This document shows, one piece after another, positions 1 to 64,000 of a DNA stretch of 64,000 nucleotides. Both the position numbers and the translations under genes were made by a program. The DNA lies in the NCBI GenBank assembly GCA_021780195.1, contig JAJXZE010000001.1:1603-65602 (forward strand), in the 5' to 3' direction. Numbering within the stretch: position 1 is the stretch's first letter; each line of letters begins with the position of its first letter. The stretch is from a bacterium. GTDB lineage: Bacteria; Patescibacteriota; Minisyncoccia; UBA6257; 2-01-FULL-56-20. A model generated the notes under the pieces. That model had not been told where the DNA came from. It did not search any database and saw only the letters and a program-made list of their open reading frames with translations.

Positions 1-434
1 GTGTATTTGAGAACTTCGGTTACTTTGATGAGGAGTTTAATATGGCCGATGATTGGGAGATGTGGATACGCCTCGCGGCGCAAGGCGTATCGTTCGCCTC
101 AATCCATGAGCCCCTTTTTAAATATCATATTCATGGCACCAATATAACTAAAACCATAGCTACGGGAAAGATGATAAAAGACCTGGAGTATTTAGCGATA
201 AAGCACGAATCTCTTTATAGCAGATATCCTCGCGCCAGATCAAGAATGATGGCATATCTTGGGAAGCTTTATGCCGACGATGGAGAGCTGACGCGGGCGC
301 AAAGTATACTGAAGCAAGCAATAGTTCTGGATAGAGCCAACTGGAAAGCATATGTCACCCTCCTCATCTCGAGTCTTGGGATAAAGACATACCGTCGAGC
401 TGCGTCGGCGATAAAATTTTTCAGAGGTAGCTAA
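1..434 (+). CDS. glycosyltransferase family 2, C-terminal fragment (5' end lies upstream of window)
   Basis: Frame-3 translation from position 3 reads VFENFGYFDEEFNMADDWEMWIRL..., the typical GT2 C-terminal region; the 42..434 ORF continues this frame to its stop. Confidence 0.55.
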   Translation, partial: VFENFGYFDEEFNMADDWEMWIRLAAQGVSFASIHEPLFKYHIHGTNITKTIATGKMIKDLEYLAIKHESLYSRYPRARSRMMAYLGKLYADDGELTRAQSILKQAIVLDRANWKAYVTLLISSLGIKTYRRAASAIKFFRGS

Positions 435-435
435 A

Positions 436-1212
436 ATGGGGAGCATTAAGAAGGCGATAAGAATTTTGAGAGAAAGAGGCGTACGGGTCTTTTTTGATAA
501 GATTATTAATCGGCTACGATTAGCGTTCCGCCCTATCTATATAAAATTTTTTATCTCAGGCAGAGAGATGGGTATGATAAAAGAACTTAGTGAGTTTGAT
601 GCGAGAGACTGTGACGCCGTTTTCACTTTCATCACTAAAAAATATTTTGGGATATTTAGTGCCATGCAAATCAAGAATGAGTTTATAAAATTGCTCAAGA
701 GAATTGAACGCAAGCACCCAAAATACGTACTTGAGGTGGGAACGGCCAATGGCGGAGCCCTTTTCTGCTTCGCCAAACTTGCGTCAGATGATGCCGTGGT
801 GATCAGCATCGATTTGCCGGAGGGTAAATTTGGAGGAGGCTACGAGAAATGGCGCGCGCCATTCTTTGGAGCGTTTCGCAGAAACGGGCAGAAGATATTT
901 CTTCTAAGAGAGGATTCCCACGCACCCGCAACGTTAGAACGCGTGAAAGAAATTTTGGGAGGGCGGCAGCTCGACTTCCTCTTTATTGATGGCGATCATA
1001 CCTATAGTGGAGTGAAACAGGACTTTGACATGTACCGCCCATTGGTCAAAAAAGGAGGCGTGGTCGCTTTTCATGATATCGTGGATGGTTTTGAGGAGTA
1101 TGTTGGCGGCGTGCCTAGATTTTGGCGAGAGCTGAAGGTTGGTTGTGACTATGAAGAATTTGTTCAGGATTGGGAGCAGGGCGGCTATGGCATTGGCATT
1201 TTGTCAGTGTAG
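436..1212 (+). CDS. class I SAM-dependent methyltransferase (TylF/MycF-like O-methyltransferase fold)
   Basis: VLEVGTANGG ... FLFIDGDHTYSGVKQDF ... GGVVAFHDI motifs; sits inside a glycosyltransferase locus. Confidence 0.6.
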   Translation: MGSIKKAIRILRERGVRVFFDKIINRLRLAFRPIYIKFFISGREMGMIKELSEFDARDCDAVFTFITKKYFGIFSAMQIKNEFIKLLKRIERKHPKYVLEVGTANGGALFCFAKLASDDAVVISIDLPEGKFGGGYEKWRAPFFGAFRRNGQKIFLLREDSHAPATLERVKEILGGRQLDFLFIDGDHTYSGVKQDFDMYRPLVKKGGVVAFHDIVDGFEEYVGGVPRFWRELKVGCDYEEFVQDWEQGGYGIGILSV

Positions 1213-1282
1213 CGCGGATAAATGATGTGCCAAGAGCCGAGCCTCCGTTCCAATAGGCGTGGATTGGAGGTACTATTAAGAT

Positions 1283-2314
1283 ATGTCGGCTTCTCAGGAA
1301 GAGAAACATTTGCGAGAAAATAACGTGCAGGTGCCAAAAATTTCCGTCGTCATTCCTTCTTACAACGGGGAGGCATTCATAGGCAAGGCAATTCGCAGTG
1401 TTCTCAATCAGACCTTCCAGGATTTTGAGGTTCTCGTAGTAGATGATTGTTCGACGGATGGCACCCGGGACGAGGTACGGAGATTTGAGGCAATCGATAA
1501 AAGAGTGCGCCTATTTACCCTTAAAAAAAACTCCGGCGGCCCAGCTAGTCCGAGCAATCTTGGTATAGGGAAAAGCCGAGGAGAGTATGTATCATATCTT
1601 GATCAGGATGATATATATCTCCCAGACAGTCTCGAAAAAAGATGGCGCGTCTTGCAGGGAGCCAAGACCGACGTGCTGATCGCTAACATGTGGGTCGTGG
1701 ATTTGCGGAGCAATAAGTTTATCGATTACCTCAACTCAAACTTTTCCAGCTTTATTATTTCTAGAAAAATGTTTGATAAGGGTGAAATCGGGTTGCTGAG
1801 CGAAGAGGCATCCGGCATAGATGAATATGAATGGTCGCTGAGATATAGATTGAAAAATGGAGGAGAAAGAATTCGTTATTTTGAGGAACCCGCGGTGCTT
1901 TACGCTAGGCATCCAGGGCAGATGTCGGAAAGTCACTATTCAGAAAAATCAATCAAGGATTTTCTTAGAAGAGATTTCGTGGTTTTAAAATGGGCGGAAA
2001 TGGGCGGAAACGACTTTCGAGTCGATCTGGCTTGGATTTATTTTTGGATTGGTTACCGATATGGGCTTCTTGGAGAGTTTGATCACTCAAGACGATATTT
2101 AGAGAAATCGCTGGACAATGGAGCGTCTCTTGTTGCTCGGACATTTCTCCTCGTCGGCCTCGTAAGAAGCAGGCCTCTCTATGTCGCGGTCGACAAGGCG
2201 GCCAAATGGATAAAAAAAATATTTATAAAACGATGGAGGCTTAATAGTATGGTGAAGAAATATCCCGCATCATATCGAGACGCACTCGCCTTTTATGGAA
2301 AGATAACCTCCTAA
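1283..2314 (+). CDS. glycosyltransferase family 2 (copy 1 of tandem pair)
   Basis: KISVVIPSYNGEAFIGKAIRSVLNQTFQDFEVLVVDDCSTDGT signature (DxD-type GT-A); an alternative GTG start at 1331 would give a MPKISVV N-terminus identical to copy 2. Confidence 0.8.
   Translation: MSASQEEKHLRENNVQVPKISVVIPSYNGEAFIGKAIRSVLNQTFQDFEVLVVDDCSTDGTRDEVRRFEAIDKRVRLFTLKKNSGGPASPSNLGIGKSRGEYVSYLDQDDIYLPDSLEKRWRVLQGAKTDVLIANMWVVDLRSNKFIDYLNSNFSSFIISRKMFDKGEIGLLSEEASGIDEYEWSLRYRLKNGGERIRYFEEPAVLYARHPGQMSESHYSEKSIKDFLRRDFVVLKWAEMGGNDFRVDLAWIYFWIGYRYGLLGEFDHSRRYLEKSLDNGASLVARTFLLVGLVRSRPLYVAVDKAAKWIKKIFIKRWRLNSMVKKYPASYRDALAFYGKITS
1332..1485 (+). repeat. approx 152-bp near-identical direct repeat shared with 2318..2471 (one mismatch), covering the first ~50 codons of two adjacent GT2 genes
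   Basis: Direct nucleotide comparison of the two gene 5' ends: identical except ccag/ccaa, diverging after gaggtacggagatt. Confidence 0.85.
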
Positions 2315-2316
2315 AT

Positions 2317-3288
2317 ATGCCAAAAATTTCCGTCGTCATTCCTTCTTACAACGGGGAGGCATTCATAGGCAAGGCAATTCGCAGTGTTCTCAATCAGACC
2401 TTCCAAGATTTTGAGGTTCTCGTAGTAGATGATTGTTCGACGGATGGCACCCGGGACGAGGTACGGAGATTACAGAAGAAAGACGCTAGGATCAACTTAA
2501 TAGGATTAAACAAAAATACGGGTGGTCCAGCATCGCCGCGAACGTTAGGATGCAAGGCGGCGCGCGGAGAACTGATTGCATTTATCGATCAAGATGATAT
2601 TTTTTACCCACATTATTTGGAGGCGAAGTTTGATTTTTTTAGAAATCACCCAAATATAAATTTTCTGGCAAGCTGGGCTTGGACGTTTGATCCTGATTCA
2701 AAAAAAATCATCAATTGTGAATATGGCGGACCAGTTAACACCATGATTCGCGCAGAGATTTTAAAAACTATTAATTATTTCGATCCCAGAGAGACCGGTG
2801 TCGATGATTCGGGTATGTGGTACCGTTATCTGGTGCATTATGGCTCGCGTGCAAGTGCTTATGTGGAGTTGGCTCCGTTGACACTATATGCACGCTATGC
2901 TGGGCAAGGTTCGGACGTGGAGAGTAAGGACTTTAAAGAACTAGCAGAGAAGCTCAAGATGATTATTGGTGCATACTATGGTGAAGGAAACGGGGAAGTA
3001 TTCGCCTTTGTTTCTTCTCTCAAGTCGCGCATTGGCAATTTTTTATGCTTGTCGGGCGACGTTAAGCAAGGAAAGGGATATTTTAGGGAGTCCTTAAGAT
3101 TGCGATTCACATTTTTTGCATTTGGATTATTGTTAATGTCTACTTTTGCTCCACGGCATTATAGACGAACTGAGGCCCTCTTGAGAAAATTTCAAAGAAG
3201 CGTGGTGTGGCGCGCGAACGTTTTTATAAAATGGTTAAAGTATCGAAAAAGCTACACAGAAGCCCGGGCCATTTTATCTCAATACTGA
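2317..3288 (+). CDS. glycosyltransferase family 2 (copy 2 of tandem pair)
   Basis: N-terminal 50 aa identical to the preceding GT2; DDCSTDG motif; stop overlaps the next start (TGATGA). Confidence 0.8.
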   Translation: MPKISVVIPSYNGEAFIGKAIRSVLNQTFQDFEVLVVDDCSTDGTRDEVRRLQKKDARINLIGLNKNTGGPASPRTLGCKAARGELIAFIDQDDIFYPHYLEAKFDFFRNHPNINFLASWAWTFDPDSKKIINCEYGGPVNTMIRAEILKTINYFDPRETGVDDSGMWYRYLVHYGSRASAYVELAPLTLYARYAGQGSDVESKDFKELAEKLKMIIGAYYGEGNGEVFAFVSSLKSRIGNFLCLSGDVKQGKGYFRESLRLRFTFFAFGLLLMSTFAPRHYRRTEALLRKFQRSVVWRANVFIKWLKYRKSYTEARAILSQY

Positions 3289-4385
3289 TGAAAGTTTTAT
3301 TGGTTCATGGAACGAATTTGGTGTCGGGTGGAGAGGCGGTTTCCCTTGGGATTGCGAAGACGTTGGGGAAACATAACTTTGTTTTTTTTCTCCCAGGGAA
3401 GCCAGGGGACGAAAATCTCTTCCTGACATTCGGCGTCTATTATCCCTATCGCCGTGGTCTAGTTCGACTGATAAGGCGTCTGATTGAGGTGATGCGCAAA
3501 GAAAAACCTGATATTGTTCATGCACAAGGCTTACGAGCGGCGGCACTAGTAAAGGTGGCTTATTATCTCTCGGGGAAAAAAGGGAAATTTATCTATACCC
3601 TGCATGGAATTCATTTTATACGCAAGCAACTGCCGGCCCGAGTCGCATTTCTCCTTTTTGAGAAGGTTACCAATAAACTGGTTGACGCCCTAGTTTGTGT
3701 CGGGAGGGATGATTTTGAATTGGCGAAGACCCTGCATTTGGTCAGTAGTGAAAAGCTGTTCTTGATAAGGAATGGTATAAATTTGAGAGACGTAAAAAAC
3801 ACTCGTAGTGGGCATGTAGAGACGGGCTCTTGCAAGGAAGATCAAGTTGTCATCACCACGGTCTGCCGGCTCCACCATCAAAAAGATGTCGGGAGTCTTA
3901 TCGAGGCAGTTTCCATGCTTAGGGAAAATGGAGTAATGCTTTTGATAGTTGGTGATGGCCCAGAGCGGTCTCAGTTGGAGATGCTCAGTGCCAGTCTTTG
4001 CTTGGATGGCCGCATCAATTTTCTCGGGAATAGAAGTGACGTTGATCAAATTCTTTCCATAACAGACATTTTTGTATTGTCGACTCACTGGGAAGGCCTC
4101 CCTCTCGTTGTTCTAGAAGCCTGGGCACACAAAAAACCGGTTATAGCTTCCAAGGTACACGGGGTAAAGGACCTCATTAATGATGGAGATAATGGTCTGC
4201 TATTTGATGAGAGTGCCCCACGCGATTTATCAGAAAAAATAATATCGATTTTGAAAAATAGAGATCTAGGGGTGAGGCTTGGAGAGAATGGTTACCATCT
4301 CGTGAAAGCGCAATACGCATTAGAAATAATGGCAAAAAACTATGATGCGTTATATGCAAAAATATTGTGTTCTTCGGATAGGTAA
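3288..4385 (+). CDS. glycosyltransferase family 4 (GT-B fold)
   Basis: MKVLLVHGTNLVSGGE N-terminus and EGLPLVVLEAWAHKKPVIASKVHGVKDLINDGDNGLLF C-terminal GT4 motif; ATG at 3288 chosen rather than the upstream ORF-track extension. Confidence 0.8.
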   Translation: MKVLLVHGTNLVSGGEAVSLGIAKTLGKHNFVFFLPGKPGDENLFLTFGVYYPYRRGLVRLIRRLIEVMRKEKPDIVHAQGLRAAALVKVAYYLSGKKGKFIYTLHGIHFIRKQLPARVAFLLFEKVTNKLVDALVCVGRDDFELAKTLHLVSSEKLFLIRNGINLRDVKNTRSGHVETGSCKEDQVVITTVCRLHHQKDVGSLIEAVSMLRENGVMLLIVGDGPERSQLEMLSASLCLDGRINFLGNRSDVDQILSITDIFVLSTHWEGLPLVVLEAWAHKKPVIASKVHGVKDLINDGDNGLLFDESAPRDLSEKIISILKNRDLGVRLGENGYHLVKAQYALEIMAKNYDALYAKILCSSDR

Positions 4386-5485
4386 TGAAAATTCTTCAGG
4401 TCAATAAACTCTATTCTCCCTGGATCGGCGGGATTGAGACGGTGGCGCAGGATATCGCCGAACATTTTCACGGCAGGGATGGTGCGAGGGTGGTGAATCT
4501 TGTGTGCCAGCCGAGCGGTGCGCGAAAAATCGGGGGAGTGAACGGGGTGCCGACGTATCGCGCGGCGAGTTTTGGAATGGCGTTCGGCATGCCGCTCTCT
4601 CTCGATTTTTTCCGTTTGTTCAAAAAACTTTCCGCGGACGCCGATGTGATTATTCTACACCACCCGTTTCCGATCGCTTTCATCGCGTACCGCCTCTTCG
4701 GGAAGGGGAAAAGAGTGATCGTATGGTATCACTCCGATATCGTGAGGCAAAATATCGCGAAGGCACCGTTTATGCCATTCATCCGCGCCGTGCTTGCCGC
4801 CGCGGAACACATCCTCGTGTCGAATGAAGCCATCATTAAGCATTCCGCCGTCCTAAAAAAGTTTTCCGATAAATGCCGCGTCGTCCGTTTCGGTGTTGAC
4901 CCTGCGAGATTTCGGGAGACAGGCGCGATAGAAAAAGCGGAGGACGAAATAAGGAATGAGTATGGATCGCCGCTCATTCTCTCCGTGGGTCGCCTTGTCT
5001 ATTATAAGGGCTACTCTTATTTGATCGATGCGATAAAGGACGTTCCGGCGCACCTGCTGATCGTCGGGAGCGGGCCCTTACGTGCCGCCCTTAACGCTCA
5101 AATCAGGCGTAATGGCATGGGCGATAAGGTATTTATCGTGGGATCCGTCGACGACCTTGTCCCGTATTATCACGCATGCGACGTCTTTGCGTTGCCCTCG
5201 TGCGAACCTTCCGAGATGTTCGGCATCGTGCAGATTGAGGCCATGGCGTGCGGCAAGCCGGTCGTGAACACCGCACTTCCGACGGGCGTACCCGAAGTAA
5301 GCGTTGACGGGAGAACCGGAAAGACCGTCCCGCCGAAAGATGCCCCCGCACTTGCGGAAGCGCTACGGGAGATTTTATCCAATAAAGACGAGTATGACCG
5401 CTTTTCCGCGAATGCCACAAGGGAAGTTGCGGCGAGATTTACGAAGGAGAAATTTTTTGCCGAGATGGAGCACTATCTCTCCTAG
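4385..5485 (+). CDS. glycosyltransferase family 4
   Basis: MKILQVNKLYSPWIGGIE ... EPSEMFGIVQIEAMACGKPVVNT (EX7E-type GT4 motif). Confidence 0.8.
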   Translation: MKILQVNKLYSPWIGGIETVAQDIAEHFHGRDGARVVNLVCQPSGARKIGGVNGVPTYRAASFGMAFGMPLSLDFFRLFKKLSADADVIILHHPFPIAFIAYRLFGKGKRVIVWYHSDIVRQNIAKAPFMPFIRAVLAAAEHILVSNEAIIKHSAVLKKFSDKCRVVRFGVDPARFRETGAIEKAEDEIRNEYGSPLILSVGRLVYYKGYSYLIDAIKDVPAHLLIVGSGPLRAALNAQIRRNGMGDKVFIVGSVDDLVPYYHACDVFALPSCEPSEMFGIVQIEAMACGKPVVNTALPTGVPEVSVDGRTGKTVPPKDAPALAEALREILSNKDEYDRFSANATREVAARFTKEKFFAEMEHYLS

Positions 5486-6966
5486 TCGGCCGATATTATA
5501 CGGGCGGGCATCAGCGTGTGCTTTATCTCCGCGAGCAGGGGCTCCCGGAAGGCCGCGAGGAGCGCGACATAAATCAGCGCGGAAGCGGCAATATTCACTG
5601 CAACATTGGCGCCGAGCGCGGCAAGGAGCGTGGTCGTCCCGGCCATCACGACGCCCGCCACGACGACCTTCTTGAGTTGCGGCATCACGGAAAAGTAATT
5701 GATTTTTTTCATGATGTGCCAGAGGTACCAGTTGACGGCGATCTGAGTGGCGAGCGTGCCGAACGCGGACCCCGCCATCCCGAAGCGGGGAATAAGGATG
5801 AGGTCGAGGCCGACGTTCATCACGCCTGCAAGAAGGGAGGTTTTGATGAGGCTTTTCTGGTGGTCATAGGCGAAGATCGCGCCGCTCACGATAGTTGCGG
5901 GAAAGTCGACGAGCATGGTAATCACAAGGATCTGAAACGGGAAAGTTCCGGGGAGATATGCTCCGCCAAAGATAAGACCGAGAATCGGGGCGGCGAGTAT
6001 CGCCCCGCCAAGGGCCATCGGTATTGAAAAGACAAAGGTAAATCCCACGGTACGCTCAAGGACTGTGCGGAATCTCGCTTTTTCCCCGCCATGAACGAGA
6101 CGCGCGAGGAGCGGCATGGTGCTGAATTGGAAAATGACGGGGAGAAGATAGAGAATCTGCACAATGCGGATCGCGGCGGAATAGATGCCGACCTCGGAAG
6201 CGTCCCGCATCCAGCTCAGGATAAGGATGTCCATGTTCGTGAGGAGGAGTCCCAGCGCGCCCGTGACGGCAAATGGCCATGCCGAGGTGAGGATGGGCTT
6301 TACGAGCGCCTTCGAAAACGAAGCGAAGATATTCTTGAGATATTTACGGAGCACGGCCGCCGCCGCGAGCGCGCCCGCCACGGTGCCCAGCGTATATGCC
6401 CAGCCGAGGGAAAGCGGCGAGGGCGATACGGCAAGGAAGGCGAAGCCGAAGACCACGATCATAAGATTCGTGAAAAGGAAAATTGCGGTTTCCCACTCCA
6501 TCTTTTCGCGCCCGCGGAGGAAGGCGGACAGGAAGTCGCGCGTGCTGTCGAAGGCGATGATGAGTGCCACAATGGGGAGGAGGGCGTCGGCGCCGGGCAA
6601 GGTGCTGAAGTATGGGCCGACGAAGATTACGAGGAGAACGATAACGGCGACGAGGACGAGTTTCATTACAAGCGTTGTTGCAAGGATGCGTCGCTCTTCC
6701 TGCTCGTTTTGCGCCTTGGGGGTTTCTCTCATCACCATGGCGTTCACGCCCGGGTCGATGAAGAGCGTGAGGAATCCCGCAAGCGTGAGGGCATACGAAA
6801 ACACGCCGTATCCCGCGGTACCGAGGACGCGGGCGGCGTAAATGATGATCACAGCCTTGAGCGCCCGCCCGCCGAAGTTCGTGACGGCGAGCCAGAAGCT
6901 GTTCTTGGCTACGGTCTGCTTTGCGGTCTTGTTCTCGAAGAGGAATGATTTTATCCGGCGTATCAT
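5482..6966 (-). CDS. oligosaccharide/polysaccharide flippase (Wzx-like, MOP superfamily)
   Basis: 494-aa multi-pass membrane protein, N-terminus KNSFWLAVTNFGGRALKAVIIIYAARVLGTAGYGVFS typical of polysaccharide biosynthesis flippases. Confidence 0.75.
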   Translation of the reverse strand: MIRRIKSFLFENKTAKQTVAKNSFWLAVTNFGGRALKAVIIIYAARVLGTAGYGVFSYALTLAGFLTLFIDPGVNAMVMRETPKAQNEQEERRILATTLVMKLVLVAVIVLLVIFVGPYFSTLPGADALLPIVALIIAFDSTRDFLSAFLRGREKMEWETAIFLFTNLMIVVFGFAFLAVSPSPLSLGWAYTLGTVAGALAAAAVLRKYLKNIFASFSKALVKPILTSAWPFAVTGALGLLLTNMDILILSWMRDASEVGIYSAAIRIVQILYLLPVIFQFSTMPLLARLVHGGEKARFRTVLERTVGFTFVFSIPMALGGAILAAPILGLIFGGAYLPGTFPFQILVITMLVDFPATIVSGAIFAYDHQKSLIKTSLLAGVMNVGLDLILIPRFGMAGSAFGTLATQIAVNWYLWHIMKKINYFSVMPQLKKVVVAGVVMAGTTTLLAALGANVAVNIAASALIYVALLAAFREPLLAEIKHTLMPARIISAD

Positions 6967-7018
6967 GCGATATAATAGTACGATGAAGCGCGGGGAAATC
7001 CCAGCCGCGCCGCCGCGC

Positions 7019-8362
7019 CTATTCCGGATTCACGAAAAGCGATTTCAGCGTCCGGAGAACGATCGCGAGGTCGAGGATCGGCGAGCGGTGCTTGAGATAA
7101 TAGATGTCGTACCGGAGCTTTTCGCGCACGTCGTCCGTCGTGCGGTCGGCGCGGTGGTTGATCTGCGCCCAGCCGGTCACGCCCGGGAGCGCGAGGAGGC
7201 GCACTTCGTAGAAGGGGACTTCGGCGCGGAGCTTTTCCACGAACTCGGGGCGCTCGGGGCGCGGGCCGACGAAGGAGAGATCGCCGCGCACGATGTTCCA
7301 GAGTTGGGGGAGCTCGTCGAGATGCGAGGTGCGGAGGAAGCGTCCGAAGGCCGTGATGCGCGGGTCGTGTGCGCCGTCCGCCCACCGGGCGCCGGTGCCC
7401 GCTTCGGCATCCGTGCGCATGGTACGGAACTTGTAGAGCGTGAAACGGCGTCCGTGCGCGCCCACGCGCGTCTGGCGGTAGATCGCGGGGCCGCGGGAGG
7501 TGACCGCGACGAGAAGCGCGATCGCGAGCTCGATGGGGAGAAGCGCAACGCCGATCGCGAGCGCGGCCGCGAATTCGATGCCGCGCTTGAACTGGTCATA
7601 GAAGCGTGCGGCGCCTTCGATGTTCTCGAGGAACCAGGTCTCTTCGACTTCGTCGAGCGGTACTTTCCGCATGACGGTTTCGTAGAGCGTTTCCACGTCC
7701 GTGACGGAGATGCCGCGGCCGAAAAGGGCGTAGAGTGCGGGGGCGAGCGCGCGGCGGCGCTTGAGCGCCGCGGGAACCGCAATGAGATTCGCCCGTGTTT
7801 CCGCGACGAGCGCCGCGAGGCGCTTCGGATCGCGCGCGGCTTCATCCTCGGCGAGCCGTGCGACGACCGCGTAGCCGAGCTGGACATTCGCCGTGAGGGT
7901 ATCCTCGATTTCCGCCGCCGCGCCGCCGTCGCCCACGAGGAGCAGGCGGTTCGGCGCCTCTCCCGACGCCGTCATGCGGTTGAAGAAGCGCCGCCAGAGC
8001 GCCTCAATGACGGCGAAGAGCACGAGGAAGATGAAAAGGTTCGTTTTCGGCGCGATGCCGAACGACGGCACGAGATAAAAGAGGAGCGAGGCGATGAGCG
8101 CGTTCGCGACGAGCGCGAGGGAGAGTGTTTTCAGGAAGTCGAGATTGTTGCGGAGGCGGCGGAGGTCGTAGAGGCCGGCGATGTAGAACACAAGGAGCCA
8201 GGGAATGAAGACGATGGTGAAGGGCGCCGCATGGATGTCCACGAACTGGCGCCAGAAGGCGCCATCATAGCGGATGAAGAGCGTGGCGAGGAGCGCGGCG
8301 TAAAGGAGTACGGCGTCGCCCGCAAAGAGGAGGAAAACCTTCAATTTACTGCCGCGGTTCAT
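7019..8362 (-). CDS. undecaprenyl-phosphate sugar phosphotransferase (WbaP/bacterial sugar transferase family, priming enzyme)
   Basis: C-terminal domain PAIYRQTRVGAHGRRFTLYKFRTMRTDAE ... ITAFGRFLRTSHLDELPQLWNIVRGDLSFVGPRPERPEF. Confidence 0.85.
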   Translation of the reverse strand: MNRGSKLKVFLLFAGDAVLLYAALLATLFIRYDGAFWRQFVDIHAAPFTIVFIPWLLVFYIAGLYDLRRLRNNLDFLKTLSLALVANALIASLLFYLVPSFGIAPKTNLFIFLVLFAVIEALWRRFFNRMTASGEAPNRLLLVGDGGAAAEIEDTLTANVQLGYAVVARLAEDEAARDPKRLAALVAETRANLIAVPAALKRRRALAPALYALFGRGISVTDVETLYETVMRKVPLDEVEETWFLENIEGAARFYDQFKRGIEFAAALAIGVALLPIELAIALLVAVTSRGPAIYRQTRVGAHGRRFTLYKFRTMRTDAEAGTGARWADGAHDPRITAFGRFLRTSHLDELPQLWNIVRGDLSFVGPRPERPEFVEKLRAEVPFYEVRLLALPGVTGWAQINHRADRTTDDVREKLRYDIYYLKHRSPILDLAIVLRTLKSLFVNPE

Positions 8363-8384
8363 GGTGCCCTCTTTGTATCATATT

Positions 8385-9143
8385 TTACCGCCCGGGGGAA
8401 TTCTTTTCCGGCGGTCCCGGCGGAACATATCCTTCGGTATAGGGACGGTGCGTGCGGATGATCCAGAGGAAGTTGAGTCCGTAGGTAATATACAATTTGA
8501 AGATGCCGTCCTTCGCGAGGCGCCTCCCCGAGCCGAGCACGAAGAATCCCATGTCGAATTTTACCTTGCCGACCTTGCTCAGGCGCCGCGCGGTGTCCGT
8601 GTCGTCGCCGTGGAACACAAGCGTCGTGTCGAGGCCGCCGATTTCCGTGAGGGCGTCGCGGCGGGCGACGAGGTTTGCGCCGAGCGCGGCGTACCCGAGG
8701 ATACGGTACGTGATCGGCGCAAATATCCACCAAAGGCCTTCGGCGAGGATCCGCGTGCGGAGGGAGAGGTCATAATAGCGGAAGGGGCCGCTCAGGCAGA
8801 CGAGCTTGGGGTTCGCCGCGAATTCCTTCTGGACTTTGGCGGCCCAGCCGTGGGGGATCCTTGCGTCGGCATCGAGATAGGCGACGAGCTCGCCGCGGGA
8901 TTCCCGGAAGCCGCGCTCGCGCGCCCAGTTCGTCCCGCGCCGCGTTTCTTTGACCACCCGCACACCGGGGATGACGGCCGCTTTTGCGGCGGTTCCGTCC
9001 GTCGAGGCATTGTCCACCACGATTATTTCGAGGAAGTCGGACGTCCAGTGCTTCCGGATGCTTTCGATGCAGGCCTCGATGTACCCCTCTTCGTTATAAG
9101 CCGGAATGACGAAACTGATGGTCATCAGCGGATAGGCTGCCAT
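8385..9143 (-). CDS. glycosyltransferase family 2
   Basis: MTISFVIPAYNEEGYIEACIESI ... YLDADA motifs. Confidence 0.75.
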   Translation of the reverse strand: MAAYPLMTISFVIPAYNEEGYIEACIESIRKHWTSDFLEIIVVDNASTDGTAAKAAVIPGVRVVKETRRGTNWARERGFRESRGELVAYLDADARIPHGWAAKVQKEFAANPKLVCLSGPFRYYDLSLRTRILAEGLWWIFAPITYRILGYAALGANLVARRDALTEIGGLDTTLVFHGDDTDTARRLSKVGKVKFDMGFFVLGSGRRLAKDGIFKLYITYGLNFLWIIRTHRPYTEGYVPPGPPEKNSPGR

Positions 9144-9856
9144 CCGGCATCGGCGGACTTTTTGAATATCCAGACGGAAAGACCGTTCTTAATCCAGCGA
9201 TAGAGCGTTTTCCACGCTCCAAGCTGGTGAAATCGCCGCCCCGAATGGAGCACGCGTAGCTTCCATGTAATATGCGTCTTCCCCGTCGTGCCGAGGCGGC
9301 GGAAGAAATCAATGTCCTCACCGGCGGGCAGGCGCTCGCTGAAACCGCCCACCCTGCGAAACGCATCCGCTTTTACCATTTGGAATTTCCCTGCCGCGAT
9401 GCCAACACGGAAGACGTTGTTCAGGAGCACGAACCAGATATTCATAAGTTCGAAGATGAACCAGTCGCTGGCGGTACGGAATCGGGGATCTACCTCGATG
9501 CGCACCGTGAGGCCCACGAGGCGGGGATTTTTTTCAAAAAAAGATAGCGCCGTTGTGAAAAAAGCGTCGGGATCGAGGATCTCGTCGCCGGAGTCGAGGA
9601 ATACCAGATATTCTCCCACGGCGGCCTTCGCGCCGTTATTGCGGCCGTGGGAAACTCCAGGCGTGTCCCAACGTGCGGTCTGGATCGCTTTGTCGGCACA
9701 GCGCTTTGCAATCGCAAAGGTCCCATCCTTGCTCCGGCTGTCCGAAACGATCACCTCGTGGGGGATCGTGAGAGCGGCAAACTGGCGCACCGTCGCTTCG
9801 ACGGTCTTTTCCTCGTTATAGACCGGGATGATGATGGAGAGAAGAGGGGCCGGCAT
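9125..9856 (-). CDS. glycosyltransferase family 2
   Basis: LSIIIPVYNEEKTVEATVRQ ... VSDSRSKDGT ... FLDSGDE motifs; 19-nt overlap with the downstream GT2. Confidence 0.75.
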   Translation of the reverse strand: MPAPLLSIIIPVYNEEKTVEATVRQFAALTIPHEVIVSDSRSKDGTFAIAKRCADKAIQTARWDTPGVSHGRNNGAKAAVGEYLVFLDSGDEILDPDAFFTTALSFFEKNPRLVGLTVRIEVDPRFRTASDWFIFELMNIWFVLLNNVFRVGIAAGKFQMVKADAFRRVGGFSERLPAGEDIDFFRRLGTTGKTHITWKLRVLHSGRRFHQLGAWKTLYRWIKNGLSVWIFKKSADAGWQPIR

Positions 9857-9862
9857 GGCGGA

Positions 9863-10465
9863 TCAGGAAAGGGGGACGCGGTTTCTGAATTTCTTGCGCA
9901 TTGCCTTGGTGAACCCGTACATGGCGAGGCCGGCAAGCGTGATGAGCGCCGCGAGGAACATCCACTGGAACCCCTTATTAACCAGTGAGTACAGCTGCCC
10001 GAAGAAATAGCCGATGGAAAAGAGGAATCCTGCCCAGACAAACTCGCCGAAGAAATTGACGGTGAAGTATTTTTTAAAGGGCACGCGCGCCGCGCCGGCG
10101 GCGATCAGAACCGCAATGGCCATACCGAAGCCCGTCGTGAGCTTGGAGATGAAAAGGATCTTCGTCTGGTGCTTATGGAAAAAGGTTTCGGCCCGCTCTA
10201 CATTCGCCTCGGTGACGTCGAAGAAATGGCCGTACTTTTCAATGAGCGGCCTCCCGCCGTACTTTCCCGCGAAATACCATCCGATGTCCGCCGTCAGATC
10301 GCCTGCGACGAGGACGAGGTAGATCGGCCAGAATTCGAAAAATCCCGTGTGCACGAGGAATCCGGCGACTATCATGACGACGGGTCCCTCGACGATGGCC
10401 AAGGGGAAGGCGATCGCGTAGCGGTAGCTCACGAGCCACGCGAGGATGGGGGATGCGGTTGGCAT
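9863..10465 (-). CDS. DedA/SNARE-associated family membrane protein
   Basis: The 200-aa C-terminal part of the 455-aa ORF (MPTASPILAWLVSYRYAIAFPLAIVEGPVVMIVAGFL...) has the DedA pattern; the upstream 255 aa are charged low-complexity sequence antisense to the neighbouring gene, so the start is placed at the internal Met. Confidence 0.7.
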   Translation of the reverse strand: MPTASPILAWLVSYRYAIAFPLAIVEGPVVMIVAGFLVHTGFFEFWPIYLVLVAGDLTADIGWYFAGKYGGRPLIEKYGHFFDVTEANVERAETFFHKHQTKILFISKLTTGFGMAIAVLIAAGAARVPFKKYFTVNFFGEFVWAGFLFSIGYFFGQLYSLVNKGFQWMFLAALITLAGLAMYGFTKAMRKKFRNRVPLS

Positions 10466-10498
10466 AAGGATGCTATTTATTATAATATAGTATTGTTC
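10466..10498. promoter_or_regulatory. AT-rich divergent intergenic region (likely bidirectional promoter for DedA and PAP2-like genes)
   Basis: ataaggatgctatttattataatatagtattgttc: a 33-nt strongly AT-rich spacer with TATAAT-like hexamers between divergent starts, in otherwise GC-rich DNA. Confidence 0.35.
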
Positions 10499-11161
10499 AT
10501 GCTGGCCATCTTCAAAGAACACCGGGGATTCTGGACCCCCGAGCACAAGCGGTCGCTTTATTTCGGGATCATGCTGATCCTCATCGCGCTCGTCGTGCAT
10601 CTCGCGGCGGGCTTCTATTCCGCGGACAAGGCGGCCATCGCTCCCTCGGTCCACGACCTTTTCCTGGACAATCTCCCGGTCGTGAATCTCGATTTTCTGA
10701 TCGTCGGCGGAAACATCATTTTCTTCTGGATCATCCCGGTCATCCTCTTCGCCGTCCGGCCGCGCTATCTCCTCTTTGCGGTCAAGGCGATCGCGCTCTT
10801 CGTCATCATTCGCGCGTTCTTCACGACCCTCACCCACATCGGCATCTATCCCGACGGCGCGATGCCTTCGGCCGCGAACCTCGGCTACAGTTTTTACGAG
10901 CTCGTGAACTTCCAGGGAAACCTCTTTTTCTCCGGGCACACCGGGTATCCCTTCCTTATCGCGCTCATCTTCTGGAATAACGTCTTCTGGCGCCGTTTCT
11001 ACGTCGGCGCGACGGTGGTGTTCGCCGCCGCGGTGCTCCTCGCGCACGTGCATTATTCGATCGACGTCTTTGCGGCGCCCTTCATCGTCTACGGCATCTA
11101 CACGCTCGCCGCGCGCTTTTTCCCGGATGACTTCGCGCTTTCGGTAAGTTCGCGCATCTGA
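10499..11161 (+). CDS. PAP2-like / sphingomyelin-synthase-like membrane phosphatase family protein
   Basis: Multi-TM protein with FFSGHTG and HVHYSIDV motifs (PAP2 SGH and HxxxD signatures); start taken at the internal Met because the ORF-track N-terminus is antisense to DedA. Confidence 0.5.
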   Translation: MLAIFKEHRGFWTPEHKRSLYFGIMLILIALVVHLAAGFYSADKAAIAPSVHDLFLDNLPVVNLDFLIVGGNIIFFWIIPVILFAVRPRYLLFAVKAIALFVIIRAFFTTLTHIGIYPDGAMPSAANLGYSFYELVNFQGNLFFSGHTGYPFLIALIFWNNVFWRRFYVGATVVFAAAVLLAHVHYSIDVFAAPFIVYGIYTLAARFFPDDFALSVSSRI

Positions 11162-11174
11162 TATACTGGGACGC

Positions 11175-11987
11175 ATGGAAACCCCGAACATGGAAACCCC
11201 GAACGGCGACAAGCTTTTACCCATCAGCATTCTCGCGGCGGCGGTCGTGATCGGCGGCGCGATCCTCTTTTCGGTCTTCTACCGACCAAGCGCGGGAGCG
11301 CCCCCGGCGCCCGGCGCGGGTGCGGGGACGGCTCCCACGAGCACGGCGGCGGCTCCGGGCGTGCCTTCGGCGGCGGCCGTCGCGGCGGCACTCGCGCTCA
11401 CGCCGCGCGACGTGGCGCTCGGCAATGCGAGCGCGACCGTCACGGTCGTCGAATACGGCGACTACCAGTGCCCGTTCTGTACGCGGTATTTTGAGCAGAT
11501 CGAGCCGATCCTCATCCAGAATTACGTGAACCCCGGGAAGATTAAATTGGTCTTCCGTGATTTCCCGTTCCTCGACCGCTTCCCCGGCCTTCCGGCGGGG
11601 TCGAACGAGTCGCACGTGGCGGGCGCCGCGGCGGAATGCGCGAAGGATCAGAACAAGTTCTGGCAATATCACGACGCGCTCTACACGGCGAAGTCCGCCG
11701 ACGAGGCCAAGGGCGGCGGCGAGAACGACGGCCTTTTCACTCCGGCGTTCCTGACCTCGCTCGCCGGAAAGGAGGGGATGAACACGGCGACTTTCTCGTC
11801 CTGCCTGACAAGCGGGAAATACACGGCGGCGGTCAACGCCGACTACGCGAATGCCGTGGCGGCGGGCGTGGATTCCACGCCGACCACGTTCGTAAATGGG
11901 GTGATGGTGACGGATACTTCGGGTAACAGCGTGGGGGCGGATCTGAGCGCCATTACGGCGGCAATCGACGCCGCGCTCGCGAAATAG
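11175..11987 (+). CDS. DsbA-family thiol:disulfide oxidoreductase (thioredoxin domain, CPFC active site)
   Basis: TVVEYGDYQCPFCTRYFEQIEPIL ... KFWQYHDALY; N-terminal TM anchor; the start carries a tandem 15-nt duplication (METPN METPN). Confidence 0.75.
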   Translation: METPNMETPNGDKLLPISILAAAVVIGGAILFSVFYRPSAGAPPAPGAGAGTAPTSTAAAPGVPSAAAVAAALALTPRDVALGNASATVTVVEYGDYQCPFCTRYFEQIEPILIQNYVNPGKIKLVFRDFPFLDRFPGLPAGSNESHVAGAAAECAKDQNKFWQYHDALYTAKSADEAKGGGENDGLFTPAFLTSLAGKEGMNTATFSSCLTSGKYTAAVNADYANAVAAGVDSTPTTFVNGVMVTDTSGNSVGADLSAITAAIDAALAK

Positions 11988-12012
11988 GCGCGCGGTACAG
12001 TGCGGGCCGGGC

Positions 12013-12060
12013 GCGCGGTTTGACGCGCGGTTTGACGGCCCCGCGCCGCGCCCCTACAAT
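12013..12060 (+). promoter_or_regulatory. sigma70-like promoter with tandemly duplicated -35 element (gcgcggtttgac x2) and TACAAT -10, 18-nt spacer
   Basis: gcgcggtttgacgcgcggtttgac then ggccccgcgccgcgcccc then tacaat, 6 nt before the SPW gene ATG; same TTGACG-N18-CTACAAT architecture as the groES promoter. Confidence 0.4.
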
Positions 12061-12066
12061 TGAGGC

Positions 12067-12276
12067 ATGAAGGAACGTTCCGCGACGGGAATCATCGGCG
12101 CATGGATCATGCTCTCGCCGTGGACGCTCGGCTTCGCGAACGTCGCGCTCGCGCGATGGAGTAATGTCCTCCTCGGGCTCGCGCTCGTCGTGATGAGCGT
12201 GTGGGGACTGTTCGGCGTCGCTCCGGCGGACGAGGGCAGAACGCAACCGGAGGACAAAAAGGTCAATCAAAAATAA
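12067..12276 (+). CDS. SPW-repeat small membrane protein
   Basis: 69 aa, two TM helices with an LSPWTLGF motif. Confidence 0.45.
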   Translation: MKERSATGIIGAWIMLSPWTLGFANVALARWSNVLLGLALVVMSVWGLFGVAPADEGRTQPEDKKVNQK

Positions 12277-12299
12277 AAACAAAAATAAATTTCACTATC

Positions 12300-12542
12300 A
12301 TGGCCAGCGTAAAAATATACAGCACGCCGACGTGCGTCTACTGCAAAATGGCGAAGGATTTCTTCGCGGCGAATAACGTGAGCTACGAGGATTTCAATGT
12401 GGCGGCGGATCAGAACGCGCGCGCGGAGATGTTTGCGAAATCCCATCAGATGGGCGTGCCCGTGATCGACATCGACGGGAAGATCATCGTGGGCTTCGAT
12501 AAGAAGACCCTGGAGGACCTCCTTGCGGCGGGAAAGAAATAG
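12300..12542 (+). CDS. glutaredoxin-like protein (NrdH/Grx family, CxxC)
   Basis: MASVKIYSTPTCVYCKMAKDFF ... GVPVIDIDGKIIVGFD; start at the internal ATG of the longer ORF. Confidence 0.75.
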   Translation: MASVKIYSTPTCVYCKMAKDFFAANNVSYEDFNVAADQNARAEMFAKSHQMGVPVIDIDGKIIVGFDKKTLEDLLAAGKK

Positions 12543-12567
12543 GCCGGGCGATCATCCTTATATCCCT

Positions 12568-13485
12568 ATGTACGACCTTATCATCGTGGGCGCGGGGCCG
12601 GGCGGGGTCGCCGCCGGCGTATATGCCGCGCGGAAGAAAATAAAGACCCTCCTCATCACCGACAGCTTTGGCGGCCAGTCGGCGGTTTCGGGCGACATCC
12701 AGAACTGGATCGGGACGAAATCGATCTCAGGCTACGACCTCGCGAAGTCGCTCGAGGAGCACCTTCGTGCGCAGGAGGACATCGAAATCGTGGACGATGA
12801 TCTCGTGACGGGCGTCGCGAAGAGCGCGGGCGGCTTTACGGTGGCCACGAAGAACGGTAAGACCTACGAAACGAAATACGTCCTGATTGCCTCCGGGAGC
12901 CGGAGAAAGAAGCTCGGCATCGCGGGCGAAGCGCAGTACGACGGCAAGGGCGTGGTCTATTGCTCCACGTGCGACGCGCCGATCTTCAAGGACAAGGCGA
13001 CGGTCGTGGTGGGCGGCGGCAATTCCGCGCTTGAATCGGTGATGGATCTTATCCCGTATGCGTTGAAGATCTATCTCATGGTGCGTTCCGAGGCGCTTCG
13101 TGGCGACCCCGTATCGCAGGACAAGATCCGCGCGAACCCGAAAGTGGAGATCGTCTGGAATGCGGTGGCCGACGAGATCGCGGGAGGGGATTTTGTGACG
13201 GGCCTCAAGTATCACGACGCGAAGACGAATGAGGCGAAGGAGCTCACCGTGGAGGGCGTTTTCGTGGAGATCGGCCTTTTACCGAATTCGGATTTCGTGA
13301 AAGGGCTCGTGGATCTCGATCCGCGCGGCGACATCGTGACGGATCCCCGGACGCAATCGACTTCCGTCCCCGGCATCTGGGCGGTGGGGGACGTGACGGA
13401 CGGGCCGTACCGGCAGAACAACATCTCCGTGGGCGACGCCGTGAAGGCGGTGCTCAACATCTACGACCAGATTAAAAAATCATAA
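12568..13485 (+). CDS. trxB: thioredoxin-disulfide reductase
   Basis: [23 protein letters not shown] ... [25 protein letters not shown] ... GIWAVGDV (FAD/NADPH motifs and CxxC redox centre). Confidence 0.85.
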
Positions 13486-13495
13486 AAAGTACCCG

Positions 13496-13525
13496 CTTGA
13501 CGCCGCCCCGCGGCACGACTACAAT
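13496..13525 (+). promoter_or_regulatory. sigma70-like promoter of groESL (CTTGAC -35, 18 nt, TACAAT -10)
   Basis: cttgacgccgccccgcggcacgactacaat immediately upstream of the CIRCE element. Confidence 0.5.
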
Positions 13526-13530
13526 TCGTA

Positions 13531-13557
13531 TTGGCACTCAATGGTCGTGAGTGCCAA
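13531..13557 (+). promoter_or_regulatory. CIRCE element (HrcA operator), perfect 9-N9-9 inverted repeat
   Basis: TTGGCACTC-aatggtcgt-GAGTGCCAA versus consensus TTAGCACTC-N9-GAGTGCTAA; lies between the promoter and the groES start. Confidence 0.8.
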
Positions 13558-13587
13558 AACAAAAAAATAAATTTTTTGTATATAACA

Positions 13588-15569
<1,982 letters not shown>

Positions 15570-15623
15570 AAGCTCGTTGCGGCGGCGGCGGAACCGCGGT
15601 ATAATGCTCGTAATAACAAACCT

Positions 15624-16166
15624 ATGATCTACGCCTATATCGTTCTCGCGCTCATTGTGCTTTGGCTCATCCTGGCCTATAACGGCCTCGTCCGGACGCG
15701 GAACCGTACCCAGGAAGCGTATTCGGATATCGACGTTCAGCTCAAGCGGCGCTACGACCTCATCCCGAACCTCGTGGAGTCGGTGAAGGGCTACATGGCG
15801 CACGAGGCCGGCGTCTTTGAGAAGGTGACACGGGCACGATCGCAGGCGATGCAGGCGACGGGCATGGCGAAGGCCGGCGCGGAGGACGCGCTCTCCGGCG
15901 CTCTGAAATCGCTCTTCGCGGTCGCAGAGAACTACCCCCAGCTCAAGGCGAACGAGAATTTCCTCGACCTCCAGAACCAGCTCACGGACACCGAGGACAA
16001 GATCCAGGCCGCCCGCCGTTTCTACAACGGCATGGTGCGCGACCTGAACACAAAAATCCAGGTCTTCCCGACGAACCTCTTTGCGAGCATGCTTGGCTTC
16101 AAGGCGATGGACTTTTTCGGCAACCTGACGGATGCGGAGAAGGCCCCCGTGGCGGTGAAGTTCTAG
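15624..16166 (+). CDS. lemA: LemA family protein
   Basis: N-terminal TM plus LILAYNGLVRTRNRTQEAYSDIDVQLKRRYDLIPNLVE, characteristic of LemA. Confidence 0.8.
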   Translation: MIYAYIVLALIVLWLILAYNGLVRTRNRTQEAYSDIDVQLKRRYDLIPNLVESVKGYMAHEAGVFEKVTRARSQAMQATGMAKAGAEDALSGALKSLFAVAENYPQLKANENFLDLQNQLTDTEDKIQAARRFYNGMVRDLNTKIQVFPTNLFASMLGFKAMDFFGNLTDAEKAPVAVKF

Positions 16167-16191
16167 GCGGCGCTTTCTCCGGGCATTTTCC

Positions 16192-17094
16192 ATGGCGAAT
16201 CTCTACCAGTACCGGTCGGCGAATGTGCGGCGGACATGGCTCCTCTTTGCCGTGTTTTTCGTTGTCGTGGTCGGCGTCGGGTATGTATTCAGCATGGCGT
16301 ACGGCGACCCGAGCTTCGTGATCTTCGCGCTCGTCTTCAGTGTCGTCTATTCGCTCATCAGCTATTATTCGTCGGCGTCGATCGCGCTTTCTTTTGCGCG
16401 TGCGAAGCCGATCGAAAAGAAGGATGACCCGGAACTGTATAATCTTGTCGAAAATCTCTGCATCGCCTCTGGCCTCCCGATGCCGAAGCTTTATCTCACG
16501 CCCGAGATGCAGATCAACGCGTTCGCCACGGGCCGCGACCCTCAGCACGCCGCGGTCGCGGTGACCCTTGGCGCGCGCGAGCGCCTCAACAAGACGGAGC
16601 TCGAGGGCGTCCTTGCGCACGAACTCTCGCACGTCGGGAATCGCGATATCCTGGTCTCAACCGTCGCCGCGATCCTCGCGGGCATCATCTCGCTCATCGC
16701 GGATCTTTTCCTCCGGTCGCTCTTCTTCGGCGGGTTCGGCGGCGGCCGCCGTGGCGATGGGGAGGGGAACATGATCTTCATGCTTATCGGGATCGGACTC
16801 TCGATCCTCGCACCCATCGGCACCATGCTCATCCAGCTCGCGATCTCGCGCCGGCGCGAAGCGCTGGCCGACGCGTCGGGAGTCCTCCTTACGCGCTATC
16901 CCGAGGGTCTCATCTCGGCGCTCCGGAAGATCGCCGCCGACACGACACCCATGCGGAGTGCGAAGGATTCGACCGCGCACCTGTGGCTCGATACGCCTTT
17001 CAAGGGCAAGGGAACCTCGTGGTGGCACAAGCTCTTCATGACGCATCCCCCGATTGAGCAGCGCATCGCGGCATTGAAAGCGATCGCGGTTTAG
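16192..17094 (+). CDS. htpX: zinc metalloprotease HtpX (peptidase M48)
   Basis: HELSHVGNRD (HExxH) with four TM segments; conserved LemA-HtpX adjacency. Confidence 0.85.
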   Translation: MANLYQYRSANVRRTWLLFAVFFVVVVGVGYVFSMAYGDPSFVIFALVFSVVYSLISYYSSASIALSFARAKPIEKKDDPELYNLVENLCIASGLPMPKLYLTPEMQINAFATGRDPQHAAVAVTLGARERLNKTELEGVLAHELSHVGNRDILVSTVAAILAGIISLIADLFLRSLFFGGFGGGRRGDGEGNMIFMLIGIGLSILAPIGTMLIQLAISRRREALADASGVLLTRYPEGLISALRKIAADTTPMRSAKDSTAHLWLDTPFKGKGTSWWHKLFMTHPPIEQRIAALKAIAV

Positions 17095-17138
17095 GGTAGC
17101 ATAGAGAACGTTCCGGAGGCCGGAATACCGGCCATGCA

Positions 17139-17223
17139 GGAGGCGTCGCATAGTGGTCTAGTGCGCTCGCTTGGAAAGCGAGTATGTCGAAAGGCATCAC
17201 AGGTTCGAATCCTGTCGCCTCCG
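17139..17223 (+). tRNA. tRNA-Ser (anticodon GGA), class II with long variable arm; CCA not encoded
   Basis: Acceptor GGAGGCG/CGCCTCC, anticodon arm CTCGC-TTGGAAA-GCGAG, variable arm ~17 nt, T-arm ACAGG-TTCGAAT-CCTGT, discriminator G. Confidence 0.8.
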
Positions 17224-17227
17224 CGGA

Positions 17228-17380
17228 GAATGCCGAAAGGGCTTTGAAGAGCCAGAATAAAATCCCCCAGCGGGGATTTTTTCTTGTCCCTCGGCCCATT
17301 TGCCGAAAACAAACGAATGTTTTCGGACCGTGCCAAACGGGCCTGCGGGATCCTCTTCAAGGCCCTTTCGGCATTCTTTT
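17228..17380 (+). other. nested stem-loop element directly 3' of tRNA-Ser: 24-bp long-range stem (17228..17251 with 17353..17376) enclosing two hairpins, followed by a T-run
   Basis: gaatgccgaaagggctttgaagag pairs with ctcttcaaggccctttcggcattc (one G-U); the interior holds the intrinsic terminator 17262..17282 and a 9-bp hairpin ccgaaaaca/tgttttcgg. Confidence 0.5.
17262..17282 (+). terminator. rho-independent terminator after tRNA-Ser (ATCCCC-cagc-GGGGAT plus T6)
   Basis: aaaatcccccagcggggatttttt. Confidence 0.6.
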
Positions 17381-17674
17381 GGCGGGTGCGATGACTCGAA
17401 CCGGAGCGCCGCCCCGGGTAGGAGGGAGCCGCGTTCTTACGCGGCGGGTCGGGAACCGAGGGTTCCCGAAACGGGGGTCGGGGCGGCGCGCAAGATTCGA
17501 GGAGCGAGCGTAGCGAGCGACGGAATCCTGTCGATTTATATAAGGGGGTTTCTGGCACGTTTTCCACAAAAACATGCCTTTTCTTTTGTCCACTTTCGGC
17601 AATTTGCCCCTCATTATTTAATAATATACAATGGAGAGGTGGAAATATCACCCTTCCATTAAACATATTGATAT

Positions 17675-18250
17675 ATGGCCACTGACAACCTTATTGCCAA
17701 ATTATACGAATCCCCCAAGACAATCCTGACCATTAAGGACATTGCTTTGATTTGGGGAGAAACAAACACCGTCAATCTTCTCACGAAGATAAAATACTAC
17801 GCGAAGCAAGGATCGCTGATTCGACTGACTCGTGGCGTATTTGCCAAAAACAAAGAGTATGATCTGAAAGAATTAGCAGGAAGTATCTATACTCCTTCTT
17901 ATATCAGTTTTGAAACCGTGCTCCGTGAGACCGGCATTATTTTTCAACATCACGATGCGATTTTTGTAGCCGGTCCCTATCCGATGACCAAGAAAATCGA
18001 CGATCACACGATCGTCTTTCGCAAACTGAAAGACAGCGTTTTATACAACGGGCTCGGCGTAAAAAAAGAAAAGAGCTATAGCATCGCTACGCCGGAGCGA
18101 GCATTCCTCGACACCATATATCTATCCCCTAAGTTTTATTTCGATAACTTGCGATCCATCAATTGGGATCAATGTTTTGAACTGGCAAAAATATACGATA
18201 ACAAACAATTGATCAAGCGGATAACTAAATATAAAAAACATGCTGAATAA
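17675..18250 (+). CDS. AbiEi-like antitoxin / transcriptional regulator (type IV TA, abortive infection)
   Basis: 191-aa protein in the AT-rich patch, placed directly upstream of and overlapping an AbiEii-type nucleotidyltransferase gene; wHTH-like N-terminus. The call rests on context and length plus weak pattern similarity. Confidence 0.6.
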   Translation: MATDNLIAKLYESPKTILTIKDIALIWGETNTVNLLTKIKYYAKQGSLIRLTRGVFAKNKEYDLKELAGSIYTPSYISFETVLRETGIIFQHHDAIFVAGPYPMTKKIDDHTIVFRKLKDSVLYNGLGVKKEKSYSIATPERAFLDTIYLSPKFYFDNLRSINWDQCFELAKIYDNKQLIKRITKYKKHAE

Positions 18251-18953
18251 AGAAAAACACCAACTCGTTATGGGGCAGATTTTGAGAGATATTTATTCCG
18301 ATACCTCCATATCTTCCCTGATCGGATTCAAGGGCGGCACCTGTGCTTATTTTTTCTATGGCCTGACAAGATTTTCTATAGACCTCGACTTCGACCTGTT
18401 TTCCACTGATGAAGCTACGCAAAAGCTCGTGTACGAAAGAATCGGTGGTATGTTGGAAAAATACGGAGAGGTCAAAGATAATTACATAAAACGAAACACC
18501 ATATTCTTCCTGCTTTCTTATGGCGATGCCGACCACAATGTGAAAATTGAAGTGAACATGAGAATTCTTATGCCGGATATCAAGGAGCACTACGAAGTAA
18601 AAGAATATCTGGGCATTTCTATGCTTGCGGGCAAAAAAGATTATCTTTTTGCGAGTAAGCTGGCCGCATTGACCACAAGAAGCGAAACGGCAATGCGTGA
18701 TGTGTATGACGTTTGGTTTTTTGGCACAAATCACTGGGATATAAACGTTGATGTGATCAAGGCAAGAACTGGCAAGACTATCAAAGAATACATGGCTGAT
18801 TGCCTTCCGGTTGTTGAGGCAATCAAAGATAATGAAATTTTGAGAGGATTGGCTGAGCTTTTGCCGGACGAAAAAGCAAAGGCGTGGGTAAAAACTCACT
18901 TAAGAAAAGAGGTTATCTTTCTGCTCAAAAATTACCAATCCGTATTAAAATGA
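18240..18953 (+). CDS. AbiEii/AbiGii-family nucleotidyltransferase toxin (DUF1814)
   Basis: FKGGTCAYFFYG (the GGT motif of the DUF1814 NTase family) and later D/E-rich motifs; 11-nt overlap with the upstream AbiEi-like gene. Confidence 0.7.
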   Translation: MLNKEKHQLVMGQILRDIYSDTSISSLIGFKGGTCAYFFYGLTRFSIDLDFDLFSTDEATQKLVYERIGGMLEKYGEVKDNYIKRNTIFFLLSYGDADHNVKIEVNMRILMPDIKEHYEVKEYLGISMLAGKKDYLFASKLAALTTRSETAMRDVYDVWFFGTNHWDINVDVIKARTGKTIKEYMADCLPVVEAIKDNEILRGLAELLPDEKAKAWVKTHLRKEVIFLLKNYQSVLK

Positions 18954-21532
18954 ACGGCCTTGCCAAAACCGACGCACTGAAATTCTCGCTCGCCGATCTT
19001 TATGCCAAGCTCGGCACGTCTGAACAGGGCCTTACCGAGAAAGAAGCCGGAAGCCGCCTCGCATCCTCGGGGCCGAACGTTCTCAAGCGAAAAAGCGTGA
19101 ACGCTCTGGACATCCTCGGCCGCCAATTGAAAAGTTCGCTCATTTATCTTCTCATTGGGGCAAGCCTCTTGGCGTACAGTATCCATGATTTTCGGGATGG
19201 CACGATCATCCTCGTCATTCTCCTGATCAACACCTCTCTCGGTTTTTATCAGGAATATAAATCAGAAAAAATCGTCGAAAAACTCTCACGTTTTATCACG
19301 AGGCAGGTCAGGGTAAGGCGCAATGGGCAGATTTCATTGGTTGACGAATCGCAAGTCGTCGTAGGCGACATCCTCATCGTCCGCGAGGGCGACATCGCTT
19401 CAGCTGACATGCGGCTCATCGATACCGAGGACCTGCGGGTCAACGAGTCGCAGCTTACGGGCGAGTCGGCGCCGGTCGCAAAACAGGATTCGACAGGTGC
19501 GGGCGCGAAACCGGAAAACATGCTTTTCACCGGCAGTGTCGTTGAGAAGGGCGAAGGCGTGGGGATTATTTATGCGACAGGAAATGATACGGAGCTTGGC
19601 GTGATCGCAAAGCTTTCCACGGAGACGAAGAAGCAGACGCAATACGAAAAATCGCTTCAGTCATTCAGCTCGTTCCTCATAAAAATTGTCCTAATCGGCC
19701 TTGCCATCATCTTTATCGCCAAATTTTTCCTCGCGCACGGCTCAGGCACCACCGACCTTCTTCTCTTCGTCATCGCGCTCGCCGTGGGAACGGTGCCGGA
19801 GGTGTTGCCCGTGATCGCAACGGTGACGCTTTCGGCGGGGGCGCTCAAGCTTGCCAAACAGCACGTTGTGGTGCGACGCCTGTCCGCCATGGAAGATTTC
19901 GGGAATATCAATCTTCTTTGCACCGACAAGACGGGTACCATCACCGAGAATAAAATGGTGGTAAAGAAAGTTACGGCAACTGACGAGAAGCTTTTTCAGG
20001 TTTTTGCCTATGCGGGTATCACGCCGCTCAAGGGGCGCAAGAAACGGACGCAGAATTCATATGACGAGGCCTTTTTACAGTACGCGTCCGAAGAAATAAA
20101 GAAGGAGGCGGGACATTTCAGGATCCTTAAAGAATTGCCGTTCGATCCCGAAGACCGGAGGAGCCGGTTGGTCGTTGAAAATACGGAGCACAAAAGATGC
20201 TATCTGCTTTCGATCGGCGCGCCGGAAACCTTATTGGCGATAAGCGGCGCAGGACATAAGGCGGAGTATCTCCGCGACATCGCCAAAGAGGGCGGAGAGG
20301 GATTGCACCATCTTGCCATTGCCTATAAAGAGATTTCATATTCAGACAACTTCGACATTTTGAAGAACGAACATGATCTGGCATTTCTTGGCTATGCGAG
20401 CATGGAAGATCCGCTGCGCCCCTCCGCAAAAAAAACCATCGAGCGCGCAGAACGTCTCTGCATCACGATAAAGATCCTTACGGGAGACGGCCGCGAAGTC
20501 GCCGAATACGTCGGGAAACAGATCGGACTTTTGAAGGAGGGCTCTAAGGTCTACCTTGGAGACGAACTGGAAGCGATGACACAGGACGAGTTCAAGGCCG
20601 CGGTCCAGCGCTCGACCATTTTTGCAAGAGTTTCCCCGACCCAGAAGTTCAATATCATCAAAGCCCTCAAGGAGACGAATGTCGTCGGATATCAGGGCGA
20701 CGGCATCAATGACGCTCCCGCCCTGAAGCTTGCGGACGTGGCGATCGCCGTGAATTCCGCAACCGACATCGCGAAAGAGAATGCGGACATCGTGCTTTTA
20801 AACAAAAGCCTGGAGGTCATCATCAACGGCATCAGGTATGGCCGCTCGATTTTCGTAAATATCAATAAATATATCCGTTATACGATGAGTAATAATTTCG
20901 GAGCGTTCGTCGGGCTTTCGACGCTGTATCTGCTCTCCGTCAATCTGCCGATTCTTCCGGTGCAGGTACTGCTCAATAACCTGTTCGGCGACATCCCGCT
21001 CATCATGGTCTCGACCGACACCGTCGAAGACGACGAGGTGGTACAGCCGGAACGACACAACATGCGTGAACTCATGTTCATATCGCTCATTCTCGGCGTT
21101 CCGACCGCGCTCTTCGAGATACTTTACTTCGCCACCATCAGGGCCCAAACAAGCTCGGTTGCGCAAACCAGCCTCTATGTCTTCCTTACGTTCCAGGCGC
21201 TCATCATCTTCTATGCCATTCGCAATAAAAAACATTTTTGGAAGGCAAAAATGTCGTCCGCCGCACTCAACATCTCATTTTTCCTGGCGTTCGTTCTTTC
21301 TCTCGGCATTATCTTCATCCCGCAGTTCCAGGCATGGTTCTCATTCGTACCGATCTCCGCAACGGCGATCGGCACCATTATGATACTCATGTTGCTCTAC
21401 TTCCTTGCCGTTGATTATGTGAAGGTTTGGTATTATCAGGGGACTCGGCTCGGCGGATTATATACCGAATCGGCAACGGCGGGGACCGCGGCGATGGGTG
21501 CTCATTCTGAAAAGCGGGGCGATCAATTTTAA
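18950..21532 (+). CDS. cation-transporting P-type ATPase (MgtA/Ca2+-ATPase-like, P-type II/III)
   Basis: CTDKTGTITENKM phosphorylation motif, GDGINDAPALKLADV hinge motif, about 10 TM segments; start at the internal ATG that overlaps the AbiEii stop (ATGA). Confidence 0.85.
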   Translation: MNGLAKTDALKFSLADLYAKLGTSEQGLTEKEAGSRLASSGPNVLKRKSVNALDILGRQLKSSLIYLLIGASLLAYSIHDFRDGTIILVILLINTSLGFYQEYKSEKIVEKLSRFITRQVRVRRNGQISLVDESQVVVGDILIVREGDIASADMRLIDTEDLRVNESQLTGESAPVAKQDSTGAGAKPENMLFTGSVVEKGEGVGIIYATGNDTELGVIAKLSTETKKQTQYEKSLQSFSSFLIKIVLIGLAIIFIAKFFLAHGSGTTDLLLFVIALAVGTVPEVLPVIATVTLSAGALKLAKQHVVVRRLSAMEDFGNINLLCTDKTGTITENKMVVKKVTATDEKLFQVFAYAGITPLKGRKKRTQNSYDEAFLQYASEEIKKEAGHFRILKELPFDPEDRRSRLVVENTEHKRCYLLSIGAPETLLAISGAGHKAEYLRDIAKEGGEGLHHLAIAYKEISYSDNFDILKNEHDLAFLGYASMEDPLRPSAKKTIERAERLCITIKILTGDGREVAEYVGKQIGLLKEGSKVYLGDELEAMTQDEFKAAVQRSTIFARVSPTQKFNIIKALKETNVVGYQGDGINDAPALKLADVAIAVNSATDIAKENADIVLLNKSLEVIINGIRYGRSIFVNINKYIRYTMSNNFGAFVGLSTLYLLSVNLPILPVQVLLNNLFGDIPLIMVSTDTVEDDEVVQPERHNMRELMFISLILGVPTALFEILYFATIRAQTSSVAQTSLYVFLTFQALIIFYAIRNKKHFWKAKMSSAALNISFFLAFVLSLGIIFIPQFQAWFSFVPISATAIGTIMILMLLYFLAVDYVKVWYYQGTRLGGLYTESATAGTAAMGAHSEKRGDQF

Positions 21533-21582
21533 ATCGGCCCTTTGTCGCGCGGAGCCACGCGGCACTCCGTGAAATAAAAAAG

Positions 21583-21607
21583 ATCCTGCCGCAGGCGCAG
21601 GATTTTG
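21583..21607 (+). terminator. rho-independent terminator downstream of the P-type ATPase
   Basis: atcctgc-cgcaggc-gcaggat followed by tttt; a further 13-bp inverted repeat (21608..21620 / 21649..21661) and a 10-bp hairpin (21725..21755) follow in the convergent junction. Confidence 0.5.
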
Positions 21608-21772
21608 GGAAGGGGCTCCTCGTACTTGGGAGGGGTATCAAAGGGCCTAGGAGCCCCTTCCGAACGGAGCATTCATCCGACTCTCTGAGTCTATGATAGC
21701 AGGTGCTGGTAATTTGTCAAGAACGGCTGGCGGCCGTAAAAAAGCGCCGCCAGCCAACCCCGGGCTATACTG

Positions 21773-22333
21773 CTAACGGGAAGACCAAACGATCCTCCCC
21801 GTATAGCCCGTGGTACGCCTTACAACGCCATTCGCGTCCGCGTTGACGCGGACATTGTGTACCCCGCCTACGAAGCTCGCCGTGCCCTTGCACAGGTTGA
21901 GCCCAATCGCGAGATACTTCCACTTGCCTCCGCGACGATACAGTCGCCTGGCAGACCAGTCCACCGCGAGGTTCAGGAGCGCGTTGGCAAGTACGACCTT
22001 GCTCGCGCTCCTGTCTCCGACGAAACTGGCCCAGCCGGTTTCCGTACCGCGGTAACGACCGAGGAACTTACCGTCTGTTCCTTGGCGCGCTATGGGCGGA
22101 TGATCCAGTACCATGGCCGTCGTTACTCCGTCTAACGACGTCCCCGCAATCAGGTACCACCTCGAGGCCTTGAAGAGAAGATCGGTCTTGCCCGACTCCT
22201 CCCGCGGCCGAAGGTTCACGTACCTGTTTGTCTGATACTGGACTTGGGCAAGGGCATGCGGTGCGGACGAACACAAGCCCACCGCAAACAATATCCACGC
22301 TGTCGCGCGGACGCCTCCTGGTTTTATTCTCAT
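21773..22333 (-). CDS. hypothetical secreted protein (signal peptide, AxA cleavage site)
   Basis: MRIKPGGVRATAWILFAVGLCSSAPHALAQ signal peptide; no recognisable motif. Confidence 0.45.
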   Translation of the reverse strand: MRIKPGGVRATAWILFAVGLCSSAPHALAQVQYQTNRYVNLRPREESGKTDLLFKASRWYLIAGTSLDGVTTAMVLDHPPIARQGTDGKFLGRYRGTETGWASFVGDRSASKVVLANALLNLAVDWSARRLYRRGGKWKYLAIGLNLCKGTASFVGGVHNVRVNADANGVVRRTTGYTGRIVWSSR

Positions 22334-22435
22334 ACTAGTACCCCTCCCAGGGTACTGTCCGCGATTTTATCACAAAAAATAACATTTGTCTATTTCTGCG
22401 CCGTTGCCAGCCGTCGTGCCGCGCGGCATGGTATA

Positions 22436-22936
22436 ATGAATCAACATTTATCCTACATGGACGGCATCGCTCTCGCTGAATCAATACCGGATTCGGTTCT
22501 GCCTTATCCGGACGGCTCTTGGAACCGTGTCAAATATTTTTTTTGGCGCCTACTCACGCCGTGGTTCCCCGCGATCCAGGGCGGCTTTCTCCGCCTCGGC
22601 GTCATTCAGCATCCCGGGGGACGCGGGCGCTACCTCCTAGGACATCTCGCGCCGGGCATCGATGCTTCTCTCTTTGTGCGGCGCCTTGAGGCGGAAGGGG
22701 TGGGGAATCACTTTATTGCATGGACCGAGGAGGATCAGGTGCTCAGTCTTCGCAAGCTCGACGGTTTTGAACATCAGTATCATCTCCGCATTTTTGGGGA
22801 CGGCGAAGTGAGGGGACATTATGAATACACTCCGGAGGCGCATCCGGTGTGGCATCAAAAAGCGATTGGTATCGAGAGGCGGCGGGAGGATCTTTTGCGC
22901 TTACTTGGCGACTTGGTGGTGAAGTCGGATGAATAG
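22436..22936 (+). CDS. hypothetical protein
   Basis: Internal ATG of the 22244 ORF chosen because a TATAAT box abuts it; no recognisable domain. Confidence 0.35.
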   Translation: MNQHLSYMDGIALAESIPDSVLPYPDGSWNRVKYFFWRLLTPWFPAIQGGFLRLGVIQHPGGRGRYLLGHLAPGIDASLFVRRLEAEGVGNHFIAWTEEDQVLSLRKLDGFEHQYHLRIFGDGEVRGHYEYTPEAHPVWHQKAIGIERRREDLLRLLGDLVVKSDE

Positions 22937-22960
22937 GGGCGATGATCACCCTTTCCCCGT

Positions 22961-24502
22961 CTATGCGAATCCCGGGAAGAAGTCGGTCTTGATCTGCGTG
23001 CGCGGGACGCCCATCTTCCGCAGGGTGTGCGTGAAGGCATCCGTCATGGCGTGCGTGCCGGAGAGATAGAACATGCGGTCGCGGTAATCGGGGATCGTGC
23101 GGCGGATAAGCGCGGCATCGATGCGCCCGTGGTGGTACCGATGCGCGCCGCCTTCGGGCACGTCGGGAAGTGCTTCCACGGCGTCCGTGATTGCATAGAC
23201 GGTGCGGAGGCCGATCGCGCGCTCGGCTTCCTCGATTACGTCGCGGTAGGAGATCTCGGCGAACGTGCGGTTGGAATAGAAGAGGGCGACGTCGCGCTTC
23301 TCACCGCGATCCGCGAGGTATTTCAGCATACTGCGGAAAGGCGTGATGCCGATGCCGCCGGCGATGAAGGCGAGCTTGCGGTTTTTCTCGCGCGGGAGCG
23401 TGAAGTCGCCGGCGAGCTGGCCCGCGGCGATCCGGTCGCCGTGTCCCATGCGGAGGAGCGCTTTTTTGAAACTGCTCGACGGTTCGTAGAATTTTACGCC
23501 GAGATGCAGTTCGCGCTCGGTGGGGGATGAAGCGATCGTGAAATACCGGCGGTTGCCGCGGCGGTCGCTCTTCTCATGCTCGAGCGTCCATTCGAGATAC
23601 TGGCCGGGCCGGAAACGCAGGCCCTGCGCGCCGGCGAACGCGAAGTCGTAGGTGTCCGTGCCGGTCTCTTCGCGCCGCTTAAGCGTGAGGAGATAGCGCC
23701 CTTTGGGGCTCGCGAAATAGGCGAAGACGTTGCCGACGAGAAGCGCGAGCTCGGGCGTGGAATAGATCGAGCCGAGGTGCACCGCGGGCGCGAAGAGGAC
23801 GCCGACGAGTGCGCCGTAGATCACGCGCCGCCGCCGCGTAGGGGGCGTGGTCAGGGGCTCCGTGAGCATCACGAATGCGAAGAAGAAGAGCGGCGCGTGA
23901 ACGAGCGCCTTTTCGATCGAGGACAGGGGATCGCCCGCGGGCGAGGTGAGGGCGATCGTCGCGAGTGCGGCGACGAAGAATGCGGCGATAAGGTCGAAGC
24001 GCTGGATCTTCCGTACGATGAGAAGGCCGCCCAGGACGACGAACGCGAGCATCGGGAGGTTGCCGCCTACCCACCAGTTCGCGGACGCGCCGATCGTGAA
24101 GGCGGTCAGGGCCACCGCGAAGGCGGCCGGATTGAAGAGATGTTTTTTGCCGATCGCAAAGATATATTTCGACGCCATTGCCCAGATCGCGGCCCAGACG
24201 AGGAAGGCGACGCCCGCGGCGTTCGCGGGCGTCGCCGGTGCGATGATGAGGGCCAAAATGAGCGCGGTGATATAGACGGACTCTACGTTCGCGTGCGCGT
24301 CGAAGGCGCGCGCGAAGAGCCGGTTCGTGACCCAGGAGACGAAGATGAGGAGTGCGATCGAGAAGGCGAGCGCGGCGGGGCTGATGGGGAGGATGCCGAA
24401 TGCGCCGAAAACGGCGGCGAGCGCGGCGAGGAAGATCAGGTAGTACAGCACGAGGCGGTACATGGTGATCCGGTTGAGGAACGAATCAATGAAGCTAAGC
24501 AT
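22961..24502 (-). CDS. membrane flavoprotein oxidoreductase: N-terminal RnfD/NqrB-like polytopic domain fused to a C-terminal ferredoxin-NADP reductase-like (FAD/NAD(P)-binding) domain
   Basis: About 8 TM helices with an LTEPLTTPP segment, then RRYFTIAS (RxYS/T FAD motif) and IAGGIGITP (NAD(P)-binding GxGxxP). Confidence 0.6.
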   Translation of the reverse strand: MLSFIDSFLNRITMYRLVLYYLIFLAALAAVFGAFGILPISPAALAFSIALLIFVSWVTNRLFARAFDAHANVESVYITALILALIIAPATPANAAGVAFLVWAAIWAMASKYIFAIGKKHLFNPAAFAVALTAFTIGASANWWVGGNLPMLAFVVLGGLLIVRKIQRFDLIAAFFVAALATIALTSPAGDPLSSIEKALVHAPLFFFAFVMLTEPLTTPPTRRRRVIYGALVGVLFAPAVHLGSIYSTPELALLVGNVFAYFASPKGRYLLTLKRREETGTDTYDFAFAGAQGLRFRPGQYLEWTLEHEKSDRRGNRRYFTIASSPTERELHLGVKFYEPSSSFKKALLRMGHGDRIAAGQLAGDFTLPREKNRKLAFIAGGIGITPFRSMLKYLADRGEKRDVALFYSNRTFAEISYRDVIEEAERAIGLRTVYAITDAVEALPDVPEGGAHRYHHGRIDAALIRRTIPDYRDRMFYLSGTHAMTDAFTHTLRKMGVPRTQIKTDFFPGFA

Positions 24503-24511
24503 GTGGGTGGA

Positions 24512-25270
24512 TTATTCGACGACGTAGTGCGAGAATCCTCTGGTCATCGTGGCTATTTTATCATGTCCGATCATATATGCCTCGAACCCCGCGAGGCGCT
24601 CGATGAAAAGAAGCCCCTTTTTGCCCATCGCGAACGCGGCCGTCGCAAAACGATCCGCTTCGTAGATATTGGGGCCGACGACCGTCAGGCTCACGATCTC
24701 CTCTGCGGGCCTGCGGCCGTTTTTCGGGTCATAAATGTGCGGCCCGCGGATATACGTGCCGGAGGTCGCGACGCCCTGGCCGCTCGCCTGGATCACCTTC
24801 ACGTGCTCGGCCTCGTTCCAGGGATTCTTGATGCCGATGCGCCACTTTTTCCCCTCCGCGTTCCTGCCGTGCGGCTGGATGTCGCCGCCGGCGTCCACGT
24901 AAAAATCGGAGAAGCCCTTCGCGAGAAGGATCTGCGCCGCGTTCCAAATGGCCCATCCCTTCACGAGGCCGGAAGGATCGAGCGTCCCTGCGGGCGTCAC
25001 GATGTCGAAGTATCCTTTCGTTTTCTTTTTGGTCTCTTCGGAAAGCTTAAGGACCTGCTTCATCTCTTCGCTCGCGTCCTCGGGCGAAAGATCGCGGCGG
25101 TTGATCGCCGAGATCTCGCTCGTCGTTTTGTAGGTGCTGAACTTTTCGTCCACCGAGCGGAAATAATCAAAAACGGCGTCGGCCACCGCGTGTACCGCCG
25201 CCGCGCCGCCCGCGCCGTTCGGGATTTCGACCGTGACCGGCATGCCCATGATGATCCGCGTCTCTTTCAT
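24512..25270 (-). CDS. apbE: FAD:protein FMN transferase (ApbE family flavin transferase)
   Basis: MKETRIIMGMPVTVEI ... GFSDFYVDAGGDIQPHG ... ApbE-typical pattern; 252 aa. Confidence 0.75.
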   Translation of the reverse strand: MKETRIIMGMPVTVEIPNGAGGAAAVHAVADAVFDYFRSVDEKFSTYKTTSEISAINRRDLSPEDASEEMKQVLKLSEETKKKTKGYFDIVTPAGTLDPSGLVKGWAIWNAAQILLAKGFSDFYVDAGGDIQPHGRNAEGKKWRIGIKNPWNEAEHVKVIQASGQGVATSGTYIRGPHIYDPKNGRRPAEEIVSLTVVGPNIYEADRFATAAFAMGKKGLLFIERLAGFEAYMIGHDKIATMTRGFSHYVVE

Positions 25271-25281
25271 CGCGCGGGATG

Positions 25282-25860
25282 TTATGCCTTGGCGGCCTGG
25301 AGCGTCGCGGCGAGCGACTGCATGAAGGCCTCGCTTGTCTGCGTGGCTCCCGACACGACGTCCACGTTCGCGCTCTGCGCCTGGATCGCTTCCTGCGTGA
25401 GCTGGGGCATGGCCATGCCGTTGATCGCGCGCGAGGTGCCGCGGTCGTTCGGATACTGCAGGAACTCGACGTCGGTTACTTTGCCGTTTATGACCACCGT
25501 CCTTACCTGCACGCTACCGAAATAGGCGTCGGCGACCGGGCCGATGTAGGCGCCGTCCTTATATTGGCCGCTCATCATGCCTGGACCCATCCCCGCGCCG
25601 GCACTCATGCCCATGCCGTTTCCCGCGCCGGCGCCCGAGGGAGATGCGCCCGCGACGGAAGGCGCCTGGGAAATCGGCTGGTTCGCGCCCTGGCCGGCGC
25701 TTACGCCGGCTCCCGCTCCCGCACCCGCGCCAAAACCTGCGCCGGTATTCGCGCCGGTGCCGCCCGCGCCCGGCCCGACCTGGACGGAGTTCTGATTCTC
25801 GAGCATCACGTAGAACGCGAAAACGACGATCAACGCAAAGGAGAGCAAATATTTTTTCAT
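25282..25860 (-). CDS. extracytoplasmic FMN-binding domain protein (flavinylation substrate; signal/TM anchor plus Gly/Ala-rich linker)
   Basis: N-terminal TM, low-complexity GAGFGAGAGAGAG linker, and the C-terminal VDVVSGATQTSEAF motif ([S/T]GAT flavinylation motif of FMN_bind domains). Confidence 0.7.
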   Translation of the reverse strand: MKKYLLSFALIVVFAFYVMLENQNSVQVGPGAGGTGANTGAGFGAGAGAGAGVSAGQGANQPISQAPSVAGASPSGAGAGNGMGMSAGAGMGPGMMSGQYKDGAYIGPVADAYFGSVQVRTVVINGKVTDVEFLQYPNDRGTSRAINGMAMPQLTQEAIQAQSANVDVVSGATQTSEAFMQSLAATLQAAKA

Positions 25861-25987
25861 ATGCCCCTATTATACAAGAATGCGCGATGATTTGTTTCAT
25901 TGCGCGGCGCGCAAGCTTGTGCGCGGGCCGTGTGGCCGCGCGCCTTTGCGCCTTTGCGCGCGTTCCACGGCGGGGTAGAATAAGCCC

Positions 25988-28018
25988 ATGGCCAACATCC
26001 CCTCAATAGACGCCGCGGACTTCGACCGTTCGGCACGCCCCGCCGACGATTTTTTTCGTTTCGTGAACGGCACATGGCTCGCGGAGAATCCGATCCCCGC
26101 CGATGAAGCGCGGTGGGGTTCCTTTTATGCTCTGCGCGTGAACGTGCAGGAAGAGCTCAAGGCGATCTTCGACGACCTTGGTGCGGGGAAGCTGATGGAG
26201 CCGGAGGCGATTGCGGCGCAGGTGAAGGCCTTCTATGCTTCCGCGGTGGATATGGAGGCACGCAACCGTGCGGGCCTCGCGCCGATCGAACCCCTACTCC
26301 GTGCGATCGATGCGGCGGAAGGACCCGAAGCGCTTGTGCGCCTTCTCGCGCGCCTGCATCGCGCGGGCATCGGCGCCTGGTTTGCGCCGGCAGTTCTGCA
26401 GGACGAAAAGAACGTGGAAGTGATGGCGTTCCATCCGTACCAGGGCGGCCTTGGGCTTCCCGACCGCGATTATTACCTAAAGGACGACGACCGGAGCCGC
26501 GAAATCCGTGCGAAATATCTCACCTATATGGAGGGTATGCTTGCGCGCCTCGACGGCGCGAAGGGTGTCGCTGTACCGGCAAGTGCCGCCGCGGAAGCCG
26601 CCGCCGCGGAAATTATGAAAATTGAAACGGAACTCGCGGCGGCGTCGATGACGCGCGTCGAGCTTCGGGATCCGGAGCCGCAGTATAACAAGCGGACGTT
26701 CGCGGAGGTCGCGGCGCTTACGCCGCACTTCGCGTGGCGGGCGTACTTCGAGGAACTCGGCGCGGCTCCGCCGGAATATTTCATCGTGCCCCAGCTTGCA
26801 TTTATGACTGCGGTCGATCGTCAGGTCGGCTCCCTGCCTATCGCCGCGATCAGGCAGTATCTCCGGTGGGCGGTGTTGAACGATGCGGCGTCGCTCCTCG
26901 ACGAAGAAATTGAAAGGGCGCACTTCGATTTTTACGGACGGACCGTGAGCGGGATAGCGGAGATGAAGCCGTTATGGCGCCGCGCGCTCCTCGTGACGAG
27001 CGGGATGCTCGACGAGGCGGTGGGCCAGCTTTACGTGACGCGCCATTTCAGCCCGGAAGCAAAGCGGCGCGTGGCCGGGATCGTGGACAATCTGATCCGC
27101 GCTTTCCGCGCGCGTATCGAAGCCCTTGACTGGATGGGCCCCGCAACCAAGGAGAAGGCCTTTGCGAAACTCGCCGCGTTCTCGCGGAAGATCGGATACC
27201 CGGATGCGTGGAAGGACTATTCCGCGCTCGCAAAGCTCGGCGCCGGCTATGCCGAGAATTATTTTACGGTGCAGGCCTTCGAATTTGACCGGCAGATGAG
27301 GAAGATGGGCGGCCCCGTCGATCGCACGGAATGGTTCATGTCCCCGCAGACCGTGAATGCATATTACCAACCGCCGATGAATGAGATCGTCTTCCCCGCG
27401 GCGTTCCTCCAGCCGCCATTCTTTGATCCCGCGGCGGACGATGCGGTGAACTACGGCGCGGTCGGCCAGACAATCGGGCACGAGCTTACGCACGGATTCG
27501 ACGACGAGGGGAGCCAGTTCGATGCCGATGGAAACCTTGCAAACTGGTGGACCGCGGAGGATCGCGCCCGTTTCGCGGAAAAGGCGGAGCGTCTTGTGGC
27601 GCAGTATGATGCCTGCGAGATATTGCCGGGCCTCCATGTGAACGGCCATCTGACGCTTGGGGAAAACATCGCCGATCTCGGCGGCCTTGCGGTGGCGTAT
27701 GACGGGTTCGTGCTCGCGCAAAAAGAAAATGCGCTTGGCGGCGCGGCACCCGCGGCACCCGGCGCGCCTTTTCGTCCCGCGCCCGCCGCGGACGAGTTCA
27801 CGCCCGCGCAGAGATTTTTCATGGCGTATGCCGTCACGGAATGCGGCGTGGCGCGCGAGGAAGCCGAGCGTTTGAGGGCGCAGACCGATCCGCACTCGCC
27901 GAGCCGTTTCCGTGTGAATGTTCCCGTATCCAATTTCGGGCCGTTCTACGAGGCCTTCGGTGTAAAGGAGGGCGACGCCCTGTGGCGTCCCCCGGAAGAG
28001 CGTGTGAACTTGTGGTAA
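25988..28018 (+). CDS. pepO: M13-family zinc metalloendopeptidase (PepO/neprilysin-like)
   Basis: GQTIGHELTHGFDDEG (HExxH), NAYY motif, 676 aa, no signal peptide. Confidence 0.85.
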   Translation: MANIPSIDAADFDRSARPADDFFRFVNGTWLAENPIPADEARWGSFYALRVNVQEELKAIFDDLGAGKLMEPEAIAAQVKAFYASAVDMEARNRAGLAPIEPLLRAIDAAEGPEALVRLLARLHRAGIGAWFAPAVLQDEKNVEVMAFHPYQGGLGLPDRDYYLKDDDRSREIRAKYLTYMEGMLARLDGAKGVAVPASAAAEAAAAEIMKIETELAAASMTRVELRDPEPQYNKRTFAEVAALTPHFAWRAYFEELGAAPPEYFIVPQLAFMTAVDRQVGSLPIAAIRQYLRWAVLNDAASLLDEEIERAHFDFYGRTVSGIAEMKPLWRRALLVTSGMLDEAVGQLYVTRHFSPEAKRRVAGIVDNLIRAFRARIEALDWMGPATKEKAFAKLAAFSRKIGYPDAWKDYSALAKLGAGYAENYFTVQAFEFDRQMRKMGGPVDRTEWFMSPQTVNAYYQPPMNEIVFPAAFLQPPFFDPAADDAVNYGAVGQTIGHELTHGFDDEGSQFDADGNLANWWTAEDRARFAEKAERLVAQYDACEILPGLHVNGHLTLGENIADLGGLAVAYDGFVLAQKENALGGAAPAAPGAPFRPAPAADEFTPAQRFFMAYAVTECGVAREEAERLRAQTDPHSPSRFRVNVPVSNFGPFYEAFGVKEGDALWRPPEERVNLW

Positions 28019-28168
28019 GGCCTTCCCGCAGGACGTGCTTCTCATGAACATCCCTCCCTCGTAAATGTTCCCGAAGCCCGTTGCCTGTGGGGAGCTTCTT
28101 TGACATAGGTGCGGGCTGGCAAGGAGCGCCGTTTTCTGGTAAAATAGAGCTACTGTCGAGGCATCACT

Positions 28169-37107: not shown

Positions 37108-38115
37108 TTACGCGGCCGCTTCAGGGTGCGCCTTGATCCATCGTGCCACGACTCCGCGCACCGCGTCCACGGTTTCCGTTTCCATGAGTTCCGCGCGAAG
37201 TTCTTTCGCGCCGTCGAACCCGGCGGCATAGGCCTTGAAGTGTTTCCGCATCACCGAAAAATTCTTGAGGCGCCCGCCGCGCGGCGACGTGCCGTTGCCA
37301 TATAACTTCTCGAAGAGAGCGGCATGGCTCACCATGCGTTCGAGGCGCTCCTCGATCTCCGGCACGCGTCCGGAGAAGAACCACGGATTGCCGAAGAGGC
37401 CGCGCCCGATCATCACGCCGTCGATGCCCGTTTCCGCCGCGCGTCGGCGGGCTTCCGCGAGCGATGCCACGTCGCCGTTGCCGAGCACGAGCGTGTGCGG
37501 CGCGTAGCGGGCGCGGAGCGCGGCGATACGCGGCGCGAGCTCCCAGTGCGCGGGGACATCGGACATTTCTTTCCTGGTGCGGAGATGCACGGTCAGGGCG
37601 GCGATATCTTCCTCGAGGAGCGCCGGGATCCATTCGTCGAGTTGGTCCTTCGCGAGGCCGATGCGCGTCTTTACGGACACGGGAAGGCCTCCCGCGCCGC
37701 GCTTCGCCGCGCGGATGATCTCCGCCGCCCGCGCGGGATCCGCGACGAGCGCGGCACCCGCACCCTGTCGTCCCACCGCCTCATCAGGGCATCCCATGTT
37801 GATATCGATGCCGTCGAAGCCGAGATCCGCGATGAGCGCCGCGGCTTCTTCGAACTGCGCCGGTTTCGCGCCGAATATCTGCGCGACGATCGGGTGCTCG
37901 TCTTTCGAATGCCACAGGTCGACCAGGAGCGCGCCGCGACCCTTCGGGGAGAGGAGCCCTTCGACCGACACGAATTCGGTCCAGAAAACATCCGGCGGTC
38001 CGCACTCCGCGAACATGCGGCGGAATGCCTCGTCGGTCACGTTCGCCATCGGCGCCATGACCATGAGGGGGCGGGGGAGCGACCAGGGATTCGCGCGGGA
38101 GGACATGGGTTTCAT
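37108..38115 (-). CDS. dus: tRNA-dihydrouridine synthase
   Basis: MVMAPMANVTDEAFRRMFAECG ... DGIDINMGCP ... TVHLRTRKEM (TIM-barrel Dus motifs). Confidence 0.85.
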   Translation of the reverse strand: MKPMSSRANPWSLPRPLMVMAPMANVTDEAFRRMFAECGPPDVFWTEFVSVEGLLSPKGRGALLVDLWHSKDEHPIVAQIFGAKPAQFEEAAALIADLGFDGIDINMGCPDEAVGRQGAGAALVADPARAAEIIRAAKRGAGGLPVSVKTRIGLAKDQLDEWIPALLEEDIAALTVHLRTRKEMSDVPAHWELAPRIAALRARYAPHTLVLGNGDVASLAEARRRAAETGIDGVMIGRGLFGNPWFFSGRVPEIEERLERMVSHAALFEKLYGNGTSPRGGRLKNFSVMRKHFKAYAAGFDGAKELRAELMETETVDAVRGVVARWIKAHPEAAA

Positions 38116-38151
38116 TATACCCTGTCATTTTAAGAGGGGGACCGCGGGAAG

Positions 38152-39981
38152 TTGTATAATAGGGGTATGGAAAAGAAAATACGCGGAACGTGGGTTGCGG
38201 GAGTTCTGACGGCGGTAGCCGCGGTGGCAGTAGCGGCGGTTGCGGCAGGGGTTCTGTTTTTCCCCGCCGCGCCCGCCTATGCTATGACGCCGGCCCTCTC
38301 TCTTTCGACGAGCGGCGGCACGACGGTGCAGGTGACCGTAAACGGGGACCCGAACGCGAGCGTGGCGCTCTATTATTATGCCGCGGGCGCCGCGGGAATA
38401 CAGAGCGCCGTGCTCGGCACGACGAACGCGAACGGATATTTCTCGGCTCCGGTCACGGCGTCGTCCTACGGGATTCTCGCCGGAAACGCGGTGTATGTCG
38501 TGGTGAACGGCCAGCAATCGTCTTCCCAGTCGTGGCCCGCGCCCACGGGAACGCCGACCCTGAGCCAGGCGAGCGTGACGGTCGGCCTCGGCCAGAAAAT
38601 AACGGTCTATTCGCAGGGGAGCTCCGCGCCGGTGTATCTCGCGAGCAACTCCAACCCCTCCGCCGCCGCCGTCCAGGCGAACGGAACGCAGGTCACGGTG
38701 ACCGCAAATCAGACGGGAAGCACGAACGCTTCCATCTGCTATACGGGCACGGCCGCGAGTTGCGCCAACCTCTACGTCGTCGTTACGGCGACGGGCGCGC
38801 TCTCCTTCAGTCAGAACAACTTTACCATTCCCGTAGGCCAGAGCACGGCCGTCACGGTGACGGGCGGCAGCGGTACCTACTCCGTCACGAATAACTCGAA
38901 CCCGGCGGTCGCCGCCGCGGTGCTTTCCGGCAGCGTGGTGACGGTCACTCCCGCGACGATGGGCACCACGAACGTGACGGTGTGCGACACGGCGGGCAAC
39001 TGCGGCACGATTTACGCGACGGTCGGCAGCGGCACGGGCACGGGCACCATTTACTTCAGCACGCCGAACCCGTCGCTCACCCTCGGCCAGATCACGACGG
39101 TCACCGCGTACGGCGGCTCGAACTACTACGTGACCGGCAACTCGAATCCGTCGGTCGCCTCGCAGACGCTTTCCGGCTCCACGCTCACAATCTCCGGTCT
39201 TGCGAACGGGACGACGGCCATCAATGTTTGTTCCGCATCGAACGGCTGCGCCACGCTCACCGTTACGGTCGGCGGTTCGACGAGCGGCACCGTGTCCTTC
39301 GGCGTCACGAACCCGACCGTCATCGTCGGGCAGAGCACGAACATCGCACTGACCGGCAACTCGAGCTTCTATCTTTCCTCGAACAGCAACGCAAATATCG
39401 TCACTCCTTCGGTGAACGGCATGACACTCTCGCTCTACGGCGTGAATCCGGGGACGAGTTCGGTGGTGCTTTGCGCGACGGGAAGCGGGGCCTGCGGCAC
39501 GCTCAGCGTGACCGTGGTGGCGGCCTCGGGCGGCACGGCGGGGAGCGGGAGTGCGGCAGGAACCGGTACGGCCTCAAACGCGGCGCTTCTCTCCGCGATC
39601 CAGTCGATGCAGACACAGCTCGCGCAACTTGTGACGCAGATCCAGACCATGGCGTCGACCCTGACGCAGGCGGCCGCGAACCTGACGGGGAGCTCGGGGG
39701 GTACGGCGGCTTCAGGTACGGGCGCGGGAAGCGCGGCATCTTCCGGTTCGGCGACCACGAGCACGGTCTTCACGGGATTCCTGAGCGTGGGCTCGCAGAA
39801 CGCGCAGGTCGCGGCGCTCCAGCAGTATCTTGCGAAGAAGGGTTTCTATAACGGCGCGGTTACCGGCTACTACGGTTCGCTCACCGCGTCCGCGGTGAAG
39901 AGCTACCAAGCGGCGCACGGCATCAATGCCGCGGGCTACGTCGGCCCTTCGACCCGCGCGGCACTGAACGCAGGGGAGTAG
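38152..39981 (+). CDS. secreted/anchored protein with about five Big_2-like Ig repeats and a C-terminal peptidoglycan-binding (PG_binding_1) domain
   Basis: N-terminal TM/signal; repeated roughly 85-aa units (NSNPxVA...G..VTVT...GTTNVTVCDTAGNCGT.YATV); C-terminus ALQQYLAKKGFYNGAVTGYYGSLTASAVKSYQAAHGINAAGYVGPSTRAAL. Confidence 0.6.
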   Translation: MYNRGMEKKIRGTWVAGVLTAVAAVAVAAVAAGVLFFPAAPAYAMTPALSLSTSGGTTVQVTVNGDPNASVALYYYAAGAAGIQSAVLGTTNANGYFSAPVTASSYGILAGNAVYVVVNGQQSSSQSWPAPTGTPTLSQASVTVGLGQKITVYSQGSSAPVYLASNSNPSAAAVQANGTQVTVTANQTGSTNASICYTGTAASCANLYVVVTATGALSFSQNNFTIPVGQSTAVTVTGGSGTYSVTNNSNPAVAAAVLSGSVVTVTPATMGTTNVTVCDTAGNCGTIYATVGSGTGTGTIYFSTPNPSLTLGQITTVTAYGGSNYYVTGNSNPSVASQTLSGSTLTISGLANGTTAINVCSASNGCATLTVTVGGSTSGTVSFGVTNPTVIVGQSTNIALTGNSSFYLSSNSNANIVTPSVNGMTLSLYGVNPGTSSVVLCATGSGACGTLSVTVVAASGGTAGSGSAAGTGTASNAALLSAIQSMQTQLAQLVTQIQTMASTLTQAAANLTGSSGGTAASGTGAGSAASSGSATTSTVFTGFLSVGSQNAQVAALQQYLAKKGFYNGAVTGYYGSLTASAVKSYQAAHGINAAGYVGPSTRAALNAGE

Positions 39982-40016
39982 GTCGTAAGACGGTCCTCCC
40001 GGTGCGCGATCCGGCG

Positions 40017-40880
40017 CTACCGGTTCGTTACAAAGCCGAGGACGGTCACCGCGATGACGGTGAGAATGAGGCCGACCCACTGGTGACGCGCCAATTGTTC
40101 CTTGTTGAAAGCGATGCCGAGCGCGCTCGCGAACGCAATATATCCTTCGCTGATGCCCGTGGCGATGGCGATCGGGATGAAGAGCATTGCATACGAGAAA
40201 GTCACCCATGCAAGGTTATCGAAAAAGCCGACCGAGACAATCAGACGGCGGTCGGTTCGCCATCCCTGGCTGATTTTTTTCAGCTGGGATGTCGCGGCGA
40301 GGTAAACGAACGCCGCCGCGGCGACAAAGGCGCTCGTAAACCAGTTGATTGCGAGCGGATCGGTCTCACGGGCGCCTAGACCGAAGAGAAAGTTGGCCAC
40401 CCCCATGCCGATGGTGGCGAAGACGGCATACCATATTCCCCGTTCCACCTTGGTGCGCGCGAAGGCGCGGAGGGAGCGGGTCGACACGAGGAAGAGACCG
40501 GCGACGAGCGCGATGATGAGGCCGATCTGCAGGGGAGAGAGGCGTTCATGGATGACGAACGCGGCGAGGAATGCGGCGACCGGGATTTCGAGCGCATAGA
40601 TCGGTTCGACAACGGAGATCTTTCCGACCCGGAGCGCTTCGAAGTCAAGAAGCACTGCGGAGAGGAGCACGACGCTCGTGCCCCACATAAGAACGGCGTG
40701 CAGAGTAAGGAAGACGCCAAGATCGCGGTAGACGAACGGGAAGAGCACGATCGATGCGAATGCGGTGATATAAAAGAGGGCGACCCAGTCGCCGAATTTC
40801 CTCGCGCTCCGCTGGATCAGGAAGTCGCCGAGTCCCCAAGAGAGCAGGGCGGCGACGGAGAGCAGTATTCCCATAGGCAT
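40017..40880 (-). CDS. EamA/DMT-family transporter
   Basis: 287 aa, 10 TM segments, MPMGILLSVAALLSWGLGDFLIQRSARKFG. Confidence 0.75.
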   Translation of the reverse strand: MPMGILLSVAALLSWGLGDFLIQRSARKFGDWVALFYITAFASIVLFPFVYRDLGVFLTLHAVLMWGTSVVLLSAVLLDFEALRVGKISVVEPIYALEIPVAAFLAAFVIHERLSPLQIGLIIALVAGLFLVSTRSLRAFARTKVERGIWYAVFATIGMGVANFLFGLGARETDPLAINWFTSAFVAAAAFVYLAATSQLKKISQGWRTDRRLIVSVGFFDNLAWVTFSYAMLFIPIAIATGISEGYIAFASALGIAFNKEQLARHQWVGLILTVIAVTVLGFVTNR

Positions 40881-41019
40881 CAGTGTAGCGCATTTTCCTG
40901 CAGGGGGTCTATGCGCGCGAGGGATTTAATGCTTCGTCCTTCTTACTGTGCGGAGGCGGTGTTCCGAAGTGAGAACCCGTCCGGGCGTTTTCATTTCATC
41001 GTGTTGATAAAAGATCTTG

Positions 41020-41106
41020 CGGAGGCGGAAGGATTCGAACCTTCGAGGGGATTGCTCCCCTAACATCTTAGCAGGATGCTGCCTTCAGCCACTCGGCCAC
41101 GCCTCC
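41020..41106 (-). tRNA. tRNA-Ser (anticodon GCT), class II; CCA not encoded
   Basis: Reverse complement reads GGAGGCG TG GCC..GGC A GCATC-CTGCTAA-GATGT, long variable arm, GAAGG-TTCGAAT-CCTTC, CGCCTCC, G. Confidence 0.85.
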
Positions 41107-41182
41107 GTTATTTTTTCCGCACGAGATTAGAATAAAGGAAATACTTGTTTTTATCAAGATTTTCTGCTATATTTCACGGGTT

Positions 41183-42676
41183 ATGGCAAGTAAAACGGCG
41201 CTAAAAACGGAAGGGAGCGGGGTGCGGCCGAGGCCGCCGATCGTGGTCGTGATGGGCCACGTCGACCACGGCAAGACGACGCTCCTCGACTATATACGGA
41301 AGGCGAGTGTCGCCGCGCGCGAGGCGGGCGGCATCACGCAGGCGGTCGGGGCGTATGAGATCGAACACGTTCCGGCGGCCGGCGGCGCGCCGCGGAAGAT
41401 CACGTTCATCGATACGCCCGGGCATGAGGCGTTCAGCGCGATGCGCGCGAGGGGCGCCACGGCCGCGGATCTCGCGATCCTCGTGGTCGCGGCGGACGAA
41501 GGCGTGAAGCCGCAGACCAGGGAGGCGATCAAGATCCTCGAAGACGCGAAGACGCCGTTCGTCGTCGCGCTCAATAAGATCGACAAGGCGGCGCCGGGCG
41601 CCGTCGAGAAGGCCAAGGCCGATCTTGCGGCGGCGGGCGTCCTTGTCGAGGGTTTTGGCGGACAGGTGAGCTGGCAGGGGATTTCGGCGAAGACGGGCGA
41701 AGGCGTCGGCGAACTTCTCGACCTCGTGCTCCTCACCGCGGACATGGAGGAGCTCACGTACGATCCTTCCGCGCCCGCGACGGGCTACGTGCTTGAAGCG
41801 CGCCGCGATCCGCGCCGCGGCATTGAGGCGAGCGTGATCGTGCGCGAGGGAACCCTGCGGCGCGGCGATGCGGTCGCGACGGCAAGCGCGCGCGGGAAGG
41901 TGAAGATCCTCGAGGATTTCCTTGAAAAAACCGTGAATGAGCTTGAGCCGTCCGCGCCCGCGGTCGTGATCGGCTTCGAGACCCTACCGAAGGTGGGCGA
42001 GGAATTCTCCGTGGGCGGGCCTCCGGGTGCCGCGACGAAGGCCGTGGTAAAGGAAGATCGGGCGTCCATCGGAAAATCGCAGAAAAACGCCTTTAACATC
42101 ACGCTCAAGGCGGGCGATGCCGGTTCGCTCGAGGTTCTTTCGTCTATCCTGAAAAATATCGATCCCAAGGGAGGGAAAACACTCAATATTATAGAGGAGT
42201 CGGTTGGGGAGGTGACGGACGGCGACGTGCGCCTTGCGCAGGCGACGGGCGCGGTCATCATCGGGTTCAAGAATAGGGTGGAGAAAGGCGCCCGGACGCT
42301 CGCCGAAGCGCAGGACATCACGATCATCACGTCGGGTATCGTCTACGACCTCGTGGATGCGGTCGAGGAATTTCTTTCGGGCAAGCGCGGCCCGGCGGCC
42401 GCGGGGACGCTCGAGGTGCTCGCGGTGTTCAATCAGGAAAAAACGGAGAAGCAGCTTGTTGGCGGGCGCGTAATCGAGGGTGTCTTCCGCGCGAAGGCGG
42501 GCGCGGAGATCCTCCGCGGCGCCGGACATCCCGAACCGGTGGGCGTGGGCCGCATCATGAGTCTGCGCGAGAAGAAGGCGGAGATCGTCCAGGCCGAAAA
42601 AGGGAAGGAGATCGGCGTGATCGTGAACTCCGCCGTCGTGCTCCAGGCGGGAGACACGCTTGTCATACGCAAATGA
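41183..42676 (+). CDS. infB: translation initiation factor IF-2 (short form beginning at the G domain)
   Basis: [29 protein letters not shown]-motifs; 497 aa. Confidence 0.9.
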
Positions 42677-43014
42677 ACTTCCGCACCGAGCGCGTCGGCA
42701 AATTGATACGCGAGGAGCTTGCGAAGATCATCATCCGCGAGATCGAGTTCGCTCCTGGGACGCTCGTCACGATCACGGAGGTCGACGTGGATAAGAAGCT
42801 CGAGCACGCGAAGGTGAAGGTGAGCGTTTTGCCGTCCGCGTCGGCGACGTCCGCACTTGCGGCTCTCGGCGCCGCGGCGGGGTCTCTGCAGTACCTTCTC
42901 ATGAAAAAGATCAACATCAAGCCGATGCCGCGCATCGCATTCGCGTCCGACCGCGGGCCGGAACGGGCGGCGACGGTTGAAAAAATACTGTACGACGGTA
43001 AGATAGGGGGATAG
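42673..43014 (+). CDS. rbfA: ribosome-binding factor A
   Basis: [24 protein letters not shown]... ; canonical infB-rbfA order with a 4-nt overlap. Confidence 0.8.
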   Translation: MNFRTERVGKLIREELAKIIIREIEFAPGTLVTITEVDVDKKLEHAKVKVSVLPSASATSALAALGAAAGSLQYLLMKKINIKPMPRIAFASDRGPERAATVEKILYDGKIGG

Positions 43015-43067
43015 GTGAGGGGGGTCGGCGTCCCGGGTGGCGCCGCGCGGGCGCCGGAGGGGGGAAC

Positions 43068-43140
43068 GGCCACGTGGCGAAGAAGCTAACGCGGCGGTCT
43101 GCAAAACCGCTATACATGGGTGCGAATCCCATCGTGGCCT
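43068..43140 (+). tRNA. tRNA-Cys (anticodon GCA)
   Basis: GGCCACG/CGTGGCC acceptor, anticodon arm GCGGT-CTGCAAA-ACCGC, T-arm ATGGG-TGCGAAT-CCCAT, discriminator T; D-loop lacks GG. Confidence 0.65.
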
Positions 43141-43193
43141 CACGAAACAAGTTGTGCTATCGTACGGAAGTATTGCGCGCCACGCGCGATCGG

Positions 43194-43277
43194 GCCCGGG
43201 TGGCGGAATCGGTGTACGCAGAGGACTTAAAATCCTTAACCCGAAAGGGTTTGTGGGTTCGAATCCCACCCCGGGCA
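43194..43277 (+). tRNA. tRNA-Leu (anticodon TAA), class II
   Basis: GCCCGGG/CCCGGGC acceptor, anticodon arm GAGGA-CTTAAAA-TCCTT, long variable arm, GTGGG-TTCGAAT-CCCAC, discriminator A. Confidence 0.85.
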
Positions 43278-43416
43278 CAAAAAAGAAATGAAAAATGTCT
43301 TCCGGCGAATCAGCTTCGCGCCCCGGAAGGCGTTTTTTATTTTTCTCCTGCGCCGCCTAAAAAAAGTTATGCACAGATTTCAAAAATCCATTTTGCTATA
43401 CTGAAAGAAAATAAAT

Positions 43417-43545
43417 ATGCGAAGAACATTTCGCATATTCCCCAAAGGTCGAAACACAACCATCACTGAAATGAAGAAGAAAGCTGCAAAGAAGACCGCG
43501 AAGAAGAAGACGACGAAGAAGGCCGCGAAGAAGCGCCGCAAATAG
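43417..43545 (+). CDS. possible small Lys/Ala-rich basic protein (histone-H1-like repeats), 42 aa
   Basis: MRRTFRIFPKGRNTTITEMKKKAAKKTAKKKTTKKAAKKRRK, followed by a strong intrinsic terminator; not in the ORF track because it is below the length cutoff. Confidence 0.3.
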   Translation: MRRTFRIFPKGRNTTITEMKKKAAKKTAKKKTTKKAAKKRRK

Positions 43546-43565
43546 TTCCGATCGTATTCTTGCAG

Positions 43566-43598
43566 AACCCGCCCTCAAGGCGGGTTTTGTGTTTATCC
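43566..43598 (+). terminator. rho-independent terminator (AACCCGCC-ctcaa-GGCGGGTT plus T-run)
   Basis: agaacccgccctcaaggcgggttttgtgttt. Confidence 0.55.
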
Positions 43599-43623
43599 GG
43601 CCGATGTTTGCTATAATAAACCC

Positions 43624-45990
43624 ATGAAATCCCGAAGCACCGCACTCCCCGTCCTCGCGAGTATCATCGCCGCCGCCGTCCTCTCGGTCGCTCTTCCCGT
43701 GGCCTTCGCCGCTCTTACCTTCACCGGCACGAGCGTCTCCGGCGACGGCAACGTCGCGATCGACGGCTCCGGAACCATCGCGGTCGGCACGTCGAGCGCC
43801 ACCGGAATCACGATTGGAAAATCGGGAATCACGACCACGTTTCCTGGAGCGGTGGGCGTCGCGGGAAATGTGACCGCGGCGAAGTACTACGGCGACGGTT
43901 CGTCGCTTACGGGGGTCGGCACCGCATCCGTAGGATGCCAGACGGCGTCCTCGCTCGGTTTTGCGCTGAACGGTACGGATGAGACCGCGAAGCTCCAGTC
44001 GGTGCTCAATACTTTTTACGCGGCGGGCGGCGGTTGCCTATATATTGACAATGGAAAGACGCTCCGCGTGGACGGCCAGATCGTCATGCCGTATGCATCG
44101 AGCTCGCCCTGGACGATGCCGCCGATCAGGATCACGGGCAATTCTTCCGGGATCGGGAGCGCGGATGCGCTTCCCTCGGTGCCTCCCGCGGGATCGACGC
44201 TCGATCTCCGCTATGCGGGCAATCGTATCGTCTCGCTTGGGCAAGGTACGCTCGAGATCGATCATCTGACCATCGTGAACCGGGGGACAAGTTGCGGCAC
44301 GTTCATGTACAGCACTTTGACCAATATGCGGATCCACGACGATTCGTTTTTCGGGGCGTACGGAGGCGCTTCGGCCTGCGACGACGTGTGGGTGGCGGGC
44401 GCGGCAGTCGCGAATGCCACCATTCAGGGGAACGCCAGCGATTATTTCCAGGGCTATGCGAGCGCCATCAGGGATAATTTTGCCGATCAGATCAGGACGC
44501 TCGTGCGCGGCCAGGCGGCGTTCAATTCCATCCCGATCGTGAACAATACGATCTGGACCAGGTCCGGCCGCGGCCCGACGAACGATGCCGCGATCGAGAT
44601 CGAGGGAGGAACTATGGGCGGCTCCATCTTCTATAACGCAAACAACTACATTGCCGGCAACCTGATCGAGATGCTCGGCTACAACAATGCCATTTATCTT
44701 TCGAACACTGCGGCAAATACGCTGATTGGAAACAGTTTCTGGGACAATTCGAGCGCCTATGCCTACTGTTCCGGTTCGGGGGCGGGAAGCAACATGGTGT
44801 TCGGTTCCGGGTCGTTTTGCCCGGGATGGAATCCTTCCGGCGGCATCCAGCTTACCGGTGCGACGGACACGATCGACCAGAAGGTGCTCTTCACCGCCGT
44901 GCCCCAGTTTCGCTACGGTCTCTATTTCGGCATTGATACCACGCGTGCACTCAGTTCGGCTGCGGGAAATTCTTCCGTGCTCGCGGCCGCAAGCGGAACG
45001 CTCGCGAGCGGCGACCTCGTCTCAATTGATGCGAACGGGAACTTTGTCGATTCGGGGCTCCTTGCTTCCTCGATCGGCGGCGGAGTGAGTACCGGCACCG
45101 CGGGACAGCTCGCATATTATGCCGCGGGCGGAACGACGGTAAGCGGGGTGACCGGTTTGGCGCACGGCATCGTGATCGCGGAGGGAAGCGGTGCGCCGAC
45201 GACAACCGTGGGCGCCGCGGACACGGTGCTTTTGGGGAACGGCGCCTCGCTCGACCCCGCATTCACCTCCATTCCCTCCTGTCCCGATTCCGGAGGCAAT
45301 CACCTGAACTACAGCACGACCACGCATACCTTTGCCTGCGGTACGACCGGCGGTACGGTGGGGAGCGTCGGATTTTCCGGCATTACTGGCGGCACCAACA
45401 CGAGCGCCGCAATGGTAGTGGGCTCCGGCGCATCGCTTGCTCCCTCGGGAAGCGGCACGGTGAGCGCGAATCAGGTGAACGGTGCGGTGCTCCCCACCTC
45501 GACGGGCGTGCTTGGCACGAATGCCAGCGGCCAACTCGTGGCGGGGACGGTGAGCACGCTGATCGATAATCAGGGGCCGCAGTCCGCAGTCACCGCCACG
45601 GGAGGAGATCAGCAGGTGTATGCAACGACGCTCTCAAGCGGTATCCCTGCGGGTAAGTGTATCAGGGTGACCGCGGCATGGACCAATGCCTCGACGAGCG
45701 GGTCTGTGTATGATGTGCTGCGCTTTGGGGGAAGCGGCTATATGTATCTGAACACGCTTGCAAATAACGGCACGTATGTGGGAAGCGCGCTTATCTGCAA
45801 CAACCCCGGTGTGCAGAATGCTCAGCAGGCGATCTCGCTTGGTACGGGAATGGGAGGGCAGTACTTTAATTACGGGGTAAATGCGGCAAGCGAGAATACC
45901 GCTTCGAGTATCGTGGTTAAGTTGACGCTCAATTCCGGTGCGGGAAGCACTTTCACGCCGCTTTCATGGCTCGTGGAGAGCGTGAATTAG
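43624..45990 (+). CDS. secreted glycine-rich protein with tail-fibre-like N-terminal motif and right-handed beta-helix-like region
   Basis: Signal peptide; TGITIGKSGITTTFPGAVGVAGNVTAAKYYGDGSSLTGV (tail-fibre collar-like motif); a region with pectate-lyase/beta-helix character; long Gly/Ser/Thr-rich C-terminal half. Confidence 0.5.
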   Translation: MKSRSTALPVLASIIAAAVLSVALPVAFAALTFTGTSVSGDGNVAIDGSGTIAVGTSSATGITIGKSGITTTFPGAVGVAGNVTAAKYYGDGSSLTGVGTASVGCQTASSLGFALNGTDETAKLQSVLNTFYAAGGGCLYIDNGKTLRVDGQIVMPYASSSPWTMPPIRITGNSSGIGSADALPSVPPAGSTLDLRYAGNRIVSLGQGTLEIDHLTIVNRGTSCGTFMYSTLTNMRIHDDSFFGAYGGASACDDVWVAGAAVANATIQGNASDYFQGYASAIRDNFADQIRTLVRGQAAFNSIPIVNNTIWTRSGRGPTNDAAIEIEGGTMGGSIFYNANNYIAGNLIEMLGYNNAIYLSNTAANTLIGNSFWDNSSAYAYCSGSGAGSNMVFGSGSFCPGWNPSGGIQLTGATDTIDQKVLFTAVPQFRYGLYFGIDTTRALSSAAGNSSVLAAASGTLASGDLVSIDANGNFVDSGLLASSIGGGVSTGTAGQLAYYAAGGTTVSGVTGLAHGIVIAEGSGAPTTTVGAADTVLLGNGASLDPAFTSIPSCPDSGGNHLNYSTTTHTFACGTTGGTVGSVGFSGITGGTNTSAAMVVGSGASLAPSGSGTVSANQVNGAVLPTSTGVLGTNASGQLVAGTVSTLIDNQGPQSAVTATGGDQQVYATTLSSGIPAGKCIRVTAAWTNASTSGSVYDVLRFGGSGYMYLNTLANNGTYVGSALICNNPGVQNAQQAISLGTGMGGQYFNYGVNAASENTASSIVVKLTLNSGAGSTFTPLSWLVESVN

Positions 45991-46031
45991 CGGGTTGCCG
46001 GCAGTCCCCGGAATAGGGCGAGGATGGGAAT

Positions 46032-47234
46032 ATGATCATGAGCAAAACCGTAAAGTTTTTCTGCGCCGGGACGGCTGTTTTGGCGGTGGCGGGGCTATCG
46101 GGAGGAGCGGTCTTTGCCGCGGCGCTTTCCTACACGGCTCCCGCGACGATAACACTCACTTCTCCCGCCGCGACACTGACGGTCGCTTCCGGCTCGGTTG
46201 CTGATACGCTGATCGTGAATGCTGGGAATATCGTGGCCACGCTTTCGTCCGCGACGGGAGGGAGTTTTATCGTATCGTCCGCGAGTGGCAATCTTTCCGC
46301 GACCGCAAGCGGAGGAGGAGGCACGGTGACGACGACGTGCTCGTCCGGCGCGGCCACCTTAACGATTGCGCAGAGTACGGGGAGTGCCTCGTACACCATT
46401 GCGCCCGATAGCGGCACCTGTACGCCCACCGGCTCCTCTTCCTCGTCGACCACGGCGGCGCCCGTTGCCACAGGCGGCGGCACACCGCCGCCGCTCACGA
46501 TGCGGATCAATGACGGCGCCGCAACCACCGCGAACGCGAACGTGATCGTCGCGATCACGGGTCCATCCGCAACGGGACTCCTCCTTTCGGGCACTCCCGA
46601 TTTTGCAAGTACGACCCCCGCTTCTTTCACCTCATCCAACGCGTGGAATCTCTGCGCCGCGGGCGATACGGCCGGCACGAACGTTGCGCCGAGCGGCGCG
46701 GGCGGTGCGGCGTCCGGTTCTGCGGCGTGTGCGCCGGGACTGCGTACGGTCTATGCCCGCGTATATACCTTACCGGGCGTTTTCCAGGCCATCTCGGCGA
46801 GCATCGATTATGAGCCCGCGCCGGCGGCCGCGTCTTCCACGACCTCAACGCCTCCCACGGTGGGTGCTCCTGCATCCAACGCGCTCATCGCGAGGATCGA
46901 GGCACTGAAGGCTCAGCTTGCAGCGCTTGTCGCGCTCGCCGGCGGATCACGGGGTGCCGCGGCGCCTGGCGCGGCAATTGCGCCCGCCTATTTTTTCACC
47001 CGCGACCTTGCGATGTGGATGACGGGAGCAGACGTAAATGAACTGCAGAAGTTTCTTGTGGCGCAGGCGGCCGGTTCCGCCGCCGCGGCGCTTGCGCGGC
47101 ACGGCCTTACGAATAATTTCGGTCCGCTGACCCGCGCCGCGCTTGCGGAGTTCCAGGCAAAGGCAGGCATCAAGCCCGCGCGCGGCTACTTCGGCTCCGT
47201 CACGCGGGCCTGGATCGGCGCGCATCGACAATAA
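46032..47234 (+). CDS. secreted Thr/Ser/Ala-rich protein with C-terminal peptidoglycan-binding domain
   Basis: Signal peptide; low-complexity TSA-rich middle; C-terminal ELQKFLVAQAAG...LTNNFGPLTRAALAEFQAKAGIKPARGYFGSVTRAWI (PG_binding_1-like). Confidence 0.55.
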   Translation: MIMSKTVKFFCAGTAVLAVAGLSGGAVFAAALSYTAPATITLTSPAATLTVASGSVADTLIVNAGNIVATLSSATGGSFIVSSASGNLSATASGGGGTVTTTCSSGAATLTIAQSTGSASYTIAPDSGTCTPTGSSSSSTTAAPVATGGGTPPPLTMRINDGAATTANANVIVAITGPSATGLLLSGTPDFASTTPASFTSSNAWNLCAAGDTAGTNVAPSGAGGAASGSAACAPGLRTVYARVYTLPGVFQAISASIDYEPAPAAASSTTSTPPTVGAPASNALIARIEALKAQLAALVALAGGSRGAAAPGAAIAPAYFFTRDLAMWMTGADVNELQKFLVAQAAGSAAAALARHGLTNNFGPLTRAALAEFQAKAGIKPARGYFGSVTRAWIGAHRQ

Positions 47235-47235
47235 T

Positions 47236-47838
47236 ATGAAGGAATCACTACGCTTCGAGCGGAAGGATGAGATCGTGCTGGTGGACAGTATAATGTCCGT
47301 CGAGGCCGCGCGTGCGCAGAATCCGCATCTTCCGTGCCCGGAAAAGATATTGGAACAGCAGGAGGTGCTTTTTGAGCGCTATCTCACGCCCGACGGGAAA
47401 CTGCACGAGGGACAGATCGTCGTCCATCGTGAACTTGCGGAGGACGTAACGCGCCTCTTCGAGCGTATCCGTGCCGAAGGATTTCCCGTTGCTTCCGTAA
47501 TCCCGCTTGCCGACCGAAAATTCAAATGGGACGACGAGCAATCAATGATGCGGAATAATACGTCGGGGTTCAACTACCGCCCGATCGCTGGAACGAACCG
47601 CCTTTCGAGGCATGCGGAGGGAAGGGCCATCGATATCAATCCATGGTGGAATCCGATGGTGAGAACCGTCGTGCCGGGCGAGCGCGTCATCGTGGAACCC
47701 GAGGGCGCGCATTATGATCCGCGTGTGCCGGGGACCATTGTCCGGGGAGATTTCATCACCGAATTTTTGAAACAGCGCGGCTGGAAATGGGGCGGGGAGT
47801 GGACCTCGCTGAAGGACTATCAGCACTTCGAGAAATAG
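47236..47838 (+). CDS. M15-family zinc D-Ala-D-Ala dipeptidase/carboxypeptidase (VanX/DdpX-like)
   Basis: SRHAEGRAIDIN (SxHxxGxAxD) and DYQHFE motifs; about 200 aa, no signal peptide. Confidence 0.7.
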   Translation: MKESLRFERKDEIVLVDSIMSVEAARAQNPHLPCPEKILEQQEVLFERYLTPDGKLHEGQIVVHRELAEDVTRLFERIRAEGFPVASVIPLADRKFKWDDEQSMMRNNTSGFNYRPIAGTNRLSRHAEGRAIDINPWWNPMVRTVVPGERVIVEPEGAHYDPRVPGTIVRGDFITEFLKQRGWKWGGEWTSLKDYQHFEK

Positions 47839-47844
47839 GAGTGG

Positions 47845-47927
47845 TGCCCAGGGCGGGAGTCGAACCCGCACGACCTTGCGATCAAAGGATTTTGAGTCCT
47901 TCGTGTCTGCCATTCCACCACCTGGGC
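47845..47927 (-). tRNA. tRNA-Leu (anticodon CAA), class II; CCA encoded (47842..47844)
   Basis: Reverse complement: GCCCAGG TG GTG..CAC G AAGGA-CTCAAAA-TCCTT, long variable arm, GCGGG-TTCGACT-CCCGC, CCTGGGC, A, CCA. Confidence 0.85.
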
Positions 47928-47983
47928 TTTAGGGTGCTCGACACGATTGATAATAGTGATTTATAAAGGTAAAATCAAGGCAT

Positions 47984-48802
47984 ATGGCGCGCGTGATCGC
48001 GATCTGCAACCAGAAGGGAGGCGTCGGAAAGACCACGACGGCGGTGAATTTGGGCGCGTATCTTGCGGCCGCGGGAAGGCGCGTTTTGCTCGTCGATTTT
48101 GATCCGCAGGCGAACGCGAGTTCCGCTCTGGGGCACGACATGAAGAGCGAGTGGAGCGTCTATCACGGGATTTTGGGGCCCGTGCCGCACGAAAAACTGA
48201 TCAAGCCGACGCTCATCTTCAATTTTCATTACGTCCCCGCGGCGCCCCACCTCGCGGGCGCGCTCGTCGAGCTCGTGGATGCCCCCGAGCGTGAATATTT
48301 TCTTCGCACGTTTGTGAACCGCCTCCGGCACGAGTACGATTACATTCTGATTGACCTTCCTCCGAGCCTGAGCTTGCTCGCGGTGAACGGGCTCGTGGCG
48401 GCGGACGAGGTGCTGATCCCCGTGCAGGCGGAGTATTACAGCTTGGAGGGCCTCGGCCAGCTTCTTGAAACCGTGGACCTCATCCGCACGAACCTGAACC
48501 ACCCGATCGCCGTGACAGGAGCCCTGATCACGATGTACGACCGGCGCGAACACCTGAGCCGCGAGATCTCGCGCAACCTCCGGCGGCATTTCCCGCACCA
48601 CGTGTTCATGGTGGAGGTTCCCCGCGCCGTCGCGCTCGCGGAAGCGCCGAGTTTTTCGAAGCCGATCATCCTGTACCGTCCCGATTCCGCCGGCGCCGCG
48701 GCGTACCGCCGGCTTGCCGCGGAGATCATCACGCAGGAGAAAGAGATGCATCCCGAGGCCCCCGCCGTGGCGAGCGAGAATTTCGGGAACTTCAATATTT
48801 AA
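47984..48802 (+). CDS. parA: chromosome partitioning ATPase ParA/Soj
   Basis: MARVIAICNQKGGVGKTTTAVNLGAYLA (deviant Walker A). Confidence 0.9.
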   Translation: MARVIAICNQKGGVGKTTTAVNLGAYLAAAGRRVLLVDFDPQANASSALGHDMKSEWSVYHGILGPVPHEKLIKPTLIFNFHYVPAAPHLAGALVELVDAPEREYFLRTFVNRLRHEYDYILIDLPPSLSLLAVNGLVAADEVLIPVQAEYYSLEGLGQLLETVDLIRTNLNHPIAVTGALITMYDRREHLSREISRNLRRHFPHHVFMVEVPRAVALAEAPSFSKPIILYRPDSAGAAAYRRLAAEIITQEKEMHPEAPAVASENFGNFNI

Positions 48803-48819
48803 CGTAGAATATAAGTAAC

Positions 48820-50100
48820 ATGCTCGGCAAAGGACTTGAATCGCTCATACCGCCGAAGAAGAACGGGAATGGCGCGGGGAACGGCGAGGATGCGTCCGTC
48901 GTTGCGCCGGGAGGCGTTCCCGGGGCGGCGTCTTCGGGCGGAGTTCCGGCGGTTCCGGGAGGGATGGGCGCCGGGTGGAGCAGAACCGCGCCCGGGTCCA
49001 TGCCCGGATCCGTATCCGTATCCGCGTCGGGAGCCGTACTCCCGCCCGATCCCGAAGCTTTTCTTCCCGCCGATCCCGCGCCCGCACCCGCGGCTTTGCC
49101 GCCGGAGACGGCCACGCCTCCCGAGTTGTTGCCGCGTGTCGAACCCGAGGAGGAGCGCGAGCCTTTGATCGTCGAAAGATCCACGCCGCGCCAAGAAGTG
49201 CGCGAGGCGCTCCACGCGCGCCCGGAACGGGATGCCGCGGCAACGAATCGGCCGAAGCCCATGCATGCGGATGATGCCGCACAGGACGAACGCGTATTCC
49301 ATATCGAGATCGACAAGGTGGTACCGAATCCGGGCCAGCCGCGCCGTTATTTCGACGAGAACGGCATCCGCGATCTCGCGCACTCGATCCGCGAGTTCGG
49401 TTTCATCCAACCGCTCGTCGTGTCGAAGGTGGACAAAGAGACCCCGGGCGGCGTCGACGTCGAGTACCAGCTGATCGCCGGCGAGCGGAGGCTCATGGCC
49501 GCAAAGCTCCTCGGCCTCCACTCGGTGCCCGCGATCGTGCGGAACGTGAATCTTGAACGCGAGAAACTCGAACTTGCCGTGATCGAGAATATCCAGCGGG
49601 AAGGACTGAGCCCGATCGAGACCGCGCGCGCGTTCCAGCGGTTACAGGAGGAATTCCGCATGACCCAGCGCGAGATCGCGGCGAAGCTCGGCAAGTCGCG
49701 CGAAGTGGTGGCAAACACGGTGCGCCTTCTCGACCTCCCTGATTACGCGGTCGTCGCCGTCGAGAAAGGGGAGTTGTCCGAGAGCAATGCTCGGTTTGTG
49801 CTCGCGATCGAGGATCCCGCCGCGCAGAAGGCGCTCTTCGACGACATCATCCTGCATAAGCTTACGACGCGCGATGTCCGGGAGCGCGTCCAGCGGTCGG
49901 GCGGCGCGCGGCGCGGACGGCCGCCGAAGAGCGAGGAGCATCTTTCGCCGGATCTGAAGGCCGCGGAGGAATCGCTCGCCATGGATCTCGGCACGCCCGT
50001 CGAGATATACCAGGGTGCGAACAAGGGAAGGATCACGATCACGTTTTACTCCAAGGAGGAGTTGGAGAATATCCTGCGGAAATTGCAGGGAGAGAGCTAA
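48820..50100 (+). CDS. parB: chromosome partitioning protein ParB/Spo0J with long Pro/Ala-rich N-terminal extension
   Basis: IEIDKVVPNPGQPRRYFDENGIRDLAHSIREFGFIQPLVV and IAGERRLMAAKLLG ParB boxes; about 140 aa of low-complexity N-terminus. Confidence 0.85.
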   Translation: MLGKGLESLIPPKKNGNGAGNGEDASVVAPGGVPGAASSGGVPAVPGGMGAGWSRTAPGSMPGSVSVSASGAVLPPDPEAFLPADPAPAPAALPPETATPPELLPRVEPEEEREPLIVERSTPRQEVREALHARPERDAAATNRPKPMHADDAAQDERVFHIEIDKVVPNPGQPRRYFDENGIRDLAHSIREFGFIQPLVVSKVDKETPGGVDVEYQLIAGERRLMAAKLLGLHSVPAIVRNVNLEREKLELAVIENIQREGLSPIETARAFQRLQEEFRMTQREIAAKLGKSREVVANTVRLLDLPDYAVVAVEKGELSESNARFVLAIEDPAAQKALFDDIILHKLTTRDVRERVQRSGGARRGRPPKSEEHLSPDLKAAEESLAMDLGTPVEIYQGANKGRITITFYSKEELENILRKLQGES

Positions 50101-51797
50101 GCGAGCCGGTACTTCACCGATTTCACGCCCTTTATCTTTCTCAGCCTGAGTGAAAGCTTGTCGAGTTTCGACCGCGCCGCAACGGATACCTCGATGCGGT
50201 AGAAACGAAAGTGGCCGTCGCCCCCGGCGTCGGTGTGGAAACTCGCGATGCCGATGCCCTGACGGGCGATGGTTCCCGAAATGTTTTCGATGAGACCGAG
50301 ATGCGGGTCGACGCCGATCGTGATCTCCGCGTGCGTCGGCATTTTGGCCACGCGGGAGAACGCGCCCTTGCCGCGGAGCACGGACCGGATGTGGTCGCGC
50401 GCGAGCGAGGTGGCGACGAAGCGGAGCCAGTCCTCGGACGGCTTCTTACCTTTCTGGGTGATGATCTCCACGACGTCGCCCGATTTGAGCCGGCGGTCGA
50501 GCGGCGTGATGGCGCCGTTCACCTTGGCGCCGGAGGCGCTGTCGCCGATCGCCGAGTGGACGTGGTAGGCGAAATCGATGGGAGTGGAGCCGACCGGGAG
50601 GTCGACCACGTCGCCGTGCGGCGTGACCGCGAAGATGCGGTCCTTGAAGAAATCCACCTTCATCGATTCGAGGAATTCCTCCGGGCTCCCGCCGCCGTCC
50701 GTGAAGCGTTCCTGCCACCGTTTGAGTTGCTGGACCCACTCGAGCTCTTTAGCGAGCCGCGGGCCCGAAGGGGCGCGGACGCCTTTGCGGCGTTCTTCGT
50801 AAAGCCAATGTGCCGCGATGCCATGTTCGTCCTCGTCGTGCATGGCCTTGGTGCGGATCTGGAACTCGATCGTCATGGCGTCGGGGCCGATGACCGTGGT
50901 GTGCAGGCTCCGGTAGCCGTTCGGTTTCGGCATCGCGATATAGTCTTTGATGCGCCGCGGCACCGGGGGCCACTCCTCGTGGATCACGCCGAGCGCCGCG
51001 TAACATTCCGCCACGTCCCGCACGATGATGCGCATGGCGACAAGGTCGTAGATGCGGCCGAGATCCATGTCGCGCTTGAGGAGCTTTTTATAGAGGCTCG
51101 CATAGCGCTTGGCGCGGACCTCGATCGCGAGCGGCGCGATGCCGCGCTCCTCGAGGAGCTTCTTCACCCGCGGCTTCATCTTTTCGAGATACTCGCGCCG
51201 CGCTTCATATTGTTCCTTTGCCGCGCCGAGGAGCCACCGGTATTCTTCCGGATGGAGGTAGGGGAAGGCGAGATCTTGCAGTTCGCCTGAGAGGTCGTGC
51301 ATGCCGAGGCGGTAGGCGAGCGGCGCGTAGATCTCGTCGGTCTCGAGCGCCACGCGCTTCTGCTTCGCGGCGGGGAGGGCGTCCAGGGTCTGCATGTTGT
51401 GGAGGCGGTCGGAGAGCTTGATGAGGACCACGCGGAGATCCTCCGAAATGGCGAGCACCATCTTACGCAGGTTTTCCGCTTTGTCCTCGGCGCCGCGGTA
51501 TTTGATGCGCCCGAGCTTCGTCACGCCGTCCACAAGGAAGGCGACCTCTGCGCCGAACTCCTTTTCGATCTTTTCGAGCGGGACTCCCGTGTCCTCTACG
51601 GTGTCGTGGAGAAGCGCCGCCGCGACGGTCGCGTCGTCGAGGTGCCAGTCGTTCAGGGTCTCGGCCGCCGCAAGAGGATGGTTGAAATACGGCTCGCCGC
51701 TTCTGCGCTCCTGGCCTTTGTGCGCCTCGCGCGCGAACGCGAACGCGCGGCCGACGAGGCCCTGGGGTTCCTTCTTCGCGCGCTCCTTTACGGTCAT
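50097..51797 (-). CDS. rel: bifunctional (p)ppGpp synthetase/hydrolase (RelA/SpoT homolog)
   Basis: HD domain (HPLAAAETL...LLHDTVEDT), synthetase domain, TGS and ACT regions; start placed at MTVKERAKK. Confidence 0.85.
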   Translation of the reverse strand: MTVKERAKKEPQGLVGRAFAFAREAHKGQERRSGEPYFNHPLAAAETLNDWHLDDATVAAALLHDTVEDTGVPLEKIEKEFGAEVAFLVDGVTKLGRIKYRGAEDKAENLRKMVLAISEDLRVVLIKLSDRLHNMQTLDALPAAKQKRVALETDEIYAPLAYRLGMHDLSGELQDLAFPYLHPEEYRWLLGAAKEQYEARREYLEKMKPRVKKLLEERGIAPLAIEVRAKRYASLYKKLLKRDMDLGRIYDLVAMRIIVRDVAECYAALGVIHEEWPPVPRRIKDYIAMPKPNGYRSLHTTVIGPDAMTIEFQIRTKAMHDEDEHGIAAHWLYEERRKGVRAPSGPRLAKELEWVQQLKRWQERFTDGGGSPEEFLESMKVDFFKDRIFAVTPHGDVVDLPVGSTPIDFAYHVHSAIGDSASGAKVNGAITPLDRRLKSGDVVEIITQKGKKPSEDWLRFVATSLARDHIRSVLRGKGAFSRVAKMPTHAEITIGVDPHLGLIENISGTIARQGIGIASFHTDAGGDGHFRFYRIEVSVAARSKLDKLSLRLRKIKGVKSVKYRLA

Positions 51798-51877
51798 TGT
51801 TTTATAGTACGCCGGAATCGGCGCGGATGGCAGGGATTGACAAATTAACAATTTTATTGCGGCTTGTGCCTTTTTTT

Positions 51878-51898
51878 GAGGTTTCAAAGTGAAACCTC
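51878..51898. promoter_or_regulatory. perfect 9-3-9 palindrome GAGGTTTCA-aag-TGAAACCTC (parS-like half-sites GTTTCA/TGAAAC with atypical spacing)
   Basis: Read directly in the intergenic region between divergent rel and mazF-like genes, about 1.8 kb from parB. Confidence 0.4.
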
Positions 51899-51959
51899 AA
51901 ACACTTTTCGTCGCGGATATTTAAGGAGATTTTAATCGTCGGTGTGATACGGTGATTGA

Positions 51960-52361
51960 ATGATGCGTGATGATTTGCTCTCCGTGCTTGACTGGTTGCG
52001 GGCCAAGATTATTCTGTGCGGCAAGATACGGCGGCCCTTCTTTAAGGAGGGGGAAGTCTGGTGGTGTAGCATTGGGTTGAATGTGGGAACAGAAATATAT
52101 GGCAAAGGAAAGAGGTTTACGAGACCGGTACTGGTACTCAAAAAATTCAATCACACATCTTTCCTTGCGGTGCCATTGACCACTCAAATCGGGAGGGGGC
52201 CATGGTATGTCCCGGTGCCTATTCATGGCGGAGCGAGCGCGGGCATCCTCAGCCAAGTGAGGGTTTTTGATAGCCATCGTCTTACCAAAAGGATCGGGAG
52301 TCTGACGGAGCTGCAGTTTCGGGAGGCAAGGGGAAGATTTTCCGCCTTCTATTCTTTTTAA
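51960..52361 (+). CDS. MazF/PemK-family endoribonuclease toxin (no cognate antitoxin gene detected)
   Basis: GEVWWCSIGLNVGTEIYGKGKRFTRPVLVL, LAVPLTTQ, SQVRVFDSHRL align with the MazF/PemK core (GDLIWVDF..RPAVVL, VPCTTQ, DQVKSI); lower GC than the flanks; followed by a terminator hairpin. Confidence 0.7.
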   Translation: MMRDDLLSVLDWLRAKIILCGKIRRPFFKEGEVWWCSIGLNVGTEIYGKGKRFTRPVLVLKKFNHTSFLAVPLTTQIGRGPWYVPVPIHGGASAGILSQVRVFDSHRLTKRIGSLTELQFREARGRFSAFYSF

Positions 52362-52495
52362 AATAGTCACCCCGCTCTTTTGGAGCGGGGTTCGGTGGGT
52401 AATCCCAATAATTTCTTTAATGGTAGCAGTTCGGACGCACGCCGTCAAACTTCTTTTTAGAAAGATTTAATCTGCGGGGCGGTACCGGAAAAACA

Positions 52496-54772
52496 CTACT
52501 CCCGTTTTCGCGCCGCCGTTTTCGGTTTCGCCTTCGGCGGATTTTCTTTCCAGTGGACGAATGCGGCGTCGAGTTCCTCCTGCGTCTCCGGTTTTTTGTT
52601 CATTACGAACGTGCAGTCGGGATAGCGGGTGCAGGCGTAGAACGGCTTACCGCGCCCGCGGGATTTCTTGAGCACGATGTCGCCCGGCTTTTCGCTTCGG
52701 TCGGGAGAGGCGAGGCACGCGGGGCACTTGAAGCCGGTCTTGTCCCATATTTTCGAAACACCTTTGCAGGCCGGATAGTCCGTACAGCCGAGGAAGAAGC
52801 CGAAGCGCCCGCGCCGCACCTTCATCGGTTTTCCGCAGAGGGGACAGCGCTCGTCCTTCGTTTTCTCCTCGAGCGCCCTGATCTCGGCCGCTTCTTCCGG
52901 CATGGGGAGCGTGACTTTCACGCCGGGTTCCGGACAGGCAAGGAATTTTCCCATGCGACCGAACTTGATGATCATCGGCTTCCCGCAGTGGGGGCACGGG
53001 GTCGTCGAAACCTCCACCTGTTTTCCCACGGTCGTCTCCTTTTCATCGAGGTTTTTCTTGAAGGGGACGTAGAACTCGCGGGTCACGTCGGTCCATTTCA
53101 TAGTGCCTTCGGCGATCTCATCGAATTCTTCTTCGATGTGCGAGGTGAATTTGACGTCGACAATCTCGGGGAAGTTTTCGACCAGGAGGTCGTTTACGAG
53201 GATGCCGATCTCCGTCGGGCGGTATTTTTTCTCGATCTTTTCCACGTAGCCGCGGTCCTGGATCGTGGTGAGGGTCGGCGCGTACGTCGACGGACGGCCG
53301 ATGCCGTCGGCCTCGAGCGCTTTGACGAGCGTGGCGTCCGTATAGCGCGCGGGCGGCTCCGTGAAGTGTTGGACGGGCGCGAGCTCGCGGAGCGCGAGCT
53401 CGGCGCCGGTTTCGAGCTTCGGCAGCTGGCCCTCGATCTCCCCGTTCGCGTCGTCGTCCTTTCCCTCGGTGTACGCACGGATGAATCCGTCGAACTTCAC
53501 CGTCTGGCCGTTCGCGCGGAAGATCTCGCCGCGCGGCGTCTCTGCCGCGATGTCTACCGCCGTCTGCTCAAGGACCGCTTCTTTCATCTGTGAGGCAATG
53601 GTGCGCTTCCATACGAGATCGTAAAGCCGCGCCTCGTTGCGCTCTTTTCCCGGGTAATGGACGAGGCCGACGTTCGTCGGGCGGATCGCTTCGTGCGCTT
53701 CCTGCGCGCCCTTGCTTCTGGTCGCGTACCGGCGCGGCGCATCGAGCGCGTATTCCTTTCCGAACTCGGCGCTGATCACGCCGCGGGCGGCTTGGAGCGC
53801 CGCTTCCGCGAGAGTTACGCTGTCGGTTCGCATGTAGGTGATGTAGCCGTTCTCGTATAGCTTTTGCGCGATCATCATGGTCTGTTTCGCGGAGAAGCCG
53901 AGCTTCCGCGCCGCCTCCTGCTGGAGCGTCGAGGTGGTGAAGGGCGGCGAGGGATTGCGGCGCACCTCCTTCACCGCGATGTCCGCCACCCGGTAACGCG
54001 CGCCGCGGAGGCCTTCCACGATCCCGTTCGCCTGCGCGGCGTCTTTCACGCCCATCTTGCCGAGCGCTTTTCCTCCGATCGACTGGAGGGTAGCGGGGAA
54101 CGGCGCGCCGCCTTTGCCGTTCTTCGCCGTGCCGCCAGTGCCGGCGTCGCCGTCCATTCCCGCGAAGGACGCTTCAATCGACCAGTATTCCTCTTTATTG
54201 AACACCTCGATAAGGCGCTCGCGTTCGACGACGAGGCGCACGGCGACGCTTTGCACGCGTCCGGCGGAGAGGCCGTAGCGGATCTTTCTCCAGAGGAATG
54301 GGGAGAGTCCGTAGCCCACGAGGCGGTCGAGAATACGGCGCGCCTGCTGGGCGTCGACGAGGTTGAGGTCGATCGTCCGCGGTTTTTCGAGCGCGGCAAG
54401 AATTGCGTCCTTCGTGATCTCGTGGAACGCGATCCGTTCGTAGGGCTTCGCCGCGCCGCCCTTCTTCTTCGGCGCATCGAGCTCAAGCGCGGCGACGAGG
54501 TGCCACGCGATCGCTTCTCCTTCGCGGTCTTCATCAGTGGCGAGAATGACGCGGCCGGCCTTCTTTGCGAGCGAACGGAGCCGGTCGACGACCGGCTGGG
54601 CCTTCTTCGGAATGATGTAGTGCGGCGCGAAGCCGGCGTCGACGTCGATGCCGAGCTTGCTCTTCGGAAGGTCGCGGATGTGGCCGTACGACGACTCGAC
54701 GACAAAATCCTTGCCGACGAATCTGCCGATGGTTTTCGCTTTGGTGGGTGATTCAACGATGACGAGATCCAT
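52496..54772 (-). CDS. topA: DNA topoisomerase I
   Basis: MDLVIVESPTKAKTIGRFVGKDFVVESSYGHIRDLP TOPRIM N-terminus; C-terminal Zn ribbons (CPHCGKPM..., CPLCGKPM..., CPAC...). Confidence 0.9.
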   Translation of the reverse strand: MDLVIVESPTKAKTIGRFVGKDFVVESSYGHIRDLPKSKLGIDVDAGFAPHYIIPKKAQPVVDRLRSLAKKAGRVILATDEDREGEAIAWHLVAALELDAPKKKGGAAKPYERIAFHEITKDAILAALEKPRTIDLNLVDAQQARRILDRLVGYGLSPFLWRKIRYGLSAGRVQSVAVRLVVERERLIEVFNKEEYWSIEASFAGMDGDAGTGGTAKNGKGGAPFPATLQSIGGKALGKMGVKDAAQANGIVEGLRGARYRVADIAVKEVRRNPSPPFTTSTLQQEAARKLGFSAKQTMMIAQKLYENGYITYMRTDSVTLAEAALQAARGVISAEFGKEYALDAPRRYATRSKGAQEAHEAIRPTNVGLVHYPGKERNEARLYDLVWKRTIASQMKEAVLEQTAVDIAAETPRGEIFRANGQTVKFDGFIRAYTEGKDDDANGEIEGQLPKLETGAELALRELAPVQHFTEPPARYTDATLVKALEADGIGRPSTYAPTLTTIQDRGYVEKIEKKYRPTEIGILVNDLLVENFPEIVDVKFTSHIEEEFDEIAEGTMKWTDVTREFYVPFKKNLDEKETTVGKQVEVSTTPCPHCGKPMIIKFGRMGKFLACPEPGVKVTLPMPEEAAEIRALEEKTKDERCPLCGKPMKVRRGRFGFFLGCTDYPACKGVSKIWDKTGFKCPACLASPDRSEKPGDIVLKKSRGRGKPFYACTRYPDCTFVMNKKPETQEELDAAFVHWKENPPKAKPKTAARKRE

Positions 54773-54786
54773 ATGAAATGTGGTTC

Positions 54787-55707
54787 CTATATTGTATACC
54801 CCACGCCGGCCTCTTTTATCAAATCCTTCGCGAGAAGGAAGCCGATGGCGCGCGCCGCGTCCCGCGTTCCGAGGCCGGTCGCGGCGGCGATCCGCTCCGC
54901 GTCCTGCGGCGCCGGGTGCGCGCGGAGCGCCCGTAAAACAAGGACTTCCTGGGGCGTGGCGTCCGCGGGGATCGTGTCCGCATTCCCGCGGACGGCGAGT
55001 CCGTATTCCTCAAGAATGTCGTGTGCCGCGGTGACGAGTGTGGCCCCTTGACGGATCAGCGCATGGGATCCCGCGAAATGGTCGTGCGCGATCGATCCGG
55101 GCACCGCGAAGACGTCGCGGTTCGCAAGCGCCGCTTGCCGGGCGGTCGTGAGCGCGCCGGAGTGTGGCGGCGCTTCAACGATGAGCGTGCCGCGCGCGAG
55201 GCCGCTGATGATCCTGTTTCTTTCAATGAAGCGGGACGGGTACGGGGCCGCTCCGGGCGGGTATTCCGAAACGAGTCCGCCACCCGTGGCGAGGATGCGT
55301 TCCGCGAGGCGCGCGTGATTTCGCGGATACACGCCGTCGAGTCCTCCCGCGAGCACCGCGATCGTTTTCCCGCCCGCGGCGAGACATCCTTCGTGCGCCG
55401 CCGCGTCGATGCCGAAGGCGAGGCCGCTCACGATCGTGCATCCTGCGGCGGCGAGCTCGCGCGCGAAACGGTGGGCGATCGTTTTCCCTTCCGGACTCGC
55501 GCGGCGGGTGCCCACAATCGCGATTGCAATTGCGGCTGCGGTTGTGCGGGGCGACGGCACTGCCGGAACGATGGGCACGGAAATCGCGGAAAGGGAGCCG
55601 CGGACATGAATGCCCTGCGGCGGACGCGGGATCTCGCGGAGGAGCGGGGGATAGCGGGGATCGTTCCTGAGGATGAGGGAGATGGCGTCGACGGCGGGGT
55701 TCGGCAT
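54787..55707 (-). CDS. dprA: DNA-processing protein DprA (Smf)
   Basis: IAIVGTRRASPEGKTIAHRFARELAAAGCTIVSGLAFGIDAAAHEGCL ... GLDGVYP ... Rossmann-like DprA core; start taken at MPNPAVDAISLIL. Confidence 0.8.
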   Translation of the reverse strand: MPNPAVDAISLILRNDPRYPPLLREIPRPPQGIHVRGSLSAISVPIVPAVPSPRTTAAAIAIAIVGTRRASPEGKTIAHRFARELAAAGCTIVSGLAFGIDAAAHEGCLAAGGKTIAVLAGGLDGVYPRNHARLAERILATGGGLVSEYPPGAAPYPSRFIERNRIISGLARGTLIVEAPPHSGALTTARQAALANRDVFAVPGSIAHDHFAGSHALIRQGATLVTAAHDILEEYGLAVRGNADTIPADATPQEVLVLRALRAHPAPQDAERIAAATGLGTRDAARAIGFLLAKDLIKEAGVGYTI

Positions 55708-55797
55708 GGTTCCAAGCTTTGCCGCGGGCGCGCAAAAAGTAAAGCGCGCGTTAATCTTTTTATAATGGCGGCGGAATGATAGAATGAAGGCATCCTC

Positions 55798-56325
55798 ATG
55801 GAAGGCCTCAAGAGACAGCTCGTGATCGGTTTCGGCGTTATCGGCGGATCGGCGGCCGTCGCCCTTGTCGCGCTCTATTTTCTCGCGGGTAGCATGACGG
55901 CGCAGGCCGACAAGACCACGGCCGACCAGTCTTCGATCGCGGAGGAGACGGCCATGGTGAGCGTACTCGCGCGCCTCAAAAGCAGCGCGCCGGAGGCCGC
56001 GGCATATTCCGCCGCGCTTACGAAACTCCTTCCGACGCACGACAATCTGATCGGGTTTTCCCCGTGGCTTTCCGCGATCGCCAAGACGCACAATGTGTCG
56101 GTGTCGGTCGCGTTCCAGGGCGGCGCCGCGGCGGCGACCGACGCCGCGCCCGGGAGCGACGGCTTCTCAATGACGGCGAACGGGGCTGCCGCGGACCTGA
56201 CCGCATTCCTGACGGACATCGAAACCGAAGCGCCCGGATTTCTCCTCTCCATCGATTCTTTTGACCTCTCAAATGACGGCGCGTCGTACCGATTGTCGGC
56301 GCAAGGAAGGGTATTTTCGCAATAA
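55798..56325 (+). CDS. hypothetical membrane-anchored protein (possible pilus/competence assembly component)
   Basis: N-terminal TM, periplasmic Ala-rich domain; adjacent to dprA; no definitive motif. Confidence 0.35.
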   Translation: MEGLKRQLVIGFGVIGGSAAVALVALYFLAGSMTAQADKTTADQSSIAEETAMVSVLARLKSSAPEAAAYSAALTKLLPTHDNLIGFSPWLSAIAKTHNVSVSVAFQGGAAAATDAAPGSDGFSMTANGAAADLTAFLTDIETEAPGFLLSIDSFDLSNDGASYRLSAQGRVFSQ

Positions 56326-56331
56326 CGCATC

Positions 56332-56553
56332 ATGAAAAAGACCTTCCGCCAATATCCGGAAACCATGCTGATCATCCTTGCGGTGGTATTCCTCGCCGCG
56401 ATCATCGGCGTTTTCAGCTGGGGAATCGGGGTGGTGGTCGTGCAGGTGAACCGCGTCGAAGGTGCGGCGCAGCCGACGGCGAACCATATTGATTTCAATC
56501 TGTCCGGAGCGAAGGCGCTCGATCTGCGGGGGCTTGTCAAAACCCAGCCGTAG
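56332..56553 (+). CDS. hypothetical small membrane protein
   Basis: 73 aa, single TM (MLIILAVVFLAAIIGVFSWGIGVVVV). Confidence 0.3.
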   Translation: MKKTFRQYPETMLIILAVVFLAAIIGVFSWGIGVVVVQVNRVEGAAQPTANHIDFNLSGAKALDLRGLVKTQP

Positions 56554-56576
56554 GCCTTATCATTGACCGTGTTCCC

Positions 56577-56651
56577 GCGTCCTTAGCTCAGTGGTAGAGC
56601 GCTACAATGACACTGTAGAGGCCGGAGGTCCGATCCCTCCAGGACGCACCA
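56577..56651 (+). tRNA. tRNA-Val (anticodon GAC), CCA encoded
   Basis: GCGTCCT TA GCTC-AGTGGTA-GAGC G CTACA-ATGACAC-TGTAG AGGCC GGAGG-TCCGATC-CCTCC AGGACGC A CCA. Confidence 0.85.
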
Positions 56652-56787
56652 CGGCGAAGGCGCGCTCCTCGGCGGACGCGGTTCGCGCGTGCTCGCGCGG
56701 CCGCTCGCTCTCGGCGTTGCCGACCTCCTCGTTTTTATCGTTCTCCGGGACGCCTCCGAGATGCCGCCGAGGAGCACGCCTTCGCCG
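56652..56787. repeat. 136-bp element bounded by 24-bp inverted repeats (23/24 complementary) between tRNA-Val and tRNA-Ile; either a MITE-like insertion or an RNA processing stem
   Basis: cggcgaaggcgcgctcctcggcgg (56652..56675) pairs with ccgccgaggagcacgccttcgccg (56764..56787). Confidence 0.5.
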
Positions 56788-56860
56788 TGGTGTTTCGCGC
56801 GAGGATTGGTCCCTCCTTGCGATTTGCGATGCAGTGGTGTAAAAAAGAATAGTATTTTAG

Positions 56861-56932
56861 GCGCATGTAGTTCAGTGGTAGAACGCGTTCCTGATAAGAA
56901 CGAGGTCGAAGGTTCGATTCCTTCCATGCGCA
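56861..56932 (+). tRNA. tRNA-Ile (anticodon GAT)
   Basis: GCGCATG TA GTTC-AGTGGTA-GAAC G CGTTC-CTGATAA-GAACG AGGTC GAAGG-TTCGATT-CCTTC CATGCGC A. Confidence 0.85.
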
Positions 56933-56947
56933 CATATAAATTTCGTG

Positions 56948-56993
56948 TTTGACGCGTTATCCGTGTTGATATAATATGAACACATGTTCATAT
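56948..56993 (+). promoter_or_regulatory. promoter (TTTGAC, 16 nt, TATAAT) plus 9-2-9 inverted repeat ATATGAACA-ca-TGTTCATAT overlapping the arsR start (candidate ArsR/SmtB 12-2-12-type operator)
   Basis: tttgacgcgttatccgtgttgatataatatgaacacatgttcatat; the palindrome arms match the TGAA..TTCA type seen in CzrA/SmtB operators. Confidence 0.5.
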
Positions 56994-57304
56994 ATAAGCG
57001 GTGCGTCTGCAGGGTGGAACCCCACGACAAGATCGACCTCGCCGAGTTCAGTGGAATCGCGGAGCAAATGAAGTTCCTCTCGACGCCGAGCCGGATCGCC
57101 ATCCTTTCGCTTCTCTATAAGGCACCGCACTGCGTCTGCGATCTTGAAACGCATACCGGTTTGTCGCAAACGCTCCTTTCCCATCATTTGAAGGATCTTG
57201 CGAAAGGGGGATTGGTGGCGAGCGCAAAAGAAAAAACATTTGTGGAATATCGATTGACTACGAAGGGCCGAAAACTGGTGCGGATGATAGGGCAAATCAA
57301 GTGA
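56984..57304 (+). CDS. arsR: ArsR/SmtB-family transcriptional regulator
   Basis: PSRIAILSLLYKAPHCVCDLETHTGLSQTLLSHHLKDLAKGGLV (wHTH with CVC metal-sensing motif). Confidence 0.75.
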   Translation: MFIYKRCVCRVEPHDKIDLAEFSGIAEQMKFLSTPSRIAILSLLYKAPHCVCDLETHTGLSQTLLSHHLKDLAKGGLVASAKEKTFVEYRLTTKGRKLVRMIGQIK

Positions 57305-58512
57305 AAATAGGACCCATGCCTTCCAAAAAGTCATTTTCGACCCTCATGAAAAGCGCTTTTTATATTGGCGTCATCGGGTATGGCGGCCCGGCGATCCTGG
57401 CGCAAATGAAGCGGATATTCGTCAACGAACATGGATATCTGTCGGAACGGGAATTTATGGACGGCCTGGGGCTCGCGCAGGTCCTCCCGGGCTCGCAGGG
57501 CACAAGTATGATGACCTATGTCGGATACAAGCTCTACCGTTTTTGGGGAGGCGTTGTTGTTCCTTTTGTCTTTATTGCCCCGTCCATCGCGCTGATCATT
57601 TTCCTTTCATGGGCGTACTTCAGCTTCGGCAATATTCATGCGGTGAAGTCCGTTTTTATGGGACTCGGCGCGGTCGTGGTTGCACTGCTTCTTGACGCTA
57701 CCTTCAAACTCGGAAAAACCGTCTTTAAGGATCTTGACCGAAACGATCTTAAGGGAGCGCTCATTGCCGCCGGTGCATTCATCGCCGTCTTCTTCTTCAA
57801 TATGAACGCGATTTATATTATTTTACTCTCCGCGCTTCTTGGTTTCGTTTTTTATTTCTCTACCAAAGAATTTGCATCGGAAAAAATGCCGTCCAGAGCC
57901 GCTTCCGGTAATCCCGTCGTGAGGCTGCGGTTCAAGAAGAAAGATTTTCTGCCGATCGGGCTTTTGCTGATAGCCATCTCGTCCGTTTTTTTCTTCCCTC
58001 TCTTCGAAAAGATATTCACCACGTTCTTTCAGGTCGGTGTTTTCACGTTCGGCGGCGGTTACACGGCAGTAGCTTTGATCCAGCGGCTCACGGTGGATGG
58101 TATGCACTGGATCACTCTTCCGCAATTTCGGGATGGCATCGCGCTCGGACAGATAACGCCGGGACCAGTGCTGGAAACCGCGACATTCATCGGGTATCAC
58201 GTTGCCGGGATCGCCGGCGCCCTTGTCGCAACCTCCGCTATTTTTTTGCCTTCCGTGCTCGCCATGCTCCTCGTGATTGATATGCATGAAAAGGTGAGGA
58301 ATCTGAAGCTCGTGAAGGTGCTGATCAAAGGTATCCTTTCCGGCTTTATCGGGTTGCTCGTCGCCGTCACGCTGCAATTTGCGACGAAATCACTCCTTGA
58401 TTGGCAGACCTGGGCGATCTTCCTTGCCGCGGTTGCGTTTATTTCCTATTTCAAAAAAGAGCCGATCTGGGCGATTGTGGGCGGCGTTGCGGTATCATTT
58501 TTCATATTCTGA
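57301..58512 (+). CDS. chrA: chromate efflux transporter ChrA
   Basis: Tandem CHR domains: GYGGPAILAQMKRIFVNEHGYLSEREFMDGLGLAQVLPGSQGTSMMTYVGY and TFGGGYTAVALIQRLTVDGMHWITLPQFRDGIALGQITPGPVLETATFIGY. Confidence 0.85.
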   Translation: MKIGPMPSKKSFSTLMKSAFYIGVIGYGGPAILAQMKRIFVNEHGYLSEREFMDGLGLAQVLPGSQGTSMMTYVGYKLYRFWGGVVVPFVFIAPSIALIIFLSWAYFSFGNIHAVKSVFMGLGAVVVALLLDATFKLGKTVFKDLDRNDLKGALIAAGAFIAVFFFNMNAIYIILLSALLGFVFYFSTKEFASEKMPSRAASGNPVVRLRFKKKDFLPIGLLLIAISSVFFFPLFEKIFTTFFQVGVFTFGGGYTAVALIQRLTVDGMHWITLPQFRDGIALGQITPGPVLETATFIGYHVAGIAGALVATSAIFLPSVLAMLLVIDMHEKVRNLKLVKVLIKGILSGFIGLLVAVTLQFATKSLLDWQTWAIFLAAVAFISYFKKEPIWAIVGGVAVSFFIF

Positions 58513-58611
58513 CCATGACGAGGAAAGCAAAACATATTTTCATCCGTATACCACCATAATCGGCCGGGAATTCGACGGCGGTCTCTTCGAAATAAATTTT
58601 AAAAAATTACC

Positions 58612-59220
58612 ATGATAAATAGCAAAGAGTATTACGAAGCAGGACTCGCGTTCCACGGGCACAAATGTCCCGCCATGCCGCTCGGTTTGCGGACGGGCGA
58701 AGCGGCCATGAACACATTGGGCGTTTCCCGCGCGAAGGACGGCGAGCTTGTCGCCATCCTTGAGCTCGGAGAAAATCATTGCGCGACATGCTTTGCGGAC
58801 GGCGTGCAGATGATCACGGGCTGTACATTCGGAAAGGGCAATATCTCCAAAACAAACCAGGGGAAATGGGGACTCACGCTCATTAACAAGAAATCCGGTA
58901 AAGCGGTGCGGGTCGTGCCGAAGACGGAAATAATGATGGCGAGCAAGCAGTCAGATTTTATGCAAAAATACCGCTCCAAAGGAGTGCCGGCGAGCGAGGT
59001 GCCCGAAGAGGTCGTTGCGCCGCTCATTAAAAAGGTGATGGAGGCGCCCTGCGATATTCTCGTCACGGTTGGTCCGGTGGTGACATACGACCTTAAAGAA
59101 TCGAAGCATAGCTATAACGGGTTTGCCTGTGAGGAATGCGGCGAAATGACCGTTATGGAATATGGAAGGATCAAGGGGGACAAAAAGGTCTGCATGGCGT
59201 GCGCGGATAAAGTGTTATAA
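58612..59220 (+). CDS. FmdE-family protein (formylmethanofuran dehydrogenase subunit E-like, C-terminal zinc ribbon)
   Basis: FHGHKCPAMPLGLRTGEAAMN FmdE motif and C-terminal CEECGEM...CMACADK. Confidence 0.65.
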   Translation: MINSKEYYEAGLAFHGHKCPAMPLGLRTGEAAMNTLGVSRAKDGELVAILELGENHCATCFADGVQMITGCTFGKGNISKTNQGKWGLTLINKKSGKAVRVVPKTEIMMASKQSDFMQKYRSKGVPASEVPEEVVAPLIKKVMEAPCDILVTVGPVVTYDLKESKHSYNGFACEECGEMTVMEYGRIKGDKKVCMACADKVL

Positions 59221-59227
59221 TCTTCAT

Positions 59228-59752
59228 ATGTTCCGCCGGAATTTGCCCTTGGTATTCGGCATGGGAATTCCCGCGCTCCTGATTCTTTTCGTGGCGGGGA
59301 GTATTTATCTTCCCGGCCTTTTTGGGCCGAAGCCGCACTACGGCTTCCTGTATGCCACGGGCGCCTGGTACGGTGAACCGTATTACGTGGCGGACGGGCA
59401 TGTCGCGGAACGCGACGCGAGTTCCACGGTGGCCGGGGCCGCCGCTCCCGTCCCGTACCCAAAGATGAACCCCCAGCTTTTCGTCTATGATCCCGTGGTT
59501 GATGCGAACCGCGCGATCTCCCTCGAGGACGCCGCGAAGTTTTCGCTTGATGTGAGTGCGGAATCTCCCGATGGCTTCACGGTTGTCCAGGGGAACGGCG
59601 GCGGGGGATTCTTCCCGTTCTTTTACCGTGCGGAGGATTATCAAACGCGTTATCTCGTGGGTCACGGGGTGAGCCGGAAGCTCGACCTTCAGGGAGTGAG
59701 CGCCCCGTATTCCTACGGCAACTTCCTTTTTCTCGGATGGATATCCCAATAA
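59228..59752 (+). CDS. hypothetical membrane-anchored protein
   Basis: N-terminal TM (LPLVFGMGIPALLILFVAGSIYL), Tyr/Gly-rich soluble part; no motif. Confidence 0.35.
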   Translation: MFRRNLPLVFGMGIPALLILFVAGSIYLPGLFGPKPHYGFLYATGAWYGEPYYVADGHVAERDASSTVAGAAAPVPYPKMNPQLFVYDPVVDANRAISLEDAAKFSLDVSAESPDGFTVVQGNGGGGFFPFFYRAEDYQTRYLVGHGVSRKLDLQGVSAPYSYGNFLFLGWISQ

Positions 59753-59761
59753 AATAATTCC

Positions 59762-60778
59762 ATGAACAAGGAAGATCTGCTTCGGGAGGTGAAGGACGCC
59801 GCTTCTGCACGGTCGGTTTCGCGCGGGGAGGTGATTGCGGCGTACGACGCCGGTGCCGCGGGTGACGCCGGTGCCGCGGAGGATGCGGCGCTTACGAAGC
59901 ATCTCGGCATCGCGGAGATACTCTATTATGTCGGCGGCGCCATCGTGTTTTTCGGCGTCGCCATCCTCGTTTTCCAGAATTGGGACGCCCTTTCCCCGTT
60001 CTCGCGCGCGGCGGTGACGCTCGGCACGACCCTCGCCGCGTACGTGCTCGGCCTTGTCTTCGGGCGGGAAAAACGGCTCGGATCGCTCGGTTCCGCGCTC
60101 CATCTTGTCGCGGCGCTCGTCATGCCGGTCGCCCTGTACGTTCTTTTTGATGCCGCGGGTTTCGACACGGGGAACGCGGGAGTACAGACGCTCATGTCCC
60201 TTGCCGCATTCGGTTTCTTCCTCCTGTCGTACCTCGCGTTCCGAAAAAACATCTTCGTGCTGTGGAGCATTTTCTTCGGCACGTGGCTCTTCTTCGCGCT
60301 GACGGGCTTCATGGTCGGCGGGAACCCGATCTTTGGGTGGCAGTTCGCGGCGTACCGGGCGCTCGCCGCGGGCGCGAGCTACCTTCTTTTCGGCTGGGGT
60401 TTCTCGCGCGGGACGCACGCCCCGCTCTCGGGATTCCTCTACGGATTCGGCATCCTCGGATTCCTCGGCGCCGCGTTCGCGCTCGGCGGATGGTTCCCTT
60501 CGCAGAATATTTTCTGGGAACTCGTCTTTCCAGGACTCGCGCTCGCCTCGCTCTTCGCCGGGATCCCTCTCCGGAGCAGGGCATTCCTGACCTTCGGCGC
60601 GCTGTATCTTGCGGCCTACATCATGAAGATCACTTCGGAATATTTCGCGAGCGGGTTCGGCTGGCCGCTCGCGCTCGTGCTTGCGGGCCTCATGCTCATC
60701 GCGGTCGGATATCTATACGTCCATCTGAAGACGCGGTACGCGGCGCCACGCCCGCCTGCATCGTCCGGCGCGATTTAA
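59762..60778 (+). CDS. hypothetical polytopic membrane protein
   Basis: 338 aa, about 10 TM helices, short charged N-terminus; no motif. Confidence 0.45.
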   Translation: MNKEDLLREVKDAASARSVSRGEVIAAYDAGAAGDAGAAEDAALTKHLGIAEILYYVGGAIVFFGVAILVFQNWDALSPFSRAAVTLGTTLAAYVLGLVFGREKRLGSLGSALHLVAALVMPVALYVLFDAAGFDTGNAGVQTLMSLAAFGFFLLSYLAFRKNIFVLWSIFFGTWLFFALTGFMVGGNPIFGWQFAAYRALAAGASYLLFGWGFSRGTHAPLSGFLYGFGILGFLGAAFALGGWFPSQNIFWELVFPGLALASLFAGIPLRSRAFLTFGALYLAAYIMKITSEYFASGFGWPLALVLAGLMLIAVGYLYVHLKTRYAAPRPPASSGAI

Positions 60779-60802
60779 CGGAGTTTTAATGGGTGATGAG
60801 GT

Positions 60803-63247
60803 ATGATGGCGCAAATGAAACGCGCCATTTTTCTTTCCCCTGTTTTCATTTCCGCCGCCGCCGCCGTTGCCGTGCTTGGCGCGTCCGCCGCGGCGCCGCA
60901 GGCGGCGCATGCCGAGGAGGTTGCCATCACCGACTTCGCGGCCGTTTACGGCATCGGAACCGTGCCGAACCCGTGCCAGGGCGACGGCACGCTCTTCGCG
61001 TGCGCGCTCGCGCCCTCGTTCTTCGCCTATCACGCGAGTTCCGGATTCGCGATCAGAAAAATAACGTTCGACTGGGTGAACGGCGGCGGCAACAACTGCG
61101 CGGGCTACGGCCACTATGGGGCGATCATCTCGTCGGAGGCGTCGAAGGAGGGCGTGATCGCCACCTCGTCGAACACGGCATATCTCGGCTGTGCGGGCTA
61201 CAGCAACGGTACGCGCGGCTCCGCGGCGCTCATCTTCGACGGACAATCCGTGCCCGAAACGTTCTACCTCACCTTCGGCGCGTTCGACAACATGGTGCAG
61301 GGCGGGTCGGAGATCACGGTGCGCGGTGTTGTGATCGAGGGTGAGACCGCGGCGGCGACGCCGGTGATCACGCCGGTCGTCATCGTTCCGGGTATCATGG
61401 GATCGAAGCTCGCGCGCGTTTCGGACGGCACTGAGACGTGGCCGAACGCCCAGGAGATGGCGAATTCGAATTCGGACGCATATCTTGACGCGCTCGCCCT
61501 GCCGGGCATTCCCATGACGGCGCCCGACCTCGTGCGCACGGCCGCCGGGACGTACGACAAGGTGCTTGGGATACCGATCCCGTTTTCGCGTCCGGTCTAC
61601 GAGCCGCTGATCACCGGGCTTACGGCCGCGGGATATAAGGAAGGGGAAACGCTTTTTGTCGCGCCGTATGATTGGCGGTTTTCCGCGGCGGACGCGGCCT
61701 CGCGGGTGGGGGATGCGGTGCGCGCCGCCGCCGCGCACTCAGCGGACGGGAAGGTCGATATCATTGCGCACAGTATGGGCGGGCTTGCCGTGAAGGCGTA
61801 TCTCGCGGGCGCGGGCGGAGGTGTCGCCGCGGGCGGCGGCGCGCCCGTGCGCAAAGTGATCCTCGCGGGCGTACCCCAGCTCGGCGCGCCCCTCATGCTG
61901 AAGGCGCTCCAGTACGGCGACGATCTTGGCTTCCGCTTCGGGCCGCTCCAGTTCCTGAACCCGGAAGAAGTAAAAAAGATCGCGCAGGATATGCCGGGCG
62001 TCTATGAACTTTTGCCCTCCCGTCGCTACGTGGACATCGAAGGCGGGTATCTTATCGACGCGGTGCGGGGCGGCAGTACGGCGCCGCTCGGGTTCGATGC
62101 AACCGCCGCCTATCTTACGGAAGATCCGGACGATGCGCGTTCCGCGACGCTCCTTTCCGCGGCGGATAATTTCCACGCTTCGCTTGATGCGGTGCCGCTC
62201 ATGGCCGGTTCCGCCGCGGTGTACAACCTTGTGGGGTGCGGCGTGCCGACCGTGAAGGGATTTGTCGCCGGAGAGGACGGGAGGGTGGATCTCCTGCGCG
62301 GCAACGGCGATGGCACCGTTCCCGTGACGTCGGCGATGAACTTCGCGGACGGCTATGAGAATTATTTCGTCATCGGATCCGTGAACGGCGTCGACCATGC
62401 GGGCCTCGCGCGCGACGGCGCTCCGCTCTCGCTGATTCGCGCGATCCTCGGCGACGCGACCGCGACGCTCGACCTTGTGCCGCTCGGTGTTTCCCGCAAG
62501 ACGCAGGACTGCTTCGAGGGCCGCGTGAGCGCGCCGGACGGGACGACCGAGGCCGCCGGCGCGGGAGTGAGGGAGATCTCAGTGCACAGTTCGGCTCCCG
62601 TCGAAGTCGGCGTGAAAGACGGGAATGGCGGGGAGGCCGCGTCGAGCACGTACGACGCCGTGGGCAACAACTATTTCATCACCGTGCCGGAGGACGGCAG
62701 TTTCACGCTCGAAATAGGCGGCGGGTCGTCGAGCACCGTGACGGTCGAAGTCACGGGACGCGACGGCAAGGCGTCGGTGACGAACGAAGTGACGTACGTG
62801 CAGGTGGTGCTCGGAGAGGGGTCTTCGACCGCGCGCCTCTATCTCGGCGGCGGGGGAGGTTCGTCCGGCGATCTCGCGATCGACGATGACGGCGACGGCG
62901 CGCCCGACCGCGACGTGCCGCCGACCGCCGTGCTCGATGCCGCCGCCGCCACAGACTTCGAGCCGCCCGCGCTCACCGTATCTGATCTTCCGTTAAGCGT
63001 AACGGCCGGCGCGACCACCACCCTCGTGTTTTCGTGGAGCGATGCGGGGTCGGGGCTCGCGTCCTCGTCCGCCACGATGAACGGCGCGCGCATTGTCTCG
63101 GGCGGGACGCTTGTTTTCGGGACGCCGGGCATCTCGGTGGTACGGCTTTTTTCCGAGGACAAGGCGGGGAATTCTCGGACGTTCGTCCGCGAAATATACG
63201 TCCGCCCCGCCGCCTGCCGGAGGAGCGATGGTACAATAATAAGATGA
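60803..63247 (+). CDS. large secreted alpha/beta-hydrolase (lipase/esterase, LCAT/PGAP1-like) with beta-rich C-terminal domains
   Basis: Signal peptide MMAQMKRAIFLSPVFISAAAAVAVLGASAAAPQAAHA; nucleophile elbow IIAHSMGGLAVKAYL (GHSxG-type); 814 aa. Confidence 0.55.
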   Translation: MMAQMKRAIFLSPVFISAAAAVAVLGASAAAPQAAHAEEVAITDFAAVYGIGTVPNPCQGDGTLFACALAPSFFAYHASSGFAIRKITFDWVNGGGNNCAGYGHYGAIISSEASKEGVIATSSNTAYLGCAGYSNGTRGSAALIFDGQSVPETFYLTFGAFDNMVQGGSEITVRGVVIEGETAAATPVITPVVIVPGIMGSKLARVSDGTETWPNAQEMANSNSDAYLDALALPGIPMTAPDLVRTAAGTYDKVLGIPIPFSRPVYEPLITGLTAAGYKEGETLFVAPYDWRFSAADAASRVGDAVRAAAAHSADGKVDIIAHSMGGLAVKAYLAGAGGGVAAGGGAPVRKVILAGVPQLGAPLMLKALQYGDDLGFRFGPLQFLNPEEVKKIAQDMPGVYELLPSRRYVDIEGGYLIDAVRGGSTAPLGFDATAAYLTEDPDDARSATLLSAADNFHASLDAVPLMAGSAAVYNLVGCGVPTVKGFVAGEDGRVDLLRGNGDGTVPVTSAMNFADGYENYFVIGSVNGVDHAGLARDGAPLSLIRAILGDATATLDLVPLGVSRKTQDCFEGRVSAPDGTTEAAGAGVREISVHSSAPVEVGVKDGNGGEAASSTYDAVGNNYFITVPEDGSFTLEIGGGSSSTVTVEVTGRDGKASVTNEVTYVQVVLGEGSSTARLYLGGGGGSSGDLAIDDDGDGAPDRDVPPTAVLDAAAATDFEPPALTVSDLPLSVTAGATTTLVFSWSDAGSGLASSSATMNGARIVSGGTLVFGTPGISVVRLFSEDKAGNSRTFVREIYVRPAACRRSDGTIIR

Positions 63248-63555
63248 ACATGATCGGGGCGTTTGCGGTCGGGGTTGCGGGAGGCGTGGCGGCGTCCCTG
63301 GCCTACGCTTTTCTTCCCGCGGATCCGGGCGGCGGGCTGGTTCTTTTCTCATGGGCGGCGGCATTTCCGGTATTCGCCGCAGGAACCGCCTTAGCCGCAT
63401 TCGCCCGATCACGCGCGGGCACCGCCCGCACCGCGTCGTCGCCGCGCGCGTTCCTCGGATCGTTCGCACTTTTTTCACTCGGCGTGCTGGGCGGCGATCT
63501 TCTTTTCGCGTTATATTTTGCCTTTGGGCTCTCCTCGATGAGTCCTTCATTCTGA
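63244..63555 (+). CDS. hypothetical small membrane protein
   Basis: 103 aa, 3-4 TM, Ala/Gly-rich; start overlaps the lipase stop (ATGA). Confidence 0.3.
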   Translation: MNMIGAFAVGVAGGVAASLAYAFLPADPGGGLVLFSWAAAFPVFAAGTALAAFARSRAGTARTASSPRAFLGSFALFSLGVLGGDLLFALYFAFGLSSMSPSF

Positions 63556-63558
63556 TCC

Positions 63559-64000: not shown

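What the first reader, a model, noticed from the sequence alone, without database searches (positions are those of the whole stretch)
43417..47927. Surface block bounded by tRNAs: small basic peptide, tail-fibre/beta-helix-like secreted protein, peptidoglycan-binding secreted protein and VanX-like dipeptidase
The block sits between tRNA-Leu(TAA) and tRNA-Leu(CAA). It holds:
- a 42-codon Lys/Ala-rich ORF with its own terminator;
- a 788-aa secreted protein with an N-terminal motif (YYGDGSSLTGV) characteristic of tail-fibre/tailspike proteins and a beta-helix-like region;
- a secreted protein with a PG_binding_1 domain;
- an M15 dipeptidase.

Inference: this is either a degraded prophage tail/lysis remnant inserted at a tRNA, or a dedicated surface attachment and cell-wall remodelling module. 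The latter would be particularly interesting if the organism is an episymbiont that attaches to host cells.
Basis: partly seen in the sequence, partly recalled or inferred. Interest (0 to 1): 0.55.

Follow-up and report, generated by a model that had tools for sequence, protein, structure and literature searches.

The report
Phage-like surface fibre operon in CPR bacterium
A tiny uncultured bacterium (Paceibacteria/CPR) carries, in a swap-prone slot between two tRNA genes, an operon for an exported fibre protein built from phage tailspike parts, a cell-wall-binding partner protein and a cell-wall peptidase; it looks like borrowed phage hardware used on the cell surface, not a dead prophage.

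Summary
In detail: all four ORFs and both tRNA-Leu genes are at the stated coordinates.

**788-aa protein.** It has a signal peptide, a ~70-aa N-module, a confidently modelled right-handed beta-helix, fibre repeats and a TNF/C1q-like tip. The beta-helix (aa 104-400) is 50-62% identical to proteins in phage tail modules. It keeps the family's near-invariant acidic residues.

**Setting.**
- There is no integrase, att repeat or other phage gene.
- The three genes are packed as an operon behind their own promoter-like box.
- Relatives keep the frame IF-2-RbfA-tRNA-Cys-tRNA-Leu>[cargo]<tRNA-Leu-ParA, but the cargo differs each time. The block is therefore accessory cargo, not core.

**Conserved pair.** The fibre gene plus the PG_binding_1 gene recurs on two other contigs. 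The fibre's N-module tracks the partner's N-domain while the fibre heads swap.

- The GDGSxLT motif is not a family signature (2 of 157 relatives).
- The peptidase is M15_4 (LAS type), not VanX, and lacks an export signal.
- The 42-codon ORF is an orphan of doubtful coding status.

**Best reading.** A phage-derived adhesin/depolymerase fibre displayed on a peptidoglycan-bound partner. It is a new variant of a known kind (compare Bdellovibrio MAT fibres and Pantoea WceF).

The parts
43068..43141 (+). tRNA-Cys(GCA), part of the conserved left frame
   Evidence: ARAGORN and Rfam. It holds the same position in relatives L125-L128.
43194..43278 (+). tRNA-Leu(TAA), left boundary of the variable slot; its 3' end faces the cargo
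   Evidence: Conserved in L125-L128.
43394..43402 (+). Extended -10 promoter-like box TGCTATACT upstream of the small ORF
   Evidence: Sequence read. TGCTATAMT occurs only twice in the 64 kb, against 0.18 expected.
43417..43545 (+). 42-codon Lys/Ala-rich ORF (alternative start ATG 43471 gives 24 codons); orphan, coding status unresolved
   Evidence: ORF listed. The ATG 43417 lies in a 10-bp hairpin at 43414-43439 (z -6.8). There is no family hit below E 0.04 and no homologue in the fetched loci.
43562..43594 (+). Intrinsic terminator of the small transcript
   Evidence: 12-bp stem, -22.8 kcal/mol, z -4.15, followed by UUGUGUUU.
43609..43617 (+). Extended -10 promoter-like box TGCTATAAT. It ends 6 nt before the ATG of the 788-aa gene, so the mRNA would be leaderless or near-leaderless.
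43624..45990 (+). 788-aa exported modular fibre/tailspike-like protein
   Evidence: ORF. The identical protein occurs in three assemblies. 1109 relatives at E<=1e-3.
43624..43710 (+). Signal peptide (aa 1-29, predicted cleavage AFA|A)
   Evidence: Sequence plus a hydrophobicity heuristic.
43711..43923 (+). N-module (aa 30-100). aa 26-80 are 78% identical to P0015. Contains GDGSSLTG at aa 90-97.
43933..44823 (+). Right-handed parallel beta-helix (aa 104-400), PF12708-type by transitive homology
   Evidence: pLDDT ~90. Foldseek against PDB and BFVD. 19 of 78 relatives hit PF12708 and 24 of 78 hit the tailspike PHROG. The conserved residues D194, E211, D254, E349 and D374 are retained.
44959..45528 (+). 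Gly/Ser/Thr-rich fibre repeat modules (aa 446-635), found in up to 8 copies in large relatives
   Evidence: phmmer domain mapping; up to 9 stretches per protein in the exhaustive search.
45553..45987 (+). C-terminal beta-sandwich tip (aa 644-788), TNF/C1q-like
46032..47234 (+). 400-aa exported partner protein: signal peptide, N-domain (aa ~30-126), Ig-like 'RINDGA' middle domain, coiled coil, PG_binding_1
   Evidence: GAGGA Shine-Dalgarno, with a 41-nt gap and no terminator after the 788-aa gene. Homologous partners follow the fibre genes in L129 and L131.
47022..47213 (+). PG_binding_1 domain (aa 331-394)
   Evidence: Pfam E 3.8e-5, 24.2 bits against cut-off 23. 59% identical to the L129 partner's domain.
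47236..47838 (+). 200-aa M15_4 (LAS) zinc peptidase without an export signal; translationally coupled (TAA-T-ATG)
   Evidence: Pfam E 7e-19. Junction sequence. Motifs SRHAEGRAIDINP and DYQHFE are conserved across 17 relatives. Only a C-terminal motif matches the LysB4 and Ply500 endolysins.
47842..47927 (-). tRNA-Leu(CAA), right boundary of the slot, 3 nt from the M15 stop codon
   Evidence: Conserved in L125, L126 and L128.

Best explanation
**What it is.**
- The block is accessory cargo in a hypervariable slot between two convergent tRNA-Leu genes of a Paceibacteria (CPR) chromosome.
- It consists of an orphan mini-transcript plus a three-gene operon.

**The three genes.**
- Gene 1 encodes a Sec-exported modular fibre.
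  - It has a short N-module and a pectate-lyase-type right-handed beta-helix of phage receptor-binding/depolymerase ancestry that keeps the family's conserved acidic residues.
  - These are followed by Gly-rich fibre repeats and a TNF/C1q-like tip.
- Gene 2 encodes an exported protein that ends in a peptidoglycan-binding domain.
- Gene 3 encodes an M15 cell-wall-type peptidase.

**Most likely mechanism (inferred).**
- The fibre is displayed on the cell surface.
- It is docked by its N-module to the N-domain of the peptidoglycan-bound partner.
- There it binds, and probably cleaves, a surface polysaccharide of another cell (or of its own envelope). This is phage adsorption hardware put to cellular use.
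- The peptidase assists locally in wall remodelling, or has a separate cytoplasmic role.

**Shown.**
- The gene structures, the folds, the phage affinity of the beta-helix and the non-core status of the block.
- The conservation of the pair, and the co-variation of the two N-terminal modules.

**Inferred.**
- Surface display, docking, trimerisation, enzymatic activity and the target.
For: **Fold.**
- The beta-helix has pLDDT ~90.
- It matches GH91, GH28, AlgE4 and the Sf6, HK620 and APK14 tailspikes, as well as phage EPS depolymerases.

**Phage ancestry.**
- P0002 (62% identity) lies between a P22-type portal and coat gene.
- P0006 (50%) follows baseplate J/wedge genes.
- P0004 (55%) follows an SU10 adaptor.
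- 24 of 78 relatives hit a tailspike PHROG and 19 of 78 hit PF12708.

**Likely activity.**
- D254, E349 and D374 are 94-98% conserved in 153 family segments and are retained here.

**Tip domain.**

**Not a prophage.**
- The flanks are IF-2/RbfA and ParA/ParB/RelA.
- There are no att repeats and no integrase.
- There is no hit in 50,697 deposited phage genomes.

**Accessory cargo.**
- The same tRNA frame in L125, L126 and L128 holds three different cargos.
- The L128 cargo is another PG_binding_1 surface protein.
- GC3 is 0.69-0.73 in the block against 0.78-0.83 in the flanks.

**Operon.**
- The intergenic gaps are 41 nt and 1 nt, behind a promoter-like box.

**Conserved pair and co-variation.**
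- Window against L131:
  - fibre N-module 78% identical (E 1e-25);
  - partner N-domain 49% identical (E 9e-30);
  - fibre heads unrelated (E 4).
- Window against L129:
  - heads 46% identical (E 8e-54);
  - the first ~58 aa of the fibres do not align (the alignment starts at aa 59);
  - partner N-domains unrelated (E 0.42).
Against: - The 788-aa protein itself reaches no Pfam, PHROG or NCBIfam threshold. Family assignment is transitive and structural.
- Signal peptides were judged by heuristic only.
- Signal-peptide-like N-termini also occur on the phage-module relatives, so export does not by itself argue for a cellular role.
- The pair conservation rests on three contigs. One of them (L131) is 2.3 kb and holds only a partial partner gene.
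- The M15 peptidase lacks an export signal, and its relatives never neighbour fibre or partner genes. Its place in the module is therefore weak.
- The N-module and fibre repeats are modelled at pLDDT <50.
- No trimer or complex prediction was possible.
- The lifestyle of the organism is unknown.
Confidence: 0.55

Rival explanations
1. Degraded prophage remnant. A tail-fibre/tailspike gene plus pieces of a lysis cassette (cell-wall-binding domain and M15 endolysin) were left behind after a temperate phage integrated at a tRNA-Leu gene and then decayed. The genes have no cellular role.
For: - The closest beta-helix relatives sit in phage tail modules.
- Both the 400-aa protein and the M15 protein hit endolysin PHROGs (E 2e-5 and 5e-6).
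- The M15 protein's only matches among solved structures are phage endolysins.
- The slot is tRNA-bounded and holds a serine-recombinase element in relative L126.
- GC3 is about 0.1 lower than in the flanks.
- The M15 protein has no signal peptide, as expected of a holin-dependent endolysin.
Against: - There is no integrase, att repeat, holin or any other phage gene.
- All three ORFs are intact and tightly coupled, with a promoter-like box.
- The 400-aa protein has a signal peptide and no viral relatives.
- The PHROG hits are confined to the PG_binding and M15 catalytic motifs.
- M15 relatives at 31-46% identity are mostly exported cellular enzymes on non-phage contigs.
- The fibre/partner pair recurs without phage structural genes.
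Confidence: 0.12
2. A stand-alone secreted polysaccharide-degrading enzyme. It would act like Pantoea WceF or a soluble depolymerase, either trimming the organism's own exopolysaccharide or releasing sugars for uptake. The PG-binding protein and the M15 peptidase would be ordinary, functionally unrelated cell-wall maintenance genes that happen to be adjacent.
For: - The fold and the conserved acidic residues fit a glycanase or lyase.
- WceF shows that chromosomal exported tailspike-fold glycosidases exist (PMC7949094).
- Most family members carry signal peptides.
- M15 relatives are not linked to fibre genes.
- PG_binding_1 surface proteins are common in this genome and its relatives.
Against: - The fibre-like repeats and the TNF/C1q-like tip are typical of adhesive fibres and not of soluble enzymes.
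- The partner gene follows the fibre gene in three independent contigs, with co-varying N-terminal modules.
- There are no polysaccharide-synthesis genes beside the block.
Confidence: 0.2
3. An envelope-breaching toolkit aimed at a host cell. The beta-helix depolymerase clears the host capsule or EPS. The PG-binding protein and the M15 peptidase bind and cut the host's peptidoglycan to open a feeding junction, by analogy with phage tailspikes plus virion-associated lysins.
For: - The depolymerase-type beta-helix, PG_binding_1 and an intact LAS peptidase are combined in one operon.
- Cultivated Patescibacteria are obligate episymbionts or parasites that breach host envelopes (PMC11880426; PMC11623550, abstract).
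Against: - The M15 protein has no export signal.
- M15 is absent from the two other fibre/partner loci.
- The PG_binding_1 + coiled-coil design is shared by other surface proteins of this lineage, which suggests anchoring to the cell's own wall.
- The lifestyle of this organism is unknown.
Confidence: 0.13

Closest known systems
Bdellovibrio bacteriovorus MAT (mosaic adhesive trimer) fibres (PMC10769870)
   Same: - Cell-encoded, signal-peptide-bearing, phage-tail-fibre-like proteins.
- A conserved N-terminal domain is thought to dock on the producer's surface.
- They are used by a bacterium that attacks other bacteria.
   Different: - No sequence relatedness was shown; the 788-aa protein matches no PDB chain at E<=1.
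- The N-module here is ~70 aa, against ~130 aa in MATs.
- The body here is a PF12708-type depolymerase beta-helix and not an intertwined beta-prism fibre.
- A candidate anchor partner is encoded next door, whereas the MAT anchor is unknown.
- The organism is a monoderm-type CPR bacterium.
Pantoea stewartii WceF (PMC7949094)
   Same: - Chromosomal and exported.
- Right-handed beta-helix with a phage tailspike fold.
- Glycosidase acting on a surface polysaccharide.
- Proposed to have been acquired from phages.
   Different: - WceF has a Tat signal and a P22-type head domain.
- It lies inside an EPS synthesis cluster and is conserved in its genus.
- The protein here has a Sec-type signal and lies in a variable tRNA slot.
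- It has fibre repeats, a TNF-like tip and a PG-binding partner.
Phage tailspike / receptor-binding depolymerases (P22, Sf6, HK620, Acinetobacter APK14 gp49; Pfam PF12708; PHROG 2234)
   Same: - The beta-helix fold.
- Homology at 50-62% identity to proteins in phage tail modules.
- A modular N-anchor/head/tip design with module swapping.
   Different: - It is not encoded in a virion module.
- It shows no hit to any virion-attachment domain, and the protein itself reaches no PHROG or Pfam threshold.
- It has no relative in 50,697 deposited phage genomes.
Streptococcus pneumoniae PfbA (PDB 3zpp; PMC3718772)
   Same: - A wall-attached surface beta-helix adhesin of a monoderm bacterium.
- The family profile hits its N-terminal cap region (E 4.5e-5).
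   Different: - PfbA is covalently anchored through its 'cell wall surface anchor' (sortase-type) region on the same polypeptide. This point is from general knowledge and was not tested here.
- Here the anchoring function would be supplied by a separate PG_binding_1 protein.
Phage L-alanyl-D-glutamate endolysins of the LAS/M15 type (Ply500, PDB 2vo9; LysB4, PDB 6akv)
   Same: The M15 protein shares the C-terminal GWKWGG-W-x-KDY-HFE zinc-ligand motif (E ~1e-4) and the SxHxxGxAxD motif.
   Different: - Similarity is limited to ~30 residues.
- There is no cell-wall-binding domain on the same chain.
- Its full-length relatives are cellular, mostly exported enzymes.

Membership tests
Pectate-lyase-like right-handed beta-helix superfamily / Pfam PF12708 (Pect-lyase_RHGA_epim) | Right-handed parallel beta-helix fold | tested here: met
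   AF2 pLDDT ~90 for aa 104-400. Foldseek E 2e-5 to 1e-3 against GH91, AlgE4, GH28 and tailspikes, and 6e-7 to 1e-3 against phage depolymerases.
Pectate-lyase-like right-handed beta-helix superfamily / Pfam PF12708 (Pect-lyase_RHGA_epim) | Direct match to the Pfam model above its gathering score | tested here: not met
   No Pfam family at E<=1 for the 788-aa protein. Only transitive support exists: 19 of 78 relatives hit PF12708, and the family profile hits the cap motif of AlgE, pectin lyase and PfbA.
Phage tailspike / receptor-binding protein | Encoded within a virion tail/baseplate module | tested here: not met
   The neighbours are tRNAs, IF-2/RbfA and ParA/ParB. By contrast, relatives P0002, P0004 and P0006 do lie in tail modules.
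Phage tailspike / receptor-binding protein | Homology to phage RBP depolymerase domains | tested here: met
   50-62% identity over aa ~92-320 to the phage-module proteins. 24 of 78 relatives hit phrog_2234 'tail spike'.
Phage tailspike / receptor-binding protein | Homotrimeric assembly | not testable with these tools
   Only single-chain prediction was available.
Prophage / integrative element | Integrase or recombinase, att direct repeats, and other phage or mobility genes | tested here: not met
   No such genes between the tRNAs. No partial-tRNA or other bounding direct repeats; the only long pair is the two tRNA-Leu genes themselves.
Prophage / integrative element | Atypical composition relative to the host genome | tested here: inconclusive
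   GC is 0.57-0.65, similar to the flanks. GC3 is 0.69-0.73 against 0.78-0.83, and the RSCU correlation is 0.63-0.84.
Bdellovibrio MAT fibre superfamily | Conserved ~130-aa beta-rich N-terminal domain directly after the signal peptide | not tested
   No MAT N-domain sequence or structure was available. The N-module here is ~70 aa and modelled at pLDDT <50.
Bdellovibrio MAT fibre superfamily | Variable adhesive C-terminal tip (TNF-like, lectin, S74) | tested here: inconclusive
PG_binding_1 (PF01471) | Match above the gathering score | tested here: met
   24.2 bits against cut-off 23, E 3.8e-5, aa 331-394. 59% identical to the L129 partner's domain, whose protein scores E 3.4e-17 for the family.
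Peptidase M15 (LAS zinc peptidases), subfamily M15_4 (PF13539) | Pfam match plus the H-x6-D and C-terminal His zinc ligands | tested here: met
   E 7e-19. SRHAEGRAID and DYQHFE are conserved in an 18-sequence alignment.
VanX D-Ala-D-Ala dipeptidase (PF01427) | Match to the VanX family model | tested here: not met
   Only PF13539 is reported at E<=1. No NCBIfam equivalog was found.
Diversity-generating retroelement target | Reverse transcriptase plus a template/variable repeat pair | tested here: not met
   No such repeat involves the block in the 64-kb window. L129 does carry a DGR, but it targets two other small genes.

The most novel reading that the evidence does not exclude
**Proposal.**
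- Paceibacteria display exchangeable, phage-derived adhesin/depolymerase fibres on a 'plug-and-socket' system.
- A peptidoglycan-bound socket protein (signal peptide, N-domain, Ig-like domain, coiled coil, PG_binding_1) holds a fibre by a matching short N-module.
- The fibre heads (PF12708 beta-helix, K1-lyase-type and others) are swapped by recombination.
- Whole pairs are exchanged at a tRNA-Leu/tRNA-Leu hotspot.
- This would determine which host cell surface the episymbiont recognises.

**Significance.**
- It would be a pilus-independent host-recognition device in CPR bacteria.
- It would supply the anchor partner that is still unknown for the analogous Bdellovibrio MAT fibres.
Probability: 0.2. 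Interest if true: 0.7.

Novelty: new variant of a known kind. Interest (0 to 1): 0.45.

Why it matters
- How ultrasmall CPR/Patescibacteria recognise and hold on to host cells is largely unknown. In the papers read here, experimental work points to type IV pili (PMC11623550, PMC11880426).
- A chromosomal, exported protein built from phage receptor-binding parts is a concrete, testable candidate for a second recognition system. It is paired with a wall-binding partner whose N-domain co-varies with the fibre's N-module.
- The locus also shows how such specificity genes could be traded. They sit in a tRNA-flanked slot whose content differs in every relative examined.
- If the fibre is only a secreted glycanase, or a decaying phage gene, the finding is ordinary.

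Tried and rejected
1. **IF-2 anchor in genome contigs.** The best loci were only ~40% identical, so the scan was useless for synteny. It was replaced by a protein search plus context look-ups.
2. **Word-index search with the C-terminal half.** Only 3 hits. The exhaustive search was far more informative.
3. **Viral-contig scans.**
   - The 400-aa protein and the beta-helix segment found nothing.
   - Alignment A1 was too divergent to use as a query.
   - These scans need exact 8-mers, so a negative result is weak.
4. **tblastn of the 788-aa protein against 50,697 GenBank phages.** No match.
5. **M15 as a synteny anchor in metagenomes.** 37 loci at 31-46% identity, none with fibre or partner neighbours. 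M15 is therefore not a conserved part of the module.
6. **DGR hypothesis.** Rejected for the window.
7. **att-site / partial-tRNA search.** Negative.
8. **TGCTATAMT as a genome-wide promoter motif.** It occurs only at the two sites in this block, so it cannot be called a native consensus.
9. **Rfam on the block.** Only the tRNAs and sub-threshold terminator look-alikes.
10. **Paralogy of the upstream 604-aa PG_binding_1 protein with the 400-aa protein.** No significant similarity; the overall design is the same.
11. **Sequence search of the 788-aa and 400-aa proteins against PDB.** No hits.

Full report
**1. Observation**

ARAGORN and Rfam place tRNA-Cys at 43068-43141, tRNA-Leu(TAA) at 43194-43278 (+) and tRNA-Leu(CAA) at 47842-47927 (-). 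The two tRNA-Leu genes are convergent, so both 3' ends face the block.

- 42 codons at 43417-43545
- 788 aa at 43624-45990
- 400 aa at 46032-47234
- an M15 ORF whose gene-caller start is ATG 47236, giving 200 aa

Pfam gives PG_binding_1 at aa 331-394 of the 400-aa protein (E 3.8e-5, just above the cut-off) and Peptidase_M15_4 for the last gene (E 7e-19). The 788-aa protein hits nothing in Pfam, PHROGs or NCBIfam.

The window is a contig of MAG GCA_027352685.1. Its IF-2 is 65-71% identical to proteins that sources label Paceibacterota, Minisyncoccia or Patescibacteria. The organism is therefore a CPR bacterium with unusually high GC (0.59).

**2. The 788-aa protein**

The N-terminus is a textbook signal peptide (MKSRS, a 23-residue hydrophobic stretch, then AFA|A).

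AlphaFold2 with a 15-sequence alignment models aa 104-400 at pLDDT ~90 as stacked beta-rungs.
- Foldseek against PDB returns right-handed beta-helix carbohydrate enzymes: GH91 inulin fructotransferase (2.4e-5), AlgE4 and GH28 enzymes.
- It also returns phage tailspikes: APK14 gp49, Sf6, HK620 and Fri1 gp49.
- Against predicted viral structures it returns phage 'pectate lyase superfamily' proteins, EPS depolymerases and tailspikes (6e-7 to 1e-3).

An exhaustive phmmer search of 1.84 billion representatives finds 1109 relatives and shows the protein is modular.
- The beta-helix (aa ~100-400) is shared by hundreds of proteins.
- The aa 446-635 region consists of repeat units that occur up to 8 times in 1400-2200-aa proteins.
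- The aa ~640-788 region is a separate C-terminal domain shared with P0003, P0128 and P0159.

Family assignment is transitive. Of 78 relatives, 19 hit Pfam PF12708 and 24 hit the tailspike PHROG 2234. A family profile matches solved structures only at the beta-helix cap motif, in AlgE epimerases, pectin lyase, carrageenase and PfbA.

In 153 aligned family segments the acidic residues are strongly conserved: D194 (90%), E211 (83%), D254 (94%), E349 (98%) and D374 (98%). Y278 and Y353 are also conserved. The window protein keeps all of them. This fits an active glycanase or lyase but does not prove one.

However, GDG[SGA]xL[TS] occurs in only 2 of 157 relatives, so it is not a signature of this family.

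**3. Where the relatives live**

| Relative | Identity in the beta-helix | Context |
|---|---|---|
| P0002 | 62% | between a P22-type portal and coat gene |
| P0006 | 50% | directly after baseplate J/wedge genes |
| P0004 | 55% | after an SU10-type adaptor and two large tail proteins |
| P0013 | 30% | ICE-like region (TrwB-like, Replic_Relax, S26, RT) of a 1.09-Mb contig; also carries Peptidase_S74 |

So the domain is of phage receptor-binding-protein stock and travels on mobile elements.

One oddity remains unexplained. At least 91 of 160 family members begin with signal-peptide-like N-termini, and these include the three phage-module proteins. A signal peptide therefore does not separate cellular copies from viral ones in this family.

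No relative exists in 50,697 deposited phage genomes.

**4. Is the block a prophage?**

The evidence is against it.
- The flanks are housekeeping genes: IF-2 and RbfA on the left, ParA, ParB, RelA, TopA and DprA on the right.
- Between the tRNAs there is no integrase, holin or structural gene.
- No direct repeats or partial tRNA copies bound the block.
- The window holds no DGR repeat pair involving the block.
- GC is like the flanks.
- GC3 is modestly lower, at 0.69-0.73 against 0.78-0.83.

**5. Synteny in relatives**

Four relatives (IF-2 68-70% identical) keep tRNA-Ser(GCT), IF-2, RbfA, tRNA-Cys and tRNA-Leu(TAA) together. Three of them also keep the convergent tRNA-Leu(CAA)-ParA-ParB. The content between the two tRNA-Leu genes differs every time.

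| Locus | Cargo in the slot |
|---|---|
| L125 | a 187-aa hydrolase (0.64 kb) |
| L126 | a 7.7-kb element with a large serine recombinase, an HTH protein, an Mrr nuclease and a TPR protein |
| L128 | a 1498-aa exported Laminin_G/Big_7/3xFN3 protein ending in PG_binding_1 |
| Window | the present trio |

None of the relatives has a homologue of the 788-aa, 400-aa or M15 genes. The block is thus accessory cargo in a hypervariable slot. In at least one relative that slot receives an integrative element, and in another it also carries a wall-anchored surface protein.

**6. Operon structure**

- An extended -10-like box, TGCTATAAT, ends 6 nt before the ATG of the 788-aa gene. The mRNA would be leaderless or nearly so.
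- The 788-to-400 gap is 41 nt, with a GAGGA Shine-Dalgarno and no terminator.
- The 400-aa stop and the M15 start are separated by one base (TAA-T-ATG).
- The M15 stop lies 3 nt from the tRNA.
- A near-identical box (TGCTATACT) precedes the small ORF. The pattern occurs nowhere else in the 64 kb.

**7. A conserved fibre-partner pair**

- **L129.** P0003 is the relative with the most similar overall architecture. It shares a 45% identical beta-helix, the repeats, the C-terminal domain and the GDGSALT motif. It is followed by a 468-aa exported protein that shares the 'RIN(D/G)GA' Ig-like middle domain (28% identity). That protein also shares the PG_binding_1 domain (59% identity, two copies) with the window's 400-aa protein.
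- **L131.** P0015 shares only the N-module with the 788-aa protein (78% over aa 26-80, E 1e-25). It ends in a K1-capsule-lyase C-terminal domain. Three nucleotides later comes an ORF whose first 126 residues are 49% identical (E 9e-30) to the N-terminus of the 400-aa protein.

The pairwise tests give this pattern:
- When the fibre N-modules match (window and L131), the partner N-domains match, even though the fibre heads are unrelated (E 4).
- When the heads match (window and L129, E 8e-54), the first ~58 residues of the fibres do not align and the partner N-domains are unrelated (E 0.42).

With n=3 this is only suggestive. It is nonetheless what a docking interaction between fibre N-module and partner N-domain predicts. 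It also mirrors the modular logic of phage tail fibres.

**8. The M15 peptidase**

- The zinc-ligand motifs (SRHAEGRAIDINP and DYQHFE) are intact and conserved in 17 metagenomic relatives at 31-46% identity.
- Most of those relatives carry a signal peptide or a lipoprotein box. The window's copy does not.
- None of the relatives neighbours a fibre or partner gene.
- The only matches among solved structures are phage L-Ala-D-Glu endolysins, and only over ~30 C-terminal residues.
- The VanX family is not matched.

The link of this gene to the module rests only on translational coupling in this genome.

**9. The small ORF**

- The terminator is real.
- The ATG at 43417 is sequestered in a 10-bp hairpin (z -6.8).
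- An alternative ATG at 43471 would give 24 codons, without a Shine-Dalgarno sequence.
- The ORF has no homologue in any library or in 1.75 Mb of fetched loci.

It may be a small basic peptide or a ~180-nt non-coding transcript. This remains unresolved.

**10. Interpretation**

The best-supported reading is a horizontally acquired surface module. It consists of a Sec-exported fibre built from phage receptor-binding parts and a peptidoglycan-binding partner that probably anchors it.

Shown:
- the architecture, the folds and the phage affinity of the beta-helix
- the accessory status of the block
- the conservation of the pair and the co-variation of its N-terminal modules

Inferred:
- display on the cell surface
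- trimerisation
- docking to the partner
- glycan binding or cleavage
- any role in host attachment

The closest known systems by design are the Bdellovibrio MAT fibres (PMC10769870) and Pantoea WceF (PMC7949094). Membership in either family was not demonstrated.

The prophage-remnant reading keeps some support: phage ancestry, endolysin-like neighbours, the tRNA location and the GC3 shift. It fails every direct test for a prophage.

**11. Verdict**

This is a real and reasonably interesting locus. It is a new variant of a known kind, namely cellular exaptation of phage tailspike and fibre modules. Its one potentially new feature is an adjacent, co-varying, wall-binding partner in a tRNA-flanked exchange slot of a CPR genome.

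Noticed in passing
window 1-4500: A low-GC island (GC 0.44-0.46 against 0.59 for the window; GC3 0.43-0.46). It holds a 258-aa ORF (436-1212) and two tandem paralogous ORFs (1283-2314 and 2317-3288). By their sequence motifs I read these as glycosyltransferase-2-like; this was not confirmed with a family search. The two paralogues share a 154-nt, 99% identical N-terminal segment (1332-1485 and 2318-2471). The region looks like a foreign surface-glycosylation island with recent gene conversion or duplication.
   Followed up: partly
L129 7458-10201: A textbook diversity-generating retroelement next to the fibre/partner pair. 120-nt variable repeats lie at the 3' ends of two small genes (7775-7894 and 8699-8818). 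A template copy lies at 9207-9326, just upstream of a reverse transcriptase (9695 onward; PHROG E 1.6e-49). It does not target the fibre gene.
   Followed up: partly
L126 11819-19800: In a relative, the same tRNA-Leu/tRNA-Leu slot holds a ~7.7-kb element with a 582-aa large serine recombinase that abuts (as called, overlaps) the tRNA-Cys and tRNA-Leu(TAA) genes. The element also carries an HTH protein, an Mrr-type nuclease and a TPR protein. This is direct evidence that the slot is an integration hotspot.
   Followed up: partly
L128 12427-16923: The same slot in another relative carries a 1498-aa exported Laminin_G_3/Big_7/3xfn3 protein. It ends with a coiled coil plus PG_binding_1, the same anchoring design as the window's 400-aa and 604-aa proteins.
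   Followed up: yes
window 38167-39981: A 604-aa exported or membrane-anchored protein with repeats matching the Pfam 'pilus formation protein N-terminal region' (T2SS-T3SS_pil_N, E 4e-11), a coiled coil and PG_binding_1 (E 7e-17). It is not detectably homologous to the 400-aa protein but has the same design. Wall-bound surface proteins seem common in this genome.
   Followed up: partly
L004 8001-10655; L005 8001-10616; L132 7230-9758: Tailspike-like proteins encoded inside phage tail modules (P0002, P0006, P0004) begin with signal-peptide-like N-termini. This is unusual for virion proteins and remains unexplained.
   Followed up: no
window 43414-43439 and 43609-43623: The start codon of the 42-codon ORF is buried in a 10-bp hairpin (z -6.8). 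The 788-aa gene has a TGCTATAAT box ending 6 nt before its ATG and no Shine-Dalgarno sequence, which suggests a leaderless mRNA.
   Followed up: partly
window 29906-29947 (within gyrB, 28169-30268): GyrB carries a Lys/Ala-rich low-complexity insertion (…[23 protein letters not shown]…). Its DNA is 71% identical to the Lys-rich ORF at 43486-43527, probably because of shared composition and not homology.
   Followed up: no
L131 2-364 (-): Upstream of the P0015 fibre gene is the N-terminus of what I read, from the sequence alone, as an XerC/D-type tyrosine recombinase (MPESEIQKLFHDYLNYLEIEKGRS…). Whether it is housekeeping or part of a mobile element is unknown, because the contig is only 2.3 kb.
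   Followed up: no

Follow-up and report, generated by a model that had tools for sequence, protein, structure and literature searches.

MazF and PemK are textbook type II toxins, and "solo" copies of their genes are usually dismissed as orphans or as decayed loci. In the type III systems ToxIN, CptIN and TenpIN the antitoxin is an RNA of tandem 36-45-nt repeats that is encoded upstream of the toxin gene on the same strand and is processed by the toxin. The type III toxin ToxN has a Kid/MazF-like fold, and there is thus a precedent for inhibition of a MazF-like fold by RNA. The usual toxins of type I systems are small membrane peptides rather than RNases. For example, the B. subtilis type I systems txpA/RatA, bsrG/SR4 and bsrE/SR5 each consist of a toxin mRNA and a convergent antitoxin RNA that overlap at their 3' ends. 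Protein nuclease toxins under small-RNA control are also described for SymE/SymR and RalR/RalA (PMC1891008, PMC4041452). Additionally, the C. jejuni plasmid pVir is reported to encode a type I system in which the antitoxin is the RNA CjrA (CjpT/CjrA; Shen et al. 2016, as cited in PMC10470494 and PMC7826846). The same plasmid encodes CJpv3, a 77-nt minus-strand sRNA detected by Northern analysis that runs from 31119 to 31043 (Dugar 2013, PMC3656092 Table S12).

Here we describe a toxin gene and a predicted convergent sRNA in a 64-kb stretch of DNA, the whole of which we refer to as the window, from the chromosome of a Paceibacterota MAG. The locus has the toxin family, the fold and the catalytic Arg/Thr in common with MazEF, PemIK and Kid-Kis, but it has no MazE/PemI-like gene and no operon, and its toxin differs by an extra N-terminal helix, a 5-residue insertion before the catalytic Arg and a predicted leaderless mRNA. 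Like ToxIN, CptIN and TenpIN it pairs a Kid/MazF-like endoribonuclease with a small structured RNA in a compact and mobile unit; however, its RNA is a single unit read from a separate promoter on the opposite strand, and the toxin matches PemK_toxin and not a ToxN family. It resembles the B. subtilis loci in its convergent transcription with overlapping 3' ends, in having a candidate antitoxin promoter that looks stronger than the toxin promoter and in lacking a protein antitoxin, whereas their toxins are hydrophobic peptides of less than 60 aa and the window toxin is a 133-aa MazF-fold RNase. Its overlap is also short in comparison, about 50 nt or less, and its RNA contains a sequence-conserved hairpin. 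SymR instead overlaps its target at the 5' end, RalA works in trans, and the toxin folds of both systems differ from that of the window toxin. The reading that we favor, and that we consider likely though well short of assured, is that an active MazF and a ~50-nt antitoxin sRNA that acts by antisense pairing or interference form a mobile module inserted between topA and rel, and that a palindrome located nearby is an unrelated relic of an ORF6N gene.

The toxin gene and the topA-rel junction

The toxin gene extends from 51960 to 52361 on the plus strand. Its product matches the Pfam profile PF02452 (PemK_toxin) with 43.2 bits, where the cut-off is 23.1 (E 5e-11), with residues 29-126 aligned and positions 1-104 of the 109 profile positions covered. 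An earlier reading made from the sequence only had called the protein MazF/PemK-like and had proposed this HMM search as a check, which the protein passes. It also matches the PHROG "MazF-like growth inhibitor" at 4e-14, while NCBIfam and PADLOC gave no match. The AF2 model (pLDDT 85.4, pTM 0.79) is an SH3-like MazF/Kid barrel, and the top 50 Foldseek matches in the PDB are MazF, PemK or MoxT throughout (target-normalised TM 0.63-0.77), with the MazF proteins of S. aureus, B. subtilis and M. tuberculosis as the best. Preceding the barrel is an N-terminal helix (residues 2-21) with conserved W12 and K16 that is specific to the family of this toxin. In a profile alignment with B. subtilis MazF (4MDX), the family-invariant Arg (R55 in the window toxin) aligns with the Arg of "RP", and the Thr or Ser of "PLTT" (T74 in the window toxin) aligns with the Thr of "AITAQ". 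We take R25 and T48 to be the catalytic residues of B. subtilis MazF, and R55 and T74 are likely to be those of the window toxin. The ORF is an intact gene of the MazF/PemK endoribonuclease family, and its product is probably active.

The public record of this DNA has no call for the toxin gene and consequently an exact-sequence look-up of the protein returned no match. Its family is nevertheless large. Matches at E<1e-30 were obtained to 791 cluster representatives, which gives at least 791 clusters as defined at 50% identity, and they occur in at least 578 species genomes, mostly of Patescibacteria but also of Rickettsiales, of Micavibrio/Bdellovibrio-like bacteria and on Campylobacterota plasmids and prophages. 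The distribution is patchy, mobile and often multi-copy, with members on plasmids, in prophages and in insertion hot spots.

A putative extended -10 element (TGtGATACG, 51943..51951, plus strand), inferred for the window, ends 8 nt before the ATG, which places the promoter directly upstream of the start codon and makes the toxin mRNA probably leaderless. In 36 of 74 family loci the ATG is preceded by a TANNNT hexamer that ends at a distance of 5-9 nt, as compared with 5-19 loci at other offsets, and an SD-like tetramer precedes the ATG in only two. No recognizable -35 is present for the toxin gene in the window and its promoter thus looks weak.

The gaps that separate the toxin gene from rel and from topA hold no ORF that reaches 60 aa, and no conserved small-protein ORF flanks the toxin gene at this locus or at 75 homologous ones. 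We considered a hidden small protein antitoxin and rejected this candidate, as the ORFs that can be called mechanically do not recur across the 75 loci. The earlier statement that no protein antitoxin is adjacent consequently holds, and the locus lacks the adjacent co-transcribed antitoxin gene that defines a type II system. A search for small ORFs and antisense RNA, which the sequence-only reading had advised for the region upstream of the gene, yielded no conserved ORF; the RNA candidate that did emerge lies 3' of the gene and on the minus strand.

The module occupies a variable low-GC segment (51798..52495) inserted between topA, which has its stop at 52496, and rel, both on the minus strand. 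The gene had been described as AT-richer than its neighbors, and this is borne out by a GC content of 0.43-0.55 over 51800-52500 versus 0.60-0.68 in the flanks, so that the segment is compositionally foreign. The orientations given earlier, with rel divergent from the toxin gene and topA convergent with it, are also correct, but rel begins at 51797(-) and not at 51798. In one relative (L090) topA and rel are 35 bp apart, and in two others (L089 and L091) the junction carries different cargo. Judged from these relatives, the toxin module is an insertion at a variable topA-rel junction, which makes the link between toxin and rel incidental. The earlier suggestion that placement next to a stringent-response gene is functionally meaningful is further weakened by two other contexts in which toxin homologues have called neighbors, both of them unrelated to this one (one, for example, lies between two transketolase genes). 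The direct repeats GATTTTAATC and GATTTAATC flank the module. Since their T-rich motif also precedes other leaderless genes, such as the ORF6N gene of L091, we tentatively treat them as promoter-associated rather than as insertion scars.

The predicted convergent small RNA

Directly behind the toxin gene, a covariance model, folding and the family alignment predict a ~50-nt sRNA at 52361..52413 on the minus strand, which is our candidate for an RNA antitoxin. From its 5' end it is composed of AAUUAU, hairpin A (UGGG-AUUA-CCCA, 52396-52407), a CCGA linker, a terminator hairpin (52369-52391) and a U-run that stops at the toxin stop codon. The terminator hairpin is real and had been noticed before as a terminator of the toxin gene; its T-run, however, is on the minus strand and the hairpin therefore does not terminate that gene. 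A sigma-70-type promoter for the sRNA is located at 52420..52448 on the minus strand, with a -35 of TTGACG (52448..52443), a 17-nt spacer and a -10 of TACCAT (52425..52420), so that the transcription start is expected near 52413. Upstream of the -35 is an A/T-rich stretch, GATTAAATCTTTCTAAAAAGAAG (52449..52476, minus strand), that is kept in the closest relatives (L001, L008, L010 and L011 were compared) and that resembles an UP element, as which it may act.

The covariance model, which was built from a hand-checked seed of seven sequences, matches the window with 35.4 bits (E 2e-9), and this is the sole match within the 64 kb. The predicted sRNA has a folding energy of -22.7 kcal/mol (z -4.8). 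In the family alignment 97.9% of cells are paired, with both-side changes in 169 cells as opposed to 44 in shuffles, and every sequence (100%) forms the four covarying base pairs of hairpin A, among which UA<->CG and GC<->CG swaps occur. Assignment to the minus strand is favored by a 20:3 ratio of G-U to A-C pairs, and GNRA terminator loops appear only when the sRNA is read on this strand. In an uncurated MAFFT alignment of the RNA region the variable terminators were out of register, and RNAalifold for this reason predicted no pairs. Searches of Rfam at permissive E-values with the window and 10 loci gave no family over the RNA or over the upstream palindrome.

A comparable arrangement, in which a near-consensus sigma-70 promoter on the opposite strand and an RNA behind it follow the toxin stop, is found in about 70 of 82 homologous loci, most of them from Patescibacteria. 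The typical family RNA is ~47 nt long and has a 4-bp hairpin, a CGA linker and a terminator that ends at or inside the toxin stop codon. Minus-strand promoters matching at least 9 of 12 positions follow the toxin gene in 61 loci. A strict parse, which demands a promoter, two hairpins and a U-tail ending no more than 45 nt from the toxin stop, succeeds in 58 of the 82 loci with a median RNA length of 47 nt, and the promoters of these 58 are at the equivalent position with a median match of 11/12 to TTGACA-N16-18-TATAAT. The covariance model matches 55 of the 82, each time next to the toxin gene and on the minus strand. Taken together, the two procedures cover 69 loci, leaving 13 without a clear RNA by either. 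At two loci (L039 and L086) second copies of the toxin gene each have their own RNA, and the RNA accompanies the toxin gene into Alphaproteobacteria and Bdellovibrio-like genomes. From this comparison of loci it can be regarded as shown that 52361..52413 contains a structured, promoter-bearing RNA gene on the minus strand that is co-inherited with the toxin gene across phyla. The sequence-only reading of an orphan whose antitoxin is encoded elsewhere or lost is hard to reconcile with a conserved convergent sRNA gene directly behind the stop codon, both here and across the family.

The closest experimental parallel is on pVir, where the 3' end of CJpv3 lies about 5 nt past the stop of CJJ81176_pVir0047, a convergent PemK/MazF-like gene. 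The pVir0047 protein is 32% identical to the window toxin (E 1e-20), shares with it an N-terminal "F-D-x-W-N-x-x-K" and an insertion before the catalytic RP, and likewise has no protein antitoxin. CJpv3 resembles the window sRNA as a small, structured and convergent RNA; it has a TATAAT promoter and a GC hairpin terminator that ends a few nt past the toxin stop. However, CJpv3 is 77 nt long with three hairpins while the window RNA is ~50 nt with two, and pVir0047 is carried by a plasmid while the window toxin is chromosomal. The covariance model, made from Patescibacteria RNAs, has no match to the C. jejuni RNA, and what the comparison supports for the RNAs is an analogy of layout rather than homology. 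The CjpT/CjrA system is possibly the pVir0047/CJpv3 pair. A second pVir sRNA, CJpv2, is an alternative candidate for CjrA. The same layout of toxin gene and sRNA also occurs on Nitratiruptor and H. suis plasmids and in prophage CJIE4.

In another reading the RNA is real but is no antitoxin, being instead a regulatory antisense or bidirectional-terminator module that tunes a non-toxic, housekeeping-type MazF-like RNase, or else a substrate or cofactor of the enzyme. Solo MazF homologues with roles outside toxin-antitoxin systems do exist, as indicated for M. xanthus MazF (PMC2701414), and for mazEF an antisense RNA with a stimulating rather than a repressing effect is described (PMC8749433). 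The patchy, mobile and multi-copy distribution of the family is nonetheless typical of addiction or defence modules, the combination of a strong RNA promoter with a weak toxin promoter suits toxin-antitoxin logic, and a type I system has been reported on the very plasmid that bears a homologue of the toxin. We consequently regard a role other than antitoxin as improbable. The RNA is probably the antitoxin of the adjacent toxin, and we infer that it is expressed in this organism and neutralizes the toxin.

The upstream palindrome

The palindrome between rel and the toxin gene, TTTGAGGTTTCA-AAG-TGAAACCTCAAA (51875..51901), was correctly recognized as perfect in the sequence-only reading, but its arms (51875-51886 and 51890-51901) make it 12-3-12 rather than 9-3-9. 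This palindrome, the longest of the window, ends 59 nt upstream of the toxin ATG, and arms of 12 or more occur only 0.035 times per composition-preserving shuffle. Two roles had been proposed for it, an operator of an orphan toxin gene or a degenerate parS bound by ParB. In their favor are the highly non-random nature of the palindrome, its position between two divergent genes, the presence in its arms of GTTTCA and TGAAAC as in parS half-sites, and the proximity of parAB, with parB ending at 50100 and hence indeed about 1.8 kb away. On the other hand, in k-mer counts none of 75 other family members has the motif in its upstream region, and a family operator was rejected on these grounds. Some sub-clades have other upstream palindromes (at -38 in L068/L069) that are unrelated in sequence. 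A spacer of 3 bp separates the half-sites where parS has 2 bp, giving an offset of 9 instead of 8 bp, and the 64-kb window has no match with up to three mismatches to the canonical 16-bp parS tGTTNCACGTGAAACa that could serve for comparison.

An ORF6N origin accounts for the palindrome better. It lies inside a 32-codon remnant ORF (51900..51802, minus strand; "LRFHFETSKKG..."), in which TTTGAGGTTTCAcTTTGAAACCTCAAA on the minus strand codes for LRFHFETSK and agrees with L118 9705-10214 except for one loop base. The exact core GAGGTTTCANNNTGAAACCTC is present in at least 120 metagenome contigs, and at least 65 of 80 examined occurrences are within ORF6N genes, where the core codes for LRF[QH]xETS. 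Apart from one loop base, the 27-mer is therefore an ORF6N coding palindrome found in many unrelated metagenomes. ORF6N genes (PF10543) have a perfect internal palindrome centered on Q-[I/F] codons, within L-R-F-[QH]-x-E-T-S or a covarying equivalent, and this was also observed here. An ORF6N protein used in tblastn matches 51900-51808, or about 31 codons, with E values of 0.07 over all loci and 1e-4 locally. The remnant lacks the ORF6N motifs RFPEDFMF and YLPYAFTE and is not an intact ORF6N coding sequence, but one relative has an intact ORF6N gene at the equivalent spot. We consider the operator or parS proposal very improbable. As far as these sequence comparisons go, the palindrome descends from the one inside an ORF6N gene formerly present at the topA-rel junction and is unrelated to the toxin module. 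We likewise rejected a functional partnership between ORF6N and the toxin, since an ORF6N gene is nearby in only 1 of the 82 loci. The conservation of a palindrome at the nucleotide level within ORF6N genes was unreported before.

Proposed control of the toxin by RNA

In the reading that we favor, toxin gene and convergent sRNA would constitute a two-part module that is compact, at about 0.55-0.7 kb, and horizontally mobile. The sRNA would be driven by its own strong sigma-70 promoter and would end at an intrinsic terminator that abuts or overlaps the toxin stop codon. No plus-strand terminator was seen between the toxin stop and the sRNA promoter, and as a consequence the toxin mRNA should extend across the sRNA gene and contain the complete complement of the sRNA. 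An abundant sRNA would then keep the weakly transcribed, leaderless toxin mRNA silent through antisense pairing at the 3' end followed by degradation of the RNase III type, through convergent transcriptional interference, or through both. A further role of hairpin A and the CGA linker may be to contact the toxin protein. In the terms of existing classes, the locus has the small antisense RNA gene overlapping or abutting a toxin gene that characterizes type I systems, as predicted from sequence, but its toxin is a 133-aa soluble MazF-fold protein and not a small hydrophobic peptide. We rejected the idea that across the family the sRNA pairs in trans with the 5' end of the toxin mRNA, as the mean pairing energy of cognate pairs (-18.0 kcal/mol) is no better than that of non-cognate pairs (-17.5 kcal/mol). 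The duplex between the sRNA and the mRNA 5' end of the window itself, at -30 kcal/mol, is a single outlier.

What a purely cis-acting antisense RNA leaves unexplained is why hairpin A and the CGA linker are so strongly conserved in sequence. Across 59 RNAs of very divergent hosts the residues U6, G8, G9, C22, C23, C26 and G29 are near-invariant, so that hairpin A and its flanks are kept in sequence as well as in structure, which cis-antisense pairing would not require. Coding constraint is no explanation either, since the RNA overlaps the 3' end of the toxin coding sequence in only 17 of 58 loci and is otherwise mostly outside of it. These features, together with an extra conserved N-terminal helix, with invariant Trp and Lys, that is missing from canonical MazFs, speak for a type III-like alternative in which the sRNA neutralizes the toxin mainly by direct binding and antisense pairing is secondary. 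Hairpin A and its single-stranded flanks would in that case be a pseudo-substrate, possibly gripped by the N-terminal helix. A different role of this helix, as a cis-antitoxin fused to the toxin, was also considered. Set against this are the absence of a tandem-repeat RNA and of processing sites (no type III-style tandem or direct repeats are present in 51750-52520, the RNA being a single opposite-strand unit), an orientation and promoter unlike those of ToxI, CptI and TenpI, and a terminator fixed at the toxin stop codon, which suggests that the overlap itself has a role. We see direct binding as the main mode of action as a possibility, albeit the less likely course. In a correspondingly tentative form, a large family of "solitary" MazF-fold toxins might be neutralized through direct binding of the protein by a ~50-nt RNA with a single hairpin, with UGGN...NCCA-CGA gripped with the help of the N-terminal helix. 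If this were true, it would constitute a previously unrecognized type III-like or hybrid type I/III class of toxin-antitoxin system, a link between canonical MazF and ToxN, and the dominant MazF system of ultra-small symbiotic bacteria.

Under the favored antisense or interference reading, there is a whole sub-family of solo MazF genes in which a conserved, structured and separately promoted sRNA would replace the protein antitoxin. Genome annotation overlooks this sRNA and, in the public record of this DNA, the toxin gene as well. If the RNA is the antitoxin, then toxin-antitoxin censuses of candidate-phyla-radiation bacteria are wrong for this toxin family, and MazF toxins would be under RNA control in a manner that bridges type I, II and III systems. 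It would also provide a minimal addiction or defence cassette of ~0.6 kb for experimental use.

The toxin gene and its genomic setting

The 133-codon ORF at 51960-52361(+) scores 43.2 bits with Pfam PemK_toxin, for which the cut-off is 23.1. An AlphaFold model with 42 homologues in the input (pLDDT 85) comprises a 20-residue N-terminal helix followed by a MazF barrel, and the best PDB matches found by Foldseek are MazF/PemK proteins of S. aureus, B. subtilis, B. cereus, B. anthracis, M. tuberculosis and E. coli. Profile alignment places R55 of 'RPVLVL' (an Arg invariant in the family) on R25 of B. subtilis MazF and T74, the Thr/Ser of 'VPLTT', on T48, which we take to be the catalytic pair of that enzyme. 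Given the HMM match, the modelled fold and the aligned catalytic pair, the gene looks like one for an active MazF-family endoribonuclease, and by these same features its product is the MazF/PemK family member that the sequence-only reading had proposed. That reading was also right that the gene is AT-rich, as the GC content of 51800-52500 is 43-55% against a background of 60-68%. The gene is unannotated in public records, with nothing called in the ~700-bp topA-rel interval of a Paceibacterota MAG (GCA_027352685.1, DAIEIM010000016.1; ENA assembly); window 51798-52495 corresponds to L087/L088 2303-3000.

The toxin family comprises 791 cluster representatives at E<1e-30 and at least 578 matches in a one-genome-per-species collection, mainly in Patescibacteria (Saccharibacteria, Paceibacterota, Peribacteria and others) with a minority in Rickettsiales, Micavibrio and Bdellovibrio-like MAGs. 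All members share an N-terminal extension in which a Trp and a Lys are conserved, as well as a short insertion ahead of the catalytic Arg. Their genomic contexts are mutually unrelated; for example, one copy has uvrC-side genes on one side and uvrA on the other, and another is located between both transketolase genes. The suggestion that no antitoxin ORF flanks the gene is borne out, as a search of 75 loci yielded no recurring neighbour ORF, trivially related genomes aside, and a protein antitoxin gene adjoining the window toxin gene was tested for and not found. Consequently, the locus is not a type II module, the class defined by an adjacent protein antitoxin. In a Peribacteraceae MAG, an Rfam DUF3800-V RNA match (L084 1539-1638(+), 51.6 bits, above the gathering score) occurs 1.4 kb upstream of a toxin homologue.

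Both topA and rel are on the minus strand, and rel is equipped with a -10-like box (TACTAT) of its own, 6 nt ahead of the ATG. In the relative L090 (Rel identity 72%) the topA-rel gap is only 35 bp (3966-4000) and is filled by the rel promoter, while the junctions of relatives L089 (3201-4000) and L091 (3284-4000) carry other cargo, namely a 184-aa ORF without a Pfam match and an ORF6N gene, respectively. Because the junction is so short in one relative and differently occupied in the others, 51798-52495 is, judged by this comparison, inserted material in a hot spot of related Paceibacterota, and the adjacency of the toxin to rel is incidental rather than functionally suggestive as first thought. 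Additional differences in this region include a reverse-transcriptase gene (RVT_1, 393 aa) at L089 5739-6920(-), directly downstream of rel, that separates rel from a fragmented parB, and ~90 extra Pro/Ala/Gly-rich residues near the N-terminus of the window ParB (48820-50100) relative to the 337-aa ParB of L090.

A convergent small RNA gene behind the toxin

In almost all loci the 130 nt 3' of the toxin stop codon have the same layout on the strand opposite the toxin: TTGACA, 16-18 nt, TATAAT, ~7 nt and then a predicted small RNA (sRNA). The latter reads 5'-AUAUU, a 4-bp hairpin (UGGN-loop-NCCA; hairpin A), a CGA linker, a GC-rich hairpin with a GNRA loop and a U-run that ends at the toxin 3' end or up to 45 nt inside it. 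A minus-strand promoter matching at least 9 of 12 positions is present at 61 loci. A strict parse (promoter at least 8/12, two hairpins, U-tail no more than 45 nt from the stop) was passed by 58 of 82 loci, with a median promoter match of 11/12 and a median RNA of 47 nt. A covariance model based on seven sequences matches 55 of the 82 sources, always adjacent to the toxin gene and always on the minus strand, so that parse or model together recover the sRNA in 69/82. In the model-derived alignment 97.9% of paired cells hold standard pairs (shuffles, 70%; partner slid by one column, 59-70%), and cells with both sides of a pair changed number 169 versus 44 expected. Hairpin A is paired in 100% of sequences, with UA<->CG and GC<->CG swaps. 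The minus strand is settled as the transcribed strand by three independent sequence features: a 20:3 ratio of G-U to A-C pairs when read on that strand, and GNRA terminator loops and a U-run 3' of the hairpin that appear only in that reading.

In the window, the promoter (TTGACG-17-TACCAT) is at 52448..52420(-) and the sRNA at 52413..52361(-), which is the sole covariance-model match within 64 kb (35.4 bits, E 2e-9). Its fold has an energy of -22.7 kcal/mol (z -4.8) and includes hairpin A at 52396-52407(-) and the terminator at 52369-52391(-). An Rfam search returned no family over the sRNA, and no plus-strand terminator is seen between the toxin stop codon and the sRNA promoter. Additional toxin gene copies in loci L039 and L086 each have their own sRNA, and the sRNA also lies beside the toxin gene in proteobacterial MAGs. 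We consider it very likely that the sRNA gene is genuine and has a functional link to the toxin. A conserved gene directly behind the stop codon, both here and across the family, speaks against an orphan toxin whose antitoxin is elsewhere or lost. There are also extra sRNA-like copies that lack a toxin gene of their own, namely a tandem pair that follows one gene (L023 1823-1884 and 1923-1975) and a single copy upstream of the gene in L031 (2903-2953), which could be orphan antitoxins or tandem-module remnants.

Upstream elements and the palindrome

The toxin genes appear leaderless by sequence, since 36 of 74 loci have a -10-like TANNNT hexamer whose end is 5-9 nt ahead of the ATG (5-19 at control offsets) and a Shine-Dalgarno-like tetramer occurs upstream in only 2 of 74. 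Ahead of the -10 box of these genes, at a distance of 9-10 nt, there is a T-rich motif (TTTAAT or TTTATC) that often recurs with a phase of 11 nt. It is found at window 51918-51937 and 52449-52476, at L091 3290-3310 and upstream of L001, L008-L012, L034, L035, L052, L054, L056, L074 and L077, and a similar motif, GATTTTAATC / GATTTAATC, marks both module ends in the window as well as in the nearest relatives. The motif may represent curved DNA, an insertion scar or an element of the promoter. A single sub-clade (Yanofskybacteria and others; L066, L068, L069, L076, L040, L043) has its own palindrome ~40 nt before the toxin ATG, for example ACAAAGTCTGGTAATTTTTACCAGACTTTGT, then TTTTAATA and ATG, and also a different hairpin A (CGGCUUCGGCCUCGA).

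The window palindrome at 51875-51901, first read as 9-3-9, is indeed perfect but has longer arms (12-3-12). It is the longest in the window, where arms of at least 12 are expected 0.035 times per shuffle; six palindromes with arms of at least 9 are seen versus 1.8 expected, the other five (arms 9-10 bp) being at 56974-56993 (e.g. ATATGAACACATGTTCATAT), 53380-53402, 17259-17280, 17449-17469 and 54579-54597. The two roles initially considered for it, toxin operator and degenerate parS, both fail. It was found upstream of none of the 75 other family members examined and thus is not a family operator; its half-site offset is 9 bp, not the 8 of parS, and the 64-kb window contains no canonical parS.

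At least 120 metagenome contigs, with GC contents of 23-64%, contain the exact core GAGGTTTCANNNTGAAACCTC, and in at least 65 of 80 examined it lies inside ORF6N-domain genes, coding L-R-F-[Q/H]-x-E-T-S, with covarying flanks (cTTGAGG...CCTCAAg vs tTTGAGG...CCTCAAa). An ORF6N set gathered via other motifs has palindromes of other sequence at the same site. More generally, within ORF6N genes (PF10543) there is a perfect palindrome whose centre falls on the Q-[I/F] codons and whose arms span 7-17 bp (17-1-17 at L091 3540-3574, 15-1-15 in L056 and L272, 7-1-7 in others; also at L118 ~9905-9931 and in loci L092-L171); the arms vary by lineage yet stay complementary, even as substitutions alter the protein (LRFQIETS, LMSQFATS, WMYQFGTS, LKCQFGIS). 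This is far above synonymous-codon nulls, as resampling of the site gave best arms averaging 4.75, with none of at least 12 in 600 trials. We found no literature on this internal palindrome.

The window minus strand at the palindrome, TTTGAGGTTTCAcTTTGAAACCTCAAA, is identical to the intact L118 gene except for a single base in the loop and is part of a 32-codon ORF ('LRFHFETSKKG...') ending 5 nt before rel; in L091 this very junction is occupied by an intact ORF6N gene of the same orientation. Read most simply, the palindrome is the remnant of an ORF6N gene cut on both sides by the toxin-RNA module or by later decay. Alternatively, it may be an independently inserted copy of a palindromic unit, as only ~31 codons align with ORF6N. 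In some ORF6N genes (L093, L153, L158, L127, L132) such units occur as two or three in-frame tandem copies.

A candidate RNA antitoxin and its precedent

A tblastn search of plasmids identified a toxin homologue on the C. jejuni 81-176 plasmid pVir (32% identity, E 1e-20, same N-terminal motif). Its annotation is that of a PemK/MazF toxin, and no antitoxin gene adjoins it. The pVir sRNA CJpv3 (minus strand, 31119->31043, 77 nt by dRNA-seq) is flanked '><>' by pVir0047 and pVir0048 and is seen on Northern blots (Dugar et al. 2013, PMC3656092). Since we found that its probe sequence maps directly 3' of the homologue's stop codon, a convergent sRNA ending ~5 nt past the stop codon is experimentally seen for one family member. 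By sequence, plasmids of Nitratiruptor and H. suis as well as prophage CJIE4 have the same layout. The pVir0047/CJpv3 pair is the nearest characterised relative, possibly along with CjpT/CjrA. CjpT, the toxin of a pVir type I system, is reportedly a 'proteic toxin'. Two papers (PMC10470494, PMC7826846) credit this system, with its RNA antitoxin CjrA, to Shen et al. 2016. Our literature search found no description of a conserved Patescibacteria sRNA or of a family-wide toxin-sRNA linkage.

The locus pairs an intact MazF-type RNase gene under an apparently weak, leaderless promoter with a gene for a predicted structured RNA of ~50 nt, which has its own strong promoter, converges on the toxin gene and is co-inherited with it. 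We think it probable that the sRNA is the antitoxin. Toxin mRNA reading through the sRNA gene would be fully complementary to the sRNA, which would silence the toxin through a 3'-end duplex and RNase III-type decay and/or through convergent transcriptional interference; the sRNA terminator would stop topA read-through as well. The sequences of hairpin A and of the CGA linker are preserved even between phyla, and there is no family-wide pairing of the sRNA with the 5' end of the toxin mRNA. Both fit poorly with pure antisense and leave room for direct, type III-like protein binding by the sRNA, which we nevertheless regard as unlikely to be the main mode. The predicted duplex of the window sRNA, 52361-52413(-), with toxin mRNA 51950-52019(+) is unusually strong (-30 kcal/mol, at codons 14-20) and may be chance; the family mean is -18 kcal/mol and cognate pairs have no advantage overall.

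Type III systems share with the window system a Kid/MazF-like nuclease and an RNA antitoxin (a candidate here) but have a same-strand repeat array that is missing from the window. In its proposed mechanism the window system would resemble those type I loci of B. subtilis that overlap at the 3' end, which would be nearest to it in working, with the difference that its toxin is an RNase whereas type I toxins are membrane peptides.

What the first reader, a model, noticed from the sequence alone, without database searches (positions are those of the whole stretch)
56652..56787. 136-bp inverted-repeat-bounded element between tRNA-Val and tRNA-Ile (MITE-like insertion or processing stem)
Two 24-nt arms are complementary at 23 of 24 positions and enclose about 88 nt of GC-rich sequence with small internal hairpins. 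The element starts directly after the encoded CCA of tRNA-Val.

tRNA-Ile(GAT) usually sits in rRNA spacers, but no rRNA is present here. The long stem resembles RNase III processing helices, which would suggest a relic of an rRNA-operon spacer.

Alternatively, terminal inverted repeats of this length are typical of miniature inverted-repeat transposable elements.

Together with the element after tRNA-Ser(GGA), this suggests tRNA 3' flanks in this genome recurrently carry long-stem elements.
Basis: partly seen in the sequence, partly recalled or inferred. Interest (0 to 1): 0.5.

Follow-up and report, generated by a model that had tools for sequence, protein, structure and literature searches.

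The report
Structured hairpin element behind tRNA genes
The inverted repeat after tRNA-Val is real and is one copy of a previously uncatalogued family of folded three-armed hairpin elements that sit directly behind tRNA genes in one group of uncultivated ultra-small bacteria; it probably marks or processes the end of the tRNA transcript.

Summary
The arms at 56652-56675 and 56764-56787 pair at 23 of 24 positions. Pairing continues into the tRNA end (CACCA 56647-51 with TGGTG 56788-92).

It is not a classical MITE and not an rRNA-spacer relic. It is one copy of a family of 110-190 nt three-way-junction hairpins. Each has a long, near-perfect closing stem whose sequence varies between copies, a conserved core, and a variable tip.

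I found about 13 copies in a Patescibacteria clade. There were none in 945 kb of other genomes and none in Rfam 15. Ten of the 13 lie directly 3' of a tRNA (Val, Ile, Leu, Ser), all in the tRNA's orientation.

The hairpin after tRNA-Ser(GGA) at 17225-17379 belongs to the same family, because bridging copies match both covariance models.

Covariation is strong: 23 of 30 and 24 of 34 pairs show changes on both sides, and 0 of 500 shuffles reach the observed values. G-U outnumbers A-C 19 to 4 on the tRNA strand, which points to an RNA-level structure.

In 30 of 53 relatives the Val-Ile spacer is at most 60 nt. Here it holds the element plus a conserved promoter for tRNA-Ile.

Most likely it is a co-transcribed 3'-trailer module that ends or processes the transcript, and that also copies itself within genomes. 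The function is inferred, not shown.

The parts
56534..56563 (+). Promoter-like site upstream of tRNA-Val (TTGTCA, 18 nt, TATCAT)
   Evidence: Consensus scan, 10 of 12 matches. This is a pattern match only.
56577..56651 (+). tRNA-Val(GAC) with encoded CCA (56649-56651). Its last 5 nt belong to the closing stem.
   Evidence: ARAGORN. Rfam tRNA model, 66.3 bits.
56647..56675 (+). P1 5' arm (closing stem), 29 nt
   Evidence: the repeat finder and outward extension of the pairing.
56678..56704 (+). Hairpin A (GCGGT.TCGCGCG-TGCT-CGCGCG.GCCGC), preceded by the junction AC at 56676-56677
   Evidence: Fold. Model R1 helix 2: 8 of 11 pairs change on both sides across 9 copies.
56708..56760 (+). P2. Pairs: CTC 56708-10 with GAG 56758-60, and GGCG 56713-16 with CGCC 56751-54. 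Conserved internal loop TC (56711-12) opposite TCC (56755-57). Variable tip at 56717-56750.
   Evidence: Homology-based structure in A3/A4. Helices 3 and 4 are 100% paired and 4 of 7 pairs change on both sides.
56764..56792 (+). P1 3' arm, 29 nt. Its last 5 nt (TGGTG) pair with the CACCA end of the tRNA.
56817..56845 (+). Inferred promoter of tRNA-Ile: TTGCGA, 17 nt, TAAAAA
   Evidence: Read from the sequence. The motif CTTGCrG - about 17 nt - TAAAAAAGAAG recurs before tRNA-Ile in L125, L131, L091, L118, L155 and L111, all loci with long spacers. The strict scan did not call it.
56861..56933 (+). tRNA-Ile(GAT)
   Evidence: ARAGORN and Rfam, 76 bits.
17225..17379 (+). Second family member, directly behind tRNA-Ser(GGA). 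P1 is 17225-17251 with 17353-17379. Its hairpin A (17259-17280) looks like a canonical intrinsic terminator.
   Evidence: Model R2, 147 bits. Terminator scan on both strands. Fold.

Best explanation
The repeat is the closing stem and core of one copy of a lineage-specific family of three-way-junction hairpin elements.

Family architecture:
- P1: 19-41 bp, nearly perfect, with a sequence that differs between copies.
- Junction AC, then hairpin A.
- P2: a short helix with a conserved internal loop, UC opposite U(C/G)C.
- A variable tip, then the return strand of P1.

Most copies lie immediately 3' of a tRNA gene in the tRNA's orientation. P1 starts at, or a few nucleotides inside, the tRNA 3' end.

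Shown:
- The family exists and its structure covaries.
- It is confined, among the sequences searched, to one Patescibacteria clade.
- Two diverged copies are in this window.
- In most relatives the Val-Ile spacer is tiny.

Inferred mechanism:
1. The element is transcribed as the 3' trailer of tRNA-Val.
2. P1 zips up from the CCA end into a 29-30 bp RNA helix capped by the junction.
3. This rod stops or blocks the transcript before tRNA-Ile, which is expressed from its own promoter at 56817-56845.
4. The helix offers a double-stranded entry site for an endonuclease of the RNase III type, after which trimming would yield the tRNA 3' end.
5. The conserved junction would be the handle a protein recognises.

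At the DNA level the family copies itself within genomes and turns up at new intergenic sites. It therefore behaves like a small non-autonomous palindromic repeat, comparable to Correia or ERIC elements.

The arms may also be kept complementary, in part, by template-switch homogenisation of inverted repeats.

My probabilities: family membership and fold about 0.9; expanded state derived from a short spacer about 0.65; transcript-end or processing role about 0.4.
For: **Family and fold**
- Model R1, built from 4 copies, finds 11 matches with E < 0.01 in 569 kb of the clade. It finds none with E <= 1 in 945 kb of unrelated genomes.
- On 9 copies, 93.8% of cells pair against 69.7% in shuffles. 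23 of 30 pairs change on both sides. 0 of 500 shuffles reach the observed values. Slid controls pair at 39-52%.
- Model R2, built from the tRNA-Ser type, also hits the R1 members L133, L131 and L120. On 6 copies, 98% of cells pair and 24 of 34 pairs change on both sides.

**RNA on the tRNA strand**
- G-U 19 against A-C 4 in model pairs over 13 copies, binomial p = 0.0013.
- All 10 tRNA-linked copies are in the tRNA's orientation.

**Coupling to the tRNA 3' end**
- In 6 of 10 tRNA-linked copies P1 overlaps the tRNA end by 4-8 nt.
- The far arm follows the local tRNA end: TGGTGCGC where CCA is encoded, TGTGCG where it is not.

**Selection on the core**
- Window against L125: upstream 55%, P1 arms 62% and 50%, core 84%, tRNA 100% identical, while DprA is only 61% identical.

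**Spacer state and promoter**
- Spacers of 3, 17 and 47 nt in relatives. 30 of 53 distinct loci have at most 60 nt.
- A conserved promoter-like motif precedes tRNA-Ile wherever the spacer is long.

**Copying within genomes**
- L163 carries two copies whose hairpin A regions are nearly identical, about 93% by my hand count.
- Copies lie behind four different tRNA species and between protein genes.

**Terminator link**
- Hairpin A of the tRNA-Ser type is terminator-like on both strands.
Against: - There are no expression data, so transcription through the 3' arm is assumed.
- The window copy lacks a U tract after P1 (GTGGTGTTTCGCG). The terminator scan finds nothing there. Only some members have T-rich tails.
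- In the tRNA-Ser type, hairpin A is itself a terminator. If it is efficient, the 3' arm would seldom be transcribed and P1 could not form in RNA.
- Two copies (L155, L120) lie antisense to the flanking protein genes.
- 19-41 bp of near-perfect pairing is more typical of DNA palindromes than of functional RNAs. Template switching could maintain it without selection (PMC8604942, PMC7202029).
- Presence is patchy among close relatives (L109 against L142 and L144; L131 against L133, L084 and L112). That is unexpected for an essential processing signal.
- The G-U excess could reflect strand-biased mutation. The alignments were also fitted to the models.
Confidence: 0.45

Rival explanations
1. It is a stand-alone structured small RNA or RNA-protein particle. 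The tRNA supplies the promoter, and tRNA 3' processing (RNase Z type) creates the small RNA's 5' end. P1 protects both ends, and the conserved junction carries a function acting elsewhere in the cell.
For: - The core is conserved, with covariation and conserved unpaired bases.
- G-U excess on the tRNA strand.
- P1 starts exactly at the tRNA end.
- This arrangement would resemble known tRNA-linked small RNAs (my own knowledge).
Against: - There are several diverged copies per genome, and presence is patchy among close relatives.
- The tRNA-Ser-type copies contain a terminator before the 3' arm.
- Two copies are antisense to the local genes.
- No Rfam family matches.
Confidence: 0.2
2. It is purely selfish DNA. 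On this view it is a foldback or MITE-like palindromic element moved by an unidentified enzyme. That enzyme would recognise the folded core in single-stranded DNA. The element lands in or next to hairpins behind tRNA genes. The arms stay perfect through template switching, and there is no role in RNA.
For: - Copies occur at four tRNA species and at sites between protein genes. Presence is patchy. There are near-identical paralogous cores in L163.
- Different hairpin contents sit inside the same outer stem in sister lineages. One related hairpin has its loop inverted, as arm-to-arm switching predicts (PMC8604942).
Against: - No conserved termini and no clear direct target duplication. No transposase is seen next to any copy.
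- G-U 19 against A-C 4 favours RNA-level constraint.
- The orientation is uniform behind tRNAs.
- No match in plasmids, phages or viral contigs.
Confidence: 0.2
3. It is a relic of an rRNA-operon spacer whose long stem was an RNase III processing helix.
For: tRNA-Ile(GAT) often lies in rRNA spacers (my own knowledge). Long stems resemble processing helices.
Against: - No rRNA is in the window.
- The Val-Ile pair lies behind dprA and two small genes in dozens of relatives, usually 0-60 nt apart, with no rRNA.
- The helix encloses an 88-nt core, not a mature RNA.
Confidence: 0.03
4. It is an ordinary terminator hairpin or a chance palindrome in GC-rich DNA.
For: The stem is GC-rich. Some family members have A and T tracts flanking P1.
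Against: - z = -6.15 and no chance matches of the arm.
- The branched core is conserved across genomes whose DprA is about 55-61% identical.
- This copy has no U tract.
Confidence: 0.03

Closest known systems
Correia repeat-enclosed elements (CREE) of Neisseria
   Same: About 100-150 bp and non-coding. An inverted repeat encloses a conserved core. Co-transcribed with neighbouring genes. The RNA hairpin is bound or cut by RNase III. The ends can create promoters (PMC2649163). In L155 and L120 the end of P1 overlaps a TATAAT box of the next gene.
   Different: CREE arms are conserved 26-bp terminal repeats with a TA target duplication, in hundreds of copies. Here the arms differ between copies and no direct duplication is seen. 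Copy number looks low. The core is a branched junction tied to tRNA 3' ends.
Other small bacterial palindromic repeats (ERIC, RUP, BOX, REP/REPIN) and prokaryotic MITEs
   Same: Short, intergenic, hairpin-forming, transcribed within operons, and present at several loci (PMC2229807, PMC10969869).
   Different: Those families are defined by conserved sequence along the arms. This one keeps the junction and lets the arms drift.
Intrinsic (rho-independent) terminators, including bidirectional ones
   Same: A hairpin directly after a highly expressed gene. In several members A-rich and T-rich tracts flank the stem. Hairpin A of the tRNA-Ser type is a textbook terminator.
   Different: The window copy has no U tract. 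Terminators have no conserved branched core shared across loci and genomes.
Retron non-coding RNA (architecture only)
   Same: A closing stem made of variable inverted repeats (a1/a2) that encloses two structured hairpin regions.
   Different: No reverse transcriptase gene lies next to any copy. No conserved branching G was identified.
Quasipalindrome correction by template switching
   Same: It explains near-perfect arms that change together and the inversion of the enclosed loop (PMC7202029, PMC8604942, PMC5941160).
   Different: It is a mutational process, not an element. It does not explain the conserved core or the G-U excess.

Membership tests
Classical MITE | Terminal inverted repeats conserved in sequence among copies | tested here: not met
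   P1 arms differ between copies. Window against L125 is 62% and 50% identical, and other copies are unalignable. Only the innermost ~10 bp show a weak consensus.
Classical MITE | Direct target-site duplication flanking the element | tested here: not met
   The flanks are CACCA and TGGTG, which are inverted, not direct. A possible GAAAG repeat in L109 against the empty site in L142 is ambiguous.
Classical MITE | Many copies per genome and a related autonomous element | tested here: inconclusive
   There are two diverged copies in 64 kb and two in L163. The whole genome was not available. No transposase was seen beside any copy.
Classical MITE | Small and non-coding | tested here: met
   110-190 nt. 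Length varies between copies by amounts that do not preserve a reading frame.
rRNA-operon processing stem | The helix is formed by sequences that flank an rRNA (or lie in an rRNA operon) | tested here: not met
   No rRNA is in the window. The conserved gene order in relatives contains no rRNA.
rRNA-operon processing stem | Cleavage by RNase III | not testable with these tools
   This needs transcript-end mapping or an enzyme assay.
Intrinsic terminator | GC-rich hairpin followed at once by a U tract | tested here: not met
   For the Val copy the scan finds no terminator, and the tail is GTGGTGTTTCGCG. The feature is met by hairpin A of the tRNA-Ser copy.
Any Rfam 15 family | Match to a curated covariance model | tested here: not met
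   Only tRNAs score, both at gathering thresholds and at E <= 10 in the window, and at E <= 1 in 7 member loci.
tRNA-trailer three-way-junction element (family defined here) | P1, AC junction, hairpin A, P2 with the UC / U(C/G)C loop, variable tip | tested here: met
   The window copy scores 119.5 bits with R1, but it was one of the four sequences used to build R1. Independent copies score 29-63 bits.
tRNA-trailer three-way-junction element (family defined here) | Directly 3' of a tRNA, in the tRNA's orientation, with P1 reaching the tRNA end | tested here: met
   Offset -6 relative to the end of tRNA-Val. 10 of 13 copies are tRNA-linked and all 10 are in the tRNA's orientation.
Integrative island att remnant | Direct repeat of the tRNA 3' end at the far side of the inserted DNA | tested here: not met
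   No second copy of the 3' ends of tRNA-Ile or tRNA-Ser(GGA) is in the window.

The most novel reading that the evidence does not exclude
The junction is a new cis-acting RNA device dedicated to making tRNA 3' ends in these reduced bacteria. It could be a self-cleaving ribozyme, or the recognition handle of a clade-specific nuclease or termination factor. In either case it would have been copied behind several tRNA genes.
Probability: 0.12. Interest if true: 0.8.

Novelty: new variant of a known kind. Interest (0 to 1): 0.48.

Why it matters
Patescibacteria have tiny genomes, and little is known about how they end and process transcripts. This family has three notable properties:
- It is a conserved, strongly covarying RNA fold.
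- It is attached to tRNA 3' ends.
- It is absent from Rfam.

That gives RNA-motif and RNA-processing researchers a concrete candidate to test.

It is also an unusual kind of palindromic repeat, because the core is kept while the arms drift. That makes it a natural case for separating two explanations of complementary arms: selection on RNA pairing, and DNA-level homogenisation of inverted repeats.

If it proves to be only a selfish repeat with terminator-like side effects, it is a modest addition to a known class.

Tried and rejected
- **TopA-based search of GTDB representative genomes.** The closest relative is only 63% identical and the tRNA-Val/Ile gene order is not conserved, so it was useless for the spacer.
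- **Look-ups of the two closest hyp175 homologues (P0002, P0003).** One returned no DNA and the other contig ended before the tRNA.
- **Viral-contig scans with a core pattern.** About 100 hits each, which I estimate is what chance would give. R1 kept only one match, and it has no closing stem and appears to lie in coding sequence.
- **BLAST of the spacer against plasmids and phages.** No match.
- **Rfam at permissive thresholds.** Nothing.
- **Literature searches** for tRNA-linked hairpins in Patescibacteria/CPR. Nothing.
- **Retrovirus-like primer-binding site.** The TGGTG arm is complementary to the CCA end. I rejected this idea because in relatives without encoded CCA the arm matches the genomic flank (TGTGCG...), not the mature CCA end.
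- **Scar of an integrated island.** No direct repeat of the tRNA ends.
- **The 49-nt extension of the repeat into the T arm.** I judged it weak (15 of 25 by hand count). It is probably similarity between two hairpins with similar stems, or a remnant of the RNA-like sequence seen after the element in L131.
- **Small-peptide gene.** Rejected because copy lengths vary out of frame.

Full report
**1. The observation**

The arms 56652-56675 and 56764-56787 are complementary at 23 of 24 positions, with 88 nt between them. The arm pattern never matched in 100 shuffles of the window. The 136 nt fold at -88.2 kcal/mol, z = -6.15.

ARAGORN places tRNA-Val(GAC) at 56577-56651 with an encoded CCA, and tRNA-Ile(GAT) at 56861-56933. 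So the element does begin right after the CCA.

Pairing continues outward. CACCA (56647-51) pairs with TGGTG (56788-92), giving a 29-30 bp stem that includes the tRNA end.

Across the whole window, this and the repeat behind tRNA-Ser(GGA) are the two strongest inverted repeats. The other six tRNAs have nothing comparable.

The spacer is 100% identical in a separate NCBI MAG contig (L001/L002).

**2. Source and relatives**

The flanking proteins occur in MAG GCA_027352685.1.

The closest TopA among GTDB species representatives is 63% identical, in records labelled Saccharibacteria, Parcubacteria or Patescibacteria. The source is therefore a poorly sampled Patescibacteria lineage.

Homologues of the 175-aa protein next to tRNA-Val led to loci with the same order: dprA, hyp175, hyp73, tRNA-Val.

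A metagenome scan for the unusual 3' half of this tRNA-Val gave 92 loci. Almost all of them share that gene order.

All relatives are distant. hyp175 is at most 60% identical and DprA 53-61%. Unconstrained DNA should therefore be close to saturated.

**3. The Val-Ile spacer**

- tRNA-Ile follows tRNA-Val after 3 nt in L087 and 17 nt in L085.
- In 53 distinct Val-Ile pairs the gap runs from 0 to over 1000 nt. 30 of them are at most 60 nt.
- The window's 209 nt is one of the expanded states.
- L084 carries a different insertion at the same place: 746 nt with a 230-aa helix-turn-helix ORF.
- CCA is not encoded in several relatives.
- No rRNA is in the window or in this conserved neighbourhood.

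The rRNA-spacer idea therefore fails.

**4. A family with a conserved core and drifting arms**

L125 and L131 carry, at the same site, elements whose cores match the window's but whose arms differ while still pairing.

All copies fold the same way:
- a long P1;
- the junction AC;
- hairpin A;
- a 3-bp helix;
- an internal loop, TC opposite T(C/G)C;
- a 4-5 bp GC helix;
- a variable tip, often carrying ACCAAGC.

A covariance model built from four copies (R1) found further members in 569 kb of this clade:

| Locus | Position |
|---|---|
| L109, L114 (= L119), L163 | behind tRNA-Ile |
| L133 | behind tRNA-Leu(CAA) |
| L155, L120, L158 | between protein genes |

R1 found none with E <= 1 in 945 kb of unrelated genomes.

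On nine copies, 93.8% of cells pair against 69.7% in shuffles. 23 of 30 pairs change on both sides. 0 of 500 shuffles reach the observed values. Slid controls pair at 39-52%.

**5. The tRNA-Ser(GGA) element is the same family**

The element at 17225-17379 has homologues behind tRNA-Ile in L085 and L160.

A model of this type (R2) also hits the R1 members L133 (67 bits), L131 (61 bits) and L120 (40 bits). These copies bridge the two types.

On six copies, 98% of cells pair and 24 of 34 pairs change on both sides, again with 0 of 500 shuffles.

In this type, hairpin A (AAAATCCCC-cagc-GGGGATTTT, followed by TTCTT) is terminator-like on both strands.

**6. RNA or DNA?**

Over 13 non-redundant copies the non-Watson-Crick cells are G-U 19 and A-C 4 on the tRNA strand (p = 0.0013). 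This favours constraint on an RNA made in the tRNA's direction.

Two caveats apply. The cells are not fully independent, and the alignments were fitted to the models.

All ten tRNA-linked copies are in the tRNA's orientation.

Against a purely RNA view:
- P1 is 19-41 bp and almost perfect.
- Two copies lie antisense to the neighbouring protein genes, and the end of P1 overlaps a TATAAT box of the next gene.
- Template switching between inverted-repeat arms is known to homogenise arms and to invert the enclosed spacer (PMC8604942, PMC7202029). A related simple hairpin shows exactly such a loop inversion, L144/L100 against L159.

**7. How the arms evolve**

| Segment, window vs L125 | Identity |
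|---|---|
| 60 nt upstream | 55% |
| tRNA-Val | 100% |
| P1 5' arm | 62% |
| core | 84% |
| P1 3' arm | 50% |
| right flank | 73% |

The arms are homologous. They have diverged about as fast as unconstrained DNA, yet each copy stays paired.

**8. Coupling to the tRNA end**

In 6 of 10 tRNA-linked copies, P1 overlaps the last 4-8 nt of the tRNA.

In clade B the far arm follows the local tRNA end:
- GCGCACCATAAG... pairs with ...CTTATGGTGCGC where CCA is encoded.
- CGCACAAAAC... pairs with ...GTTTTGTGCG where it is not.

This rules out a primer-binding-site reading, which would require complementarity to the mature CCA end.

Sister lineages with about 80% identical DprA differ at this one site. 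L109 has the junction element. L144 and L100 have a simple hairpin with a conserved 19-nt loop inside the same outer stem. L142 has no hairpin.

**9. Mobility**

- The family sits behind four tRNA species and at non-tRNA sites.
- It is patchy among close relatives. L131 has it at the Val site, but its nearest relatives L133, L084 and L112 do not.
- L163 has two copies with nearly identical hairpin A regions, about 93% by my hand count.
- No conserved termini, no clear direct duplication, and no adjacent transposase were found.
- Nothing matched in plasmids, phages or viral contigs.

**10. Function (inferred)**

Loci with a long spacer share a layout: tRNA-Val, then a long hairpin, then a conserved promoter-like motif (CTTGCrG, about 17 nt, TAAAAAAGAAG), then tRNA-Ile. 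In the window that motif is at 56817-56845.

This suggests that the hairpin separates two transcription units that are fused in the short-spacer relatives.

The window copy lacks a U tract. A canonical intrinsic terminator is therefore not established for it. A block to read-through, or a double-stranded processing site, is the more cautious reading.

I rank the readings as follows: co-transcribed end/processing module about 0.45; stand-alone small RNA 0.2; purely selfish DNA 0.2; rRNA relic or chance about 0.03 each.

**11. Comparison with known systems**

The nearest analogues are Correia elements. They have an inverted repeat plus a conserved core, RNase III binding, and promoters at their ends (PMC2649163). 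Other small palindromic repeats are also close (PMC2229807, PMC10969869).

The defining MITE features, conserved termini and a direct duplication, were tested and not met. No Rfam family matches.

I class it as a new variant of a known kind. The fold is well supported, the function is unproven, and the interest is moderate.

Noticed in passing
window 17392-17512 (+); L131 10812-10932: A conserved multi-helix, RNA-like sequence of about 120 nt lies directly after the tRNA-Ser element. Its homologue lies directly after the Val-site element in L131 (76% identity). RNAalifold predicts 32 pairs, 5 of them with changes on both sides. No Rfam hit, even at E <= 10. Its identity is unknown.
   Followed up: partly
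window 56625-56641 (T arm of tRNA-Val): The T loop reads UCCGAUC. It has C at position 55, where U (pseudouridine 55) is nearly universal. The same T arm occurs in about 90 metagenome loci of this clade.
   Followed up: no
window 31680-31753: ARAGORN calls a tRNA-Ala(TGC) here, but the Rfam tRNA model does not reach its gathering score. It may be atypical or a pseudogene.
   Followed up: no
L144, L100, L159; L118, L155; L091, L148 (3' flanks of tRNA-Val/Ile): Other long, perfect hairpins lie behind these tRNAs, with conserved loops and variable stems. The loops are TCCAGGCAGATGACCGTTC (inverted in L159), TGCTGCGAAGACGCAAC and TCGTGATAAGAATAATT. Hairpins that keep a constant tip while the stems drift seem to be a general habit of the clade.
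   Followed up: partly
L084 5506-6251: A 746-nt AT-rich insertion sits in the same Val-Ile spacer. It carries a 230-aa ORF with a weak HTH_23 match.
   Followed up: partly
L120, L132, L138, L179, L106 (between tRNA-Val and tRNA-Ile): Interrupted tRNA-Ile-like sequences, plus a conserved stretch ATGGTTCGCTCGTCGAAAACAAAC just before the called tRNA-Ile. This may be an intron or a leader.
   Followed up: no
window 17600-19000 and 56984-59220: Lower-GC accessory genes lie next to both element-bearing tRNAs: an AbiEii toxin (18240-18953), and ArsR, a chromate transporter and FmdE. No direct-repeat att remnants were found.
   Followed up: partly
L155 3900-3925; L120 about 296-312: In the two copies that lie between protein genes, the outer end of P1 overlaps a TATAAT box placed 7-10 nt before the ATG of the next gene. 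The element may therefore supply or adjoin a promoter.
   Followed up: no
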